NCBI GenBank assembly: GCA_035523995.1
Contig: DATKPQ010000181.1
Span: forward strand, 15,312 to 79,311
DNA from: Acetobacteraceae bacterium
GTDB taxonomy: Bacteria > Pseudomonadota > Alphaproteobacteria > Acetobacterales > Acetobacteraceae
DNA: 64,000 bases
Direction of reading: 5' to 3'
The notes under the pieces: generated by a model
What the model was told of the DNA's origin: nothing
The model's database searches: none
Seen by the model: the letters and a program-made list of their open reading frames with translations, nothing else
In this document: piece by piece, positions 1 to 64,000 of the stretch
Layout of the letters: every line of letters begins with the position of its first letter
How positions within the stretch are numbered: position 1 is the stretch's first letter
Translations under genes and position numbers: made by a program

Positions 1-824
1 CGGTGGAAGCTGCGTACGCTGAACGGCAGCATGCACAGGTAGATCAAACCGGCGGCAGCCAAGGCCGCCCATGGATCGGCCAGCAGGACCGCAGCGAAAA
101 TACCAGTCCCCAGCAGCAGCGGCAGCACGTATTCCGATGGAATCTTAAAGTTCTTGAAGCTCCAGACAGGGAGTGTCGAGACCAGCAGCAGCGCCGTGCC
201 GCCCAACACAATCGCGTCGAATAACGGGTACTGCGCCACCGCCAACACCCAGTCCCAGCCGAGACTCCTTGCCTCCAGCCCCATGAACAAGGGGAACAGG
301 GCGAGGCCGGCGCCTGCCGGGGCGGGTACACCGGTGAAGAAGTTGTAGGCGTAGACCGGCTTCGGCGCCCCATCCAGCGACGCATTGAACCGCGCCAGGC
401 GCAGCGCCATGCAGACCGCAAACATCAGGCAGGGCGTGTAGCCAAAGGCTCCGGCGCGTTGCAGGGACCATAGATAGATCGTGAAGGCAGGGGCCACACC
501 GAAGCAGAGGAAGTCGGCCAGGCTGTCGAACTCCGCCCCGAAGCGCGTCGTGGCCTTCAGCAGGCGAGCCAGGCGCCCGTCGATGCCGTCGATCGCGCCG
601 GCCACCGTGATGGCCACCGCCGCCGCGCCGAAGCGGTTTTCCAGGGCAAAGCGCATCGACGTCAGGCCGGCGCACAGCCCGATCAAGGTCAGCAGGTTGG
701 GAATGATGCGGTTGAAGGACGGGCCATGGTAGCGAGGACGCGCGCGCAGCCGGCGCCGGCGCAACCGCCGGATCGGCGACACGCGCGTTGGCGTCCCCCA
801 ATCCGGGCGTGGCGTGCCGCTCAT
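1..824 (-). CDS. pssA: CDP-diacylglycerol--serine O-phosphatidyltransferase (phosphatidylserine synthase); 3' end runs off the window
   Basis: Absent from the ORF track because there is no stop inside the window. Hand translation of the minus strand from ATG at 824 gives MSGTPRPDWGTPTRVSPIRRLRRRRLRARPRYHGPSFNRIIPNLLTLIGLCAGL...AGAIDGIDGRLARLLKATTRFGAEFDSLADFLCFG... This carries the CDP-alcohol phosphatidyltransferase motif DGxxAR-x8-G-x3-D-x3-D plus several TM helices. GC3-rich frame, immediately downstream of psd. The listed 145..831 ORF is an out-of-frame shadow. Confidence 0.85.
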   Translation of the reverse strand, partial: MSGTPRPDWGTPTRVSPIRRLRRRRLRARPRYHGPSFNRIIPNLLTLIGLCAGLTSMRFALENRFGAAAVAITVAGAIDGIDGRLARLLKATTRFGAEFDSLADFLCFGVAPAFTIYLWSLQRAGAFGYTPCLMFAVCMALRLARFNASLDGAPKPVYAYNFFTGVPAPAGAGLALFPLFMGLEARSLGWDWVLAVAQYPLFDAIVLGGTALLLVSTLPVWSFKNFKIPSEYVLPLLLGTGIFAAVLLADPWAALAAAGLIYLCMLPFSVRSFH

Positions 825-855
825 GCGCCAAGGTCCGATTTGCCGGCGTGTTTGG

Positions 856-1527
856 TCATGGCGAGAGCTCCGCGATGACGCTCTCGCCGCCGATCATCGT
901 CTGGCCTTCCGCCACCAGCGGGCGGACCCCTTCCGGTAGATAGACATCGGTGCGGCTGCCGAACCGGATCAGGCCGAAACGCGCTCCGGCATGCACAGCA
1001 TCACCTTCCCGCAGCGTGCACAGGATGCGGCGGGCGATCAGGCCGGCGATCTGCACCACCGCGATTTCCCGCCCGTCCGGTAGGCGCAGGGCGATGGCGT
1101 TGCGTTCGTTCGTCTCGCTGGCCTTATCCAGGCTGGCATTGACGAACGCGCCGTGCCGATAGGCGATGCGGGTCACCGTCCCATCCGCCGGCACGCGGTT
1201 AACGTGCACATTCAGCACCGAAAGGAAGATGGACACTCGCCAGCGCGGCATGCTGCCCAGCCCCAGCTCAGGGGGCGGTGTCCCCGGCGCAACGGCCGCG
1301 ACGCGACCGTCGGCGGGAGCGAGGATAACGTCCGGGCGACCGGGCGGCACGCGCTCGGGATCGCGAAAAAAAACCAGACAGGCGAGGGTGACAATCAGAC
1401 CGATCCAGAAGAGCCAGTGGGCGAAAAGCAAGCCAAGCACGATCAGTACGATCGCGCCTGCGATGAATGGCCAGCCGGCCGGGTGCGGCGGCGGCAGGGC
1501 GTGGTGGATGTCGTTGGCCAGGGACAT
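856..1527 (-). CDS. psd: phosphatidylserine decarboxylase proenzyme (short alphaproteobacterial form)
   Basis: 223-aa ORF with N-terminal TM segments, FFRDPER, and FGSRTD in the position of the G-S self-cleavage site. Sits 32 nt upstream of pssA on the same strand. Confidence 0.9.
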
Positions 1528-1596
1528 GGGCCGCGGTTTATGAATGGTTCACCAAATCGCGGCAAGCTGCACCCGAGCCAGTAAAGGAGGCGCTCC

Positions 1597-2061
1597 ATGC
1601 CGTTCGACGCTCCGTTCATTCTTGGCCCGTTTGCGGTGGACGCGCGGGGCCGCCTCTCGGCGCGCGGACCCACCGCATTGCCAGGGTTCCTGTTCCGCTG
1701 GCGCGGCCGCGTGATCCGGGCGAAATTCGTGCAGGATGAGACGGGAGACGGCCGGCTGGCACTGACGGCTACGCTGGGGCGCGTCCCCAGCACCGCCGGC
1801 AAGAGCGATCCACGGATTCGGCCGACCAGCTTTCAAATCATACATCTGCTGCCGCGCGTGCTGCCCGGCCGTTGGCGAATGGTCTTGCTGCCCGACCATC
1901 GCGTGCGGCTTGAGGCCGAGGCCCACATTCTGCCGGTTACGGCCACGGAACTCCTGGCGGAACTGACCCGGTTCTTGCTCGAGTTGGCGCCCTATTTGGA
2001 TGTGCTGGACGAGGCCGGTATCGCCGGAACGGAAGCCGCGGCCGGCAGCGTGAACACCTGA
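1597..2061 (+). CDS. hypothetical protein
   Basis: 154-aa ORF, GC3-rich, AAGGAGG Shine-Dalgarno 6 nt before the ATG. No recognisable motif. Its 3' end overlaps the convergent LysM gene by 70 nt. Confidence 0.5.
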   Translation: MPFDAPFILGPFAVDARGRLSARGPTALPGFLFRWRGRVIRAKFVQDETGDGRLALTATLGRVPSTAGKSDPRIRPTSFQIIHLLPRVLPGRWRMVLLPDHRVRLEAEAHILPVTATELLAELTRFLLELAPYLDVLDEAGIAGTEAAAGSVNT

Positions 2062-3029
2062 CCGGGGTAGATCAGGTTCGGATCGCGGATCTGTCCTTTG
2101 TTGGCCTGGAAGATCACCAGGTAGCGCGTGCCCTGGCCGTAAGTGCTGCGGGCGATAACCCACAGGCTCTCGCCAGGCCGGATCTCGATCTGCCCCTTCG
2201 GTGGTTGCAAAGCCGCCATCTGCTCTCGGGTAAAGGATTGCTCCAGCCGGGCCATCACTTTGCCATCTGGTGCCACCTGATCGAGCCGCAAACTGTGGCC
2301 GCCCGCCCCAAGGATGCTCCGGGCCGCCAGCGTCCACTCGCCCTGCCCGTCGGCGAAGGCACCGCCGACCGGGCGGTTGTCGATATAAAGTCGAACGGCG
2401 GTGCCCGGTGGCGCTGTGCCAGAGAAGCGCACCTCGCCATGTCCTCCATATTCCATCGCGCCGACGGCCAGCCCAATGCCTGTGGCAGGCCCGGTCAGCA
2501 CACTGGGGGCAATATTGGGCCCGGTCAGCACTGCCAGCGCAGGCTGATTTTGGGCGACCGCAGTTTGGGCCGGCACGACCAGCACGACCGAGCGGCTGCC
2601 CTTGGTCTCCTTGCCGTCCGGCGTTTGTTCCGACAATGTCAGTTCGCGCGAACCGGGTGGCAGGCGGCTGGAGGGCGTGAACACCCAGTTGCCGTTCTGA
2701 TCCGCCTGGACTTCGCCGATCGGCTTGCCGGCATCAAGGATCGTGACCTTGCTGTCCGGCACGGCGCGCCCGGCCATGACAGCGTCGCCTTGCGGATTGA
2801 TACGGACCACGTCGAAGCTGGGTTGCGTCACCGCCCGGGTGGCTGGGGCAGACCGAACCGGCTGGACCGCGGGCTGCGTTGGGGCGGTGGCCGTCTCGGG
2901 GGCTGCGGTCGGAACGGCGCGTTCGTGCAGCACGATCCCGGCCGCCGCTGCCAGGACAACGACTCCCGCTGCCACCAGCAGAGCAGGGCGCAGAGTCGTC
3001 GATCGCCGAGATAACAGATCGGAACTCAT
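1992..3029 (-). CDS. LysM peptidoglycan-binding domain protein with N-terminal membrane anchor
   Basis: 345 aa. N-terminal TM (LRPALLVAAGVVVLAAAAGIVL), repeated Ig-like modules (GNWVFTP / GEWTLAA), C-terminal LysM signature GESLWVIARSTYGQGTRYLVIFQANKGQIRDPNLIYPGQVFTLP. Confidence 0.8.
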   Translation of the reverse strand: MSSDLLSRRSTTLRPALLVAAGVVVLAAAAGIVLHERAVPTAAPETATAPTQPAVQPVRSAPATRAVTQPSFDVVRINPQGDAVMAGRAVPDSKVTILDAGKPIGEVQADQNGNWVFTPSSRLPPGSRELTLSEQTPDGKETKGSRSVVLVVPAQTAVAQNQPALAVLTGPNIAPSVLTGPATGIGLAVGAMEYGGHGEVRFSGTAPPGTAVRLYIDNRPVGGAFADGQGEWTLAARSILGAGGHSLRLDQVAPDGKVMARLEQSFTREQMAALQPPKGQIEIRPGESLWVIARSTYGQGTRYLVIFQANKGQIRDPNLIYPGQVFTLPAAASVPAIPASSSTSK

Positions 3030-3242
3030 AATCCGGCAGGATAGGCGGCTTTTCCCGACAAGGAAACGGCCGCGAGCGGAACCATCCCAATTTATGGTGG
3101 CTACCGGCGTGTGGCGCGGCGACGGGCTTGGGAAAGCGGGCCCGCGTCAGGGCTGGTGCGACGTTTCGAGCAAGCAGCGGCACATACCCATGAGTTCCAG
3201 GACAAGCCGATGCGGGCTGACGATGTTCCGGGCCCTTGTAGG

Positions 3243-3335
3243 CCCCTTGAGGGAGGGCACCGGGGACCACGAGTGGGTACTCGTATCGCCCCCTCCCCCA
3301 ACCCCCTCCCAGAAGGCGGCCACGAGGGGAGGAGG
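3243..3335. repeat. G/C-tract interspersed repeat, family B (ccctcc...ggaggg type), degenerate copy
   Basis: ccttgagggagggcaccgggg ... cgccccctcccccaaccccctcccagaaggcggccacgaggggaggagg. Same word content as the copies at 15562, 47320 and 54763. Confidence 0.4.
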
Positions 3336-3401
3336 CCTTCGATGTGCATAACCGCGCTTCTCCTGACGCGCGCGGCAAATCCCATTACGCGGATGTCTGC
3401 A

Positions 3402-3605
3402 TCAATGCCTGGTTGCGGGTCGTGCGCTTTCCTTCAGGCTCAGGCGCTGGACCATCCGGGTGCCGGCCCAGACCTCAATGCCGGCAAGCCCACACTGCAG
3501 GTCTGCCGCCGCACTCATGGCCTCGATGTCGTCCTGGCAGCGGATGACGCGGTAATCGCACGTGCGGTCGGCGGCGTCGAGCAGATAAATGCGATATTCG
3601 CTCAT
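3402..3605 (-). CDS. small conserved hypothetical protein (67 aa)
   Basis: MSEYRIYLLDAADRTCDYRVIRCQDDIEAMSAAADLQCGLAGIEVWAGTRMV... preceded by GGAGGAAGCAC-ATG. Resembles a small M-x-Y-R-x-Y-x-L-D...C-x-DD...A...VE-x-W protein family that I recall as abundant in Rhizobiales. The longer 108-aa version in the ORF track lacks an RBS. Confidence 0.55.
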   Translation of the reverse strand: MSEYRIYLLDAADRTCDYRVIRCQDDIEAMSAAADLQCGLAGIEVWAGTRMVQRLSLKESARPATRH

Positions 3606-3856
3606 GTGCTTCCTCCGGGTTTTTGTAGCCCGCCGGCCATAAGTCCGCGCACGGACAGCATCTTGTGTCCAAACACGACTCCGTAACCTCACAACCTGTG
3701 CGTTCAGGATGCTAACGGAGAGCGGCATCCCGTGCCTGTTGCGCCTGTTCCGGGACGGTAGCCGGCCTCGTGCCTATCTTGAGCCGGCGCCCTGAGCCAC
3801 CCGTTGAACAAGCCAGCGGGACGCGTCAAACATCTCGCCAGCGAGGGAGGAAGCAC

Positions 3857-4819
3857 ATGCCGGCCAAGCCATTCGTTGTCGCACTCGAGGAGCATTTCCA
3901 GGACCCGGAGCTGGGCGCTATGTCTGGTCCGCTGGACGCCTACCGCGCACCGCCGATGGTGCAACGCCTGGAAGATTTGGGCGAGGGCCGGATTCGCGAG
4001 ATGGATGAGGCCGGCATCGACCTGCAAGTCATTTCCCACTCGGCCCCCTCGGTGCAGAAGACCACGGATGTCGACGTCGCGGTGCGTCTGGCGCGCCGTG
4101 CCAACGACCGGCTTGCCGCGGCGGTGCGGGCCCATCCCGATCGCTTTGCCGGGTTTGCCGTGGTGCCGACGCCCGATCCCAAAGCCGCAGCCGACGAGTT
4201 GGAACGCGCGGTGACGCAGCTCGACTTCAAGGGCGCCATGATCCATGGCCTGACCAACGGCCAGTTCCATGATGAGAAGCCGTTCTGGCCGATTTTCGAA
4301 CGCGCGCAGGCGCTTGACGTACCGATCTATTTCCACCCCGCGGTCCCGGTGCAGCCGGTGATCGACGCCTATTACGGGACGTACATGAAAGAGGTGCCCG
4401 GCATTCTGCGCGCCGCCTGGGGCTTCACGGTGGAGACCGCGACGCAGGGGGTGCGCCTGGTTTTGTCCGGCGTGTTCGACGCCTATCCACGGCTACAGGT
4501 CATCCTGGGGCATCTCGGTGAGGGCCTGCCATTTTATGCTTGGCGGATCAACATGGCGTTGGAGCGCGATTGGAAGGGCAGCCGCGGCTTTCGCGACGTG
4601 TTCAGCGCGCATTTCCACGTCACCACGAGCGGTTTCTGGTCGGATCCCGCCTTGATGTGCACGATCCAGGAAATTGGGCTGGACCGGATCATGTTCTCGG
4701 TCGATTACCCGTTCGCGCCCAACAAGCCGGCCACGGAATGGCTGCACCGCGTGCCGCTGTGCGCCGAGGACCGCGCAAAGCTGGCGGGCGGCAATGCGAC
4801 GAAGCTGTTGAAGCTGTAG
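3857..4819 (+). CDS. amidohydrolase-2 (ACMSD-like metal-dependent hydrolase/decarboxylase) family protein
   Basis: MPAKPFVVALEEHFQDPE..., IDLQVISHS, FHP..., VLGHLGEG, FSVDYPF match the amidohydrolase_2 pattern. ATG at 3857 follows GGAGGAAGCAC. Confidence 0.8.
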   Translation: MPAKPFVVALEEHFQDPELGAMSGPLDAYRAPPMVQRLEDLGEGRIREMDEAGIDLQVISHSAPSVQKTTDVDVAVRLARRANDRLAAAVRAHPDRFAGFAVVPTPDPKAAADELERAVTQLDFKGAMIHGLTNGQFHDEKPFWPIFERAQALDVPIYFHPAVPVQPVIDAYYGTYMKEVPGILRAAWGFTVETATQGVRLVLSGVFDAYPRLQVILGHLGEGLPFYAWRINMALERDWKGSRGFRDVFSAHFHVTTSGFWSDPALMCTIQEIGLDRIMFSVDYPFAPNKPATEWLHRVPLCAEDRAKLAGGNATKLLKL

Positions 4820-5168
4820 CTGGCGCACACCATCGGCCAGAATAGGTCCTGATGTTGGAGAAATTGACAATCGGCAGGTCGTGACAAAATTGCGTTCGCC
4901 TCCATGTCTGCTGACAGTTGTTTGGGAGCGTTGCCGCCCGGCACGAGTGAGTTGACCTTGTACTCCGCCGAGTTCGCTCGATGATGATATTGCTACAGGC
5001 CAACGTTCGCGCAATAACGTCGGGTTCACGGCTGTCTCCATTAATCAGCGGGCGCACGATAAGCAGCCGAAAAAATAACGCAGCCGTTGAACGTGTGCAG
5101 TCGCAATGCTACACGCCGGATGCAATGTTCGATTTGCAGTTGCTGCGCTCAATCGGGGAGCCCGCACG

Positions 5169-5996
5169 ATGACCCAGCCTTCCAGCCTTACGGCCGCACA
5201 TCGTGCCGCAGCCGAAATGCGCAGCGATATCACTGCAAAGTTCAGCGCGGCAATCGACCAGATTGCGGCCGACCATCATCCGTCACGCAGTCCATTCTTC
5301 CAGCATTTGCGTGAACTCAATCCTGCTATGGGGCGCGATCCACAACTTTTGGGACAAATTCACCTTGTTTACCAATCGGCTATGCACGCGACGCGTGCGG
5401 CAGTCTATCACCTGCCACATCTCGACAGTCCGGCAATGCGAAAGCGCAAGCTGCAGATTTTCATCGATGACGACGGTCTGCCAGGGGGCGACACACACCA
5501 TTACCAGTTGACCCGCGCGTTCCAGAACATGGGCGCGAAGCTGTCGCTGGAAGATGAAGAATTCGGTTCGGCAACGGAACTGTGCCGCCATCTCGATCCG
5601 GAGACTTCCCGCTTCGTTCAATTGGCTGGCACGTTGTATGCGCGGTCGCTGGGGCCGTGGTGCATCGTGGAGCTGATGTCGGACTGGTGGATGCGCGCGC
5701 TCGCAGATTCTCTGGCCGCACATTTCCCCGCGGTCCGCGATGAACCGTATTTCGCCGACTGCTTTTCCCAGGGCGTCGAGGAACGCCATGCCGCCGAGGC
5801 CATGGAAGTGACGTCGTCAGTGCTGCAGGCGCGGCCGGAGCTGTATTCCGAGACCGTACTGGATGCCAGGCTCATGGCCGAGGCCTTGGATGGCGTCTGG
5901 CGACGTTTGGACACTGTGGTCCAATTGGCAGCACAAAAGGCCGGTCACCAGCCCGAAACGCGGGCGTCGGCACAGCGCAGCCAGGCCGCGGCCTGA
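5169..5996 (+). CDS. heme-oxygenase-like fold, iron-containing redox enzyme family protein (Haem_oxygenas_2 / HDO-like)
   Basis: All-helical 275-aa protein with FIDDDGLPGGDTHHYQLTRAFQNMG (compare the E-x-G...H..L core of the family), IVELMSDWW and GVEERHAAEAMEV as candidate carboxylate/His ligand helices. Start MTQPSS chosen (GGGGAG upstream). Confidence 0.65.
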   Translation: MTQPSSLTAAHRAAAEMRSDITAKFSAAIDQIAADHHPSRSPFFQHLRELNPAMGRDPQLLGQIHLVYQSAMHATRAAVYHLPHLDSPAMRKRKLQIFIDDDGLPGGDTHHYQLTRAFQNMGAKLSLEDEEFGSATELCRHLDPETSRFVQLAGTLYARSLGPWCIVELMSDWWMRALADSLAAHFPAVRDEPYFADCFSQGVEERHAAEAMEVTSSVLQARPELYSETVLDARLMAEALDGVWRRLDTVVQLAAQKAGHQPETRASAQRSQAAA

Positions 5997-6024
5997 CAGC
6001 CGGGAGCGCGACAGGTCCCTCTGG

Positions 6025-7179
6025 ATGTTTTCCCTGCTGCGACTGGTGGTCGCCTGGATCACATTGTTTCTGATCGGAACAGATCTGTTCGTGGTCTCGC
6101 CGTTGATCCCGCTGATCGCCCGGGACTTCCAGGTGGCGGTGCGCAGCGTCGGCCTAACGGTGACGGCGTTCTCGCTGGGCTACGTTGTCGCGGCCCCGAT
6201 CTTCGGTCACCTCGCCGATCGGTTGGGACGGCGCCGCATCCTGACCTATTGCCTGGTGGGCTTCGCCTTCGCCAATCTGCTGACGGCGGACTGCGGCAGC
6301 TTGCTCGCAATGGTCGCGGCGCGGTTGCTCTGCGGCATCGCCGCTGCCGGGGTCACGCCGTCGATCTACGTCCTGGTCGGCAGCACCGCGCCCGCAGGGA
6401 AGCGCGGAACCTGGATCGCGATCGTGGTGACTGGATTGCTGTCGTCTCTGCCGTTGGGTACGCCGGTGGGTGCCATGGCGAGCCTCCGCCTCGGCTGGCC
6501 GATCGTCTTCATTACCCTGGCGGTGGGCAGCCTGATCCTGACTCCGGTGCATGTTGGCCTGTGGGCGGGCGCGCAGCCGGCCTCACCGGGGCAGGCACCG
6601 CAAGCCGGCCCGTTCAGCACCGCGGCGCTGGTACGGTCCCTGACACCGACCGTCGCGTGGGCCACCGCACTTTATGGCATGTACACCTATCTTGCGTCGG
6701 GCCTTGGCAACGCGGGCTACGGCCCTGGGGATATCGCCAAGACTGTGTTCGTCTATGGCGCCGCGGCATTTGCCGGCGCATTGCTGGGCGGCCGTCTCGC
6801 AGACCGGCTCGGGCCGTCAATCGCCATCCAGATGAGCTTGCTCGGTCTGGGCATCTGCTTCGTCATGCTGCGGCTGGCGGTGCAGGACGGCATTTTGATC
6901 GGGGCCGCATTCGCGGCTACCTCCCTGGTGGCGCAAATCTTCTTCCCTGCTCAGCAGTCCCTGCTTATGGGTACCTTCCCCGGCCGCACTGCCACGGCGT
7001 TGTCCTGGAACAACAGCGCCTTGTTCCTTGGCATGGCACTCGGTTCGCTGGTTGGCGGGCAGGCGATGGCGCTTGGCGGGTTCCCCGCCATCCTGCCGGT
7101 CTCCGCTGCCTTGGCCATCGCCGGATGGGCCGGCTTTCGCCGTTGGCTGTCACCCGCGGCGGCCACCACCGCAGCCTGA
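6025..7179 (+). CDS. MFS transporter (DHA1-like, 12 TM)
   Basis: MFSLLRLVVAWITLFLIGTDLFVVSPLIPLIARDF..., GHLADRLGRRRIL (MFS motif A), hydrophobic throughout. The upstream extension to 5863 overlaps the preceding gene and looks like non-coding translation. Confidence 0.8.
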   Translation: MFSLLRLVVAWITLFLIGTDLFVVSPLIPLIARDFQVAVRSVGLTVTAFSLGYVVAAPIFGHLADRLGRRRILTYCLVGFAFANLLTADCGSLLAMVAARLLCGIAAAGVTPSIYVLVGSTAPAGKRGTWIAIVVTGLLSSLPLGTPVGAMASLRLGWPIVFITLAVGSLILTPVHVGLWAGAQPASPGQAPQAGPFSTAALVRSLTPTVAWATALYGMYTYLASGLGNAGYGPGDIAKTVFVYGAAAFAGALLGGRLADRLGPSIAIQMSLLGLGICFVMLRLAVQDGILIGAAFAATSLVAQIFFPAQQSLLMGTFPGRTATALSWNNSALFLGMALGSLVGGQAMALGGFPAILPVSAALAIAGWAGFRRWLSPAAATTAA

Positions 7180-7286
7180 CCACCGATCAGGACGCTAGGC
7201 CTCTCGCCGGACATATCATCCCAGCGACACATGCTTAGCGAAAACGTGATAGACTCGGGACCTACCCCCGAGCGGGAGGATGAGTA

Positions 7287-10200
7287 ATGCGCCGGCTGCC
7301 TGGCTTTGGGCTGACCGCCCGGTTGGTCTTTCTTGCCGTCATCGCGGTCCTGCCGGCACTGGCCATCCAGGGGTACAATGAATACGACTTGCGCCGTGCG
7401 CGCGAGAATGACATCCGCCAGCGCGTCATCCAGATAACGCGGCAGTTCGGCGAGGAAATGGGGGAGTTGCGCGAGGGCGCGCGGCAATTGCTCGTGGCCC
7501 TGACCCGGTTCTCCTGGATCAATACCGCCGATCCCACGGAATGTAGCCGGAACCTGAAGGCCCTGAAGGCCGGGTTGCCGAACTATGATTGGCTGTCGGT
7601 TGCCGACGCCACGGGACACACCGTCTGTTCCAGTTCACCAAACGAACTGGCAAACGTCTCGAAGATGCCGTTCTTCATCCGCGCGATGGCGACCGAAAAC
7701 CTGGCGGTCGGCGACTACTGGAAGAATCCGGCCACTGGCGAGCAAGTCATCCAGTTTGCCCTGCGCTTCAACGGGCCGGACGGCAAGGTGGCCGGCGTGG
7801 TCTCGGCGGCGTTGGACCTGAACTGGCTGACCAACCGGCTCGCCGATCGCGGGTTGTCGCCGGGCGCCTCCATCCTGATCGCCGACCGTGACGGCAATAT
7901 CATCTCCCGTCTTCCCGATCCTGGCGCATTGATCGGCAAGAACATGCGGAAGACGCATGAAAAGATCATGGATGGTGATACGGCGGGATGGGAGGAAGCC
8001 AGGGGGGTCGACGGCATCACCCGCATCTTCGGCTATGTGCCGGCCGCCCTGCCGCCCTACGATCTGTTCTTGAGCGCGGGCCTGCCAAAGATTGCCGCGT
8101 TCAACGATATCGATCGTGCGACCTTGCGTGGCATGGCGTTGATCTTCGTCGGACTTGTCGTGGCGATCCTTGCCGCCCTGTATGGCGGATCGCATTTTAT
8201 CAAGCGCCCGATCCAGGACCTGGCAGGTGCCGCGAGGCGCTGGCGAGATGGCGATTACGCCGCGCGCGCTTCGGACCGGGAGTCGGTATCGGAATTCAGT
8301 CAATTGGCCTTGGCGTTCAATGAAATGGCCGATGCGGTTGCGTCGCGCCAGGCGGCACAAAAAAAGGCCGAGGAGCAGCTCGTCGAACTTGCTTCCACGC
8401 TGGAGGAACGCGTCGCACAACGGACCGAGGAGCTGGCGCAGGCGAACCGGGTCAAGTCGCAGTTCGTAGCCAATATGAGCCACGAGATCCGGACGCCGAT
8501 GAACGGCGTTCTGGGTATGCTGGAGCTCTTGCTTGAGGAGAATCTGACGCCGAAGCAGCGGCAATATGCGCTGACGGCGTTCCGCTCAGGCGAATCGCTG
8601 TTGCATATCGTAAACGGCGTCCTGGACCTCTCAAGAATCGAAGCCGGCAAATTGCTTATTACGGCAGAGCAATTAGACCTGCGCGTCATGGTCGAGGAAA
8701 CGGTGCGGTTGTTCTCCGGCGCGGCGAGCGCGAAGAAGATCAAGCTTTTGTACCAGATCTCGCCTGCGACGCCCCGAAACTTGATCGGAGACGAAGGACG
8801 CATTCGGCAGGTACTCACCAACATACTCGGCAACGCCGTCAAGTTCACGACGGCCGGCGAGGTTGCTCTGTATGTCAGCGCGGTCGAACTCGGGTCCGAC
8901 CGCATCCGGCTGGATTTCCGCGTGCGTGACACCGGCATCGGGATTCCGCCGGAGAAGCAGCGGGACATTTTCGACATTTTCGCCCAGGCCGACGGCTCGA
9001 CGACGCGCCGGTATGGCGGCAGCGGCCTCGGCCTCAGCATCGCGCGCCAACTTTGCGAATTGATGGGCGGGTCGATCAGCGTGGAAAGCGAACTGGGTAT
9101 CGGCTCGACATTCCGGTTTTCGGTTATCGTCGGGAAGGTGGCGGATGACTTTGATGCGGATGTACCCACCGACTGGCCGGCGCTGAAAGGCAAGTCCGTG
9201 CTTGTGGTCGATGACAACGAGACGAATCTGGAGATCATCGATAGCCAACTGACCCGGATCGGCGTGCACACCCGGTGCGTGACGGATCCGGCGGTAGCCT
9301 TGGCCCTGCTGGGCGAACATGCGGAACGCCGCACCGCTTTCGATTTCGTCCTGATCGATAAGAATCTACCCTCGATAGACGGCCGCGAACTCGCGCGCCG
9401 GATTCGCGCCGATACGGTCGTGTCGGGGACGCACATCGCCATGTTGAGCTCGTCGGATGAGGGAATGGACACCGGTTCGGGAATAGAGCGGTGGCTGACC
9501 AAACCCGTCCGCAAACGGGAGCTTTATGAGTGCCTCGCTTTGCTGGCCTCCGCGCCGGCGCCGCTGCCGCCATCGCTCGCAGCGGCGCTACCCGGTGCCC
9601 AACCGCCTGTTGGTGCGCGGGTGCTGCTGGTGGAAGACAACGAAGTGAACCTGGAACTGTCGCGGATCCTGTTGCAACTTGAGGGCTGCGACGTGACTTC
9701 CGCGACCGACGGTCGCGAAGGGGTGGCGGCGTTCCGGAGCAGCACGTTCGATATGGTATTCATGGATTGCCAGATGCCGGAGATGGATGGGTTCGAGGCC
9801 ACGGCAGAGATTCGCGCGATGGAAGCGAGTTCCTCCCGCCACACGCCGATCATCGCGGTGACGGCGAGCGCGATCGAGGGCGATCGGGAACGCTGCCTGC
9901 GCGCCGGAATGGACGACTATCTGGCCAAGCCGGTGTCCCGTCACGCCATCCGGACCATGCTCGCGCGGTGGCGCAGCGACAAAACCCTAAGCGTCGGGCA
10001 GACCATCTCCGTAGCAGAGGGGTACACAGCCGGGAACAAGGCGACGCTGTCGGAGGCAGTGCTGAGCGGGCTGCGCGAACTGGAGAATGAGGCTGATGGC
10101 GGGCTGGTTCAGCGGCTAATGTCGGGCTTCCTTCATAGCTCGCCGCAATTGTTGGACGATCTGCGACGGGGCAGCACCGCGCATGATGCCGACGCAATCC

Positions 10201-10412
10201 GGGTGGCCGCCCATACGTTGAAATCAGCGAGCCGGGTGATTGGTGCCTTGGCGCTGTCGGCGCGGTGCGCGACGCTGGAAGCGCTGGCGCTTGAAGGGTG
10301 GAGCAATGAGCTGCTGGTGCTGGTTGAGCAAGTGATCTCGGAGTACCAATCGATACGGCCCGCCGTCGAAGCGCAGTTTGCCGGTGCGGCGGAGTTGGCG
10401 ACGGACGTGTAG
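7287..10412 (+). CDS. hybrid sensor histidine kinase/response regulator (Cache-HAMP-HisKA-HATPase-REC-REC-HPt)
   Basis: 1041 aa. TM - periplasmic Cache-like domain - TM - HAMP; H-box SHEIRTPMNGV; N/G boxes (LGNAVKFT, DTGIGI, GGSGLGLSI). Two receiver domains (VLIDKNLPSIDG; VFMDCQMPEMDG...KP). C-terminal HPt (AAHTLKSAS). Confidence 0.9.
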   Translation: MRRLPGFGLTARLVFLAVIAVLPALAIQGYNEYDLRRARENDIRQRVIQITRQFGEEMGELREGARQLLVALTRFSWINTADPTECSRNLKALKAGLPNYDWLSVADATGHTVCSSSPNELANVSKMPFFIRAMATENLAVGDYWKNPATGEQVIQFALRFNGPDGKVAGVVSAALDLNWLTNRLADRGLSPGASILIADRDGNIISRLPDPGALIGKNMRKTHEKIMDGDTAGWEEARGVDGITRIFGYVPAALPPYDLFLSAGLPKIAAFNDIDRATLRGMALIFVGLVVAILAALYGGSHFIKRPIQDLAGAARRWRDGDYAARASDRESVSEFSQLALAFNEMADAVASRQAAQKKAEEQLVELASTLEERVAQRTEELAQANRVKSQFVANMSHEIRTPMNGVLGMLELLLEENLTPKQRQYALTAFRSGESLLHIVNGVLDLSRIEAGKLLITAEQLDLRVMVEETVRLFSGAASAKKIKLLYQISPATPRNLIGDEGRIRQVLTNILGNAVKFTTAGEVALYVSAVELGSDRIRLDFRVRDTGIGIPPEKQRDIFDIFAQADGSTTRRYGGSGLGLSIARQLCELMGGSISVESELGIGSTFRFSVIVGKVADDFDADVPTDWPALKGKSVLVVDDNETNLEIIDSQLTRIGVHTRCVTDPAVALALLGEHAERRTAFDFVLIDKNLPSIDGRELARRIRADTVVSGTHIAMLSSSDEGMDTGSGIERWLTKPVRKRELYECLALLASAPAPLPPSLAAALPGAQPPVGARVLLVEDNEVNLELSRILLQLEGCDVTSATDGREGVAAFRSSTFDMVFMDCQMPEMDGFEATAEIRAMEASSSRHTPIIAVTASAIEGDRERCLRAGMDDYLAKPVSRHAIRTMLARWRSDKTLSVGQTISVAEGYTAGNKATLSEAVLSGLRELENEADGGLVQRLMSGFLHSSPQLLDDLRRGSTAHDADAIRVAAHTLKSASRVIGALALSARCATLEALALEGWSNELLVLVEQVISEYQSIRPAVEAQFAGAAELATDV

Positions 10413-10543
10413 GGGTGCAAGGCAACCGTGCGGGTTGAGCGGTGACCCAGGCCCACGCCGAAAAACCCGCCCTGGGCGGTAGGGGACCCGATTGGGCACG
10501 CGTTCAGCTTGACCCATTCCGTGGCCACCCGCACATCAGGCTT

Positions 10544-10990
10544 ATGTCCGATCCGTTCGTCATCCCACAGGAACCTACCGCCGCCGCAGCCATCGCCGCC
10601 ATCGGCGAGGATCTGGATGTGTTCGACGACTGGATGGACCGCTACCAATTTATCATTGAGCTCGGCCGGAAGCTGCCACCGTTTCCCGACGCGTGGATGG
10701 ACGATGCCCATCGCGTGCCCGGATGCCAGAGCAAAGTCTGGATGGAAGGCGTGTGCCGGGCAGGGAAACTCTACCTCGCCGGCATTTCGGACGCCGCAAT
10801 CGTTTCCGGCCTCATTGCGCTGCTGTTGCGGGTCTATTCGGGGCGGACGCCGGGCGAGATCGTTGCCACCGACCCGGTTTTCCTGCGCGAGCTTGGCTTG
10901 CTGGAGGCGTTGTCCACCAATCGCGGCAACGGCATTGCCGCCATGGCACGCAAGATCCGCGAGCTCGCCGCGGTTCAGCGGGCTGCCTGA
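10544..10990 (+). CDS. sufE: SufE-family cysteine desulfuration/sulfur acceptor protein
   Basis: DWMDRYQFIIELGRKLP...HRVPGCQSKVWM...ISDAAIVSGLIALL...LSTNRGNG matches the SufE/CsdE signature, including the conserved Cys in PGCQS. Confidence 0.8.
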   Translation: MSDPFVIPQEPTAAAAIAAIGEDLDVFDDWMDRYQFIIELGRKLPPFPDAWMDDAHRVPGCQSKVWMEGVCRAGKLYLAGISDAAIVSGLIALLLRVYSGRTPGEIVATDPVFLRELGLLEALSTNRGNGIAAMARKIRELAAVQRAA

Positions 10991-11016
10991 CGCGGGCACA
11001 AGCCCGACCTCGCGCC

Positions 11017-11769
11017 TCAGCCAAGCCGCGGGTCGGGAACGCGCGCGGCGATGAGTACGTCTACGCGCGTTGCCCCGCCGGCCAGCATCACCACGGCGCA
11101 CGCATTCGCCGTCGCGCCGGAGGTCATCACGTCGTCGATCAGCACCACGGACCGGCCGGGCAGCAGTGCTTGCCTGCCCGCGCGAATGGCGAAGGCGTCG
11201 CGCACCTCCTCGGCCCGCTCGGTGGCGGATTTGTCCCCGAGCGAGACGGTGGCGCGGTGACGTACCAACAGGTCGAGCGCGGCGGTCACCCCGGAGAGGT
11301 GGCCGACCGCCGTCGCCAGCAAAGCTGCCTGGTTGTAGCGGCGGTGAAAAAGCCGCCTGCGGTGCAGGGGCACGGGCACCAGCAGGTTCGCCTGGCTCAG
11401 CAGTAACGCGCCTGCGCGCAGGAGATACGGCGCCAGCCTGGTGGCAAGTTCAGGCCGATCCGCGTGCTTCAGTGGCAGGACCAGCCTGCGGGCCTGCGAA
11501 TCGTACCGCAACGCTGCGCGTGCGGTGCCAAACATCGGCGGCGCGGCGTGGCAGGAGGGACACAATCCGCCGCGAAGGGCCTGAGCGGGAGCGGCGAATG
11601 GTACGCCACACCGGACGCAACACGGGTCGGTGATGAAGGTGGTATGGCCGAAGCAGCGGGCGCACAGCAGGCCGTGCGTTTCGACACGTTCATCGCAGCA
11701 CAGGCACTGGGGCGGCAGCAGCAGGTCCAGCGCGGAGCGGCCTGCGTGACGAAACACGTCTAGGACCAT
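11017..11769 (-). CDS. comF: ComF-family protein (double zinc-ribbon + phosphoribosyltransferase domain)
   Basis: N-terminal CxxC...CxxC ribbons (PPQCLCCDERV...CARCF...CCVRCGVPF...CPSC) and C-terminal PRTase motif VVLIDDVMTSGAT. Confidence 0.8.
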   Translation of the reverse strand: MVLDVFRHAGRSALDLLLPPQCLCCDERVETHGLLCARCFGHTTFITDPCCVRCGVPFAAPAQALRGGLCPSCHAAPPMFGTARAALRYDSQARRLVLPLKHADRPELATRLAPYLLRAGALLLSQANLLVPVPLHRRRLFHRRYNQAALLATAVGHLSGVTAALDLLVRHRATVSLGDKSATERAEEVRDAFAIRAGRQALLPGRSVVLIDDVMTSGATANACAVVMLAGGATRVDVLIAARVPDPRLG

Positions 11770-11840
11770 AGCAGAACACGCAGCTTGGGTTTAGCGTGGA
11801 GGCGATTGTCGGCGTCATAACGGGCGCTTGCTGCTTTGCC

Positions 11841-11951
11841 TCGTCACGGCCGGGATTGACCCCGACATCTACGAAGGATCGATCGAGCCGCACGGCGGCG
11901 AAACCGCCCCGACCTGCCGGGGTAGATGGCCGGATCAAGCCAGGCAGTGAC
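11841..11951. repeat. interspersed repeat family C, inverted pair of about 31-nt units
   Basis: cgtcacggccgggattgaccccgacatctac (11841-11871) and gtagatggccggatcaagccaggcagtgacg (11921-11951) are imperfect reverse complements. Same unit as at 39081, 39218 and 44362. Confidence 0.6.
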
Positions 11952-12062
11952 GAAGAAGGAGACACCGAACAGCCATCCACGCTCACAAGATCCGCACGCT
12001 ATACGGTGAATCTTACTGTTCCGTTAGCGCCCGTGGCCGTCATCAGCGACGCAGTGAACGTC

Positions 12063-12899
12063 TCATTCTGCCGCCAGCGCCGCGTGCAGCCGGCGGGTGT
12101 CGTCCGCCGGGAACATCCTAAGGCGCAAAAACAGATCGATCAGGACAAGATTGACGTTGAATTTGAAATCGTCGGTGTCGCGTACCGTTTGCAGCACGCG
12201 ATCGATCGGCCATAGTTCGAACGCCGCGACTTCTCCATCCGCGGGTCGAGGCACGAAATCCGGTGGCAGGTCGAGATCGTAGCAATGCAGCAGATCGCGG
12301 CGCAGGCCTTCCGCCCGCTCCATGGCGTAGCCGATGGCGGCCACGCGGCGTGCATGGTGGGAAAGGTCTGGCGGGATGGCTGCCTCCTCTTCTGCTTCCT
12401 TGATCAGCGTTTGTTCCGGAGTCAGGCCGGCGGGTACGCCGCCAGCAGTGATGTGGTCCAGCTTTCCCGGATCCAGCAGCTTGTCGGCGGCCCTACGGGC
12501 AATCCAGAGATGCAACCCATCCGGACGCTGCACCAACCCGTTCACATGCACCCCTACGGCGACCACCCCGAAGGAAGGAATGGCCCCGCGGTCCAGCCGT
12601 GCCAATACCGGCCCATCTGGCGAGGCGCGCACGTCGAATGCCTCATTGCGCCAGCGATAGTGGCCAGCCGCCGCAAGTGCACGGGCAATGTCAGCCAGCG
12701 CGGCACCATCTTCCAGCACCACCGCGCCGTCTCGCTGCACGATCCGGGGCCATGCCGCGAGCGCCTCGGCGAAGTGCGGCTTCACCCAGCCCACCTGCGC
12801 GGCACCGATGCGGAACGGCGTACGTTCGCCGGGCAACACGGCGCTATGGCAGGCGCGGATGTGACGCAGGAACGCCCAAGATTCTGCCGCGAGGCTCAA
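12063..12899 (-). CDS. NUDIX hydrolase family protein (DUF4743-type N-terminal domain)
   Basis: Nudix box GGVPAGLTPEQTLIKEAEEEAAI. 278 aa, GC3-rich. Confidence 0.75.
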   Translation of the reverse strand: MSLAAESWAFLRHIRACHSAVLPGERTPFRIGAAQVGWVKPHFAEALAAWPRIVQRDGAVVLEDGAALADIARALAAAGHYRWRNEAFDVRASPDGPVLARLDRGAIPSFGVVAVGVHVNGLVQRPDGLHLWIARRAADKLLDPGKLDHITAGGVPAGLTPEQTLIKEAEEEAAIPPDLSHHARRVAAIGYAMERAEGLRRDLLHCYDLDLPPDFVPRPADGEVAAFELWPIDRVLQTVRDTDDFKFNVNLVLIDLFLRLRMFPADDTRRLHAALAAE

Positions 12900-12944
12900 G
12901 CCGGCCGCCTTTCAAACCGTCCACGAACATGCCACATCCGGGTC

Positions 12945-14786
12945 ATGAGACGAAACAGGACTGCGGCACTGCCGCCGGTACTGCGGGTGGAGCGATCCGG
13001 TATTCAGACGGTTCTATCGCTGCTGCCCTATCTGTGGCCCGCAGGCAACCCCATCGCACGGCTGCGGGTCGTGATCGCCGTATTGTTCTTGCTGCTGGCC
13101 AAAGGCGCCAGCGTCGTGGTGCCGATCATCTACGGCCGCATCGTCGATGCCATCGCACCGAAGCATGGCGGCATGTTGGTTCTGCCGGTGGCGCTGGTGG
13201 TGGCCTATGGTCTGACCCGGATCGCCTCGTCCGGCTTCGGCGAGTTGCGCGATGCCTTGTTCGCCCCGGTGCAGCAGCGCGCGGTGCGGGAGATGGCGCT
13301 GCACACCTTCCGCCATCTGCATGCGCTGTCGCTGCGTTTCCACCTGGATCGGCAGACCGGCAGCCTGGCGCGCATCATCGATCGCGGAACGCAGGGCGTG
13401 CAGTCGGTGCTGCGGCTCGCGGTGTTCAACGTGGTGCCCACGGCAATCGAGTTGCTGCTGGTTACCGCAATTATCTGGCGGCTGTTTGGCTGGCGCTTCT
13501 CCGCCGTCACGTTGACCGCCGTGGCAGCCTATGTCGGCTTCACCGCGGCCTTCGCGACGAGGCGCGTCCGCTTGCGCCGGACGATGAACGATACCGACAA
13601 CGACGCGTCCACCAAGGCGCTCGACAGCCTGCTGAATTTCGAGACGGTCAAGTATTTCGGCAATGAGGCGCATGAGGCGGTGCGCTACGACGGCGCACTG
13701 GCACGCTATGAACGTGCCGCGGTGCGGGTGCAGGTATCGCTGAATTTGCTGAACCTGGGGCAGGCGGCGATTATCGCCGTGGGTCTGACCGGCATCATGT
13801 TGATGGCAGCGCAGGGAGTGCGCGACGGCAGCATGACGGTGGGAAAGTTCGTGTTGATCAACACCTATCTCATGCAGCTTTACCAGCCGCTGAATTTCCT
13901 CGGCATGGTCTATATGACCATCCGCCAGGGGCTGGCGGACATGGAGCAAATGTTCCGGCTGCTGCGGGTGCCGACGGATGTGATCGACCGGCCGGATGCG
14001 ATGGCCCTGGCGGCGCATCTCTCGGAAGGGCCGGCGGGCGAAGTGCGGTTTGAAAACGTGTGGTTCGGCTATGGCCCGGACCGCGTTATTCTGCATGGCA
14101 TCGATTTCACCGTGCCGGCGGGACGCAAGCTGGCGATCGTCGGGCCCACCGGCGCCGGCAAGTCCACGATCACCAAGCTGTTGTTCCGTTTCTATGACGT
14201 GACCGGCGGACGCATCTGCATCGACGGGCAGGATATCCGCGAAGTGACGCAGGAAAGTCTGCGTGCGGCCATCGGTGTAGTGCCGCAGGACACCGTATTG
14301 TTCAACGACAGCATCCGCTACAACATCGCCTATGGCCGGCCCGATGCATCACAGGATGAGATCGAGGCGGCAGCGCGGCTGGCGCAGGTGCATGAGTTCG
14401 TGCGGCAGCTTCCGCAGGGCTATGACACACGAGTGGGCGAGCGCGGGCTGAAGCTTTCGGGTGGCGAGAAGCAGCGCGTGGCGATCGCGCGGACCATCCT
14501 GAAGGATCCACGGATCCTGATCCTGGATGAAGCGACCAGCGCGCTGGATACGCGAACGGAGCAAGAAATCCAGACCGCGCTGCGCGGCCTGGCGCGGCAT
14601 CGCACAACTCTGGTGATCGCGCATCGTCTCTCTACCGTGGTGGATGCGGACGAGATCATCGTTCTGGCCGACGGCGGTGTGGCGGAACGCGGTACGCATG
14701 TGTCCTTGCTTGCATTGGGCGGGCTCTATGCGCGTATGTGGGCCGTGCAGGCGGTGGAGCAAGAACAAGCCGAAGTGTCGGCATAG
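12945..14786 (+). CDS. ABC transporter permease/ATP-binding protein, ATM1/HMT1-like (ABCB-type exporter)
   Basis: Six-TM domain followed by an NBD with Walker A GPTGAGKST, signature LSGGEKQRVAIAR, Walker B ILILDEATSALD. Start chosen at MRRNRTAALPP because the upstream part of the 833-aa ORF is antisense to the NUDIX gene. Confidence 0.85.
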   Translation: MRRNRTAALPPVLRVERSGIQTVLSLLPYLWPAGNPIARLRVVIAVLFLLLAKGASVVVPIIYGRIVDAIAPKHGGMLVLPVALVVAYGLTRIASSGFGELRDALFAPVQQRAVREMALHTFRHLHALSLRFHLDRQTGSLARIIDRGTQGVQSVLRLAVFNVVPTAIELLLVTAIIWRLFGWRFSAVTLTAVAAYVGFTAAFATRRVRLRRTMNDTDNDASTKALDSLLNFETVKYFGNEAHEAVRYDGALARYERAAVRVQVSLNLLNLGQAAIIAVGLTGIMLMAAQGVRDGSMTVGKFVLINTYLMQLYQPLNFLGMVYMTIRQGLADMEQMFRLLRVPTDVIDRPDAMALAAHLSEGPAGEVRFENVWFGYGPDRVILHGIDFTVPAGRKLAIVGPTGAGKSTITKLLFRFYDVTGGRICIDGQDIREVTQESLRAAIGVVPQDTVLFNDSIRYNIAYGRPDASQDEIEAAARLAQVHEFVRQLPQGYDTRVGERGLKLSGGEKQRVAIARTILKDPRILILDEATSALDTRTEQEIQTALRGLARHRTTLVIAHRLSTVVDADEIIVLADGGVAERGTHVSLLALGGLYARMWAVQAVEQEQAEVSA

Positions 14787-14795
14787 GGAGTGCAA

Positions 14796-15029
14796 ATGAT
14801 GCAGCCAGGAAACGACGATCAACCTCCGGCCGATCTGAGCCATGCGGGCGCCGTGGTGGACAAGGCAATCGAGTACATGCAGGGGCAGAATATCGACCCG
14901 GTTTCGATTGCCTCAGCGTTGCTCGGGGGCGCGTTGGCAATGCTGTCGCGCAGCGTGGCGGATGAGGCGATCGTCGCGATCCTGAACAATGCGATCGCCA
15001 GCGTGAAGGCTGGGGAGTTGCAGCGATAG
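14796..15029 (+). CDS. small hypothetical protein (77 aa)
   Basis: AGGGAG 5 nt before the ATG, GC3-rich. Begins 10 nt after the ABC transporter stop. No motif recognised. Confidence 0.45.
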   Translation: MMQPGNDDQPPADLSHAGAVVDKAIEYMQGQNIDPVSIASALLGGALAMLSRSVADEAIVAILNNAIASVKAGELQR

Positions 15030-15112
15030 GGCGACTGCGTCTGTTTCGCACTTGACGGCGGCACACCGGGTGACACTTCTCCGCTGATGTCAAATCGTTG
15101 GGGAGAATCGCC

Positions 15113-15403
15113 ATGCCGGTCCGTCTCGTCGTCTCGATCACCGCCGCACCTGGCAAGGGCGGCGAACTGGCGGAGCAATTCCGCCAGCGCTGTGCCGAAG
15201 TCATGCAGGAACCCGGCTGCCAGCAATTCGAAGTATTCCAAAGCGAATTGAACCCGGACCGGTTGGTACTGCTGGAACTTTGGCAGGATCAGGCGGCGCT
15301 CGACGTCCATGCGAAGGTCAACGCCACGCGCGCGCCTATGCCGGCAGGACTCCGCGTTGGTGCCGGCGAACGCGAGGATTACGAGTACAACCGCACGCGC
15401 TGA
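15113..15403 (+). CDS. antibiotic-biosynthesis-monooxygenase (ABM)/putative quinol monooxygenase family protein
   Basis: 96 aa. MPVRLVVSITAAPGKGGELAEQFRQ...GCQQFEVFQS...DRLVLLELWQDQAALDVH is the typical ABM ferredoxin-like fold pattern. GGGGAGAA RBS. Confidence 0.75.
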   Translation: MPVRLVVSITAAPGKGGELAEQFRQRCAEVMQEPGCQQFEVFQSELNPDRLVLLELWQDQAALDVHAKVNATRAPMPAGLRVGAGEREDYEYNRTR

Positions 15404-15440
15404 TACCCAGAAGCAGGTGAGTTCGGCTCCACCTAACCCA

Positions 15441-15552
15441 TGTCATTGCGAGGTGCCGTAGGGGCCGAAGCAACCTCGGTCGAGTGGGGGCTTGGGAGTC
15501 CGGGGACCAACTCGAACGAGGCTGCCGCGTCGCTTTGCTGCTAGCGAGAAAG
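15441..15552. repeat. interspersed inverted-repeat element, family A (GTCATTGCGAG ... CGAAGCAA type), copy A1, right arm degenerate
   Basis: tgtcattgcgaggtgccgtaggggccgaagcaacctcggtcgag... shares the left arm and the ctcggtcgag core with copy A2. Confidence 0.55.
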
Positions 15553-15561
15553 AACGCCTTG

Positions 15562-15652
15562 CCCTCCCCTTGTGGGAGGGGGGAGGGGCAGGGGGGCGAA
15601 ACGTACTACGAGGTCGCCCCCTCCCCCTGCCCCCCCTCCACAAGGGAGGGGG
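15562..15652. repeat. G/C-tract palindromic repeat, family B, best copy
   Basis: ccctccccttgtgggaggggggaggggcagggggg (15562-15596) and ccccctccccctgccccccctccacaagggaggggg (15617-15652) are near reverse complements around a 20-nt spacer. Confidence 0.7.
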
Positions 15653-15705
15653 ACCCTGCTGTGCCAGACGGTGCTAGTTCCGAATGACAATTGGACGCCA
15701 TGTGT

Positions 15706-16506
15706 TCAGTCACGCACGATGGGGCAGCTTTCGTCGCGTGCCCAGTCCGCGAAGCTGAGGTAGTACACGCGGACATCGTCAAATCCGGCGCGCGCGGCTG
15801 CCGCGGCTGCGAGAGCCGCGCGGCCGCCGCCTTCGCAATGCGTCACGATGTGATCGCCGGGGCCAAATCCGACTTGCTCCAGCATCGAGTGCAGCACCGG
15901 GGCAGAATGCACGATGCCATTACGCATCAGGTCGGCATGCGACAGATGACGCGCGCCCGGCAGGTGGCCGCTGCGGGCACGGCCGCGCGCGTCTTCGCCG
16001 GTGAATTCCGCGCGGGTTCGGCTGTCGAACACGTGGGCGGCGCCATCAAGCTGCCGTTTCAGCGTGTCCCGATCGACCACACCGACCGCACCTGTCCCGG
16101 CCACTGCGTGGAACGCCGCCGTTGCGGGCGATGCTGCGGACGGCACATTGGCCGCGGCTGCAAGCGCCGGCCAGCCGCCATTCAGGATCGCGGCCTTGGC
16201 GCCGAAATATTGCAGGATGAACCAAACCCGCGCGGCATTGGTCATCGCACCGGCATCGTAGGCAACCGCCGTCACGCCATCGCCGACGCCGAGTGTTCGG
16301 AATGCGTCGTCCCAAAACGCGTTGGCCTTGAAGCCGGTGGTCGCGGATTTGGCGGCGCCATCCCACGCATCCAGCGGCACTCGCACGGCGCCTGGTGCAT
16401 GGCCGGCATCGAACGCCGCCTGATCGCGCGCGTCGAGATAGCGAACAGGGCCGAGCGTCGAAAGCGCGGCGATGTCAACGATTGGATCTTGCGGCATGAT
16501 CTGCAT
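15706..16506 (-). CDS. thiosulfate/3-mercaptopyruvate sulfurtransferase (tandem rhodanese domains)
   Basis: Two rhodanese modules. Active-site loop HCEGGGRA in the C-terminal domain. Confidence 0.85.
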   Translation of the reverse strand: MQIMPQDPIVDIAALSTLGPVRYLDARDQAAFDAGHAPGAVRVPLDAWDGAAKSATTGFKANAFWDDAFRTLGVGDGVTAVAYDAGAMTNAARVWFILQYFGAKAAILNGGWPALAAAANVPSAASPATAAFHAVAGTGAVGVVDRDTLKRQLDGAAHVFDSRTRAEFTGEDARGRARSGHLPGARHLSHADLMRNGIVHSAPVLHSMLEQVGFGPGDHIVTHCEGGGRAALAAAAAARAGFDDVRVYYLSFADWARDESCPIVRD

Positions 16507-16565
16507 CTCCTGCCTGGCGCACCCTGTGCGCGATTGCCCCAGTGTTCCGTCTCTGGCGGATCGCG

Positions 16566-16649
16566 GTCATTGCGAGCGAAGCGAAGCAATCCCCAACGAG
16601 CGATTGCACGTAATCTCGGTCGAGATTGCCTCGCTTCTCTCGCAATGAC
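16566..16649. repeat. family A inverted-repeat element, copy A2 (compact, near-perfect)
   Basis: gtcattgcgagcgaagcgaagcaatcc ... ctcggtcgag attgcctcgcttctctcgcaatgac. Its translations give the familiar LLRFARND / CFASLAMT pseudo-peptides seen in the shadow ORFs here. Confidence 0.8.
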
Positions 16650-16659
16650 ATGTGGAACC

Positions 16660-18303
16660 TCACGCGGCTGCACGCCGCGCGGGTTCCTCGCGTCCATCCT
16701 CCAGGATCATTTCCGAAGCCTTCTCCGCGATCATGATGGTTGGTGCGTTCGTATTGCCGGCAATGATCGCGGGCATGATCGAAGCGTCAACCACGCGCAG
16801 CCCCTCGATCCCATGCACGCGCAGCCGCGGATCGACCACCGCGTTCGGTCCGTGACCCATGCTGCATGATCCCACCGGATGCAGATTGGAAACCCCGCGC
16901 TTGCGAACGTCGTCCGCCAATTGCTCATCCGTGATGATCGACGAGCCGGGCAGAGTCTCTGCCACCAGCAGCTTCTGCAATGCGTGCTGCCGGGCAATCT
17001 GCCGCGCAATGCGCATGCCGGCGATGACCGCCTGCATGTCGTATTCGGACCGCAGGAAGTTGAACCGGATTTCGGGCGGCGCGAACGGATCGGGCGAGCG
17101 CAGTCGCACCGTGCCGCGTCCCTCGGGCCGCAGATGCACCGGGCTGATGGCAAATCCCGGGAAGGGATGCGAAATAATGCCGTTGCGTGTGCGGTCGATT
17201 GTGCTCCAGGCCGAGATGTTCAACTGGATGTCGGGGCGTTCCAGCCGCTTGTCGCTGCGCACCATGGCGCCGACATAGAGTCCGTTGCCGGACATCGGCC
17301 CGCGCCGCCCGAACACGTATTGCACGCCGGCGACGATCTGGCGCGGTACGGAATGATGCAGTTCGTTCAACGAGATCGAGCGCGAGATCCGCCATGCGCA
17401 GTAGGTATTGAAATGGTCGTGCAGGTTGCTGCCGACGCCCGGCAGTTCGTGCAGTACCGGAATTTCCATGTTCCGCAGATGCTGCGCCGGCCCGATCCCC
17501 GACAACAGCAGAAGCTGCGGCGAGCCATAGGCGCCGCCGGAGACGATCACCTCCGCATTGGCGTGCACCGTTTCCCGTCCGCGCGGGGTTTCGAACTCCA
17601 CGCCGACCGCACGCCCATTTTCCAACAGCACGCGGGTGGCATGCGCATGGGTGCGGATGGTCAGGTTGGACCGGCTGCGCGCGGGACGCAGATAGGCAGC
17701 GGCAGTGCTCCAGCGGCGGCGATCCTTGGTGGTGGTCTGGTAGTAGCCGCAGCCTTCCTGCTGGGCGCCGTTGAAATCCGGATTCGGCGGGATGCCGGCC
17801 TGGATACAGGCATCCAGCAGGATTTTCGCGATCTCCCACTCATAGGGCTGGTTGGAAACGTGCAGCGGGCCGCCGACGCCGTGGTATTCGTCCGAGCCAC
17901 GTTCGTTGTCTTCTGCCTTGCGGAAATACGGCAGCACCGAGTCCCAGTCCCAGCCCTCGCAGCCGAGCTGGCGCCAGTGATCGTAGTCGGCGTGGTTGCC
18001 GCGCATGTAGATCATGCCATTTATGGAGCTGGTGCCGCCCAGCACCTTGCCGCGCGGCTGGTACATGACGCGGTCGTTGAGGTTCGCTTCCGGTTCGGAA
18101 TCGAACATCCAGTTGACCTTCGGATTGCAGAAGGTCTTGGCGTAGCCGAGCGGGATGTGGATCCATGGGTTACTGTCCTTGCCGCCGGCTTCCAGCAGCA
18201 GCACGCGATGGCGGCCGGATTCGCTCAACCGGTTGGCGAGCACGCAGCCGGCCGACCCGGCTCCCGTGACGATATAGTCGTAGGTATTCTCCGCGGCAGA
18301 CAT
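16660..18303 (-). CDS. GMC-family FAD oxidoreductase (choline/alcohol dehydrogenase-like), paralog 1
   Basis: [21 protein letters not shown] (FAD ADP-binding), [15 protein letters not shown]-terminal HPVGSCSMG...VVDASIMP...[12 protein letters not shown]. Confidence 0.9.
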
Positions 18304-18367
18304 ACGTTTCCTGGCCCTTCCCCTTGGTGTGGCGCGGCCGCACGGTCATTGTGGCCCGATCCTTCCT

Positions 18368-18457
18368 TCATTGCGAGGCCCACAGCGCGGAAGCAAGTCC
18401 GGTCACGTTGCGTCTGCGCGACCGAGGTTGCCTGGCCGCTTCGCCCCTCGCAACGAC
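18368..18457. repeat. family A inverted-repeat element, copy A3
   Basis: tcattgcgaggcccacagcgcggaagcaag ... ggttgcctggccgcttcgcccctcgcaacgac, in the divergent GMC/MFS intergenic region. Confidence 0.7.
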
Positions 18458-18470
18458 ACCAAGGGCATTA

Positions 18471-20132
18471 ATGGATGACTCCCAGCGTGCCGCGCCGGTA
18501 TGGTTTTCGCATGGTGGGCGCCCGTCGTGCCGCAACCACCGAGGGGATGGGCCGCAAGCGATGTCGCAAGACCGGCAAGCGGGAGAAGGACTGACGGGCG
18601 ATCCGAATGATCGCGGCGACCCGAACAATCGCGCGCTGGTCACGGCCTGCGCAATCCTGGCGACCCTGATGCAGTCGCTGGACAGCACCATCGCCAATGT
18701 GGCGCTGCCCTATATGCAGGGCACGATGAGTGCCAGCCAGGACGAGATCAACTGGGTACTCACCAGCTATATCGTAGCCGCAGCGATCATGACTGCACCG
18801 GTCGGCTTCCTGGCCGCGCGCTTTGGACGGACACGCTTTTTCGTCGTGTCCGTGGTCGGATTTACCATTGCGTCGGTGCTTTGCGGGATGGCCCAGACAT
18901 TGGGCCAGATTGTATTGTTCCGCCTTGTGCAAGGCGTGTGTGGCGCGGCGCTGGTGCCGTTGTCGCAGGCGGTATTGTTCGACATCTATCCACCCGAGCG
19001 GCGCGGTGCCGCCATGGCGATCTGGGGGATGGGCGTCATGGTGGGGCCGATCCTTGGCCCCACGCTCGGCGGCTGGCTGACCGAGAATTATAACTGGCGC
19101 TGGGTTTTCTATATCAATGTGCCGTTCGGTATCCTTGCGGCGCTCGGCATCCTGGCGTTCCTCAAAGAGACAAAGCGGTCCGACGGAGTGCGGCTCGATT
19201 GGCTTGGCTTCGGCGCATTGAGCCTGGGGATCGGCGCGTTCCAGATGATGCTCGACCGCGGCGAATTGCTGGACTGGTTCAGTTCGCGCGAGATCATGAT
19301 TGAAGCCTGCCTTGCGGGCCTGGGGTTTTATTGCTTCCTGGTTCAAACCGCCTTCGCCCGGCGGCCGTTCCTGTCGCCGCGATTGTTCATTGATTTGAAT
19401 TATATGATCGGCCTGGCCTTCATGTTCGTGGTCGGGCTGATCCTTTATGCGACCCTGGCATTGCTCTCGCCCTATTTGCAAACGCTGATGGACTATCCCG
19501 TCGTGACGGCGGGCATCGTTCTGGCGCCGCGCGGAGTCGGCACCATGGCAGCCATGGTGCTGTGCGGGCGGCTGGTGGGCCGGGTCAGCGTGCGCCTTCT
19601 GGTGGGGTTGGGATTTGTCTGTACCGCCTATGGGTTGTACGAAATGACATCCTGGACGCCCGATGTTTCCGAATGGACGGTGATCAGCGTCGGTCTCATT
19701 CAAGGTCTGAGCGTCGGCCTGGTTTTCGTGCCGCTCTCCACGGTCGCGTTCTCCACGTTGCCGGCGGAATTGCGCACCCAGGCCACGGGCGTGTTCAGCC
19801 TGATCCGCAATGTCGGCAGCGCGATTGGCATTTCGGTGACCGGTGCACTGTTACAGGACAACACCCAGGTGAACCACGCACTGATCGGCGATGGCGTGAC
19901 GCCGTTCAACCGCAGCCTATGGACTGCCCGCGTGCTGCATTTCTGGAGCCCCGGCGAATTGCATGGCGTCGCGCGGTTGAACGAGGAGGTTACGCGGCAG
20001 GCCAGTACCATCGCCTATGTCGACGATTTCAAGCTGATGATGATCCTGGCCGTGTGTTCAATGCCGTTCGTGTTCCTGATCCGGCCGGAACGGGCAGCCA
20101 GAATCGCCAGCGGGCACGCGGCGATGGAGTGA
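18471..20132 (+). CDS. DHA2/EmrB-family MFS efflux transporter (14 TM)
   Basis: LDSTIANVALPYMQG, GFLAARFGRTRFF, LFRLVQGVCGAALVP, GPILGPTLGGWLTENYNWRWVFYINVP are typical EmrB/QacA-family motifs. Start is ambiguous: ATG 18471 (AAGGG RBS, just after repeat A3) or ATG 18561. Confidence 0.8.
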   Translation: MDDSQRAAPVWFSHGGRPSCRNHRGDGPQAMSQDRQAGEGLTGDPNDRGDPNNRALVTACAILATLMQSLDSTIANVALPYMQGTMSASQDEINWVLTSYIVAAAIMTAPVGFLAARFGRTRFFVVSVVGFTIASVLCGMAQTLGQIVLFRLVQGVCGAALVPLSQAVLFDIYPPERRGAAMAIWGMGVMVGPILGPTLGGWLTENYNWRWVFYINVPFGILAALGILAFLKETKRSDGVRLDWLGFGALSLGIGAFQMMLDRGELLDWFSSREIMIEACLAGLGFYCFLVQTAFARRPFLSPRLFIDLNYMIGLAFMFVVGLILYATLALLSPYLQTLMDYPVVTAGIVLAPRGVGTMAAMVLCGRLVGRVSVRLLVGLGFVCTAYGLYEMTSWTPDVSEWTVISVGLIQGLSVGLVFVPLSTVAFSTLPAELRTQATGVFSLIRNVGSAIGISVTGALLQDNTQVNHALIGDGVTPFNRSLWTARVLHFWSPGELHGVARLNEEVTRQASTIAYVDDFKLMMILAVCSMPFVFLIRPERAARIASGHAAME

Positions 20133-20153
20133 ACGATTCACGACATCAAATGG

Positions 20154-21794
20154 TTATGCCGCGGCACGAGAAGGCATCGCAGCCACATCATCCAGGACCA
20201 TGGCGGCACATTTCTCGCCAATCATGATCGTCGGCGCATTGGTGTTGCCGCCAACCGCAACGGGCATAATCGACGCGTCCGCAACGCGCAAGGCATCAAT
20301 GCCGTGCACGCGCAGCCGCGGATCGACCACCGTGTTAGGTCCATGACCCATGGCGCAGGAACTGGTGGGATGTTGGTTTGAAACGCCGCTCTGGCGCACG
20401 TACTCCTGAAGGTCCGCCTCCGATAACACACCCGACCCGGGCGCGAGTTCCGCGGCGACATAGGGTTGCAGCGCCGCCTGTGCGGCGATCTTGCGCGCCA
20501 AACGGATGCCGAAGAGCACTGCCTGCATGTCGTAATCGGTGCGCAGAAAGTCGAACAAGATGACGGGCGGCGCCAACGGATCGGCGCTGCCGAGGCGCAC
20601 AGAGCCGCGGCCATCCGGGCGAAGATGCACGGGGCTGAGTGTGAAACCGGGGAAAGGATGCGGGATCACGCCGTTCGCGTCGCGGCGGAGCGTGCTCCAT
20701 TCGAACAGATTGATTTGGATGTCGGGACGTTCGAAACGAGGGTCACTGCGGGTGAACAAGCCAGCGTGGACGCCATTGCTGGCCATCGGCCCGGCGCGGA
20801 ACAAGGCATAGCGCACGCCGGCGGCAAGCTTGCGCCAGGTGCTGTTTTCCAGGTCGTTCAGCGTGATGGGCTTGGTACAGCGCCAGCTCACATAGGAATT
20901 GAAGTGGTCATGCAGGTTGGAACCGACCGCCGGCATGTCGCGGACAACCTCGATTCCCACGTCTTGCAGATGCTGTGCAGGACCGAGGCCCGATAACAGC
21001 AGAAGCTGGGGCGAACCGTAAGCGCCGCCCGAGACGATCACTTCGCCGCGCGCACGTGCCGTGCGGCGGCCGTGCTGCGTATGGTATTCTACGCCGACAG
21101 CACGGCGGTTTTGGATCAGCACGCGCGTCGCCTGCGCGCCGGTGACGATCGTCAGGTTTGGCCGCCGGCGCGCGGGTTCCAGATACGCTTTCGCCGTGCT
21201 GCAGCGGCGGCGCTTATGGCTGGTGGTTTGGTAATAGCCGCAGCCTTCCTGCCGTGCGCCGTTGAAGTCCGGATTGCGGGGGATGTCAGCTTGCTCGGCG
21301 GCGGCGAGAACAGCGTCGGCCAGTTCGAAACGTCCGGGTTGGTCGCTGACATGCAGCGGACCGCCGACGCCGTGGAAGTCGCTCGCCCCGTGTGCCTGGT
21401 TCTCCGCCTTTTTGAAGAAAGGAAGCACGGAATCCCAGTCCCAGCCTTCGCAGCCACGCTGGCGCCATTCGTCGTAATCGCCGTGGCTGCCGCGCATGTA
21501 GACCATGCCGTTGATCGAGCTGCTGCCGCCGAGTGTCTTGCCGCGCGGCAGATAGAGCCGGCGGTTGGCAAGCTGCGGCTGCGGCGCGCTTTCGAATTTC
21601 CAGTTTACCTGCGGATTGACGTAGGTCTTGGCGAAGCCAAGCGGGATATGGATCCACGGGTTTGTATCGGGCGGGCCGGCTTCCAGGAGCAATACGCGAT
21701 GCCGGCCGGATTCGGAGAGGCGCGCGGCTACCACGCAGCCGGCACTGCCGGCACCGGTGACGACGAAGTCGTAGGCTTCGGGCTCGCTTGGCAT
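20154..21794 (-). CDS. GMC-family FAD oxidoreductase, paralog 2
   Basis: Colinear with paralog 1 (roughly 60 percent identical by eye): [44 protein letters not shown]...VADASIMP...[33 protein letters not shown] start. Confidence 0.9.
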   Translation of the reverse strand: MPSEPEAYDFVVTGAGSAGCVVAARLSESGRHRVLLLEAGPPDTNPWIHIPLGFAKTYVNPQVNWKFESAPQPQLANRRLYLPRGKTLGGSSSINGMVYMRGSHGDYDEWRQRGCEGWDWDSVLPFFKKAENQAHGASDFHGVGGPLHVSDQPGRFELADAVLAAAEQADIPRNPDFNGARQEGCGYYQTTSHKRRRCSTAKAYLEPARRRPNLTIVTGAQATRVLIQNRRAVGVEYHTQHGRRTARARGEVIVSGGAYGSPQLLLLSGLGPAQHLQDVGIEVVRDMPAVGSNLHDHFNSYVSWRCTKPITLNDLENSTWRKLAAGVRYALFRAGPMASNGVHAGLFTRSDPRFERPDIQINLFEWSTLRRDANGVIPHPFPGFTLSPVHLRPDGRGSVRLGSADPLAPPVILFDFLRTDYDMQAVLFGIRLARKIAAQAALQPYVAAELAPGSGVLSEADLQEYVRQSGVSNQHPTSSCAMGHGPNTVVDPRLRVHGIDALRVADASIMPVAVGGNTNAPTIMIGEKCAAMVLDDVAAMPSRAAA

Positions 21795-21831
21795 TTTTGG
21801 CGTGTTCCTCCCAACGGCGCCGCCGCGCGAT

Positions 21832-24135
21832 TCACGCCTCCGGCGGCGCGTAGGCACGAATTGGCGGCAGGTTACCGCTAAAACGCATCACGTCCACTGC
21901 AGTAAGCTGCCCTGTGCAGCCCTGGGCCAGGCGCGATGTGCCGGCATCGCGCGTCAGCACATTCGGATTGCCATGCGCGCACATCGGCGCCGGTTCCTCG
22001 GGATCAGCCGGATCGTACCAGGCGCCGGTCGGCAGATGCACGACGCCGGGACACACATCCTCGCTCAGCGACGCCGCGGCGAGACAGGCGCCGCGATCGT
22101 TGAACAATCGGATGATGTCGCCGTCCGCAATGCCACGCGCCGCGGCGTCGGCCGGATGCAGCCGCGCAACTTCGCGGCCGCGCCGCTTTCCGTCCTGGCT
22201 GTGCGTGCCGAAATCCAACTGGCTGTGCAGCCGCCGCGCAGGCTGATTGGCAACCAGCCACAATCCATGCCGCGCATCCGGCACATCCTCCGGCGCCAGC
22301 CAGACCGGGTGACCGGGACAGTCGGGATAGGAAAATCCGGCGATAGTTGCTGAAGCGATCTCGAGTCGTCCGCTGGGCGTTGGCAGAGGATGCGCGTCCG
22401 GATCGCGGCGGAACGCGCCAACGATACCGCCATCATCGGGCGCCATCGGCAACACCAGCTCTCCGCGCCGCCAGAATTCGTCGAAGTCCGGCGCGTCGTG
22501 ACCATGCTCTGCCAGAGCTGCCTGTGTCTGCCCATACAGGTGCCGCAACCAGCCGTCGGCATCGCGGCCTTCGGTGAAGGCGTCCGCCTTGCCAAGGCGA
22601 TCGGCCAGCGCGGCGAAAATCGCATAATCGTCACGGGCTTGTTCGAAGGGGGCGACCACTTTGTGCATCGCCACCATCAGCGCATCGGCCGAGCTGGCGC
22701 CGATGTCGTTACGCTCCAGCGTCATCGTCGCGGGCAGCACGATGTCGGCGTGGCGCGCGGCGGGGGTCCAGGCGCTGTCGTGCACCACGAACGTCTCCGG
22801 ACGCGCAAACGCGCGCCGCAGCCGGTTCAAATCCTGATGGTGATGGAACGGATTGCCGCCGGCCCAGTACACCAGACGGATATCGGGATAAGTGAGGGTG
22901 CGGCCGTTGTACTCGAACGCCTCGCCTGGATGCAGCAGCATGTCGGCGATGCGCGCGACCGGAATGAAATCGGCGACCCGGTTACGCCCCTGCGGCAAGG
23001 TGGGCAGCGGCACGATGACTTCGCGCCGTCCGTAATGGCCCATCGTGCCGAGCGCATAGCCATACCCGCCCCCCGGGAACCCGATCTGCCCGAGCATGGC
23101 GGCCAGGACCATTGCCATCCAGACCGGTTGCTCGCCATGCTCTGCGCGTTGCAACGCGTGCGCGACGGTGATCAGCGTGCGACGCCCCGCCATCGCGTAT
23201 GCCAGCGCCACGATATCGGCCGCCGGAATACCGCAGATCGCCGCCGCCCAGGCCGCATCCTTCGGCTGGCCGTCGTCGCGTCCGGCCAGATACGATTCAA
23301 ATGTTTCATAACCCACGCAGAAGCGGTGCAGGAAGGCGCGATCGTGCAGCCCCTGCGCCATCAACGTATGCGCCAGGCCAAGCATCAGCGCGGTATCGGT
23401 ATTGGGCACCACGGGTAGCCAGTCCGCTCCAAGTTCCGCCGGCAGATCGTCGCGCAGCGGGCTAACCAGCACGAATCGCGCGCCGCGCTCCCGGGCAGCG
23501 CACATGGCGTCGCGTTCGACATGTTGGCTGACGCCACCGGCCGCGATGGCAGAGTTCTTCAGCGCCAGGCCGCCGAATGCGACCACCACGTCGGTATGCG
23601 CCGCGATCTGGTCCCAGGTCACGCCGCGCCGGCCGATTGCATCGAGCGACCCAATAATATGCGGCAGAATCACCGACGACGCGCCAGCGCTATAACTGTT
23701 CACCGAGCGGACGTAACCGCCGAGCACGGTGTTCAAAAATCGATGGAGCTGTCCCGGCGCGTGATGGAATCGCCCCGCGCTCGCCCAGCCATAGGAACCA
23801 CCGAAGATCGCGCCCGGACCATGTGTGTCGCGCACCCGGGCAAGGTCGGCCGCAAGCAGGTCGAGCGCACGATCCCAGGATACTGGAACGAAGTCGTCGC
23901 GCCCACGCCTGTTATCCGGACGCGGTCCATGCTCCAGCCAGCCGCGCCGTACCATCGGACGGGCGATGCGTGCCTGGTGGCGCGGCGTGGTGATGAAATT
24001 CTCCAGGATGGCGTTGGGATCGGGATCGCCGTGATGCGGCCGGACCTCGATGCGCCCGTCGTGCCAACGCGCAGAAAAGGCGCCCCAATGGGCACTGTGC
24101 GGCCGCCAGCCGCTCGCTGTTGCGTCTTCAAGCAT
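21832..24135 (-). CDS. molybdopterin (bis-MGD) oxidoreductase, BisC/TorA-type S-/N-oxide reductase family; no signal peptide visible
   Basis: Full-length colinearity with my memory of E. coli BisC: SAHWGAF..., FVPVSWDRALDL, GSYGWASAGRFHH, SYSAGAS (Mo-ligand Ser region), MLGQIGFPGGGYGY, DIRLVYWAGGNPFHHHQD, HADIVLPATMTLERND, YPDCPGHPVWL, ANQPARRLHSQL, AHGNPNVLT. Confidence 0.85.
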   Translation of the reverse strand: MLEDATASGWRPHSAHWGAFSARWHDGRIEVRPHHGDPDPNAILENFITTPRHQARIARPMVRRGWLEHGPRPDNRRGRDDFVPVSWDRALDLLAADLARVRDTHGPGAIFGGSYGWASAGRFHHAPGQLHRFLNTVLGGYVRSVNSYSAGASSVILPHIIGSLDAIGRRGVTWDQIAAHTDVVVAFGGLALKNSAIAAGGVSQHVERDAMCAARERGARFVLVSPLRDDLPAELGADWLPVVPNTDTALMLGLAHTLMAQGLHDRAFLHRFCVGYETFESYLAGRDDGQPKDAAWAAAICGIPAADIVALAYAMAGRRTLITVAHALQRAEHGEQPVWMAMVLAAMLGQIGFPGGGYGYALGTMGHYGRREVIVPLPTLPQGRNRVADFIPVARIADMLLHPGEAFEYNGRTLTYPDIRLVYWAGGNPFHHHQDLNRLRRAFARPETFVVHDSAWTPAARHADIVLPATMTLERNDIGASSADALMVAMHKVVAPFEQARDDYAIFAALADRLGKADAFTEGRDADGWLRHLYGQTQAALAEHGHDAPDFDEFWRRGELVLPMAPDDGGIVGAFRRDPDAHPLPTPSGRLEIASATIAGFSYPDCPGHPVWLAPEDVPDARHGLWLVANQPARRLHSQLDFGTHSQDGKRRGREVARLHPADAAARGIADGDIIRLFNDRGACLAAASLSEDVCPGVVHLPTGAWYDPADPEEPAPMCAHGNPNVLTRDAGTSRLAQGCTGQLTAVDVMRFSGNLPPIRAYAPPEA

Positions 24136-24161
24136 ATGAGGGATCGTGCCTTCGGTCGTGA

Positions 24162-24347
24162 TCAGAGATCAGCCACGCGGATCCACGCGGCAATGCCGGC
24201 GGCTACCAGCACACCGGCCGCGATGGTGGCGGCGCCATCCGCCGCCAGTTCATGTGCCACCGCGGTCCATAACACGAGCACTGCAATGCCGACCGCTATG
24301 CCGCCGATCAGGCTCGCCTTGCCGGTCTTGACACTGCGGCGTGGCAT
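24162..24347 (-). CDS. small two-TM membrane protein (61 aa)
   Basis: Start ATG shares one base with the TAA stop of the upstream hydroxylase gene (TAATG). Two hydrophobic helices. Lies 26 nt upstream of the molybdoenzyme gene. Confidence 0.5.
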   Translation of the reverse strand: MPRRSVKTGKASLIGGIAVGIAVLVLWTAVAHELAADGAATIAAGVLVAAGIAAWIRVADL

Positions 24348-25129
24348 TATTCTGCTGCCGCCGGCACGTGGCCGACGCGCACATCGTCGGTCGTGTTGCG
24401 TACGCGCTTCAGATCCCGCCGCACGAAGCGCGTGTCATAGCCGTTGAACAAGTGCCGGATCAGACCGCAGCGGAGATCGGACGTGCCGAAGAACCAATCC
24501 GCCACCGGGTAGGTCAGGTTGAAATTCCGCTCCATCATCAGCGCCGTGTTGTGGTGCGCGATGTGGTGGCGGCGCAGCGAGTTCACGATCGGGATGTGCC
24601 GTACGATCCTGTCGTCCTTCACGTGGCAGCAGAAATGGAACAACTCGTAGTTGAGGTACAGGGCCACATTGGTGATCAACAGCAGCCAGCCGGCATTGGC
24701 CAGCCCCGCCGCGCCCAGGATCGCGGCGAATGGCAGCGACAGCGCCATGAACGCCACCAGCGCATAGGGCGGGAAAAACACGATGCGGAAGTCGCGCGTG
24801 TTGTCGATGGTGGGCTCGATATGGGTGAAGAACTGGTGGTGTGCCAGCGTGTGGCGTTTGTAGATGCCCATCAAGCCCTTTACCGGCCGGTGCATCACGT
24901 AGCGGTGGATCCACCATTCAAACGCGTTGGAGATGCAGAACGCGACCGGGATCACCAGGAACTCGTACCAGGCCGGGTGGCTGATCTGCCGTGCGCAGTA
25001 CCAGATCGCGGCGCCGCCCAGCGCGTAGATCAGCGCGACATGCGCCCAGCCGATATAGGCAGGGGCGATGCGGGCGCGGAAGTCGGCGCGGAACGCCGCC
25101 TGCCGCTGCGACATCCTGACAGAGTCCAT
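24347..25129 (-). CDS. fatty acid hydroxylase / sterol desaturase family membrane di-iron protein
   Basis: Histidine boxes HRYVMH, HTLAHHQFF, HFCCH and RRHHIAHHN in a 4-TM protein. Start at MDSVRMSQ chosen; alternatives are 25180 and 25114. Confidence 0.75.
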   Translation of the reverse strand: MDSVRMSQRQAAFRADFRARIAPAYIGWAHVALIYALGGAAIWYCARQISHPAWYEFLVIPVAFCISNAFEWWIHRYVMHRPVKGLMGIYKRHTLAHHQFFTHIEPTIDNTRDFRIVFFPPYALVAFMALSLPFAAILGAAGLANAGWLLLITNVALYLNYELFHFCCHVKDDRIVRHIPIVNSLRRHHIAHHNTALMMERNFNLTYPVADWFFGTSDLRCGLIRHLFNGYDTRFVRRDLKRVRNTTDDVRVGHVPAAAE

Positions 25130-25230
25130 GGCACCATCCTCCGACCGCCACAGATAGGATGAAAGTCCAGGTGGCGACAAGAGGCTCGCGCCCCGGCATA
25201 GTCGCCGCCCAGGAACCGAAGGGAGGCAGA

Positions 25231-25686
25231 ATGCTCCACGTGGAGAAGCCCGCCGATATGAAAGCCTATGTCGGCAAGCATCTTGGCACCAGCGATTGGG
25301 TCACGATCGACCAGGCGATGATCGACAAGTTCGCCGATGCCACCGGCGACCATCAATGGATCCATGTCGATGTCGAGCGGGCGAAGCGCGAGATGCCAGG
25401 CGGCAAGACCATTGCCCACGGCTTCCTGACGCTGTCATTGCTCGCCGGGCTTGCGCATCAGATCTACGAAATACGCCAGCGGTCGCGCGGGATCAATTAC
25501 GGGTCCAACCGGGTACGCTTCACCGCCCCGGTACCGGTGGGGTCGCGGGTGCGGCTGTCGCAGACGCTGAAGAACGTCGAGGACATCGATGGCGGCGTGC
25601 GCATGACCTTCGAGAGCACGATGGAGATCGACGGCAGTACGCGCCCGGCGCTGGTGGCGGAGACGCTGAACCTTGCCTACGGCTGA
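25231..25686 (+). CDS. MaoC-like (R)-specific enoyl-CoA hydratase/dehydratase family protein
   Basis: SDWVTIDQAMIDKFADATGDHQWIHVDVERA...GKTIAHGFLTLSL hot-dog-fold hydratase motif. GGGAGG RBS. Confidence 0.85.
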   Translation: MLHVEKPADMKAYVGKHLGTSDWVTIDQAMIDKFADATGDHQWIHVDVERAKREMPGGKTIAHGFLTLSLLAGLAHQIYEIRQRSRGINYGSNRVRFTAPVPVGSRVRLSQTLKNVEDIDGGVRMTFESTMEIDGSTRPALVAETLNLAYG

Positions 25687-26083
25687 ACCCCCGGCGGCGG
25701 TTGCCACGGTCCACGTGGACGACGCACCGGAGGTGCTTGCGCCGGACGGATCGGCTGTTCGCGTGCTGGTGCGCACAGCCGGCGGCAGCATGGCGCGGTT
25801 CAGCCTGCCGGGGTTCGGGGTGTCGCGTGCGGTGGTGCACCGGACGGTCGATGAGTTATGGTATTTCATCGCCGGCTGCGGGCAGATGTGGTTGAGGTAC
25901 GGCGAGCAAGAGTCGATCGCCGATGTTGTCCCGGGGACGTCGATCGCCATTCCGGTCGGTACGGAATTCCAGTTTCGGTCATGCTCTGCGGATACGCTGC
26001 ACGCGGTCGGGGTCACGATCCCACCATGGCCGGGAGAAAGCGAGGCTGCGGTGGTCACCGGCCCGTGGTCGGCAACCGTGTAA
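25673..26083 (+). CDS. cupin domain protein
   Basis: HRTVDELWYFIAGCGQMW...VPGTSIAIPVGTEFQF cupin motifs. TTG start in the track, so the true start is uncertain. Confidence 0.6.
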   Translation: MPTAEPPAAVATVHVDDAPEVLAPDGSAVRVLVRTAGGSMARFSLPGFGVSRAVVHRTVDELWYFIAGCGQMWLRYGEQESIADVVPGTSIAIPVGTEFQFRSCSADTLHAVGVTIPPWPGESEAAVVTGPWSATV

Positions 26084-26149
26084 TCAATGAATTAAGCGGC
26101 ACGCCTGCGTCCGTCGTGACGGGCTTAGCCGGCCACTGGTGTGCCGCGT

Positions 26150-27298
26150 TTAGCGTACCAGCGCCGCCAGCAACGCGTCGAGCCGCAGGCGTCCGGCCGG
26201 TCGTGTTGCTAACCGACCGTCCATCAGGCGCACATAGCCTTCGGCCTCGGCCTGGGCCAGCACGCCGGTGTCGACGGCTTCTTCCAGTGATACGCCGGTG
26301 CGGGCGGCAAAACGGGCCGTGTCGATGCCCTCGGTCAGGCGCAGGCCCATCAGCAACATTTCGCGCACCTTCTCTGTCCCGCCTAGCGCGGCTTGTTCCG
26401 CCGTGCCGTGGCCGCCCTGCGCTACACGCTCGGCCCATATCTCGGGTGCGCGATGACGGCGCGTGGCAAGCAAATCCGGTGCGAGCGTGAGCCGGCCATG
26501 TGCGCCGGGGCCGATGCCGGCGTAGTCGCCGTAGCGCCAATATGTCAGGTTGTGGCGGCTCTCCGCACCCGCGCGGGCATAGTTCGAAACTTCATAGGCG
26601 AGCAAGCCGAACCGTGCCGCTTCCTCGGCTGTGGCTTCGTACAGGGCGGCGGCGGCGTCCTCGTCCGGCAGTACGATGTCCCCTCTTGCATGACGGGTGG
26701 CGAACGCGGTGCCCGGCTCGATGGTGAGTTGGTAAAGCGACAGATGGTCGGCGGCCAGAGATAGTGCTGCGCGTAGCTCGGCGCGCCAGGCGGCCAGGGT
26801 CTGTCCGGGGCGGGCATAGATCAGATCGAAGGACACGCGTGGGAAGGTGGTGCGTGCGATTTCCAGCGCCGCGCGCGCTTGCGTGGCGGAGTGCTGGCGG
26901 CCGAGCAAACGCAGCGCGTCGGGGTTGAGGCTTTGCACGCCGAGCGAGAGGCGGTTCACGCCAGCTTGGCGAAAGGCGGCAAGGCGCGCGGCTTCGACGC
27001 TGGTGGGATTGGCTTCCAGGGTAATTTCCAGTCCAGGAACAGGGTCGAACCAGCGGCATGCATCCTGGATCAGCGTGGCGACAGTGTCGGGCTGCATCAG
27101 GCTTGGCGTGCCGCCGCCGAAGAATATGGAGGTGAGCGGACGCCGTCCCAGGCGAGCGGCTTCCCAGGCGAGTTCCGTGCGCAGCGCGGTGCGGAAGGCG
27201 TCCTGCGGGATGCGCTCCCGGACATGGGAGTTGAAGTCGCAATACGGGCACTTGGCCAGGCAGAACGGCCAGTGGATGTAAAGCGCGAGCGGTTCCAT
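26150..27298 (-). CDS. hemW: radical SAM family heme chaperone HemW (coproporphyrinogen III oxidase-like)
   Basis: LYIHWPFCLAKCPYCDFNS (CxxxCxxC), FFGGGTPS, HemN_C-like C-terminus. Start at MEPLAL. Confidence 0.85.
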   Translation of the reverse strand: MEPLALYIHWPFCLAKCPYCDFNSHVRERIPQDAFRTALRTELAWEAARLGRRPLTSIFFGGGTPSLMQPDTVATLIQDACRWFDPVPGLEITLEANPTSVEAARLAAFRQAGVNRLSLGVQSLNPDALRLLGRQHSATQARAALEIARTTFPRVSFDLIYARPGQTLAAWRAELRAALSLAADHLSLYQLTIEPGTAFATRHARGDIVLPDEDAAAALYEATAEEAARFGLLAYEVSNYARAGAESRHNLTYWRYGDYAGIGPGAHGRLTLAPDLLATRRHRAPEIWAERVAQGGHGTAEQAALGGTEKVREMLLMGLRLTEGIDTARFAARTGVSLEEAVDTGVLAQAEAEGYVRLMDGRLATRPAGRLRLDALLAALVR

Positions 27299-27372
27299 GG
27301 CGGAGAGATAGGGCACCGTTCGGACAGGCGCGACCATGCTCGCCGGGCGTAGCGCAAGATCGGAACATTCCT

Positions 27373-27960
27373 GTGACGAATAGAAACGCACGTCGTGGCC
27401 TGCATGCCGCACCATCGCTCTACGGGACCGGCGTGGGTACCCAAAGCGTTCTCGGCAACGGGTTCTTCCTGAACTCGATCATCCAGCAGGCCTATCAGAC
27501 ACCGGGTGGCGTCGGTTCCTTCGCGGCATTCAACATCGGCGTTTGCAATGCGACCGGGACGAAGCCGGGAGACGCTGCGGCGATGCAGCCTTACGTCAAC
27601 AACGTGCCGCTGATTTCCATCAGTTCCGCAGGTTGCTCACCGTTCGCGACACTGTCTGGGCCGCAGGCCGTTGCCACGGGCGTGGTCACAACGCTGACCG
27701 CGGCGGTCGATATGCAATTTAACCCCATTGCGGGCGGCGGCGCGGCAATCACGCTGCCCTGGGGCGACGACCTTCCGGACCTGAGTGCGACGACGCTCAA
27801 CAACGATATCAACAGTGGCGCGTCGCTTTCTACCGTCCTCAACGATATCCAGACTCTGGACCCGGCCATTACTCAGCAAGTGGCAGAGCCGGCAATGCTG
27901 ATGTTGTTCGGCGTCGGGCTCGTCGAACCGGGTGCGGTGCAGCGGAGATTGCGTGTCTGA
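27373..27960 (+). CDS. PEP-CTERM-like C-terminal anchor protein, apparently lacking a signal peptide (possibly a truncated remnant)
   Basis: GC3-rich frame. The C-terminus VAEPAMLMLFGVGLVEPGAVQRRLRV resembles a degraded PEP-CTERM sorting signal (PEP - hydrophobic - RRR). The N-terminus abuts the hemW upstream region, with a GTG start and no secretion signal. Confidence 0.4.
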   Translation: MTNRNARRGLHAAPSLYGTGVGTQSVLGNGFFLNSIIQQAYQTPGGVGSFAAFNIGVCNATGTKPGDAAAMQPYVNNVPLISISSAGCSPFATLSGPQAVATGVVTTLTAAVDMQFNPIAGGGAAITLPWGDDLPDLSATTLNNDINSGASLSTVLNDIQTLDPAITQQVAEPAMLMLFGVGLVEPGAVQRRLRV

Positions 27961-28010
27961 CACCGGCCGACTTGACGATTCTACGGTCCGGGGAGCGGGT
28001 GGCGCAGCGC

Positions 28011-29330
28011 CTAGCCCACTCGTCGTACTATCGCCTCCACCGCCTCCAGGCGCTGCCGCAGCCGCGCCGTCTGCACTTCGCCCAGGGAAGTGTCCCAGCC
28101 TTCCACCACGCGCTGCGCCCGCACCAGGAGCGCCGTCTTGATGTCGTTGCGCTGCACGGTCAGGCCGATATCCATGATCGCTCGCAGCAGCCGCAGGCTC
28201 ACGGCCAGGTCGCTGGCCGCGTAGTGGCGGATCTGCTCGAAGGCGGTGTCGAACATGCCCTCGATGCCGATCCAGGGCACGATCACACGGGCGACGTGCG
28301 GCGGGTCATATAGCACCGGTTCGGGCGGCGCGCGGCCAAGCCAGCGGATCAGCACGCGGCTGAGTTGGTCGATGCAGCTTATCGCCGTGCTGGGGTCGTT
28401 GACCGCCGGCGAAATCGCCCTCAGCGCGATATCTACGATCATGATCACGCCGAATTCCACGTCCTGTTGCAGGGTCCGTGTCGGGCCGATGTCGAAGGCG
28501 CCGAGCAATTCGGCAATGCGCAGCGGGTCCAGCCGATCCTCGCGCGACACCAGCATCAGCGGCACGCCGGCGGGGATGAACTGGCCGACACGGCGTTCCA
28601 CGCGAACGCGGATGCGCCACGCCTTCGCCAGATCCAACAGGCGATGGATGTCGATGAAGCGGATATAGCCTGATTGATCGCTGAGGATGGGCGTGGCGGT
28701 CTCGTTCATCGGCATGGGCAGGGCCATACTTTCGAACCGGCGTTGTTCGGGCATCAGTTCGTCGATCACCTCCTCCGTCTCGCGTGCGATGCGGTCCACG
28801 ATGTTGTTCACGCTGATCGATTGCGAGATGTGGTGGATGAAGAACACCAGCCAGCCGACCGAGACCAGCGCCAGGATCATGGCACCGGTCACGGTGACGA
28901 CCGGGACGAAAGGGGTGGGCAGCGAACGCGCCGCCGGCATCGCCGCCATGCAGTAGCAGAAGGTCCCGAGGAACACACCCAGCGTCCATTGCGTGTTCCG
29001 GTCGCGCACGAAGCTGATGAGGATGCGGGGGGAAAATTGCGTGGAGGCGAGAGTCAGCGTCATCAGCAGGATGGCGAAGACGATCGATACGACGGTCATG
29101 ATCGAGGTGGCGATCGCGCTGAGGATGACCTGAGCGACCTGCGGGTCCTGGCGGGAGGGGAACAAGACGAAGGGCACCCAGGCGCCGAGGGTTGGGACTT
29201 TCTCCTCGGCGGATGACAGCAGCGCCCCGGCCGCGCCGAGAACCACGGCGATGACGAATGGCCGGATCAGGAAGCCGCCGCGCAGGCCGTAGGCGATGGC
29301 GCGGAGCAAAAGGGGGAAGCGACGGTTCAT
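28011..29330 (-). CDS. DUF2254-family membrane protein
   Basis: MNRRFPLLLRAIAYGLRGGFLIRPF..., LASTQFSPRIL, four N-terminal TM helices plus a soluble C-terminal domain, as I recall for DUF2254. Confidence 0.7.
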   Translation of the reverse strand: MNRRFPLLLRAIAYGLRGGFLIRPFVIAVVLGAAGALLSSAEEKVPTLGAWVPFVLFPSRQDPQVAQVILSAIATSIMTVVSIVFAILLMTLTLASTQFSPRILISFVRDRNTQWTLGVFLGTFCYCMAAMPAARSLPTPFVPVVTVTGAMILALVSVGWLVFFIHHISQSISVNNIVDRIARETEEVIDELMPEQRRFESMALPMPMNETATPILSDQSGYIRFIDIHRLLDLAKAWRIRVRVERRVGQFIPAGVPLMLVSREDRLDPLRIAELLGAFDIGPTRTLQQDVEFGVIMIVDIALRAISPAVNDPSTAISCIDQLSRVLIRWLGRAPPEPVLYDPPHVARVIVPWIGIEGMFDTAFEQIRHYAASDLAVSLRLLRAIMDIGLTVQRNDIKTALLVRAQRVVEGWDTSLGEVQTARLRQRLEAVEAIVRRVG

Positions 29331-29471
29331 GTAGGTGGGGTGAAGAGCCGCGGGCGGCGATGAAGGGCAACGCAATCATCGCGAAAAAGTCGGCGGGCTT
29401 CCAGGCAAAGCGGGCGATGGGTGGCGGCCTGACGCGAATTCCGGGATTCGTGCTGGACGCGGGTGCCGGGT

Positions 29472-29990
29472 TCAGGGTTCAGTCAGGGCGAAGGGCGGTG
29501 GCGTCGCCAGGGTCGCCAGCAAGGCGTGCAGGCGTGGCATTCCGGCGGCTGTATCGACGCCGTTCCCGGGCGCAAGCCGTGCGGTGACGACGGCGGATGT
29601 CGGCGTGGGTCAGCGCTTGGTGCAGGAGATGGGTCGCGCCTGGGGGCAGCGTCGCCTCGACGGCGGCCAATGCATGCGCCGTTTGCGCCACGCAGTCGTC
29701 GATCCAGGGCTGGTGCAGCTAGTCGGTGGGGGGAGATTGCGCTCGTAGACAGCGCGCAGGCCCTTGTCACGGGCACCCATCATGAGGGCCGTGCCTTTCA
29801 AGACGACGCGCCGGTCCGGCCCCGCGGCGGGCACCAAAGCGCGGGCGCGGCCATAGACCTCGTCGATGTGGTCGGTGATGGCGGCGCCGTCGATCAGGGT
29901 CTCGTCGTCTTCGAGGACCAAGGCCGGAATCCGGCCGAGCGGATTGACGACGCGGCAGTTGCCGTCTTCCGCAGCACCTTGCCGGGCGCC
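29472..29990 (-). pseudogene. glutathione S-transferase, disrupted by several frameshifts and an in-frame stop
   Basis: GST-like segments lie in three different minus-strand frames: NPLGRIPALVLEDDETLIDGAAITDHIDEVY...LVPAAGPDRR (N-domain); then after TAG, LHQPWIDDCVAQTAHALAAVEATLPPGATHLLHQALTHADI; then ADISAVVTARLAPGNGVDTAAGMPRLHALLATLATPPPFALTEP. No intact ORF spans them and the N-terminus is not recognisable. Confidence 0.55.
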
Positions 29991-30119
29991 GCCTCGGTCT
30001 CGCCGTAGCCCGGCTTTGGGGCGACCTGCCGGGAGCGGCGGTGGGGAAGTCTCCTGCCTTGCCGGTTTCGTTGGTGTGCCGGCGGAGGCGAGCGAAGCGC
30101 CGGTCGGGCGAACTATTAG

Positions 30120-30157
30120 CTTGCATTATGCAAGTCACAAGTTTATGTAAGTTGCAT
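30120..30157. promoter_or_regulatory. two related palindromes in an AT-rich patch immediately upstream of the HxlR gene (candidate operator)
   Basis: cttgcat-t-atgcaag (30120-30134, perfect) and atgtaa-g-ttgcat (30145-30157, one mismatch) share the half-site TTGCAT/ATGCAA. Confidence 0.4.
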
Positions 30158-30158
30158 C

Positions 30159-30752
30159 GTGAAAGGTACCGCGGTGGCTGCCATGCGACGCAAAAGTTTC
30201 GAATCGATGCCTTGCCCCATCGCCCGATCGCTGGAACGGGTCGGCGAATGGTGGAGCATCTTGATCCTGCGGGACGCCTTCCGCGGCGCTACCCGTTTCG
30301 AGCAATTCCAAAAGAGCCTCGACATCGCTCCGAACATGCTGACCCGCCGGTTGAATGCGCTGGTCGAGTCGGGATTGCTCGAGCGCCGGCGCTACTCCGA
30401 ACACCCTCCGCGCGACGAATATGTGCTGACCGAACGCGGGCGGGACTTCCGGCCGGTGCTGTGGGCGTTGCTCGCCTTTGGCAATCGCCATTTCGTCCCG
30501 GAAGGGCCGAACGTGGTGATCGTGGACGGGGAGACCGGCGAACTGGCCGACCCGGTGCTGATGGACCGGCGCACGCTGCGTCCGCTGACCGAGCCACCAT
30601 TCCGCAGCGTGTATGGCACCGCCGCTGCCGAGGCGGTCGCCCGTGCGCGGGCTGCGACAGAGGCAAACTCGGCCCCGTGCGCGGTGTCGGCGGCATCCAA
30701 CGCTCCGGCCTCGACCGATCTCTCATCCGCAGGAGCAGCCACCGATGTTTGA
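30159..30752 (+). CDS. HxlR-family winged-helix transcriptional regulator with C-terminal extension
   Basis: CPIARSLERVGEWWSILILRDAFRGATRFEQFQKSLDIAPNMLTRRLNALVESGLLERRRY...EYVLTERG is the canonical HxlR pattern. The start may be ATG 30183 rather than GTG 30159. Confidence 0.85.
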   Translation: MKGTAVAAMRRKSFESMPCPIARSLERVGEWWSILILRDAFRGATRFEQFQKSLDIAPNMLTRRLNALVESGLLERRRYSEHPPRDEYVLTERGRDFRPVLWALLAFGNRHFVPEGPNVVIVDGETGELADPVLMDRRTLRPLTEPPFRSVYGTAAAEAVARARAATEANSAPCAVSAASNAPASTDLSSAGAATDV

Positions 30753-31845
30753 TGCCGCCACGGCTGCGGAGACGCCGCCTGTCCTTCGCCGCGACCTGGT
30801 CCGCCTGCGCTTGCGGCGCGCCGTAACGGCGGGAGCCGCGGCAGCCGTGATCGCTGTCGGCGCAAGCTGGTACGGCTACGACTGGTGGACTCTCGGCCGC
30901 TTCATTCAGACCACGGACGATGCGTATGTCGGCGGCAACGTCACGCCGGTGGCGCCACATGTCAGCGGGTTCGTGGCGCAGGTGCTGGTGACCGACAATC
31001 AGTACGTCAAAGCTGGTGAGGTGCTGATCCGCATCGACGCACGCGACTACCAGGCGGCGTTGGCACACGCCGAGGCGGTGCTGGCGGCGCGCACCGCTTC
31101 TCTGGCCGGGCTCCGGGCGCAATACGTGTTGCAGCAGTCCACCATTCGCCAGGAGCAGGCAGAACTGGTCGCGAAGACGGCGCAGGCGAATTACGACGCG
31201 ATCGACGCCGCGCGCTATCGCGCCCTGGCGCAGACCGCCGCCGGTTCTCGCCAGGACGCGCAACGCACCGGCACGCTGGCAGACGAGGCGCAGGCCGCGG
31301 TACGGGCTGCCGATGCCGGGCTGTCCGCCGCCCGCCAGAAACTGATCGTGTTGAGCGCTCAGATCGCCGAGGCCGAGGCCGCCCGGGGGCAGGCGCAGGC
31401 CGACCTGGCGACCGCCCGGTTGAACCTGGGGTATACCGAGATCCGCTCGCCAATCGACGGCTATGTCGGCAACCGCGCTGCCCAGGTCGGGGCTTATGTC
31501 TCCGCCGGCACATATCTGATTTCCGTAGTGCCATCGGCGGGGCTTTGGGTGGATGCGAATTTCAAGGAGGACCAGCTCGCGCGTATGGTCGCGGGCCAGC
31601 CTGCCACCATCACCGCGGACGTGCTGCCTGACCATCCGTTCCAGGGCCACGTGGCAAGCCTCGCGCCTGCGACCGGGGCGGTGTTCAGCGTGATCCCGCC
31701 GGAGAATGCCACCGGCAACTTTACCAAGATTGTGCAGCGGGTGCCGGTGCGCATTCTGCTGGATGCCGGCGATGCGAAACTGCCGATCCTGCGGCCGGGG
31801 CTTTCGATCACCGCCAGCGTCGATACGCAGGCCCGTGCGCCATGA
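30745..31845 (+). CDS. HlyD/EmrA-family membrane fusion (periplasmic adaptor) protein
   Basis: TM anchor, TDDAYVGGNVTPVAPHVSGFV, coiled-coil region, LGYTEIRSPIDGYVG, NFTKIVQRVPVRI. AGGAG RBS; overlaps the HxlR stop by 8 nt. Confidence 0.85.
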   Translation: MFDAATAAETPPVLRRDLVRLRLRRAVTAGAAAAVIAVGASWYGYDWWTLGRFIQTTDDAYVGGNVTPVAPHVSGFVAQVLVTDNQYVKAGEVLIRIDARDYQAALAHAEAVLAARTASLAGLRAQYVLQQSTIRQEQAELVAKTAQANYDAIDAARYRALAQTAAGSRQDAQRTGTLADEAQAAVRAADAGLSAARQKLIVLSAQIAEAEAARGQAQADLATARLNLGYTEIRSPIDGYVGNRAAQVGAYVSAGTYLISVVPSAGLWVDANFKEDQLARMVAGQPATITADVLPDHPFQGHVASLAPATGAVFSVIPPENATGNFTKIVQRVPVRILLDAGDAKLPILRPGLSITASVDTQARAP

Positions 31846-33398
31846 CCACCGTCTCGCCGAAGCCGCCGTCGGTGCTGCCCTTCGTGGTGATGTGTGTCGG
31901 CATGTTCATTGCGCTGCTGGATATCCAGATCGTCGCAGCATCCTTGCAGCAGATCGGCGGCGGGCTTTCCGCAGCGCAGGACGAAATCAGTTGGGTGCAG
32001 ACCGCCTATCTGATCGCGGAGATCGTGATGATCCCGCTCTCCGGCTGGCTGACGCGGGTGTTCTCCACCCGCTGGCTGTTCACCGTCTCCTGCGCCGGGT
32101 TCACTCTGAGCAGTATGCTGTGCGGCATCGCGTGGAATATTCATAGCATGATCGTGTTTCGCGCGCTGCAGGGGATGCTGGGCGCGTCGATGATCCCGAC
32201 CGTGTTCACCTCGTCGTTCTACTTCTTCGAGGGGCCGCGGCGGGTGTATTCGGCGGCAGCGGTCGGCACGATTGCCTCCATGGCACCGACGCTAGGGCCG
32301 GTGATCGGCGGCTGGATCACCGACACGCTGAACTGGCACTGGTTGTTCTACATCAACCTGATCCCAGGCGTGATCATCACCATCCTGGTGCCACTTATGG
32401 TGAAGATCGACAAGCCCGACCTGTCGCTGCTGCGCGGTGCCGACTATCCGGGCATCGTGCTGATGGCGGCCGGGTTGGGCACGCTGGAATACGTGCTGGA
32501 AGAAGGCACGCGCTGGAACTGGTTCGACGATTCCACCATCCGCGCCTGTGCCTGGATCGCCGGCGTCTCTCTGCTGCTGTTTGTCGCGCGCAGCCTGACC
32601 TTCCGCAATCCGGTGGTGGATCTGCGCGCACTGACCAACCGGAATTTCGCGCTGGGGTGCCTGCTGTCCTTCATCACCGGCATCGGCATCTTCACCACGA
32701 TCTATCTGACACCATTGTTCCTGGGTTATGTGCGCGGGCTGAGTGCGTGGCAGATCGGGCTGGCGATTTTTTCCACCGGCGTGGCGTCGCTGATCGGGAC
32801 GCCCTTCTACGTGGTGCTGGCGCGTCGGTTCGATCCGCGCTGGCTGATGATGTTTGGGCTTGCCAGCTTCGGCGTGGCGATGTGGAGCTACAGTTTCATC
32901 ACTCACGAGTGGGGCGCGAACCAGCTTCTGCTGCCGCAGGTGCTGCGCGGGTTCCCACAGGTGTTCGCGGTGGCGCCGAGCGTTACACTGGGGCTGGGCA
33001 GCCTGCCGCCGGAGCGGCTGAAATATGCGTCGGGCTTGTTCAACATGATGCGGAATTTGGGTGGCGCGGTCGGCATCGCGGTGAGCGCCGCGGTAATCAA
33101 CGACCAGACCAACCGGCATTTCCTACGCATAGCCTCGAACCTGACACCGGCGAACGGCGCCATGGAGCGACTGCTGGATGGACTGACGCAACGGTACGGC
33201 GCGCTGCCCGGCGCCCCTGGGGCGGGCCACGACGCCGCGCTACATCAGTTGTGGGATCTGGCGTATCGAGAGGCTTCGACACTGGCGTTCGCCGATGCGT
33301 TCCGCGCGATCATGCTGGCTTTCGTGCTGGCGACTCTGCTGGTGCCGCTGCTGCGGAAGGTGGCGACAGGGCCGGCACCGAAGGCGGAGGCGCATTGA
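31842..33398 (+). CDS. DHA2/EmrB-family MFS efflux permease
   Basis: ATGA overlap with the adaptor gene. 14-TM protein with LDIQIVAASL, FRALQGMLGASMIP, GPVIGGWITDTLNWHWLFYINL. Confidence 0.85.
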   Translation: MTTVSPKPPSVLPFVVMCVGMFIALLDIQIVAASLQQIGGGLSAAQDEISWVQTAYLIAEIVMIPLSGWLTRVFSTRWLFTVSCAGFTLSSMLCGIAWNIHSMIVFRALQGMLGASMIPTVFTSSFYFFEGPRRVYSAAAVGTIASMAPTLGPVIGGWITDTLNWHWLFYINLIPGVIITILVPLMVKIDKPDLSLLRGADYPGIVLMAAGLGTLEYVLEEGTRWNWFDDSTIRACAWIAGVSLLLFVARSLTFRNPVVDLRALTNRNFALGCLLSFITGIGIFTTIYLTPLFLGYVRGLSAWQIGLAIFSTGVASLIGTPFYVVLARRFDPRWLMMFGLASFGVAMWSYSFITHEWGANQLLLPQVLRGFPQVFAVAPSVTLGLGSLPPERLKYASGLFNMMRNLGGAVGIAVSAAVINDQTNRHFLRIASNLTPANGAMERLLDGLTQRYGALPGAPGAGHDAALHQLWDLAYREASTLAFADAFRAIMLAFVLATLLVPLLRKVATGPAPKAEAH

Positions 33399-33488
33399 GG
33401 GGACGCGTGCCTGGCGCCAACGGATCAGGAACAGGGCGGGAACACACTCGGCCGTTGCGACGATGCGCGGCGGTTTTGCGTACGCGGT

Positions 33489-33518
33489 TTGACGCGGGGA
33501 TGGGCGATCCTCTAGAGT
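33489..33518 (+). promoter_or_regulatory. candidate sigma70-type promoter for tRNA-Ser
   Basis: TTGACG - 18 nt - TAGAGT, about 55 nt upstream of the tRNA 5' end. Sequence match only. Confidence 0.3.
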
Positions 33519-33572
33519 TGGAGCAGCAAACGCCGTGTCCGGGGGCGCCCCCGGGTATGCGCCCGTTCCGGC

Positions 33573-33665
33573 GGAGGGGTGGCCGAGTGGCTGAAGGCGG
33601 CGGTTTGCTAAACCGTTAATGGGGGTCAACCTCATTCGTGAGTTCGAATCTCATCCCCTCCGCCA
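33573..33665 (+). tRNA. tRNA-Ser (anticodon GCU), type II with long variable arm, CCA encoded
   Basis: Acceptor GGAGGGG/CCCCTCC, anticodon stem GCGGT/ACCGT with loop TTGCTAA, long variable arm, T-arm GTGAG-TTCGAAT-CTCAT, discriminator G, CCA. Confidence 0.9.
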
Positions 33666-33864
33666 ATTGCTTGAAATCACTGGGAAATTCCAAGAGGGTC
33701 AGCGAAAGCCGTTGTATTATATAACGGTTTTTCGTGCGTTGTGCCGATCCCCGCTGGCTGCGCAACGAATTTGCCCAGATTTGCGCCGCTTTTTTTGCCG
33801 ACCCTGATGGTGTCGCAAGCAAATCGAACAGCGAGTTGTCGTGGCTGTAGCGCGACATCGCTCC

Positions 33865-34020
33865 GTCACGCCGCAAGTGGCCGGTGTCGATCTCGGTGGT
33901 CGAAGCCAGCGTGTGTCCAGACAGGCGGTAGATGCAGTCGGGGTCGTCCACCATGGACGCGACGGCGAACGCGTGGCGCAGGTCGCGAAGCCGGTGGCCA
34001 GGCAGGATGATGGCTGGCAG
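33865..34020 (-). pseudogene. remnant of a tyrosine recombinase (phage-type integrase) C-terminal catalytic region
   Basis: Within ORF 33616..34074: HRLRDLRHAFAVASMVDDPDCIYRLSGHTLASTTEIDTGH resembles integrase box II (H-x-L-R-H-t-f-a ... LGH-s-x-x-tT-x-x-Y-x-H). The catalytic Tyr position is corrupted and there is no N-terminal domain. Lies 200-350 nt downstream of tRNA-Ser. Confidence 0.5.
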
Positions 34021-34154
34021 ATGTACCGAGAGCCAAGGTGGAAGCCGCGGGCTGCTCGCGCAAGAATTCGGCACCGGGACAAGTAGTGTGACGAATCGTC
34101 TAATGCCGTCCCGTCAGCCGCCCATCAGCCCCCGGGCGTCGGCGCCGCCGCAAC

Positions 34155-34430
34155 TCATCGGGAGAGCGCGATCCGTCCGGTCAGGGCGCCGGTCCGCGGG
34201 TCCACCAGCACCACGCGATCCACGCCGGCGCCTTGCAATTGCAACGCCAGGCGATCCTGGGTCGCTGCGATCCCTACGATTCGGGTGCCGGCCGGTTGAT
34301 CCAGCGTCACGTCGATCGGCGCGGACGTGGCTGGCGCCGTCGCGCGATGGAAGATTACGGCCACGATGACCGCGGTGCCAGCCAGGATGAGTACCCCCAT
34401 GGCGATCGTCAGTATCTTCAATGCCCGCAT
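34155..34430 (-). CDS. small membrane-anchored hypothetical protein (91 aa)
   Basis: MRALKILTIAMGVLILAGTAVIVAVIF TM anchor followed by a soluble domain. Divergent from rluD. Confidence 0.55.
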   Translation of the reverse strand: MRALKILTIAMGVLILAGTAVIVAVIFHRATAPATSAPIDVTLDQPAGTRIVGIAATQDRLALQLQGAGVDRVVLVDPRTGALTGRIALSR

Positions 34431-34519
34431 GCCATTGCCCACGCCAGTCTCTCCTTCGGACCAATTGACCGCTCGCCCGGCCCTCGCCACATTCGGTGCC
34501 GTTGGTCAACACGCAGTCG

Positions 34520-35527
34520 ATGGCTGAACCCGCGAGCCTGCCCGCACCACGTGCGTTCCGGATCACCGCTGGCACAGCACAGGCCGGCCAGCGGCTGGAC
34601 CGCTTCCTGGCCGAGTCGATCGGCACGTTATCCCGCTCCCGCGTGAAGGCGCTGATCGAGTCGGGCTGCGTGCACCAGGGCGACGCGCCGCAGCGCGAGC
34701 CGGCGGAACCGGTACGGGCCGGCACAATCTATTCTCTGAGCCTGCCTCCCCCGGCGCCTGCCGCGCCACAACCGCAGCCGATTGCGCTGACCATCCTTTA
34801 TGAAGACGCAAGTCTGATCGTACTGGACAAGCCGGCCGGGCTGGTCGTTCATCCCGCTCCAGGCAATCCGGATGGAACACTGGTGAACGCATTGCTGGCC
34901 CATTGCGGCCCTGGGTTCACCGGTATCGGTGCGGAACGCCGCCCCGGCATCGTGCACCGGTTGGACAAGGACACGTCGGGCGTGATGGTCGTCGCCAAGA
35001 CCCAGGCCGCGAACGACGCGCTCACCGCAGCCTTCGCCGCGCGCGATCTCGACCGATCTTATTTGGCACTGGTCTGGGGCCTGCCGTCGCCGCTGGCCGG
35101 CGAGATCGAGGGCGCCATCGGCCGCGATCCCCGCGACCGCAAGCGTATGGCGGTGGTGACACGCGGCGGCAAACCAGCACTTACACGCTACCGCACTCTG
35201 CGCACCTGGCAGACCAGTACCGCATTGCTGGAATGCAGGCTGGCAACCGGGCGGACGCACCAGATCCGAGTCCACCTCGCCGGGCGCGGCCATCCGATGG
35301 TCGGCGATCCGCTCTATCTGCGCCGCATCCCCGCCGGCGCGCGGTCGCTGCCGCCGCCGATTCGCTCGGTTTTGCTGGACTTTCCACGCCAGGCATTGCA
35401 TGCGGCCCGGCTTGGTTTCGCGCATCCGATCACCGGCCAGGGGTTGTCGTTCGAGACCCCGCCGCCCGGCGATTTCCAGGCCTTGCTTGGTGCCCTGGAT
35501 GCGGCCCTGCTTCCGCTGCAAACCTGA
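34520..35527 (+). CDS. rluD: RluA/RluD-family 23S rRNA pseudouridine synthase
   Basis: S4 domain (GQRLDRFLAE), catalytic motif HRLDKDTSGVMVVAK, KSYLALV, GRTHQIRVHL. Confidence 0.9.
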   Translation: MAEPASLPAPRAFRITAGTAQAGQRLDRFLAESIGTLSRSRVKALIESGCVHQGDAPQREPAEPVRAGTIYSLSLPPPAPAAPQPQPIALTILYEDASLIVLDKPAGLVVHPAPGNPDGTLVNALLAHCGPGFTGIGAERRPGIVHRLDKDTSGVMVVAKTQAANDALTAAFAARDLDRSYLALVWGLPSPLAGEIEGAIGRDPRDRKRMAVVTRGGKPALTRYRTLRTWQTSTALLECRLATGRTHQIRVHLAGRGHPMVGDPLYLRRIPAGARSLPPPIRSVLLDFPRQALHAARLGFAHPITGQGLSFETPPPGDFQALLGALDAALLPLQT

Positions 35528-35555
35528 GTTACCCTGAACTCATCAAAGGGTAATC

Positions 35556-35584
35556 TTGACAGGACTATTCCGGTCCTGTATGTC
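35556..35584 (+). promoter_or_regulatory. candidate sigma70-type promoter upstream of rpoH
   Basis: TTGACA (35556-35561) - 17 nt - TATGTC (35579-35584). Would give a leader of about 190 nt. Confidence 0.4.
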
Positions 35585-35778
35585 ACGCGCCGCCTGAGCG
35601 GGCGGATGCACTGCGCAGGTGGGGATCGTCCGGAAGCGCCGTTGCCATTGTCTGGGGCGGGTATCCGGGACGTGATGTCTCATCCCGCATCCCGAGTGGC
35701 TAAAGCCACATTCAGGCCACGTACCGCGCCGACAAAATACGGGCGACACGCGACCGCCGACGCAAGGAGGAGCCTTCC

Positions 35779-36681
35779 GTGGCCTCTGCCGTCCTTAACA
35801 TTGCCCCTGAGGGCAACCTGTCGCGGTATCTCCAGGAGATCCGCAAGTTCCCCATGCTGACGCCGGAGGAGGAACTCGACCTCTCCAAGCGCTGGCGTGA
35901 CCACCAGGATATGGAGGCGGCACACAAGCTTGTCACCTCCCATCTGCGACTCGTCGCAAAAATCGCCATGGGCTATCGCGGCTACGGCTTGCCGGTGGGC
36001 GAGCTGATCAGCGAGGGCAACGTCGGCATGATGCAGGCAGTGAAGCGGTTCGACCCGGACCGAGGCTTCCGCTTGGCTACCTACGCCATGTGGTGGATCA
36101 GGGCCGCCATCCAGGAATACATCCTGCACTCCTGGTCCCTGGTGAAGATGGGCACCACCGCCGCGCAGAAGAAACTGTTCTTCAACCTGCGCCGCCTGAA
36201 GGGGCAGATGCAGGCGATCGACGACGGCGACCTCCAACCCGAGCAAGTGGCCAAAATCGCGCGGATGCTCGACGTGCCGGAGCAAGATGTGGTGAGCATG
36301 AACCGCCGGCTGGCGGCACCCGACCACAGCCTGAACGCCCCGGTGCGCCAGGACAGCGAAGGCGAGTGGCAGGACTGGCTGGTCGACGAATCGGAAACCC
36401 AGGAAAGCACCATCGCCGACCGCGAAGAGCTGTCCGGACGCAAGGCCCTGCTTTCCAGCGCATTGAATACGCTAAACGAACGCGAGCGTCACATCCTGAT
36501 TGAGCGCCGTCTGAAGGATAACCCGACTACGCTCGAGGATCTGTCGCAGGAGTACAACATCTCTCGCGAGCGGGTGCGGCAGATCGAGGTCCGGGCATTC
36601 GAGAAGCTGCAAAAGGCGATGAAGGCCCAGATCGCCGAACGCCGCTTGCAGCAAGCGAACCGCGCGAGCATGCCCGCGTAA
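35779..36681 (+). CDS. rpoH: RNA polymerase sigma-32 (heat-shock sigma factor)
   Basis: GTG start after AAGGAGG. LVTSHLRLVAKIA, ISEGNVGMMQAVKRFDP, RpoH box QKKLFFNLRRLKG, region 4 ISRERVRQIE. Confidence 0.95.
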   Translation: MASAVLNIAPEGNLSRYLQEIRKFPMLTPEEELDLSKRWRDHQDMEAAHKLVTSHLRLVAKIAMGYRGYGLPVGELISEGNVGMMQAVKRFDPDRGFRLATYAMWWIRAAIQEYILHSWSLVKMGTTAAQKKLFFNLRRLKGQMQAIDDGDLQPEQVAKIARMLDVPEQDVVSMNRRLAAPDHSLNAPVRQDSEGEWQDWLVDESETQESTIADREELSGRKALLSSALNTLNERERHILIERRLKDNPTTLEDLSQEYNISRERVRQIEVRAFEKLQKAMKAQIAERRLQQANRASMPA

Positions 36682-36746
36682 CCAAGAACCTCCCCCGCCT
36701 GCGGCGGGGTTGGGCCGCGAAGCAGTCTGCGAACCCGAGCAGCAAA

Positions 36747-36781
36747 CCTCTCCCGCGCGCAACGCGGGAGAGGTTTTCTTT
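36747..36781 (+). terminator. Rho-independent terminator downstream of rpoH (between convergent genes)
   Basis: cctctcccgcg-cgcaa-cgcgggagagg followed by ttttcttt. Confidence 0.75.
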
Positions 36782-36783
36782 AC

Positions 36784-37161
36784 TCATGCCCAGTGTCCCC
36801 CCATCCAGACCCAGCCGCCACCCGGTTGCTCGGCCCAGCGCCCGGGCACCCAGGTCGTCTCCCCCGGCGGCACCTGCACATATTCGCCACCTGCCCACTG
36901 CCAGGGGTTCGCGGCATTCCCGGTGTACTCCCAGTGCCCCGGCTGCCAGACCGAGGGAGGTCCGCCGACCGGAGGAGGCGGCTCCAATTCGGCGTGTGGG
37001 GGCGGCGGTGGCATCGGCGACATGTTCGGCGGTGCCGCCTGTACCACTGGCGGCGGCTGCACGATCACCGAAGTTGTCTCCGGCGGCGGCGATCCGCCAC
37101 AGGAAGCCAGCAATAGAAGCCCTGGTGCTGCCAGCCAGGCGTAATGCGGCCGGATCATCAT
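36784..37161 (-). CDS. lipoprotein with Pro-rich linker and GHW/YxWGxW-type Trp-rich repeats
   Basis: Lipobox LLLASC. C-terminal WQPGHWEY...WQWAGGEYV...WVPGRWAEQPGGGWVWMGGHW. Start at the MMIRP doublet after GGGAGGA. Confidence 0.7.
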   Translation of the reverse strand: MMIRPHYAWLAAPGLLLLASCGGSPPPETTSVIVQPPPVVQAAPPNMSPMPPPPPHAELEPPPPVGGPPSVWQPGHWEYTGNAANPWQWAGGEYVQVPPGETTWVPGRWAEQPGGGWVWMGGHWA

Positions 37162-37171
37162 GTCCTCCCGG

Positions 37172-37501
37172 TCAGCTCCGCCAATGCCCGTCAATCCACA
37201 CGTATCCGCCGCTGGCCTCCTGCTCCCAGTGGCCGGGCTCCCAGACCGCTGCTGGCGCAGGCCGTTGCACATAGCGGCCCTCGTGCCAGACCCAGGTGCT
37301 GCCATTCCAGCCCCAGTGGCCTGCTTCCCAGGTCACCGTCGTGCTCGGCGGCGGCGGCACAGTCTCCGTCTCCGGCGGTGGCGGTGCGCCGGGCGCAATG
37401 ATCACGGTGGAACTCTGGGCCGACGCCGGCACAACCGCGCCCCCGATGGCGAACGCGGCGAGGGCCGGCAGGCTGTAGCGCATCAAGTTTCCGATAGTCA
37501 T
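37172..37501 (-). CDS. secreted paralog with the same GHW/YxWGxW-type repeats
   Basis: Signal peptide MRYSLPALAAFAIGGAVVPASAQ. WEAGHWGWNGSTWVWHEGRYV...WEPGHWEQEASGGYVWIDGHW. Confidence 0.7.
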   Translation of the reverse strand: MTIGNLMRYSLPALAAFAIGGAVVPASAQSSTVIIAPGAPPPPETETVPPPPSTTVTWEAGHWGWNGSTWVWHEGRYVQRPAPAAVWEPGHWEQEASGGYVWIDGHWRS

Positions 37502-37681
37502 GCATCGTCTCCTTGGTGTCGTTGAAAGTCAGCATCCAAGACATGCCGAACGCGTGACTTGGTTCGGCGAGACAACATGGTTGCGGTGAATTGGGGCGAT
37601 ACTTGGCCGCCGCCAACCATTGGTTCTTCACAACTGATCGATATCTAAAACCGCCCACCAGCCTGTGAAGGAACCGCCGAT

Positions 37682-37698
37682 ACTTGACTCAGTCAAGT
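37682..37698. promoter_or_regulatory. perfect 7-3-7 palindrome upstream of the MarR-GNAT gene (candidate MarR operator)
   Basis: acttgac-tca-gtcaagt, 24 nt upstream of ATG 37722. Confidence 0.45.
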
Positions 37699-37721
37699 TT
37701 TCGGCGCGATGCTGCGGTTCC

Positions 37722-38672
37722 ATGTCAGCCACCGCCTCATCCTCTGCCCCAGTCTCCGCCGGCGCCGAGCAACGCGTCGCCGCCGTCCGGCGCTTCAGCC
37801 GCTTCTACACCGGCATTATCGGTGCTTTGCAGGAAGGCTCGCTCCGGAGCGATTTCTCCCTCACCGAGGTTCGGGTTCTGTACGAACTGGCGAACCGTCC
37901 GGGCACCACGTCGAGTGCTCTTGGCCGGGACCTGGGGCTGGATGGCGGGTACCTCAGCCGCATTCTCCAACGGTTCACCCAGGATGGCCTGGTGGCGCGC
38001 GGGGCCTCCGACACCGATCGCCGGCAGATCGTGCTGACATTGACCGATGCCGGTCGCGCCGCGTTCGCGCCTCTGGATGCGCGTTCGCGCGAGGAAGTCG
38101 GCGCCCTGCTCGCCCGCCTGCCTCCGGCCGCCCAGGAGGCGGTCGTCGCGGCCATGGGGCGCATCGAAACGCTCCTGGGCGCAGCACCGGCCACCCCATG
38201 GCGGCTGCGCGCGCCAGGCCCGGGAGACATCGGCTGGGTGATCTCGCGCCACGGTGCGCTCTATGCCGAGGAATATGGCTTCGACTCGCGCTTCGAGGCG
38301 CTGGTCGCGCAGGTCGCCGGAGCCTACCTCGCCAACCACGATCCGGTTCGTGAAGGCTGCTGGATCGCAGAGCATGACGGCATCCCATTGGGGTCGGTGT
38401 TCCTGGTTCGCGCCGACGACGAGCTGGCGAAGCTGCGTCTGCTTTTGGTTGAGCCGGGTGCGCGGGGCCTGGGCATCGGCAAGCGGCTCGTCTCGGAATG
38501 CATCGCCTTCGCTCGCACCGCCGGCTATCGGCGCATCACGTTATGGACCAACGATATCCTTGTCGCTGCACGGGCCATCTATCTGGCGGCCGGGTTCCGG
38601 CTGGTGGCGAGCAAGCCGCACACTATGTTCGGCCCCGCAATGGTTGGCGAAGACTGGGAACTGAGCCTCTGA
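37722..38672 (+). CDS. bifunctional MarR-family transcriptional regulator / GNAT N-acetyltransferase
   Basis: N-terminal MarR wHTH (FSLTEVRVLYELANRPGTTSSALGRDLGLDGGYLSRILQRF...DRRQIVLTLTDAG). C-terminal GNAT (LLVEPGARGLGIGKRLVSECIAFAR...YRRITLWT). Confidence 0.85.
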   Translation: MSATASSSAPVSAGAEQRVAAVRRFSRFYTGIIGALQEGSLRSDFSLTEVRVLYELANRPGTTSSALGRDLGLDGGYLSRILQRFTQDGLVARGASDTDRRQIVLTLTDAGRAAFAPLDARSREEVGALLARLPPAAQEAVVAAMGRIETLLGAAPATPWRLRAPGPGDIGWVISRHGALYAEEYGFDSRFEALVAQVAGAYLANHDPVREGCWIAEHDGIPLGSVFLVRADDELAKLRLLLVEPGARGLGIGKRLVSECIAFARTAGYRRITLWTNDILVAARAIYLAAGFRLVASKPHTMFGPAMVGEDWELSL

Positions 38673-38722
38673 AGCGACGGCCCGTGGCGAGACCACGACC
38701 CGTTGTGGCCGGATACTAACCC

Positions 38723-38752
38723 GTTATGGCCGGGCTTGACCCCCGTGGCCGC
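38723..38752. repeat. family C-like repeat unit (degenerate)
   Basis: ttatggccgggcttgacccccgtggccgc, preceded by the related cgttgtggccggatactaac. Confidence 0.35.
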
Positions 38753-38833
38753 TAACTCAGCACTCAGTTTCATAAATACGATGACGTATTTTGGAACTCG
38801 CTGCATTGCGGGAGACGCAAGAATCAACAAATG

Positions 38834-38904
38834 GGAACCGCAAATGGACGCCGATGAACGCAGATAGCAGTCCAGCCGGCTTATCGACGTTCATCTGCGG
38901 TTCC
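38834..38904. repeat. hairpin-forming repeat, family D (GGAACCGCAGATGAACG type)
   Basis: ggaaccgcaaatggacgccg ... cgacgttcatctgcggttcc are imperfect inverted arms, with an internal gatgaacgcagat copy. Sits in a lower-GC intergenic region. Confidence 0.55.
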
Positions 38905-39080
38905 GATATTTATCGACCACTGTCACAGTAGAAGCTTGCCGGGGTCGTCGGAAAAAACGTCATCGGATTTACGAATCAAGGTACCTGGGGAGCGCGCCGC
39001 ACCTCCTTGTTATTATCGGGCTTGGCCCGGCCAACAACCGGTGCAGATCAGGTGTGCCAAAAGCGCCCGATCCCCGGTGC

Positions 39081-39111
39081 GCAGATGGCCGGCTCAAGGC
39101 CGGCCATGACG
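39081..39111. repeat. family C repeat unit
   Basis: gcagatggccggctcaaggccggccatgacg. Confidence 0.6.
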
Positions 39112-39165
39112 GGAATGGCGAAGCACCCCGCTCAAGTTTAGCGTCTGAGGGGCTCGATCCGGCGG

Positions 39166-41103
39166 TCATCCAAAATGACTGGGCGCAGTTCGCGTGATGT
39201 GACGCCATCGGCCAAACGTAGACGCCCGGATCAGGCCCGGCCACGACGTGGCGGCGTGGTGCGGCGCTGTTTCGTCCAAGTGCACGTCGGAGGGGCCGGT
39301 GGGTGCGTGTCTCGCAACGACAGAAAGCGCGGGCCGCGTGTCTGTTGCGGCGCTTGGCTTCACGCGTTCAACGGATCGCTCCACCTGTTGCATTGCCGGC
39401 CAGGCATCGCTCAGCCAGTTGCGTATCTGCCCGATAAGCTCCGCACGCACCCGAGCGGCGCCCAGCGTATGGTCGGCGTCCGCGAGCGAGCGAAGCGTCA
39501 CGTGCGGCTGCTTGCGCAGCCGCCAACCTTCGTGGCCGAAATACTCCGCCAGCTCTTCCACGCCCGGATCGTTGCACCCTAACACATAAAGTATTCTGAC
39601 GCCACGCTGGCCGAGCGTCCGTGCCATCTGACGTACCCGTCCCACACGCGTTGCGCCGCGGAAGACAAGAGCGAGCAATGGATCGATGCCGGCAATGGTC
39701 CGTCGCAGCAGCCGCAACCCCAACACGCGGGCAAGATTCAGCACGTCGAAATCAGCGCGCAGCAACCGGCGCCACGCATCGACACTAAAAATCTGGCGCA
39801 AATAGAATCGTGTCGGGCGCAGGTCGGTACGGCGGATCGCATCGGGCACATCACCGTCGCGCCAGGCAAAGCGTTGCAGATTCACCAGGACCAGGCCGGC
39901 AATCCGCTGATCGCGAGGGGCGGCCTGCAATGCGTGATAGGCGCCAGAACACACACCCAGGACCGCCACCCGTTGCCCGGTGCGCCGGTTCAATTCTGCC
40001 ACGGCAGACATCACGTCGCGCGTCAGCGTCTCGGCGTAGGGTCGACCGAGATCGCCTGTGTGTGGCGCGGAGTCACCCATGCCGGATGCATCCATCCGCA
40101 GTACCGCAACCCCGTCGGCGGCGAGGCCGCGGGCCAGATCGACTGCAATACGCGCATTGCCCCAGCGGGGATTGGCGCTGGTATTCACCACCAGCATTGC
40201 AGGCGCTTCCGGCGCCGGCCGAACGGGCATCGAGAGGATGCCGAACAATTCTGTGTGGATACCGAAATAGATCGGCATTTCCGATGCGACACCAACATCC
40301 AGTGAGGCGTCACCAGCCATCTCAGGCGCAATACGAGCCCCTGCCATGGCGGGCAATGATCTCACCCATTGCGCGACGCGCGCGAAGGCAGCCGCTGGCA
40401 CCTCGGCTTGATGCGAATCGCGCATCAGGCTGGCGAGGTCTTCGAATGGCTCCACCACCGTGTCCGTGCCGAGGCGTTGCAACGTGTCCACCACCTGCTG
40501 CGTTGCTGCCCGTATCTCCGGCTGCAGCAACAACGCCTGCCGCGCGGGCTGCCTGGGCAGCTTGCGAAGATCGAGCGCCGACAGGGCATCGCGCGTGGCA
40601 TGGTCCATGCGCAGGCCGTGCGCTTCGAACCAGGTGCCGTCATCCACCTTATGGCTGGTCTGCCAGACACGCTGCGAAATTCGCGCGGCCAGTGTCATTT
40701 CATGCAGGAAATGGCGCCCGCTTACGGGGCTCAGCAGCACGAGCGAATCCGCGGTGTCGGTTTCGCAAGCGACGCGGGCCGCCAGACTGGCGCCGATCCG
40801 ATGGCCGACCAGAGTCACCGCATCGACGCCATGTGCGCACAGCCATGCCATGCCGGCCTTGATGCTATCCAGCCATTGCGCAAAGCGCTCGGGTTCACTG
40901 TCTTCGCCGGCTGAATCGCCGGTGCCGTAATACGACAGACGCAGGGTCGGAAAATCGGCCGCAGCCAATTGCTCCGCCAGGAATGCCAACGGACGGTAAG
41001 CGTTCAGCGCCTCATCCGACAGCGAACCGCAGATCAGCACGCCCCGCCGGCTGCGGCCGGGGTGCAGCATGCCGAAGCAGCCGGAAAGGTAAACCGGGAT
41101 CAT
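39166..41103 (-). CDS. fused tandem alpha/beta-hydrolase-fold protein (two lipase-box domains: GHRIG and GVCSG)
   Basis: 645 aa. Domain 1: GCFGMLHPGRSRRGVLICGS...LRLSYYGTGDSAGE...TLVGHRIGASLAA. Domain 2: ELFGILSMPVRP...MLVVNTSANPRWG...LRMDASGMGDSA...VAVLGVCSGAYHAL...GCNDPG...ADADHTL. ATGA overlap with the upstream monooxygenase gene. Confidence 0.8.
   Translation of the reverse strand: MIPVYLSGCFGMLHPGRSRRGVLICGSLSDEALNAYRPLAFLAEQLAAADFPTLRLSYYGTGDSAGEDSEPERFAQWLDSIKAGMAWLCAHGVDAVTLVGHRIGASLAARVACETDTADSLVLLSPVSGRHFLHEMTLAARISQRVWQTSHKVDDGTWFEAHGLRMDHATRDALSALDLRKLPRQPARQALLLQPEIRAATQQVVDTLQRLGTDTVVEPFEDLASLMRDSHQAEVPAAAFARVAQWVRSLPAMAGARIAPEMAGDASLDVGVASEMPIYFGIHTELFGILSMPVRPAPEAPAMLVVNTSANPRWGNARIAVDLARGLAADGVAVLRMDASGMGDSAPHTGDLGRPYAETLTRDVMSAVAELNRRTGQRVAVLGVCSGAYHALQAAPRDQRIAGLVLVNLQRFAWRDGDVPDAIRRTDLRPTRFYLRQIFSVDAWRRLLRADFDVLNLARVLGLRLLRRTIAGIDPLLALVFRGATRVGRVRQMARTLGQRGVRILYVLGCNDPGVEELAEYFGHEGWRLRKQPHVTLRSLADADHTLGAARVRAELIGQIRNWLSDAWPAMQQVERSVERVKPSAATDTRPALSVVARHAPTGPSDVHLDETAPHHAATSWPGLIRASTFGRWRHITRTAPSHFG
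39218..39248. repeat. family C repeat unit lying inside the 3' end of the hydrolase ORF
   Basis: gtagacgcccggatcaggcccggccacgacg, read on the minus strand as ...TSWPGLIRAST... in the last 25 codons of ORF 39166..41103. Confidence 0.55.
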
Positions 41104-42134
41104 CTCCCAACCGTTATCGCCGGAATGGTCGCCTGGTCCGCGGCCATGCGGATGACGATGGCCGCCGTTTCCAGATCATCAGCGTTGGTCGGAATGTCCA
41201 GGATGAAACTGCGATGCCCGAGCGCAAGATATCGTGCGATTTCCTGCGCCACCGTGACGAAGTCGCCCACCAGATACGGGCAGAACGTCCGGTGTTGCTC
41301 GAACGGCCACAGCCAGTAGGGGCTGCCGTCGGCGGGGCGCTCACGCGCGAGGTCCGAAAGCGTGCGATGCCAGACTGAATCGCTGGTCTTCATGGCAAGC
41401 GTATGGCTGAGACGGCCACGGCGATCGTCCGGAAAGCGCGCCTGGGCGATGGACCAGGCGTCATTGGCGCTGTCGCGGGCGATGATGCCGACACGTATGC
41501 CGCGTCCTGCCGGCACGCCGTCGTTGTGGCCGGCGGCGGCATCGGGCGGCGCGGGATATTCGACAGCGATCGCGCCCATCGCCACCGCAGCCGCACGACC
41601 CGCGGCCGACGAGCCGGAAATCAACCAACCTGGCTGCAGAGTTTCCGGCAATGCGGGTGCCAGCCGCACGCCGTGCGCGCGATAGAAGCGGCCGGCGAAA
41701 TTCACCGGTGCGTCATTCTCCAGCAACTGCCGCATCAGCAGGGCATATTCGACAGTGCGGGCGTAGCGGTCATCATGCGGCGTTTCGTCGCCCAGTGCGA
41801 TCAGGTCGTTGCGGAAACCTCCGGCGAGCATGTTCAACCAGATGCGCCGGTCGTGAAGCGTAGCAAGCGACGCGACCATCTTTGCCGCCGTGTATGGCAG
41901 CATGTAGACCGGCTGCACCGCGACCAGTGGGCACAGGCGTTCCGTGCATTGCAGCGTTACCTGTGCCACCAGCCAGGGATCGACGATGCTGTTGTCGGTG
42001 TAGATCAGCATGCCAGTGCAGCCCGCCGCTTCGCTCCAACGGGCGACGCGCTGGATCTGCGGCAGATACTCGTCGCGCGCGAAGTCTTTCGACTGCGGGC
42101 AGGTACTGAAGATCCGGATGCCGTCGTCCGACAT
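41100..42134 (-). CDS. LLM-class (luciferase-like) flavin-dependent monooxygenase, SsuD-like
   Basis: IRIFSTCPQS...YLPQIQRVARWSEAAGCTGMLIYTDNSIVDPWLVAQVTLQCTERLCPLVAVQP...WLNMLAGG...DDRYARTVEYALLMRQLL parallels my memory of the SsuD N-terminal half. 344 aa. Confidence 0.8.
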   Translation of the reverse strand: MSDDGIRIFSTCPQSKDFARDEYLPQIQRVARWSEAAGCTGMLIYTDNSIVDPWLVAQVTLQCTERLCPLVAVQPVYMLPYTAAKMVASLATLHDRRIWLNMLAGGFRNDLIALGDETPHDDRYARTVEYALLMRQLLENDAPVNFAGRFYRAHGVRLAPALPETLQPGWLISGSSAAGRAAAVAMGAIAVEYPAPPDAAAGHNDGVPAGRGIRVGIIARDSANDAWSIAQARFPDDRRGRLSHTLAMKTSDSVWHRTLSDLARERPADGSPYWLWPFEQHRTFCPYLVGDFVTVAQEIARYLALGHRSFILDIPTNADDLETAAIVIRMAADQATIPAITVGR

Positions 42135-42139
42135 TGCCG

Positions 42140-42403
42140 CTATGCCGGTGCGGCGAACGCCGCGGCGAGACGGCGCAGGGTGACGCCGCTTTCGAAATCC
42201 ATGCCCTCGGCGTCGAACATCTGGCCCGAGCCTTCTTCGGCATCGAGAATCATGTCGAGCAGGCCTTGTGAATCGACAAGGCCGAGTTCGACCAGGTCGC
42301 TATCGGGGGCGACCCTGGTGGCGTTACGGCCATCCTGGCGCAGGCGCCGTGCGAGGGCATCGCTCAACAGCCGCAATAGATTGCTATCCTCGGCGGCGAT
42401 CAT
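42140..42403 (-). CDS. acyl/peptidyl carrier protein
   Basis: 87 aa with the phosphopantetheine attachment motif LGLVDSQGLLDMI. ATG 42403 forms an ATGA overlap with the stop of the adenylation gene. The TTG start at 42415 in the track is less likely. Confidence 0.8.
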   Translation of the reverse strand: MIAAEDSNLLRLLSDALARRLRQDGRNATRVAPDSDLVELGLVDSQGLLDMILDAEEGSGQMFDAEGMDFESGVTLRRLAAAFAAPA

Positions 42404-44073
42404 GTCTTGCTGCAAGTCTCTGCCTCCATCATGGCGCGCAACCGGCCGTGGTCGGTTTTGCCGCTGTTGTTCAGGGGCCAGTCATCGATGCGACGGATCG
42501 CCGACGGCACGGCGTAAGGTGGCAGGGCGTCACGGCAGGCCTGCAGCAAAGCGTCGTCGGGGAGGCTCGTGTTGCCGACGAACCCGACGATGCCACGCGC
42601 CAGCCCGTCCGGGCCGATCGGCCAGGCGATCGCCGCGGCATTGGTGTCGCCGGCACGGTGCAGCACGGCTTCCACTTCCTGCAATTCCACACGATGACCG
42701 GCTATTTTTACCTGTCGGTCCAGCCGGCCGAGAAACACAAGTCCGTGGTTACGACTGTTTCGTACACGGTCACCGGTACGGTACCACACGCGCTCGTCCC
42801 AGGCGAAATGAACAAAGCGTTGAGCGGTGAGATCGGGGCGCCGCCAGTAGCCATCGGTAACCTGGCTGCCGGCGAGGCATAGTTCGCCTTCCTCGTCTTC
42901 GCCTGCGGGTGCGTCGAATGGGTTGACGGCAATTGCACCCTGGCCTGGCAACGGTTTGCCAATCGGCAAGACCTCGGGCAACGCATCCAGAGCATGGTCT
43001 TCACGCGGCAGGCGCCAGGCTGTCAGCGCGATCGTGGCCTCGGTGGGTCCGTAGAGATTCTCGATGGTTGCGTTCGGTGCCGCGGCGGCCCAGGCGCGGG
43101 CGAGGCGTTTCGGCAAGGCTTCGCCGCAGAACAGACTGAGACGCAGGCTGGGGAAATCGCCGGGGCGCAACGCGCGCAGGCCCAGCATGGTTGCCGCGGT
43201 GGACGGCACCGAGAACCACGTTGTCAACGCATGCCGGCGGACGAAGTCGCGTGGTGCGAAGCGTACGTTGTCCGGCACGCGGTACAATGTGGCGCCGGCG
43301 CCCCAGGCGAGGAACATGTCGTGCACCGACAAGTCGAAGGTCAGATCGAACAACTGGGTGCAGCGGTCATCGGGCCTTGGCGCATAACGCGCCGCGATGG
43401 AGCGCAGGTATGGCATGACGTTACGGTTTCGGACCAACACGCCTTTCGGTGCGCCCGTGCTACCGGAGGTGAACAAGAGGTAAGCGCCGTCTTCCGGATT
43501 TGCGTGTGGCGGGCCATCAACGCACGGCTGCGGCAAATCCGCTTCCGGCAGGAAGCGATGGCGGGTGTGGATTGCCCAGTCAGGGGCCGAGGACGAGTCC
43601 GGCAGCAAGACGAGTACTGAATGCGGCGTATCTTGCAGGACGGCGCGGGCGTGGGCCAGGTGATTGCGGTCGACCACCAGCGCCTGTGCTTCGGCGTCGC
43701 GCATGATTTGCGCGAGGCGCTGGGATGGATGCCGCGAATTCAAGGGAACATAGGCGCAGCGTGCCATCGACGCGCCGACAACGCCCACGAAATCGATCAG
43801 CTTGCGGCTGCCAAGGATGGCACAGCGCGCCCCGCCGTCGTTAAGACCTGCCGCCGTAAGGCTCTGCGCGATGCGCGATGCGTGTGACAGAAGAACTTCG
43901 TAGGAGACGAATTCTCCGTCCACCCACAGCGCAGGTCGTGTCGCGTGAAGCAGGGCGCTGCGGTGGAACACGGTTCCGAGCGTAGAGGCGGAGAATGTGT
44001 CGCGATTTGGCGGCGCATTTGCGTGTTCGGCCGCACTCCATGCGGAACCGTCATGTCTAGCGTGTTGATCCAC
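42400..44073 (-). CDS. stand-alone adenylation enzyme (ANL superfamily, NRPS A-domain/DltA-like)
   Basis: Core motifs A3 LLFTSGSTGAPKGV, A4 TFDLSVHD (Asp of FDxS retained), A5 NLYGPTE, A7 YRTGD, A8 GRLDRQVKIAGHRVEL, A10 NNSGKTD. GTG start with GGAAG upstream. No C, T or TE domain fused. Confidence 0.85.
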   Translation of the reverse strand: MDQHARHDGSAWSAAEHANAPPNRDTFSASTLGTVFHRSALLHATRPALWVDGEFVSYEVLLSHASRIAQSLTAAGLNDGGARCAILGSRKLIDFVGVVGASMARCAYVPLNSRHPSQRLAQIMRDAEAQALVVDRNHLAHARAVLQDTPHSVLVLLPDSSSAPDWAIHTRHRFLPEADLPQPCVDGPPHANPEDGAYLLFTSGSTGAPKGVLVRNRNVMPYLRSIAARYAPRPDDRCTQLFDLTFDLSVHDMFLAWGAGATLYRVPDNVRFAPRDFVRRHALTTWFSVPSTAATMLGLRALRPGDFPSLRLSLFCGEALPKRLARAWAAAAPNATIENLYGPTEATIALTAWRLPREDHALDALPEVLPIGKPLPGQGAIAVNPFDAPAGEDEEGELCLAGSQVTDGYWRRPDLTAQRFVHFAWDERVWYRTGDRVRNSRNHGLVFLGRLDRQVKIAGHRVELQEVEAVLHRAGDTNAAAIAWPIGPDGLARGIVGFVGNTSLPDDALLQACRDALPPYAVPSAIRRIDDWPLNNSGKTDHGRLRAMMEAETCSKT

Positions 44074-44218
44074 GGCGAAACTTCCGAGCCTGCCGCCATT
44101 CAGATATTACGGAAAACGAATCGGTTCCAATCAGCTACCGGTGATAGACGGGAATGTGAGATTGCGGCTGCTGCTTTGATGGCATTCGTCGGGACCGTGG
44201 TCGATCTGGCGGGCTCGT

Positions 44219-44327
44219 GTCATTGCGAGGCCCGCAGGGCCGAAGCAATCTTCGGCGTCAGAGCACTCGGACGGTTCATACGCGTTGCCGGTGGAGATTG
44301 CTTCGGCCCTGCGGGCCTCGCAGTGAC
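44219..44327. repeat. family A inverted-repeat element, copy A4
   Basis: gtcattgcgaggcccgcagggccgaagcaatc ... gattgcttcggccctgcgggcctcgcagtgac, with near-perfect 32-nt arms. Lies between the carbamoyltransferase and adenylation genes. Confidence 0.85.
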
Positions 44328-44361
44328 ATGATCTGCGACAATAGGACCAGATCAATCCTGC

Positions 44362-44392
44362 GCAGATGGCCGGATCAAGCCAGGCCAAGACG
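44362..44392. repeat. family C repeat unit overlapping the carbamoyltransferase stop
   Basis: gcagatggccggatcaagccaggccaagacg. The last roughly 6 codons (PRLGLA-stop) of ORF 44375..46144 are read from it. Confidence 0.6.
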
Positions 44393-46144
44393 GGGATCGT
44401 CGCGCAGCGCCACCCGCGCATTCGCAATGTAGAGCGCGTCGATACCCATTTCGAGGAAGGTATCCAACGCCTCTTCTTCTGTGCAAACGATCGGCTGGTG
44501 ATTGACGTTGTAGCTCGTGTTCAGCACCACCGGAACGCCGGTCAGCGCCTTCAGCCGAGACAGCAGATAATAGAATGCCGCATTATGGTCGCGGCACACC
44601 GTCTGCACGCGCGCGGTGCCGTCCACATGGGTCACGGCGGGCAGCAGCGCCTTGGCTTCCTCGCGCACGTGGGTCAGCATCGTCATGTAAGGATATTCCT
44701 CACCGGCGTTGAGGACGAAGTACCGATGGGCGTCTTCGGCCGCGACGGCGGGCGCGAACGGGCGGTAGTTCTGCCGCTTCTTGATCGCCAAATTGATGCG
44801 GTCCTTGTTCTCCGCCTTGGCCGGCAAGGCGAGCAAGCTGCGGTTGCCCAGGGCGCGGGCACCGTATTCCATGCGGCCGTGGCACAGTGCCACGATCTTG
44901 TCCGCCGCAATATCGGCTGCCGCGCTATCCAGCATCTGTTGCTCGTCGTCGAATTCGCGCAGCGCGAGCGTGCTGTCTTGTGCGACGATCGAACGCACCC
45001 GATCGGGACGCGGCGCCGGACCGAAGAACGGCATCACGCCGGGCAGGTGCAGCGGCGCGCCGTTGCTGAAGACATGTGCCGCGGCGGCGCCCAAGGCAGT
45101 GCCTTCATCGCCCGACGCGTAGGCAACATGGATGCGCTCGAACATGCCGTTGGACCGCAATTCGCCAATGGCAGCGCAGTTCTCGGCACAGCCGCCGCTC
45201 AGCAGCAGGTTGGTGGCCCTGGTCTGCTGCCGGTAGTGGCCGCAGATATGGAACAACGCCTCACGGAAACGTTCCTGCAGGGCGGCGCTGAGGTCGGCGC
45301 GTTCCTGGTGGGAACATGTGTTCCCGTCGATCCCCAGGCCCTCGGCCAACGCCCCGGCGCTGCCGGTAAAGAACAGACTTTCGGTGAAGCCGCGGTTCAG
45401 GGTGAGACAAGGGATTTCGATGCTGCCGTTGGGGCCCAGGCGAATGGCTGACCGGAAGAATGTGCGATAGCGTTGCGGATCGCCAAAGCTGGCGAGGCCC
45501 ATCACCTTGTATTCGTCCTCGTTGAACGCATAGCCGAGGAACTGCGTGACCAGCGAATAGAACAAGCCCAGCGACTGCGTCACCGGATAACGCGCCAGGC
45601 GCATGATCTTCGGGCCGTCGAAATGATAGACCGAGGTCGCGCCGATCTCGCCGGCCGCGTCCATCACCACACCAAGTCCTTGCTCGAACTCGCAGCTTGC
45701 CAGGGCGGCGTGCAGGTGCGCGTCGTGATGGTCTATCGGGTGGAACTGCGTGGCGTTGCCGGCGCGGAACTGCGTCTTCAGCAGATTGAAAATGGCGTCG
45801 GGCGCCAGGCATTTCTGCCAGTAGGCGCGGGGCAGGTCTTCCGATGTATAGATCGGCCGGTAGCGGCCAAAATTGAAGTTGCAGCAAATGTCGCTGACCT
45901 CGGCGAGCGTCGCGCCGGCCTCGTTCAGGCAATACCGGATCGCCTGGAAGGGGAACGCCCCGCTTTTCTTGTTGCGGTCGAACCGCTCCTCGGATGCGGC
46001 AGCGATGATCCTGCCATCCAACAAAAGCGCGGCAGCGGCATCCATGCCCTGCACCACGCGCGAATCCTTCGCCATTTGTTCCGGGAAGTGTTGCTCGAGG
46101 AAACCGGTTACGTTTGCCAGTCCGGCAATCCCCAAAGTGAGCAT
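44375..46144 (-). CDS. NodU/CmcH-family carbamoyltransferase
   Basis: 589 aa. IAAASEERFDRNKKSGAFPFQAIRYCL, PIDHHDAHLHAAL, LSGGCAENCAAIG, C-terminal domain RMEYGARALGNRSLLA...RPFAPAV...VTHVDGTARVQTV...PVVLNTSYNVNHQPIV. The usual HD of the N-terminal YHDS motif reads GMDA here. Confidence 0.85.
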   Translation of the reverse strand: MLTLGIAGLANVTGFLEQHFPEQMAKDSRVVQGMDAAAALLLDGRIIAAASEERFDRNKKSGAFPFQAIRYCLNEAGATLAEVSDICCNFNFGRYRPIYTSEDLPRAYWQKCLAPDAIFNLLKTQFRAGNATQFHPIDHHDAHLHAALASCEFEQGLGVVMDAAGEIGATSVYHFDGPKIMRLARYPVTQSLGLFYSLVTQFLGYAFNEDEYKVMGLASFGDPQRYRTFFRSAIRLGPNGSIEIPCLTLNRGFTESLFFTGSAGALAEGLGIDGNTCSHQERADLSAALQERFREALFHICGHYRQQTRATNLLLSGGCAENCAAIGELRSNGMFERIHVAYASGDEGTALGAAAAHVFSNGAPLHLPGVMPFFGPAPRPDRVRSIVAQDSTLALREFDDEQQMLDSAAADIAADKIVALCHGRMEYGARALGNRSLLALPAKAENKDRINLAIKKRQNYRPFAPAVAAEDAHRYFVLNAGEEYPYMTMLTHVREEAKALLPAVTHVDGTARVQTVCRDHNAAFYYLLSRLKALTGVPVVLNTSYNVNHQPIVCTEEEALDTFLEMGIDALYIANARVALRDDPRLGLA

Positions 46145-46301
46145 GAGCGCCGCCCTCCCGACACGTTGCAGGGTCGCCGCTCGGATATTTACGGAGCGGG
46201 ACTAAGGAATTATCGCAACTCGGGAATGGGACAAGAGTTGGTTGCTGCTCTCACGTGGCATTGATACGCCGTGGCAAGCTTCACGCCGCCGCGATTGAAT
46301 T

Positions 46302-46910
46302 TTACTTCTTCTCCCGCCGGGCCACCGCGAGTTCTTCACGAAGACGTTCTACTTCCGCGCGTAGCCTCTCGACTTCGTCGGCAGCGTCTGGCCGGCTGTG
46401 TGGGGCTTCGCCCGGCGGCCGGTAGAATGGCGAGAACAAATTGAACGCCCGTTCCATCATGGCCATGTTCTGGCGGCCGACCTCCTCCATATTGCCGAAC
46501 GGGAACAACGTTCCCACCGACCCCATGGTCTTCTGCATCGCCGCCCGCATTTGCTCCTGCTGCTGCGCGAACGCGGCCATTGCTTGCTCCAAGTATTTCG
46601 GCACCAGGCTTTGCACCTGATCACCATAGAAGCCGATTAGCTGGCGTAGAAAAGCGGTGGGCAGCAGGTTGCGGCCCTTGCCTTCCTCCTCCACGATGAT
46701 CTGGGTCAGCACGCCGCGGGTGATGTCCTCGCCGGTCTTGGCGTCGTACACCACGAAATCCCGACCTTCGCGGACCATTTCAGCCAGGTTGTCCAGCGTG
46801 ATGTAGCTGGAGCTCCGGGTATCGTAGAGTCGGCGGTTGGCGTATTTCTTCACCACGATCGGCGGTTCGGCGGTTTTGGTCTCAGGCGCGGTCTGGACGT
46901 CGTCGGCCAT
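46302..46910 (-). CDS. phaR: polyhydroxyalkanoate synthesis repressor PhaR
   Basis: IVVKKYANRRLYDTRSSSYITLDNLAEMVREGRDFVVYDAKTGEDITRGVLTQII is the PhaR N-terminal signature. Start MADDVQ after GAGGAAAAAACCCC. Confidence 0.9.
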   Translation of the reverse strand: MADDVQTAPETKTAEPPIVVKKYANRRLYDTRSSSYITLDNLAEMVREGRDFVVYDAKTGEDITRGVLTQIIVEEEGKGRNLLPTAFLRQLIGFYGDQVQSLVPKYLEQAMAAFAQQQEQMRAAMQKTMGSVGTLFPFGNMEEVGRQNMAMMERAFNLFSPFYRPPGEAPHSRPDAADEVERLRAEVERLREELAVARREKK

Positions 46911-46980
46911 GGGGTTTTTTCCTCGCGGCGGGGCGTTTTGCCTAGCATGCCCGGCCATGCCGCGCTTGCGAAGGTGTTTT

Positions 46981-46991
46981 CTGCACCGCAG
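46981..46991. promoter_or_regulatory. candidate PhaR operator (CTGC-N3-GCAG)
   Basis: ctgcaccgcag, 71 nt upstream of the phaR ATG in the divergent intergenic region. Matches the CTGCN3GCAG palindrome I recall as reported for Rhodobacter PhaR. Confidence 0.45.
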
Positions 46992-47062
46992 CGCGGATTG
47001 ACGTTCCGCGAACGCCACCATGCTCCTATGGTCCTCCGGCGCACAAGGAGGGCGAATGAGGC

Positions 47063-47635
47063 ATGAGCGACGGCCCTGGCCGGGACGATGGCCCAGGCCC
47101 GGACCTGCGGAAACTGGCGCAGGACTGGATTACGCTGTGGCAGAGCGAGTTGGCGGGGATGGCGGCCGACCGCGAAGCGCAGGAGGTGTGGCAGGCCATC
47201 GTACGGGTTTGGGCTGCGGCGACCGCGGGCATGCTGCGGGCGATGCCGGTGGGGCAGGCAGGGTACTCGCCTTCCAAACAATCCGCAGCCCCCTCTCGCT
47301 GGCCATCTCCCGCGGCGGCGCCCCCTCCCCCGTCGGTCCACCCCGCGGCCCAACCCTCCACAAGGGGAGAGGGTGCTTTGTCCTCTCCTCCGCGCAACGG
47401 CCATGACCGCGCCGCTGCAACGACGGGGGCCGCGGCCGCTGCTGCTTCACCTGACGCTCGCGATGATGAGATCGAGCGCCTCGCGCGCCGCGTCGCTGAA
47501 CTGGAAGCACGCCTGGCCGAACTCGAACGAGGCGATGGCAGCGGCGGTACGCGAGGCGCTGGAAGCGGGCGCGGCGGGCGCGTTCCCCGCCGCCGTGTGG
47601 GAAGAGACGCTGCGGCAGGACGCAGCCCTGATTGA
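47063..47635 (+). CDS. small PHA-locus protein; only the first roughly 65 codons look native, the rest reads through a repeat and into the next gene out of frame
   Basis: MSDGPGRDDGPGPDLRKLAQDWITLWQSELAGMAADREAQEVWQAIVRVWAAATAGML is GC3-rich. From about 47265 the frame crosses repeat B3 (PPPPSVHPAAQPSTRGEGALSSPP), then overlaps the PhaC-like frame, which has much higher GC3. Confidence 0.4.
   Translation: MSDGPGRDDGPGPDLRKLAQDWITLWQSELAGMAADREAQEVWQAIVRVWAAATAGMLRAMPVGQAGYSPSKQSAAPSRWPSPAAAPPPPSVHPAAQPSTRGEGALSSPPRNGHDRAAATTGAAAAAASPDARDDEIERLARRVAELEARLAELERGDGSGGTRGAGSGRGGRVPRRRVGRDAAAGRSPD
47320..47392. repeat. family B G/C-tract repeat, copy inside coding sequence
   Basis: gccccctcccccgtcggtccaccccgcggcccaaccctccacaaggggagagggtgctttgtcctctcctcc, including the hairpin ccctcc-acaag-gggagaggg. 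Confidence 0.6.
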
Positions 47636-48590
47636 AGGCATCGCTGCCTATCGCCGTCATCCGTGGCAGCGCGACCTGCCGGACCCGCCGGCGGTCTGGC
47701 AGGAGGGCGGGAGCCGGGTGCTGGATTATGGCGGCGAGGGACCGCGCGTGCTGTTTGCGCCCAGCCTGGTGAACCGGGCCTATGTGCTGGACCTGGCGCC
47801 TGACCATTCGATGCTGCGGTGGCTGGCCGGGCAGGGGGTGCATCCGCTGCTGCTGGACTGGGGCTGGCCGGGCGAGACCGAGCGCCGCTTCACCCTGACC
47901 GACTACGTAGCCGGCCGGCTGGAGCGGGCGCTGGTTGCGGCGGGCGCCGGCACCGTGCTGGCCGGCTATTGCATGGGCGGCACGCTGGCCGTCGCCGCGG
48001 CCCAACGCCGGCCGGACCTGGTGCGGGCGCTGGCCTTGCTTGCAGCGCCTTGGGATCTCCATGCGCCCGATCCGACGGTAGCGATCCAGGCCGCCGAGAT
48101 GCTGCCGCTGATCGAGCCGGCGCTGGCGTTCAACGAGACGCTGCCGGTGGACCTGCTTCAGGTGTTGTTCGCGCTGCTGGACCCGTGGGGCGTGGCGGAC
48201 AAATACCGCAGCTTCGCGCGCCAGGACCCCGCAGGCGAGCGCGCGCGGCTGTTTGTCGCGCTGGAGGACTGGCTGAACGACGGCGTGCCGCTGGCCGCGC
48301 CGGTGGCACGGGAGTGCCTGGCCGGCTGGTACGGCGCCAACACGCCTGCTCGTGGAGAATGGCGGATTGCGGGGCTGGCGGTGGACCCGCGGGCGTTACG
48401 GCTGCCGTGCTTCGTGGCGGCGCCGGCGCGGGACCGGATCGTGCCGCCCGAGTCCGCACGGCCGCTGGCGGCGCTGATCGACGGCGCCGCGCTGATTGAA
48501 CCGGCCGCCGGGCATATCGGCATGGCGGCAGGCCACAGTGCGAAACGCGCGCTGTGGGAGCCGTTCAGAAACTGGGTGTTGAAGATCTAA
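47403..48590 (+). CDS. PhaC-like alpha/beta-hydrolase (class III-type poly(3-hydroxyalkanoate) synthase-like, Cys lipase box)
   Basis: GYCMGGTLA (G-x-C-x-G-G PHA synthase lipase box), LLDWGWPG, EDWLNDG, AAGHIGM. Start MTAPLQRRGPRPLLLHL chosen from GC3; ATG 47535 is an alternative. Confidence 0.75.
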   Translation: MTAPLQRRGPRPLLLHLTLAMMRSSASRAASLNWKHAWPNSNEAMAAAVREALEAGAAGAFPAAVWEETLRQDAALIEGIAAYRRHPWQRDLPDPPAVWQEGGSRVLDYGGEGPRVLFAPSLVNRAYVLDLAPDHSMLRWLAGQGVHPLLLDWGWPGETERRFTLTDYVAGRLERALVAAGAGTVLAGYCMGGTLAVAAAQRRPDLVRALALLAAPWDLHAPDPTVAIQAAEMLPLIEPALAFNETLPVDLLQVLFALLDPWGVADKYRSFARQDPAGERARLFVALEDWLNDGVPLAAPVARECLAGWYGANTPARGEWRIAGLAVDPRALRLPCFVAAPARDRIVPPESARPLAALIDGAALIEPAAGHIGMAAGHSAKRALWEPFRNWVLKI

Positions 48591-48591
48591 T

Positions 48592-48701
48592 GTCATTGCG
48601 AGGAGCGAAGCGACGAAGCAATCTCGATGGAAGAGGCGCTCGTACTTTTGTTGCGCGCCATGTAACCGGGGTTGCTTCGTCGCTGCGCTCCCCGCAATCA
48701 C
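48592..48701. repeat. family A inverted-repeat element, copy A5
   Basis: gtcattgcgaggagcgaagcgacgaagcaatc ... ggttgcttcgtcgctgcgctccccgcaatcac. Starts 2 nt after the PhaC-like stop. Confidence 0.8.
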
Positions 48702-48750
48702 ATCGAGGCCACAACGAATCTCGAGGTCGCAGCGAGCAGAGACAGCTCGT

Positions 48751-49914
48751 TCACTTCGCCAGCCGGCGCTCCACGATGTCTGCGAACAACGCCACGCCAT
48801 AGGGAATGGCCGCGTCGTTGAAATTATAGGCGGGGTTGTGCACCGGCGCGCTGTCCTCGCCGTTGCCGATGTTGATATAGGCGCCGGGCACCTTCTCCAG
48901 CATGAAGCTGAAATCTTCCGACGCGTTCGCCGGCGGCTTGTTGCGGTCCACGTTCGTGTCGCCCACCAGGCCTGCCGCGGCATCGGCGAACTCGCGCGTG
49001 TGGTTCAGGTCGTTCATCAGCGGCGCGAAGACGAAACGGAAATCAACCATCGCCTCGGCGCCAAAGCCGGCGGCAATATTGCTGGCGAGCCGCTTCATGT
49101 TGGTCTCGATGAGCTGCATCGTCTCGGTCTTGAACGTGCGCACGGTGCCGCCCAGCGTCGCGGTCTGCGGAATCACGTTATAGGCGTCGCCACCGTGCAT
49201 GCGGCAGATGCTGACCACCGCCATGTCGTGCGGCGGTACGTTGCGTGACACGATGGATTGCAGCGCCGCTCCGACATGGAACGAGGCCAGCACGGGATCG
49301 ATCGCAACTTCGGGCCGCGCGCCGTGGCCGCCCTTGCCCGTGATAATGACATCGAACATCGCCGCACCGGCCATGGCGAGACCCGGGGTGATGCCGAACT
49401 GCCCAACCGGCATGCCGGGCCGGTTATGCATGCCGAAAATCGCATTGCAGGGGAATCGTTCGAACAATTTGTCTTCCAGCATGGCAAGCGCACCGCCCGC
49501 CCCCTCCTCGCCGGGCTGGAAGATGAAGTTCACCGTGCCTGTGAAATTACGTGTATCCGCCAGGTACTTTGCCGCACCCAGCAACATGGTGGTGTGACCG
49601 TCATGGCCGCACGCATGCATCCGCCCCGGATTCCGGCTGCTGTACGCCAAATTCGTCTGCTCTTCCATCGCCAGCGCGTCCATATCCGCGCGCAGGCCGA
49701 CCGAGGGGCCATCGCCATTGCGCAGCACGCCGACCACGCCGGTCTTGCCGATGCCGCGATGTACCTCGATGCCCCATTCTGCCAGCTTGCCGGCAACGCG
49801 CTCAGCGGTGCGATGCTCCTCCAGGCCGAGCTCGGGGTGCGCGTGGATATCGCGGCGGAATTCGGTGAGTTCGTCCTGGTAACGGAGGGCGCGGTCGATG
49901 GAGGATTCGGGCAT
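48751..49914 (-). CDS. M20/M40-family amidohydrolase (hippurate hydrolase / N-acyl-amino-acid amidohydrolase-like)
   Basis: RRDIHAHPELGLEE, MHACGHDGHTTMLLGAA, FIFQPGEEG, GGDAYNVIP, SEDFSFM. Confidence 0.85.
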   Translation of the reverse strand: MPESSIDRALRYQDELTEFRRDIHAHPELGLEEHRTAERVAGKLAEWGIEVHRGIGKTGVVGVLRNGDGPSVGLRADMDALAMEEQTNLAYSSRNPGRMHACGHDGHTTMLLGAAKYLADTRNFTGTVNFIFQPGEEGAGGALAMLEDKLFERFPCNAIFGMHNRPGMPVGQFGITPGLAMAGAAMFDVIITGKGGHGARPEVAIDPVLASFHVGAALQSIVSRNVPPHDMAVVSICRMHGGDAYNVIPQTATLGGTVRTFKTETMQLIETNMKRLASNIAAGFGAEAMVDFRFVFAPLMNDLNHTREFADAAAGLVGDTNVDRNKPPANASEDFSFMLEKVPGAYINIGNGEDSAPVHNPAYNFNDAAIPYGVALFADIVERRLAK

Positions 49915-49934
49915 GGTGTCTCTCGGTGATTGGG

Positions 49935-50696
49935 TCAGGTCAGGGTGAGGCGGCTGCGAAACGCTTCGTCGCGCAGGCTGAATTCCTTGCCGGCAAGGTC
50001 ATCGGCGGCGCTGGTGCACAGATAGACGATGGCGGCGGCGGGATGCGCAACGGGGGTCAGGTTCTCGCGCGGAATCTTGCTGATCGGGTTCACGCCAGAC
50101 GCGCGGACGATTACCTGCATGTCGGTATCGGTGGTGCCGGGCTGGAACCCGAACACGCGGATGCCTTGCGTCGCATGCTCTTGCGCTACGGCGCGGGTCA
50201 GCATGGCGAGGCCGGCCTTGGCGGAGCAATAGGCACTCCATCCTTCCAGCGGATTATGCGCCGCGCCGGAGGAGACGTTCACAATGGTGCCGCCTCCGGC
50301 CGCAATCACGGGCGGCAGCACGGCGCGGATGGCGTGATAGGCGCCGACCAGGTTGATCTGGATATTGCGTGACCAGGCGGCGGGATCGCTTTCGGCAACA
50401 GTCGCGATCGGCTCGACGACACCGGCGTTGTTGATCAGCGCATCGATCCTGCCGAAGCGGCGTTGGGTTTGCTCTGCCAGGCGTTGCGCCGCCGTCCAAT
50501 CGGCAACGTCGCAGGGGTGCGTCGCTACGGTGCCGCCTGCGCGGGCGATGGATTGGGCAACATTGTCGAGCCGCGCGGCGTCGCGCGCGGCCAGCATCAG
50601 CGTTGCGCCCGCCTTGGCCAGAGCCTCAGCCGCGGCGGCGCCAATGCCGCGGCTGGCACCGGTGACAACAATAACCTTGCCCGCGAGCTCCGGCAT
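49935..50696 (-). CDS. SDR-family oxidoreductase
   Basis: VTGASRGIGAA, NNAG, YCSAKAG (YxxxK). Confidence 0.85.
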   Translation of the reverse strand: MPELAGKVIVVTGASRGIGAAAAEALAKAGATLMLAARDAARLDNVAQSIARAGGTVATHPCDVADWTAAQRLAEQTQRRFGRIDALINNAGVVEPIATVAESDPAAWSRNIQINLVGAYHAIRAVLPPVIAAGGGTIVNVSSGAAHNPLEGWSAYCSAKAGLAMLTRAVAQEHATQGIRVFGFQPGTTDTDMQVIVRASGVNPISKIPRENLTPVAHPAAAIVYLCTSAADDLAGKEFSLRDEAFRSRLTLT

Positions 50697-50795
50697 GGAC
50701 TGCCCCTTCGTTCGCCTCTACCGTCGCTTTAAGGGAGCCGGCATCCGACTGCAAACCGGCCCCGCCTATAGCCTTGTGCCGGGGAGGACCAGATC

Positions 50796-51611
50796 ATGGG
50801 CTGGCTCGACGGTCAGGTAGCACTCGTGACGGGCGGCGGTTCGGGCATCGGCCGCGCGGTGGTTGCCCGCTTCGTGGAGGAGGGCGCGCGGGTCGGCGTG
50901 ATGGACCGCGTGGCAGCGCGCGCTGACCTGTTGCGCCAGGACTTCGGCGACTCGGTCATCGGCATTGCCGGCGATGTTTCCCGCATGGAAGACAACCGCC
51001 GCGCGGTGGCGCATACGGTGTCCGCCTTCGGCCGTTTGGACGTGTTCGTCGGCAATGCCGGCATCTTCGACGTCTACGCCTCGTTCGCCGAGCTATCGGA
51101 CGATGCGCTCGATCGCGCGCATGACGAATTGTTCGGCGTCAACGTCAAGGGTTGCCTGTTCGGTGCCAAGGCGGCGCTGGATGAGCTGCGCAAGACCGGC
51201 GGTTCGATGATCTTCACCGCCTCGGTCGCAGGCATGAACTCAGGCGGTGGCGGGGCGCTGTATACCGCTTCGAAGCACGCCGTGGTGGGGCTGATCCGGG
51301 AGCTTGCGGTGGAACTGGGTCCGGACTTGCGGGTGAACGGCGTGGCGCCCGGCGGCACGATGACGGACCTGCGTGGGCTGGCGGCGCTTGGTCAAGACGA
51401 CCGCTCGCAGTTTGCCAATCCCGGCATCGAGGAGCGGCTGCGCGCGGGCAACCCGCTGCGTACCGCGCTGATGCCAGACGATCTGGCCGGCGCCTACGTG
51501 TTTCTCGCCTCGCGGCGCAATGCGCGCGGCATCACCGGCAGTATCGTGACGGTGGATGGCGGCGCGATGCTGCGCATGCCGCGGCTGCGCTCTGGCGGTG
51601 CTGCTTCGTAA
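50796..51611 (+). CDS. SDR, cis-dihydrodiol dehydrogenase-like (BphB/HcaB/TodD type)
   Basis: VTGGGSGIGRA, FVGNAGIFD, FTASVAGMNSGGGGALYTASKHAVVGL, VNGVAPGGTMTDLRG. Overall pattern as in aromatic cis-dihydrodiol dehydrogenases. Confidence 0.75.
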   Translation: MGWLDGQVALVTGGGSGIGRAVVARFVEEGARVGVMDRVAARADLLRQDFGDSVIGIAGDVSRMEDNRRAVAHTVSAFGRLDVFVGNAGIFDVYASFAELSDDALDRAHDELFGVNVKGCLFGAKAALDELRKTGGSMIFTASVAGMNSGGGGALYTASKHAVVGLIRELAVELGPDLRVNGVAPGGTMTDLRGLAALGQDDRSQFANPGIEERLRAGNPLRTALMPDDLAGAYVFLASRRNARGITGSIVTVDGGAMLRMPRLRSGGAAS

Positions 51612-51658
51612 TACCGAACGGACTGAACGCATGAACTGAAACCGTGTTGGAGGCTGCG

Positions 51659-52963
51659 ATGACGATTGACGCCGGTCGCCTCGTCGATTCAACCAACGGA
51701 TTGCTCAGCCGACGGATATTCATAGAGCCGGAGATTTATGAGCAGGAATTGCAACGAGTTTTTGCGAGATGCTGGCTGTTTTTGTGTCATGAAAGTCAGG
51801 TACCAATGCCGGGCGATTTCTTCGCCACGTATATGGGCGAGGATCCGGTACTGGTGGTGCGCGACAGCAGCGGGACGGTGCGCGCTTTTCTCAATATCTG
51901 CCGTCACCGCGGCAATCGCCTGTGCCGTGCCGAGAGCGGCAATGCCGCTTCGTTCATTTGCGCGTATCACGGCTGGACCTTCGGCAATGACGGCCGGCTG
52001 ACCGGCGTGCCGTCGCTGCGCGAGGCCTATTATGGCGAACTCGACCGATCGCAGTGGGGATTGATCCCGGTCGCACAGCTCGACAGCCACAAGGGGCTGC
52101 TGTTCGCGACCTTCGACCCGGAGGCACCGCCGCTGCGCCACTACCTGGGGGAAATGGGCTGGTATCTCGACACCTTTGTCGACCGGCGCGAGGGCGGCGT
52201 CGAAGTCGTTGCTATGCATAAATGGATCATGCCGTGCAACTGGAAGTTTCCGGCGGAAAATTTCGGTGGCGACACCTATCATGTTGCCTGGAACCATCTG
52301 TCCGCGGTGCGGACCTCGTTCAGCACAGGCGTGACGACGAAGGCCAACTCCGGCGGCGCGATGGTGTCGCCGGGCAACGGCCACATCCTGATTTGTGTCG
52401 GTCCGGACGACAGCGGCGAACCGCCGGTGCCGGAGTTGCAGGCCTATGAGGCGGACACGGCGGCGGAGGTCGCGCAGCGGCTTGGGCCGCGCAGTGCGCA
52501 CATCAATCCGCTCGTGGGCACGATGTTTCCAAATTTCTCGCTGCTGCGGGCCACGTCGCGCACGTTCCGGGTCTGGCATCCGCGCGGACCGGAGAAGACC
52601 GAGGTCTGGTCATGGGTCTTTGCCGACAAGGCGGCGCCGCCGGCGGTGAAACAGGCGCTGCGCCTGACCGGCATACGCGGCTTCAGCCCATCCGGCACCT
52701 TCGAGCAAGACGACATGGACAATTGGCAGGAGTGCACGCAGACCTGCCGCGGCGCGGTGTCCCGGCGCATGAAGCTGAATACGCAGATGGGGCTGGGGCA
52801 CGACCGTTTCGATCCGCGGCTTGGCGCGCTAGCCAGCACATTCCGCATCAGCGAGAGCAATCACCGTCTGTTCTATCAGCGATGGGCGGATCTGATGGAC
52901 GCGCCGCGCTGGGCCGACTTGCCGTGCCGCAGGGAGTTCGCGGAGGTGAGCCATGCCGCCTGA
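51659..52963 (+). CDS. aromatic ring-hydroxylating (Rieske non-heme iron) dioxygenase, alpha subunit
   Basis: Rieske CRHRGNRLC...CAYHGW. Mononuclear iron region [19 protein letters not shown] before ATG 51659. Confidence 0.9.
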
Positions 52964-53498
52964 CGGAGTGATTCGCGAGGTAGAGCAATTCCTCTACCGC
53001 GAAACGCGTCTGCTGGACGAGCGGCGCTTTCACGAATGGCTGGAATTGCTTGCGCCCGACATCCATTATTCGATGGCGGCGCGCGGTATTCGTTATCCGA
53101 AATCGAGCAAGGCGATCGCGATCCTGGATCGGTCGCGTTATGTCGAGGAGGATCCGATGGGCGAGGAAGACCTCGCTTTGTTCGATGAAACGCGGGAGTC
53201 GCTGGCGGCACGGGTCGCGCGGCTGGACACGGGCATGGCGTGGGCCGAGGACCCGCCGTCGCGGACGCGGCATTTCATCAGCAATATCGAGGTGGCGGTG
53301 GGCGAGCGCGACGGCGAAGTGCGCGCGCGGTCGAACTACATTGTGTATCGCAGCAGGGCGGAGACCGAGCAGGATTTCTATGTCGGGGCACGGGATGATG
53401 TGCTGCGGCGGTGCAACGGCGCGTGGCAGATCGCGCGGCGGCGGTTGGTGCTGGATCAGAACGTCGTGCTGGCGAAGAATCTGAGCATATTCTTCTGA
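52953..53498 (+). CDS. aromatic ring-hydroxylating dioxygenase, beta subunit
   Basis: 181 aa, SnoaL-like. [31 protein letters not shown]...RTRHFISN...YRSR. Overlaps the alpha stop by 11 nt. Confidence 0.85.
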
Positions 53499-53533
53499 GC
53501 GCTTCCGGTTTCATCGCCAGGACCGTGATGCCG

Positions 53534-53725
53534 TGTCATCGCGAGGGCCATAGTGTCCATGTCGTTGCGAGCTGACCACCGGCGCTGTGGCCGACCCGCC
53601 CTGGATGAAACGGCACGTCGCGGACCCTGCCCGTGATGGACGGGCAGAACCCGATGGACGGGCAGGACCCGGCCAGATGCGCCACTTGATCGAGGTTGCT
53701 TCGCCGCTACGCTCCTCGCAGCGAC
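53534..53725. repeat. family A element, enlarged copy A6 (two tandem left-arm fragments, internal short direct repeat, right arm)
   Basis: gtcatcgcgag / gtcgttgcgag at 53535 and 53561; gatggacgggcag x2 near 53635-53665; right arm ggttgcttcgccgctacgctcctcgcagcgac at 53693-53724. Confidence 0.55.
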
Positions 53726-53752
53726 ATTGGCTTGCTGCCAAGGAGTTTCACA

Positions 53753-54802
53753 ATGCGCGTTTCGATGGTGCTGCCGGTGGAGGATTGGGCGGCGTGCGGA
53801 CCCGCCGCGCGCCAGGCCGAGGAGGACGGCTTCGACTGCGTTACCGCCAACGAGTTGCGGCATGATCCGTTCTCGCCACTGGCCTTCGCGGCACTGGCAA
53901 CGCAGCGCGTGGAACTGGCAACGTCGGTGGCGATCGCATTCCCGCGCAGCCCGATGATCGTGGCAAACCATGCCTGGGATCTGCACCGGCATTCGAAGGG
54001 GCGGTTCGTGGTGGGGCTGGGCAGCCAGGTGAAGGCCCATAACGAGCGGCGGTTTTCGGTGCCCTGGATCGCCCCGGCGGCACGCATGGGCGAATACGTG
54101 CAGGCGTTGCAGGCGATCTTTCGCTGCTGGGAGAACGGGGAGAAGCTCGACTACCGCGGCAGGTATTACACGTTCACGCTGATGACTCCGGAATTCTCGC
54201 CGGGGCCGCTGGGGCTGCCGATGCCGCGGATCGCGCTGGCGGCGGTGGGGCCGGTGATGCTGAAGACAGCGGCGCGCGTGGCGGACAGCGTACGGCTGCA
54301 TGGGTTCGCGACACGGCGGTATCTGGAGGAGGTGGTGCGGCCGATGCTGGCGGCGGAACTGGAGGCGGCGGGGAAGTCGTTCGATGGTTTTGAGGTAACC
54401 GGTGGTGGGTTTGTGGTAACCGGGCCGGATGAGGCTGCCGTGCGCGCGGCAGCGGAGAAGATTCGGTATCGCGTGGCGTTCTATGGATCGACGCCAGCGT
54501 ATCGCGGGGTATTCGATCTTCATGGGCTTTCGGATCTTGGCGTGCGGCTGACAGAGAAGTCGAAGCAGGGCGCCTGGAAAGAGATGGCGTCGCTGGTGTC
54601 CGACGAGGTGCTGGATCTGTTCGTGGCGCGGGCGCCGTATGAGGGGATCGCGGAGGCGATCGAACGGAGGTTCGGGGGGATTGTCGATACTTTGTCGATC
54701 GACTTTGCGCCGGGGACCGATGCGGGGACGCGACGGAGGGTGGTGGACGCAATTCATAACTTCTCCCGCGCGCGGGAGAGGTCGGCGCGCAGCGCCGGGT
54801 GA
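53753..54802 (+). CDS. LLM-class (luciferase-like) oxidoreductase, TIGR03617-like putative F420-dependent family
   Basis: MRVSMVLPV...AEEDGFDCVTANELRHDPF...ATSVAIAFPRSPM...GRFVVGLGSQVKAHNERRF... AAGGAG RBS. The last roughly 12 codons (SRARERSARSAG) are read from a repeat. Confidence 0.75.
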   Translation: MRVSMVLPVEDWAACGPAARQAEEDGFDCVTANELRHDPFSPLAFAALATQRVELATSVAIAFPRSPMIVANHAWDLHRHSKGRFVVGLGSQVKAHNERRFSVPWIAPAARMGEYVQALQAIFRCWENGEKLDYRGRYYTFTLMTPEFSPGPLGLPMPRIALAAVGPVMLKTAARVADSVRLHGFATRRYLEEVVRPMLAAELEAAGKSFDGFEVTGGGFVVTGPDEAAVRAAAEKIRYRVAFYGSTPAYRGVFDLHGLSDLGVRLTEKSKQGAWKEMASLVSDEVLDLFVARAPYEGIAEAIERRFGGIVDTLSIDFAPGTDAGTRRRVVDAIHNFSRARERSARSAG

Positions 54803-54902
54803 GGGTGATCGGGAGGGCACGTAGGCGAAAGAGCGTGCCGACCCGATTACCCTTACCCTCGCCGCCTTCGGCGCCTCGACGCCTCCCGCTTCGCGGGCGA
54901 GG
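54763..54902. repeat. composite G/C-rich palindromic repeat (family B-related) between convergent genes; possible bidirectional terminator
   Basis: Perfect 16-nt palindrome ctcccgcgcgcgggag (54763-54778). Long hairpin gggtgagggtgatcgggagggcacg / cgtgccgacccgattacccttaccc (54797-54858). Also cctcccgcttcgcgggcgagg (about 54882-54902). Confidence 0.55.
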
Positions 54903-54925
54903 TTTCCTGACGCGCGCGAGGTTTC

Positions 54926-57781
<2,856 letters not shown>

Positions 57782-57794
57782 GTTTGTCCTGCTT

Positions 57795-57809
57795 GTTCAC
57801 GGCATGTTC
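57795..57809. promoter_or_regulatory. alphaproteobacterial-type LexA (SOS) box GTTC-N7-GTTC in the uvrA-ssb divergent region
   Basis: gttc-acggcat-gttc, 14-28 nt upstream of the uvrA ATG and about 106 nt upstream of ssb. Confidence 0.6.
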
Positions 57810-57914
57810 CCGGTATATAGGCAATTTCCGAGCCGCCTGGAAGGGCTTGGTTAACCGATGGCGACTCAAGATGGGAGGGAGTAACGTCACTCCTTTAACA
57901 ACAGGGGCTCCGTC

Positions 57915-58421
57915 ATGGCGGGCAGCGTGAACAAAGTGATCCTGGTGGGCAACCTCGGCAAGGACCCGGAGGTGCGTACCACCCAGGACGGCACGAAAAT
58001 CGTCAGCCTGACGCTGGCGACAAGCGAGAACTGGACCGATCGCGCCTCCGGCGAGCGCAAGGAACGCACAGAGTGGCACCGCGTGGTCATCTTCAACGAC
58101 CGCATCGGCGAGGTGGCAGAACGTTATTTGCGCAAGGGCCGCAAGGTCTATCTGGAAGGCTCGTTACAGACCCGCAAGTGGACCGACCAGAGCGGGCAGG
58201 AACGCTACACCACCGAAGTGGTGATCGGCAGGTTCCGCGGCGAACTGGTGCTGATCGACAGCCAGCGCGGGGAGGAAGCCGGCATGGGTGAACCAAGCGG
58301 CGGTGGCTACCGTGAACGCGCGCCCGCGCCGCGCCCGGCCGCGGGTGGCGCACAGCGCAGCGGCGGGCCGTCCTGGGATGCACCAAAGGGCGGCGATCTC
58401 GATGACGAGATTCCGTTCTGA
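57915..58421 (+). CDS. ssb: single-stranded DNA-binding protein
   Basis: [21 protein letters not shown]..., OB fold, Gly/Pro-rich linker and acidic tail DLDDEIPF. Confidence 0.97.
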
Positions 58422-58622
58422 TGCGCTGAGCCCCTCAGCGTCGCCGATCCCTGCCCTGAACGGTGCGCAGGTGGCCTGACCCGCCATCGGCATTGGATGA
58501 AGACACGGCGTTTGCCGAAACGCACGTTTTCGTGACGACGACAGCGCATCAGGGCTTGCGCCAAGTTATATGGAGCCTAGGTTACCTCGCGTTCATCCGT
58601 ATCGCCGCAACCTGGGTCGACC

Positions 58623-59339
58623 ATGATCCGTGGCCACCGCCTGCTGATTGGCATGCTGCTTCTGGCCACGCTCAACGTGTGGCCGGGCGTGCCGCGCGCC
58701 CAGGACACCGACCATCCCCCCGATACGATGGCAGCGCGAATGCGGGCGTGCGTACCCTGCCATGGGGTCCAGGGCCAGGGCACCAGCAACGACTATTTTC
58801 CCCGCCTGGCCGGCAAGCCAGAGCAATATCTCTTTAACCAACTCGTCGCCTTCCATCAGGGCCGGCGCCACTACGCGCCGATGAACTACCTGTTGCAGTA
58901 CCAGACCGAGAGCTACCTGCACGACATGGCAGCCTATTTCGCCGCGCAGCCGCTGCCGTCGCAACCCACTAGCCTGCCGGCGGTGGTGCACGATGTGTTG
59001 GTGCATGGACAGTCGCTGGTTGCCAAGGGCGATTACGCCCGTGGGATTCCCCCTTGTTCAGCCTGCCATGGCCAGTCGTTCAGCGGCATGCAGCCTGGGA
59101 TCCCGGGCCTGGTCGGATTGAAGCCCGATTACATCTCTGCCCAGCTCGGCGCATTTCGCTATGGCACACGGACAGCCATCGCGCCGGATTGCATGCAGCA
59201 GGTCGCGGCCCGGCTGACCGATCGCGATGTCACCGCGGTCGCCGCCTATCTCGCCTCGCTGCCCGTGACGGCGGGTACGACGCCACTGCCGGCCGGCACG
59301 CTGCGCACGCCGCTGCCGTGCGGCAGTGAGCAACAATGA
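58623..59339 (+). CDS. di-heme c-type cytochrome (c4-like), secreted
   Basis: Signal peptide. CVPCHG and CSACHG. Confidence 0.8.
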   Translation: MIRGHRLLIGMLLLATLNVWPGVPRAQDTDHPPDTMAARMRACVPCHGVQGQGTSNDYFPRLAGKPEQYLFNQLVAFHQGRRHYAPMNYLLQYQTESYLHDMAAYFAAQPLPSQPTSLPAVVHDVLVHGQSLVAKGDYARGIPPCSACHGQSFSGMQPGIPGLVGLKPDYISAQLGAFRYGTRTAIAPDCMQQVAARLTDRDVTAVAAYLASLPVTAGTTPLPAGTLRTPLPCGSEQQ

Positions 59340-60601
59340 CCCGCGCGCGGCAATGGCTCGGCCCGCTGTTGTGCGCCGCGTCGCTGCTTGCCGCACCGCC
59401 CGCGGTGCGAGCCCAGACGCCACACACCGCCACGTCTGCCGACGTGGTGCGCCAAGGTGAATACCTCGCCTATGCCGGTGACTGCGTCGCCTGCCATACC
59501 AATCCCGGCGACCGCACCTTTGCCGGCGGCCTGCCGATGCCCACCCCGTTCGGTACGCTGTATTCCAGCAATATCACGCCCGACCAGGAGACCGGCATCG
59601 GCACCTGGACCGCGGAGCAATTCTATAATGCGCTGCATGACGGGCGGTTTCCCGATGGCGGGTTGATCTATCCTGCGATGCCGTTCGGTAATTACACCAA
59701 GGTGACGCGCCAGGACTCCGATGCGATCTTCGCATATCTGCGCACGGTGCCACCGGTGCGCGCGCCTAATCGGCCGAACGACCTGCGGTTTCCCTATAAC
59801 AACCGCGAGCTGATCCTTGGCTGGCGGACATTGTTCTTTTCCGAAGGCACGTTCCAACCGGATCCGGTCCAGTCCGCGCAATGGAATCGCGGAGCGTATC
59901 TGGTGCAGGGCCTTGGGCATTGCTCCATGTGCCACACGCCGATCAACGCGCTTGGCGGCAGTTCGGAATCGCAGGCATTTCAGGGCGGGCTGATCCCGAT
60001 GCAGGATTGGTACGCGCCCTCGCTCACGTCGAATCTCGAAGCCGGGCTTGGGCAATGGAGCCTGAACGACATTGTCGCTCTGCTGCGCACCGGCGTGTCG
60101 CAGCGCGGCGCCGTGTATGGCCCGATGGCGGAAGTCGTGCACGACAGCCTGCAATATTTGAACGAGTCCGATATCCGCGCCATGGCCGTGTATTTGAAAA
60201 GCCTGGCCCCGGGCGGTGCCTCGCAGCCCCTCGCCTCTGCGCTGCCGCCGGCCGAAAGCAGCTTGCTGACGGCACTCGGCAGCACGGTCTACACGGTACA
60301 ATGCGCGGAGTGCCACGGTGCCGACGGACGCGGCATGCCGCCACAATATCCGCCGCTGGCCGGCAACCAATCGATCCAGATGCAGTCCTCGGTGAACCCG
60401 ATCCGCATGGTATTGAACGGCGGCTTTCCGCCGGCCACGGAAGGGAACCCGAAACCCTACGGCATGCCGCCCTTCGCGCAAATTCTCACCGACGATCAGG
60501 TGGCCGCCGTCGTGACGTATATTCGCACGAGCTGGGGCAATCACGGCACCCCGGTGTCCGCACGGGATGCCAACGCATTGCGGCCGGCGCCATTGGACTG
60601 A
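59336..60601 (+). CDS. tri-heme c-type cytochrome (same architecture as the cytochrome subunits of membrane-bound alcohol/gluconate dehydrogenases)
   Basis: ATGA overlap with the upstream gene. Signal peptide. CVACHT, CSMCHT, CAECHG. Confidence 0.8.
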   Translation: MTRARQWLGPLLCAASLLAAPPAVRAQTPHTATSADVVRQGEYLAYAGDCVACHTNPGDRTFAGGLPMPTPFGTLYSSNITPDQETGIGTWTAEQFYNALHDGRFPDGGLIYPAMPFGNYTKVTRQDSDAIFAYLRTVPPVRAPNRPNDLRFPYNNRELILGWRTLFFSEGTFQPDPVQSAQWNRGAYLVQGLGHCSMCHTPINALGGSSESQAFQGGLIPMQDWYAPSLTSNLEAGLGQWSLNDIVALLRTGVSQRGAVYGPMAEVVHDSLQYLNESDIRAMAVYLKSLAPGGASQPLASALPPAESSLLTALGSTVYTVQCAECHGADGRGMPPQYPPLAGNQSIQMQSSVNPIRMVLNGGFPPATEGNPKPYGMPPFAQILTDDQVAAVVTYIRTSWGNHGTPVSARDANALRPAPLD

Positions 60602-60608
60602 GGCACGC

Positions 60609-60785
60609 ATGATCAACTCCGATCTGCCGACCGGATCCGAGCCAAGCGATGCCGCCGTGCAAGCCGCCGGCCGCAGCGCCCTAAGCGGCGCATTGGTGTT
60701 GGCCGGCATCTCCAGCGTGATCGTCATCGGCCTCTGGTTCGCCTTCTATTTGTTCATCTTCGTGCCCCGCGCCATCGTCCCATGA
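60609..60785 (+). CDS. small single-TM protein, candidate oxidase subunit IIa-like component
   Basis: 58 aa with one TM helix (ALVLAGISSVIVIGLWFAFYLFIFV). ATGA overlap with the following subunit II gene. Confidence 0.5.
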   Translation: MINSDLPTGSEPSDAAVQAAGRSALSGALVLAGISSVIVIGLWFAFYLFIFVPRAIVP

Positions 60786-61339
60786 GCACATCCCACCCAC
60801 CCGATGACGATGCGACGGAACGGGCAGAGCAATACTGGGCGTTCGCAGCCGCCGTGGTGGTGGTAATGATGATCGTGCTGGCAGCGTTCGCCGGCATCCA
60901 TCAGGCGACAATGCCACAGGCCCGGGTGGAAACTGTGGACCCCACCACCCTTCACGTCGCCGGCGAGTTCATCGAAAGCAACCTGGGCAGCGCGGTAAAT
61001 CCGGACAGTTCGGTCACGGTGCGCGTGGTGGGACAGCAATATTCCTTCACGCCGCAATGCATCCTGGTGCCAACCGACACGCCGATCACCTTCCGTGCCA
61101 CCAGCGCCGACGCGATCCACGGCTTTCTCATCGACGGTACCAACGTCAACACCATGCTGGTGCCCGGCTATATCTCCGTTATCAGCACGCGCTTCGACGC
61201 ACCGGGCGAGCGACTGATGCCATGCCACGAATTCTGCGGCGTCGGGCACGAAGGCATGTGGGCCCACGTGCAGATCATCGACAAGGCCGCGTTCATGAAA
61301 CTGGCGGCAGACCGGCGGAGGCTGGACTGTGTCAAATAG
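60782..61339 (+). CDS. cytochrome c oxidase subunit II, B-family (ba3-type): single TM, CuA domain, no fused cytochrome c
   Basis: CuA ligands AIHGFLIDG ... MPCHEFCGVGHEGM. One N-terminal TM helix. Confidence 0.85.
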   Translation: MSTSHPPDDDATERAEQYWAFAAAVVVVMMIVLAAFAGIHQATMPQARVETVDPTTLHVAGEFIESNLGSAVNPDSSVTVRVVGQQYSFTPQCILVPTDTPITFRATSADAIHGFLIDGTNVNTMLVPGYISVISTRFDAPGERLMPCHEFCGVGHEGMWAHVQIIDKAAFMKLAADRRRLDCVK

Positions 61340-62954
61340 CAGAACGCTGATCCTCGCACATTTCTGGCTTGCATTCATCGGCTTCGGCGCGGCGCTATTG
61401 CTCGGCGCCTGGCAGATGTTCGTTCGCAGCCCGATGCACGCCTGGCTGCGCGATCCTGAATTGTATTATCGCTCGGTCACCGCGCACGGCACCACGATGG
61501 CCTATGTGTTTCCTACGCTGGTGGCGATGGGGTTCGGCTATTTCATCGCGGAAACCGCACTGCGCCGGCCATTGACCGGCCTGCGCTGGGCCTGGGCCGG
61601 CTTCGCCCTGGTGCTGATCGGCACTATCACCGCGGTGGTGCCGGTCGCGTTGGGCCGCGACTCCGTCCTGTACACCTTTTATCCGCCGATGGTCGGCAAC
61701 CCATTTTATTACATCGGGGTGGTCCTGGTGGTGGTCGGCTCCTGGATCTGGGTCGCGCTGATGTCGGTGAACCTGCGGCTTTGGAAACGCGCTAATCCCG
61801 GCGAGCCGGTACCGCTGGCGATGTTCGCCGCGACCGCCGGCGCCTATCTCTGGGCTTGGACGTCAGTCGGGGCCGCGATCGAATTATTGTTTTTGATCCT
61901 TCCCGTGGCGCTGGGGCTTACGACCACGATCAATGCCGGCCTGGCGCGGGTGTTCTTCTCCTGGACGCTGCACGCGATCGTCTATTTCTGGCTGATCCCG
62001 GCCTATACGGCCTACTACACCATCATTCCCCGCGCCATCGGCGGACGCTTGTTCAGCGACCAGATGGGGCGCCTGGCTTTCGCCATGTTCCTGGTCATTT
62101 CAATGCCGATCGGCATCCATCACTTGTTCATGGATCCTGAAGTCGGCGCCGGTTTCAAGTTCACGCACTCGGTCTTCACCGCCCTGGTGACGCTGCCGAC
62201 CTTCATGACCGTGTTCACAATCTGCGCGTCGGTCGCGATCGCCGGCCGCTTGCGCGGCGGCAAAGGTGTGCTGGGCTGGCTGCGCGTGCTGCCGTGGCGA
62301 AACCCGTTGATGCTTGCAGTGGCATTCTCCTTCATCATGCTTGGCTTCGGCGGCGCCGGTGGCCTGGTGAACATGAGCTACCAGCTCAATACCACCATTC
62401 ATAACACGCAATGGGTGACCGGCCATTTCCACCTGATCTTCGGCGGCGCGGTCGTCATCATGTATTTCGCCATCGCCTACGACGTCTGGCCGCATCTGAC
62501 CGGCCGTACCCTGGACAGTTTCGCGCTGATGCGGGCGCAGCTCTGGACCTGGTTTATCGGCATGATCGTGACGACGTTTCCCTGGCATTATGTCGGCATC
62601 CTGGGCATGCCACGCCGCATGGCATTCTACGACTACAGCGTTCCCCAGATCGCACCTGAAGCCCCCTACGTCGATCTCTCCGTCGTCGGCGCCGTTATCC
62701 TCGTGATCTCCGGAGTACTTTTCTTTGCCGTTCTGATCCGCGGCCAGCGCGCACTGCGCGTCGCACCGGCCGCTTATCGCTTCAGCGTCGCTGTGCATGA
62801 ACCGCTTCGTCTTCCCGCGGCGCTGAACGGGTTCGGCCTTTGGCTGGCGCTGATGATCGCGCTGACCGTGGTGAACTACGGCTTCCCGGTTGCCCATCTG
62901 ATCGCCGCACGCGGTGGTGCGGTGCCCGCGGTGATCGTCGGAGCCACGCGATGA
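61329..62954 (+). CDS. cytochrome c oxidase subunit I, B-family (ba3-type)
   Basis: 12-13 TM. His-Tyr crosslink context WTLHAIVYFWLIP, CuB pair IGIHHLF, heme ligands VTGHFHLIFGG. GTG start overlapping the subunit II stop. Confidence 0.9.
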   Translation: MSNSRTLILAHFWLAFIGFGAALLLGAWQMFVRSPMHAWLRDPELYYRSVTAHGTTMAYVFPTLVAMGFGYFIAETALRRPLTGLRWAWAGFALVLIGTITAVVPVALGRDSVLYTFYPPMVGNPFYYIGVVLVVVGSWIWVALMSVNLRLWKRANPGEPVPLAMFAATAGAYLWAWTSVGAAIELLFLILPVALGLTTTINAGLARVFFSWTLHAIVYFWLIPAYTAYYTIIPRAIGGRLFSDQMGRLAFAMFLVISMPIGIHHLFMDPEVGAGFKFTHSVFTALVTLPTFMTVFTICASVAIAGRLRGGKGVLGWLRVLPWRNPLMLAVAFSFIMLGFGGAGGLVNMSYQLNTTIHNTQWVTGHFHLIFGGAVVIMYFAIAYDVWPHLTGRTLDSFALMRAQLWTWFIGMIVTTFPWHYVGILGMPRRMAFYDYSVPQIAPEAPYVDLSVVGAVILVISGVLFFAVLIRGQRALRVAPAAYRFSVAVHEPLRLPAALNGFGLWLALMIALTVVNYGFPVAHLIAARGGAVPAVIVGATR

Positions 62955-63736
62955 GCGGCGAACCGGCCCCCAGGCGCGACCGCTGGGCGCCGACCAGCGC
63001 GACCGTGCTGGCCGCGCTGGTGGTGGTCGCTGCTGCGGCCGGCTTTGTCTGGCTGCCGCTGATCCAGCCTGGCTCCCGAGTCACCGGCATCTGGAATGCC
63101 ATCTGCACCGCCGCGGGCCTGATCTATGTTGCCCCCGCCAACCAGCCGGTCGTGCAGCCGCATTTTCCTCTGTCGCAGGTAGAGCTTGTTCCTGATCTGC
63201 TGCGCGGCACCAGCGCCGAATCGATCGGCCGAGGCGCAACCTTGGCGCTACGCTGCACCATGTGCCACGGTGCCCGCGGACTTGGTCCAGCCGATATACC
63301 CAATCTGGCTGGCCAGTATCCAATCGCGATCTACAAGCAGTTGCGGGACTTTCAGTCCGGTGCGCGGGTGAGTGCTGTGATGCAGCCGTTGGTGGCCGGG
63401 TTGTCGAACAAGGACATGCGCGATCTCGCTGCCTACTATGCCTATTTGCCGCGCCTGCCACCCTATCATCCGGCCGGCGCAGGGCCCGAAATTGTGCTAA
63501 GTGGCGCACCTGTGCGCAACGTCGCCCCCTGCGGTGCGTGCCATGGCGAACTCGCCCACAAGGAGGGTGTGCCATGGCTGGAAGGGCAGCCCGAGGCCTA
63601 TCTTGCCGCGCAGCTTAGCGCGTTTGCCGCCGGTACCCGGCATAATGATATCAACGGGCAAATGCGGAATGTGGCGCGACAGATGACGCCGACGGAGATA
63701 CAGGAAGCTGCGGCGTATTACGCCAACCGGGAGTAG
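62951..63736 (+). CDS. membrane-anchored di-heme c-type cytochrome (c4 family)
   Basis: ATGA overlap with the subunit I stop. TM anchor. CTMCHG and CGACHG. Repeated LAGQ...YL..QL..F..G.R modules. Confidence 0.8.
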   Translation: MSGEPAPRRDRWAPTSATVLAALVVVAAAAGFVWLPLIQPGSRVTGIWNAICTAAGLIYVAPANQPVVQPHFPLSQVELVPDLLRGTSAESIGRGATLALRCTMCHGARGLGPADIPNLAGQYPIAIYKQLRDFQSGARVSAVMQPLVAGLSNKDMRDLAAYYAYLPRLPPYHPAGAGPEIVLSGAPVRNVAPCGACHGELAHKEGVPWLEGQPEAYLAAQLSAFAAGTRHNDINGQMRNVARQMTPTEIQEAAAYYANRE

Positions 63737-64000
63737 GTGCTCTCTGGACTCCGGCTGGCGGAGCGCTGTCGGGCCAGAGGGATCGTGCGCTAGCGCCAGC
63801 CTTTGGACTGGCTGACTTATCGGAGCATCCAGGCACGCGCGCAGGCGGAGTAGACTTTGTGGTGAACCCTGCACGAATCGCAAAACGCCTCGCAAGTGCA
63901 TGTACCCGCCACGGCGGGCGCTCCATAGGCTGTCCGACCGCGCGACGGCGTTCATACGGTCGCAGGGCGGAAAAGTGTCTGCCGGTCAGCAGCCATTCGC

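Follow-up and report, generated by a model that had tools for sequence, protein, structure and literature searches.

A conserved five-gene carrier-protein cassette from uncultured Acetobacteraceae with a predicted glycine-activating enzyme and a two-domain cysteine hydrolase

Several described systems place amino acids on carrier proteins and modify them there. The Vibrio cholerae adenylation enzyme AlmE has glycine as its native substrate, which it loads on AlmF, and it also mis-activates D-Ala (PMC12930378). Amino acid--[ACP] ligases load Gly or Ala (PMC9437257). In the NRPS modules MtaG, MelG and SolF, flavin monooxygenase domains hydroxylate the C-alpha of the carrier-bound glycyl unit (PMC10204066).

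Two gene sets are also relevant. The first is a widespread but unexplained operon, annotated alike in Azospirillum and Mycetohabitans, that encodes an ACP, an ACAD-like protein, an aaRS-like amino acid--[ACP] ligase, DUF1839, a GH2-like protein and, as its last gene, an alpha/beta-hydrolase. The second is the exosortase-A (XrtA/EpsH) accessory module, which comprises a ligase, an ACP and hydrolases 1 and 2 and has a PLP decarboxylase. Here we analyse a cassette that appears to be a variant of such carrier-protein aminoacyl-transfer systems. We read it, at slightly less than an even chance, as a self-contained five-gene operon for the activation, tailoring and transfer of glycine on a carrier protein, the likeliest acceptor being a carbohydrate.

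The cassette lies in a 64,000-nt stretch (hereafter the window) of an uncultured soil Acetobacteraceae genome. Five adjacent genes, all on the minus strand (39166-46144), encode in order a NodU/CmcH-type carbamoyltransferase, a stand-alone adenylation enzyme, a carrier protein, an SsuD-like monooxygenase and a two-domain alpha/beta-hydrolase. Read directly from the sequence, start and stop codons overlap as ATGA at 42400-42403 and 41100-41103, and a 5-nt gap separates the TAG of the carrier gene from the ATG of the monooxygenase gene. The same gene order recurs amid unrelated flanks in at least nine Acetobacteraceae metagenome-assembled genomes (L001, L004-L011); we call loci carrying the five-gene cassette type-1. 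Flanks are entirely different among the window and loci L040, L041 and L042, with the block intact in each, and in L042 the carbamoyltransferase stop codon overlaps the start of the adenylation gene. Given this recurrence and this overlap, the block is a real unit. Neither the Pfam scan of the 30 other ORFs in the window nor the gene calls within 10 kb revealed a condensation, thioesterase, ketosynthase or acyltransferase domain, an exosortase or an EPS gene. The original prediction, made from the letters of the window, had described these five ORFs, the coupling of the last four, and a compact, non-canonical carrier-protein unit without the usual partners or nearby exosortase and EPS genes. 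All of this held up, including the co-conservation on which it had staked the unit.

The adenylation enzyme (42400-44073, minus strand; 557 aa; AMP-binding) is of the AlmE/IdnL7 type. It passes the amino-acid adenylation model TIGR01733 (333.4 bits; cut-off 317.4), shows motifs A3, A4 (FDLS), A5, A7, A8 and A10, and retains Asp235 and Lys517, in agreement with the ANL/NRPS core motifs and amino acid substrate first proposed for it. Over the specificity region, the top matches among solved structures are 8k4r, 4oxi (AlmE) and 6akd. Extraction of the specificity code, suggested at the outset, gave DLHFSFLIAK (D247 to K539), which is invariant in orthologues and in the sibling cassettes described below. 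Read as a pocket code from alignments, it is identical to that of V. cholerae AlmE (DLHLSFLIA) at eight of the nine positions visible in the aligned fragment, and because of this agreement we predict that the enzyme is a glycine--[carrier protein] ligase.

The carrier protein (42140-42403, minus strand; 87 aa), whose ATG forms the overlap with the adenylation-gene stop codon, scores 17.7 bits against Pfam PP-binding, below the gathering score of 20.8, with an invariant LxDSQ motif. The DS phosphopantetheinylation site named in the original prediction is confirmed as Ser45 (codon 42269-42271, motif GLVDSQGLLDMIL), with DS invariant in eight orthologues; the carrier shares 52% identity with its counterpart in the Caldovatus sibling cassette. 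In the first and well-supported step of the proposed pathway, the AlmE-type enzyme would adenylate glycine, or at most another very small amino acid, which would then be thioesterified to the phosphopantetheine arm on Ser45.

The next gene (41100-42134, minus strand) encodes a luciferase-like (LLM) flavin-dependent monooxygenase of 344 aa (Bac_luciferase, 99 bits). Its best named matches are SsuD models (only 105-109 bits where the cut-offs are 510-518) together with SfnG; its best solved structure is SsuD 1m41 (90 bits), and the model search gave no match to the natural-product LLM model TIGR04020. The label 'SsuD-like flavin monooxygenase' survives on these terms. Taken literally, such matches would make the genes a catabolic or sulfur-scavenging set, in which the monooxygenase desulfonates an organosulfonate and the ligase is an acyl-CoA synthetase without carrier loading. 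The ligase does weakly match many acyl-CoA ligase models, and the named matches for the flavoenzyme in the paralogous amino acid--[ACP] ligase operon include SfnB and DszC. We nevertheless consider this very improbable: the SsuD scores (about 105 bits) face cut-offs of about 515, the ligase keeps Asp235 and Lys517 and passes TIGR01733, the carrier gene is translationally coupled between ligase and monooxygenase, and the type-1 loci examined hold no sulfonate transporter or reductase (ssuABCE).

In the proposed glycine pathway, by contrast, the second step would be oxidation of the glycyl unit while tethered, with C-alpha as the most plausible site, by an FMNH2-dependent enzyme that would draw reduced flavin from a reductase encoded elsewhere (a flavin reductase was not found in the cassette). 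We predict that the carrier-bound unit is the substrate because the three genes for adenylation enzyme, carrier and monooxygenase remain a unit in Caldovatus, Roseomonas and Falsiroseomonas, with neither hydrolase nor carbamoyltransferase adjacent there. The exact substrate and regiochemistry are a guess, the nearest named relatives being sulfonate monooxygenases. Moreover, an uncapped glycyl thioester hydroxylated at C-alpha would be an unstable carbinolamine, which counts against the proposed pathway.

The cassette ends with a hydrolase ORF (39166-41103, minus strand) of 645 aa, whose N-terminal half matches TIGR03101 and whose C-terminal half matches TIGR03100. The N-terminal fold (residues 1-255; 40339-41103; 100 bits against a cut-off of 203) is modelled by AF2 with pLDDT >90 over most of its length. 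At the nucleophile-elbow position it has an invariant Arg102 (codon 40798-40800; G100-x-R102-x-G104 in both alignments, A1 and A2), and it has no conserved His, H231 being variable. With Arg in the nucleophile's place and no conserved His, this half is not a second active hydrolase; it probably serves in binding or as a scaffold, without catalysis. That is, the two fused folds first described are there, but only one carries a triad.

This is the C-terminal fold (residues 270-580; 39364-40296; 134 bits against a cut-off of 168), with Cys385 (39949-39951), Asp512 (39568-39570) and His545 (39469-39471). Across 64 homologues G-V-C385-S-G, D512 and H545 never vary, Cys385 occupies the place of the Ser nucleophile when aligned to solved esterases, and stand-alone relatives of the fold preserve a G-x-C-[SA]-G-A motif, all of which fits the thioester chemistry originally proposed for the Cys nucleophile. 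In the third step of the pathway, as family and gene contexts suggest, the acyl group would move from the carrier onto this domain, bound there as a thioester, and then on to an acceptor with a hydroxyl or amine, or else to water, with the catalytically dead N-terminal fold as a docking or substrate-binding partner; either transfer or mere hydrolysis may be the role of the Cys domain, and both fit the sequence. The remaining tail (residues 581-645; 39166-39363) is unconserved and predicted disordered: these last ~64 residues of the ORF are unaligned, pLDDT is <50 for residues 582-645, and orthologues end about 40 residues earlier. GC3 is 0.68 in the tail and 0.72 in the core.

Polyhydroxyalkanoate (PHA) synthases likewise use a Cys-Asp-His triad. 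In addition, a PhaR gene (46302-47021) and an alpha/beta-hydrolase ORF (47088-48590; Pfam Abhydrolase_1 only) adjoin the carbamoyltransferase gene, and, were the cassette part of PHA metabolism, the enzyme could be imagined as a PhaC-like polymerase or depolymerase working with these PhaR and PhaC-like neighbours. This is barely credible: only the four closest relatives have PhaR as a neighbour, the block stays intact between the wholly different flanks of L040, L041 and L042, and fold and sequence searches return esterases and monoacylglycerol-lipase-type hydrolases, with no PHA synthases.

A much closer parallel is the terminal hydrolase of the amino acid--[ACP] ligase operon, which has the same two-domain build, the same invariant Cys, Asp and His, and 45-50% identity to the cassette enzyme. 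The two gene sets often occur within one genome. The ligase of the paralogous operon scores 469 bits against NF005479 (cut-off 357), so that amino-acid loading systems of two non-homologous types lead to one kind of terminal enzyme, and by this analogy we infer that the hydrolase substrate is an aminoacyl-S-carrier.

The original prediction overlooked this operon and pointed to the exosortase-A module as a likeness. The resemblance is real but distant: the ligase matches TIGR03098, and the two hydrolase halves have TIGR03101 and then TIGR03100 (hydrolases 2 and 1) as their best NCBIfam matches, all three models scoring far under their curated cut-offs (200 against 592, 100 against 203 and 134 against 168 bits), which contradict membership. 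A rearranged true member of the module, serving PEP-CTERM/EPS biology, is highly unlikely. The cassette has no PLP decarboxylase and no exosortase and is therefore not a member; these genes and EPS genes are equally absent from the window and the other type-1 loci examined. The ligase instead passes TIGR01733, and the closest full-length relatives of the hydrolase sit in the amino acid--[ACP] ligase operon.

The first gene, present in all type-1 loci, encodes the carbamoyltransferase (44375-46144, minus strand; 589 aa). Its Pfam scores (Carbam_trans_N 108 bits, Carbam_trans_C 208 bits) uphold the NodU/CmcH assignment; a Kae1-like N-terminal domain, in which residues 135-139 form an H-x-x-x-H metal motif, is followed by a YrdC-like C-terminal domain. 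Among solved structures, the O-carbamoyltransferases NovN (9s2t, 322 bits), GdmN and TobZ come closest. As a fourth step, this enzyme would add a carbamoyl group to the glycyl unit, at its new hydroxyl or its amine, or to the acceptor.

In cultured relatives, a sibling cassette consists of adenylation enzyme, carrier, GNAT-like protein and monooxygenase, and sometimes a formyltransferase as well (inside the operon in Falsiroseomonas, adjacent in Caldovatus). The GNAT-like transferase holds the slot that the hydrolase occupies in the five-gene cassette. Further glycan-side pointers are scattered among relatives: the distant XrtA-system homology of the hydrolase, the polysaccharide locus of Dankookia sp. 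P2 that houses a carbamoyltransferase orthologue (59% identity), and the Bac_transf and epimerase genes that flank the Roseomonas sibling cassette.

What the acyl unit is passed to can be approached through the hydrolase family, which includes fusions with a polysaccharide deacetylase (P0315) and with a Wzx-like Polysacc_synt_3 domain (L036); a GH2-like gene adjoins the hydrolase of the amino acid--[ACP] ligase operon (type-2). Because of the relatives' context and these fusions, from which alone the link is drawn, the evidence leans towards decoration of a glycan or polysaccharide. The product suggested in the original prediction, an aminoacyl group, oxidised and carbamoylated, on a lipid, glycan or protein, would be consistent with these results. 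The acceptor class would most likely be a carbohydrate (exopolysaccharide, LPS or oligosaccharide), with acceptor genes elsewhere in the genome; no glycosyltransferase, flippase or membrane transferase gene lies in or beside the type-1 cassettes examined.

Alternatively, the product may be a small diffusible metabolite made from glycine, oxygen and carbamoyl, with no macromolecular acceptor and with the Cys hydrolase serving only as a releasing thioesterase. We regard this as rather unlikely. Examples of such a product would be N-carbamoyl-2-hydroxyglycine (ureidoglycolate-like) or an O-carbamoyl hydroxyglycine or N-hydroxyglycine. The self-contained block shifts among unrelated contexts without an acceptor, transport or glycan gene, and all five proteins are soluble, with no transmembrane-like segments. 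The formyltransferase that takes the accessory position in sibling cassettes also fits a one-carbon N-cap (formyl or carbamoyl) on the glycyl amine, by which alpha-hydroxyglycine would be stabilised, and flavin monooxygenases hydroxylate carrier-bound N-acylglycyl residues (PMC10204066). On the other hand, a two-domain Cys enzyme with a dead partner domain seems too elaborate for plain hydrolysis, and its paralogues and fusions accompany glycan enzymes (GH2-like, polysaccharide deacetylase, Wzx-like). Sibling cassettes place a transferase, not a hydrolase, in the equivalent slot, the solved carbamoyltransferase relatives act on O and not on N, and no exporter is conserved beside the block.

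Finally, the cassette was originally described as bracketed and interrupted by repeats. The stretch at 38.7-39.0 kb is not supported as a repeat. A 64-nt direct repeat occurs downstream of the hydrolase stop codon (39053-39116) and again overlapping the carbamoyltransferase stop codon (44334-44397); its copies are 75% identical and share the 15-mer CCGGCCATCTGCGCA, found twice in the window against 0.05 expected. The gap between the carbamoyltransferase and adenylation genes holds an inverted repeat (44215-44331), an insertion that is missing where the orthologous genes abut (e.g. L042). Its 46-nt arms are 87% complementary, with a 26-mer matched exactly by both arms against 0 expected by chance, and the predicted RNA fold (-112 kcal/mol, z = -7.7) is a REP- or MITE-like hairpin.

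The cassette consists of five head-to-tail open reading frames (ORFs), all called on the minus strand of the window between 39166 and 46144. It opens with a NodU/CmcH-type carbamoyltransferase (44375-46144; 589 aa), matched by Pfam Carbam_trans_N (108 bits) and Carbam_trans_C (208 bits), followed by an AMP-binding adenylation enzyme (42400-44073; 557 aa) that scores 333.4 bits against TIGR01733 (cut-off 317.4). Next come a carrier protein (42140-42403; 87 aa; GLVDSQGLL site), which at 17.7 bits stays under the gathering score of Pfam PP-binding, and a luciferase-like monooxygenase (LLM; 41100-42134; 344 aa), whose top named relatives, SsuD and SfnG, are matched far under their cut-offs. The last gene encodes a two-domain hydrolase (39166-41103; 645 aa), with an N-half that gives 100 bits against TIGR03101 and a C-half that gives 134 bits against TIGR03100. 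Two ATGA overlaps and a 5-nt gap were read directly in the sequence at the junctions, and all five proteins are free of transmembrane-like segments. A promoter/terminator scan of the coding strand gave no signal above shuffled expectation.

The original prediction described these genes as a cassette without a condensation, thioesterase, ketosynthase or acyltransferase partner, and the family scans, the junctions and a Pfam scan of 30 further window ORFs bear this out. Neither those ORFs nor the gene calls of the source contig contain such a partner, an exosortase or EPS genes. The surroundings encode transporters, a sensor kinase, GMC and molybdopterin oxidoreductases, RpoH, PhaR, UvrA, a cytochrome oxidase and similar functions. 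Divergent from the 3' end of the cassette, Pfam finds a MarR-type regulator fused to a GNAT acetyltransferase (37665-38672, plus strand), whose adjacency to the cassette is not kept in other genomes. Beyond it lie two small minus-strand ORFs, rich in Pro, Gly and Trp, which overlap in different frames (36784-37305 and 37172-37501), with motifs such as GHWEYTG...WQWAGGEYV and GHWGWNGSTWVWHEGRYV; the source-contig gene calls place two small genes (109 and 124 aa, without a Pfam match) in this region. On the plus strand, 51644-54802 encodes the alpha and beta subunits of a Rieske ring-hydroxylating oxygenase and, after them, another luciferase-like monooxygenase, an unrelated one (53696-54802; Bac_luciferase 185 bits).

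A collection of 5.8 billion proteins holds 245 homologues of the hydrolase, nearly all of about 600 aa. Scanning one genome per species for this protein yielded 35 loci, which were then searched by tblastn with the window proteins. The order carbamoyltransferase, adenylation enzyme, carrier, monooxygenase and hydrolase is kept in loci L001 and L004-L011, all from metagenome-assembled genomes of soil or peat Acetobacteraceae, the one kind of source known for this cassette, with hydrolase identities of 53 to 100%. At L040, L041 and L042, the five-gene block is intact and both flanks are wholly different. Co-conservation of the five genes had been set beforehand as a test, and it holds both in the kept order and across changing flanks; that the genes form an operon is strongly supported. 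Directly upstream of the carbamoyltransferase gene lies a PhaR gene (46302-47021, minus strand; PHB_acc_N and PHB_acc) and, beyond it, a divergent alpha/beta-hydrolase ORF (47088-48590, plus strand) matched by Pfam Abhydrolase_1 only. This adjacency is limited to the four closest relatives, and we consider the position of PhaR/PhaC next to the cassette coincidental, since the flanks vary (L040-L042).

Two kinds of repeats are associated with the cassette. A 64-nt direct repeat (75% identity), containing CCGGCCATCTGCGCA, is found just downstream of the hydrolase gene (39053-39116) and across the stop codon of the carbamoyltransferase gene (44334-44397). An inverted repeat (44215-44331) with 46-nt arms and the core GCGAGGCCCGCAGGGCCGAAGCAATC fills the space that separates the carbamoyltransferase gene from the adenylation gene; as RNA it would fold with -112 kcal/mol (z = -7.7). 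Both repeats resemble small REP- or MITE-like interspersed elements, and neither has further sites elsewhere in the 64-kb window. At L042, the genes for carbamoyltransferase and adenylation enzyme share 4 nt and there is no hairpin element, which argues that the hairpin is a lineage-specific insertion into the operon.

The adenylation enzyme carries motifs A3, A4 (FDLS), A5, A7, A8 and A10. The residues Asp235 (contact to the alpha-amine) and Lys517 are both kept, as D247 and K539 in the window enzyme. For the specificity-conferring region, the nearest solved structures are 8k4r, 4oxi and 6akd; we take 4oxi to be AlmE of Vibrio cholerae. Taking the ten Stachelhaus positions from the alignments gives DLHFSFLIAK for the window enzyme, DLHLSFLIA for AlmE (position 517 lies outside the aligned AlmE fragment) and DCFFSFLIT for 6akd. 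The AlmE fragment covers nine of the code positions and agrees with the window enzyme at eight of them; among type-1 orthologues (those of the window cassette) the code is invariant except for S/G at position 299. Sequence thus strongly supports an amino-acid adenylation enzyme with an AlmE-like pocket, in which the bulky His239, Phe278 and Phe301 would leave space for a very small side chain only; the predicted substrate is probably glycine. Beside the ligase lies a dedicated small carrier of 87 aa, its ORF joined by an ATGA overlap and its DS motif invariant, and there is likewise strong support for coupling of the ligase to this carrier and its conserved Ser.

For the hydrolase, alignments of 16 and 64 family members show that the nucleophile elbow of the N-half reads G100-x-R102-x-G104, with the Arg nearly invariant, and that position 231, where a His is expected after the last strand, is H, Y or F. 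The original prediction spoke of two fused hydrolases; with Arg102 at the elbow and no conserved His, the N-half is not a second active one. In the C-half, G383-x-C385-S-G387, N511-D512-P513 and D544-H545-T546 are invariant, and Cys385 falls at the position where solved esterases have their nucleophilic Ser. A canonical serine alpha/beta-hydrolase or type II thioesterase (G-x-S-x-G) was therefore rejected, on Arg102 without a conserved His in the N-half and on Cys385 in the C-half. The alignments strongly support a single Cys-Asp-His site. Only the C-half is plausible as a catalyst, and a Cys enzyme would suit thioester-to-thioester acyl transfer. In the AlphaFold2 model (pLDDT 83, pTM 0.83), residues 1-255 and 270-580 each form an alpha/beta-hydrolase fold, and the tail (582-645) is disordered. 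Foldseek against the PDB returned single-domain esterases and monoacylglycerol lipases only (target TM-scores 0.55-0.70); neither sequence nor fold searches found a solved two-domain relative, only generic single-domain folds.

These two-domain Cys hydrolases make up a large uncharacterised family. An exhaustive HMMER search with the C-half gave 348 clusters (50% identity) at E <= 1e-30, most of them two-domain proteins of 550-640 aa, and the motif G-x-C-[SA]-G-A also occurs in all seven shorter C-half-like proteins inspected. The C-half relatives all fall below the TIGR03100 cut-off, and eight other family members are likewise under the exosortase-hydrolase cut-offs. Some members are longer: P0315 (815 aa) has a C-terminal NodB-type polysaccharide deacetylase, P0353 (1019 aa) has an extra N-terminal region of about 440 aa, and a 1138-aa protein from an Acidimicrobiales metagenome-assembled genome (L036, 8288-11704) fuses an N-terminal Polysacc_synt_3 (Wzx-like) membrane domain to the hydrolase.

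The context of the paralogues offers the clearest indication of what the hydrolase acts on. At about 17 of the 35 loci, it is preceded by an ACP, an ACAD-like flavoenzyme, a 304-aa protein, DUF1839 and an 829-aa GH2-like protein. The 304-aa protein is an amino acid--[acyl-carrier-protein] ligase (aa:CP ligase; NF005479 469 bits against a cut-off of 357 at L003), and the ACP is of the PRK07081 type. This type-2 cassette is widespread in Alpha- and Betaproteobacteria: besides metagenome-assembled genomes (e.g. L003 and L012-L025), RefSeq annotation shows the same six genes in Azospirillum brasilense plasmid p2 (L045, 3122-10794) and Mycetohabitans rhizoxinica pBRH01 (L046, 2853-10851). The two cassettes often share a genome, as in five pairs of loci (L009 and L012, L007 and L014, L010 and L015, L006 and L018, L005 and L025). 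DUF1839 has a papain-like fold (PMC10318531). Structures and substrates of the aaRS-like ligases have been known for more than 10 years, with a biological role still unknown according to a 2022 review (PMC9437257).

The window cassette and the aa:CP operon (Bll0957/Atu2573 type) have the terminal hydrolase family in common, at 45-50% identity over about 88% of the length and with identical invariant Arg102, Cys385, Asp512 and His545; the window protein has the same two-domain build (G-x-R-x-G in the N-half, G-x-C-S-G...D...H in the C-half, about 600 aa). Both also combine a carrier protein with a known or predicted Gly- or Ala-loading enzyme and a flavoenzyme. On the other hand, the window ligase is an ANL adenylation domain and not a truncated class II aaRS, its flavoenzyme is an LLM and not of the ACAD fold, and the cassette lacks DUF1839 and the GH2-like protein and has a carbamoyltransferase. 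It contains neither an NF005479-type ligase nor a PRK07081-type ACP, and BLAST does not match its carrier to that of the type-2 cassette. The same kind of terminal enzyme is thus fed by two loading enzymes that are unrelated and come with separate carriers and flavoenzymes, and this is our strongest evidence that the hydrolase substrate is an aminoacyl-S-carrier or a derivative of it. The shared hydrolase points to the off-loading step of the aa:CP operon, turning a long-standing loose end into a testable hypothesis, and the window cassette provides a second, simpler five-gene system in which to search for a product.

The other enzymes also have relatives outside the cassette. The monooxygenase belongs to the LLM superfamily only (Bac_luciferase 99 bits); it does not reach the SsuD equivalog TIGR03565 (105.2 bits against 518.2), and TIGR04020, a natural-product LLM model that the original prediction had named, is not among its 11 NCBIfam families at E <= 0.01. 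Homologues with 62-67% identity occur in three cultured organisms. Caldovatus aquaticus (L043, 5920-10047) and Roseomonas sp. M0104 (L044, 5819-10059) encode an adenylation enzyme (TIGR01733 357 bits; code DLHFSFLIAK as in the window), a 93-aa carrier, a 363-aa protein and the monooxygenase, with neither the hydrolase nor the carbamoyltransferase adjacent. The 363-aa protein gives weak GNAT signals, and its Falsiroseomonas counterpart has a recorded Acetyltransf_9 match. Falsiroseomonas sp. HW251 (L048, 3224-11083) has the ACP, GNAT-like and monooxygenase part twice, around a formyltransferase that belongs to the operon, and a formyltransferase is also adjacent to the Caldovatus sibling cassette. 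What the siblings keep argues for a conserved core of adenylation enzyme, carrier and monooxygenase; where they differ, an off-loading enzyme (GNAT-like or Cys hydrolase) and a one-carbon transferase (formyl or carbamoyl) are interchangeable accessories.

The carbamoyltransferase has the build of the NodU/CmcH O-carbamoyltransferases (NovN, GdmN, TobZ, NodU), that is, a Kae1-like domain with HxxxH (residues 135-139) and a YrdC-like domain. Its best solved relatives are NovN, GdmN and TobZ, and it scores 214-322 bits against solved family members; unlike NodU, it does not reach the equivalog model (124 bits against a cut-off of 1000). Its orthologue group (at least 59% identity, followed by a gap to the next homologues at about 43%) is restricted to Acetobacteraceae, is always found beside carrier-protein-dependent ligases and takes in Teichococcus coralli and Dankookia sp. 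P2. The Dankookia locus, one for polysaccharide biosynthesis (L047, CP192581.1 3204945-3226492), has a carbamoyltransferase orthologue of 59% identity, then an AcsA-like (acetoacetyl-CoA-synthetase-like) ligase-PCP fusion and a 295-aa ORF. This ORF aligns with the C-terminal ~300 residues of a 1057-aa protein of Roseomonas sp. M0104 (L044, 10519-13692), which holds ligase, PCP and the matching domain in one chain. The locus also encodes Bac_transf, Polysacc_deac_1 and beta-helix proteins, an epimerase, a WecG glycosyltransferase, LPG_synthase_TM, YdjC and GT2.

To our knowledge, carrier-protein aminoacylation outside NRPS assembly lines is found in few systems only, namely Dlt and AlmEFG. Both systems alter the cell envelope and, with it, influence how resistant cells are to antimicrobial peptides. 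As in AlmEFG (glycine modification of lipid A in Vibrio cholerae) and, farther off, DltABCD (D-alanylation of teichoic acid), the cassette has a stand-alone adenylation enzyme and a dedicated small carrier that would be loaded with a small amino acid, which AlmEFG and Dlt then transfer to a cell-surface molecule. Unlike them, it has a soluble two-domain Cys hydrolase in place of a membrane transferase, with AlmG (LpxL family) and DltB (MBOAT)/DltD absent from the cassette and the scanned window ORFs, and a flavin monooxygenase and a carbamoyltransferase in addition. DltA models give the window ligase 212-216 bits against cut-offs of 476-560.

A further candidate was the accessory module of exosortase A (XrtA/EpsH), to which the original prediction had likened the cassette. 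The likeness stands as distant homology of the ligase and of both hydrolase halves, and the order of hydrolase 2 then hydrolase 1 matches N-half then C-half; here, unlike in the module, the two are fused. Membership was rejected, as all scores fall under the cut-offs (TIGR03098 200.2 against 592.35, TIGR03100 133.9 against 168.45 and TIGR03101 100.1 against 202.75 bits) and the partner genes are missing: the PLP decarboxylase (TIGR03099), an exosortase and an EPS locus are absent from the cassette, the 30 other window ORFs, the gene calls within 10 kb on either side and the other type-1 loci examined. A representative-library search for XrtA hydrolase 1 returned sub-threshold relatives only, all with Cys. 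The cassette works like AlmEFG, Dlt and the aa:CP operon and is a member of none, since it lacks their transferases, its ligase is no aaRS homologue and it fails every exosortase-A cut-off. We found no published description of the cassette in the literature, nor any for exosortase-module work with these models; its components are familiar and their combination is new.

A chemical precedent comes from NRPS systems. The flavin monooxygenases of MtaG, MelG and SolF (MOx/FMO domains) and the stand-alone FMO of skyllamycin hydroxylate the C-alpha of a carrier-tethered glycyl residue (PMC10204066). As there, a flavin monooxygenase stands beside a putative glycine-activating adenylation domain and a carrier; unlike there, it is a free-standing SsuD-like LLM, the glycyl unit would not belong to a peptide under assembly, and a condensation domain is missing. 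By analogy, the monooxygenase would oxidize the tethered glycyl unit, C-alpha hydroxylation being the precedent described (PMC10204066), and Cys385 would take the acyl group and hand it on to an acceptor or water. The carbamoyltransferase may cap the glycyl unit or decorate the acceptor; capping would parallel the sibling formyltransferase and would stabilize alpha-hydroxyglycine.

As for the acceptor, we favour a glycan by analogy, given the GH2-like neighbour of the type-2 hydrolase, the fusions to a polysaccharide deacetylase (P0315) and a Wzx-like domain (L036), the distant homology to XrtA-system hydrolases and the polysaccharide contexts of the Dankookia and Roseomonas relatives. No glycan genes lie near the type-1 loci examined, and for this reason a small released metabolite, instead of glycan decoration, is a serious rival to which we give low but appreciable credence. 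A wider proposal, which we consider rather doubtful, is that the Cys-Asp-His hydrolase (dead N-fold, active C-fold) represents an unrecognized class of soluble aminoacyl-S-carrier-protein transferases. It would be the common off-loader for two non-homologous Gly/Ala loading systems, AlmE-type and aaRS-like aa:CP, and would here decorate a polysaccharide or another glycan of the envelope of acid-soil Acetobacteraceae with an alpha-oxidized, carbamoylated glycyl group. The long-orphan aa:CP-ligase operon would, if this is true, gain a function too. The cassette itself suggests a new glycyl-derived (oxidized, carbamoylated) modification in abundant uncultured Acetobacteraceae of soil and peat.

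Two sets of remote hydrolases were rejected as parts of the same system. In Acidisphaera sp. L21, the hydrolase (about 30% identity) has an interrupted reading frame and, next to it, a ligase that is a long-chain acyl-CoA synthetase (NF006134, 650 bits); the monooxygenase there belongs to the NtaA/DmoA type. In Caballeronia, the context (Rieske oxygenase, reductase, OsmC, aldehyde dehydrogenase) is different. The two-domain hydrolases of C. ptereochthonis (L027, 2531-9570) and C. peredens (L028), of about 32% identity, lie between a Rieske oxygenase with a Fer2/NAD reductase and OsmC with the aldehyde dehydrogenase; no carrier protein is encoded nearby, which suggests a different role for this branch of the family.
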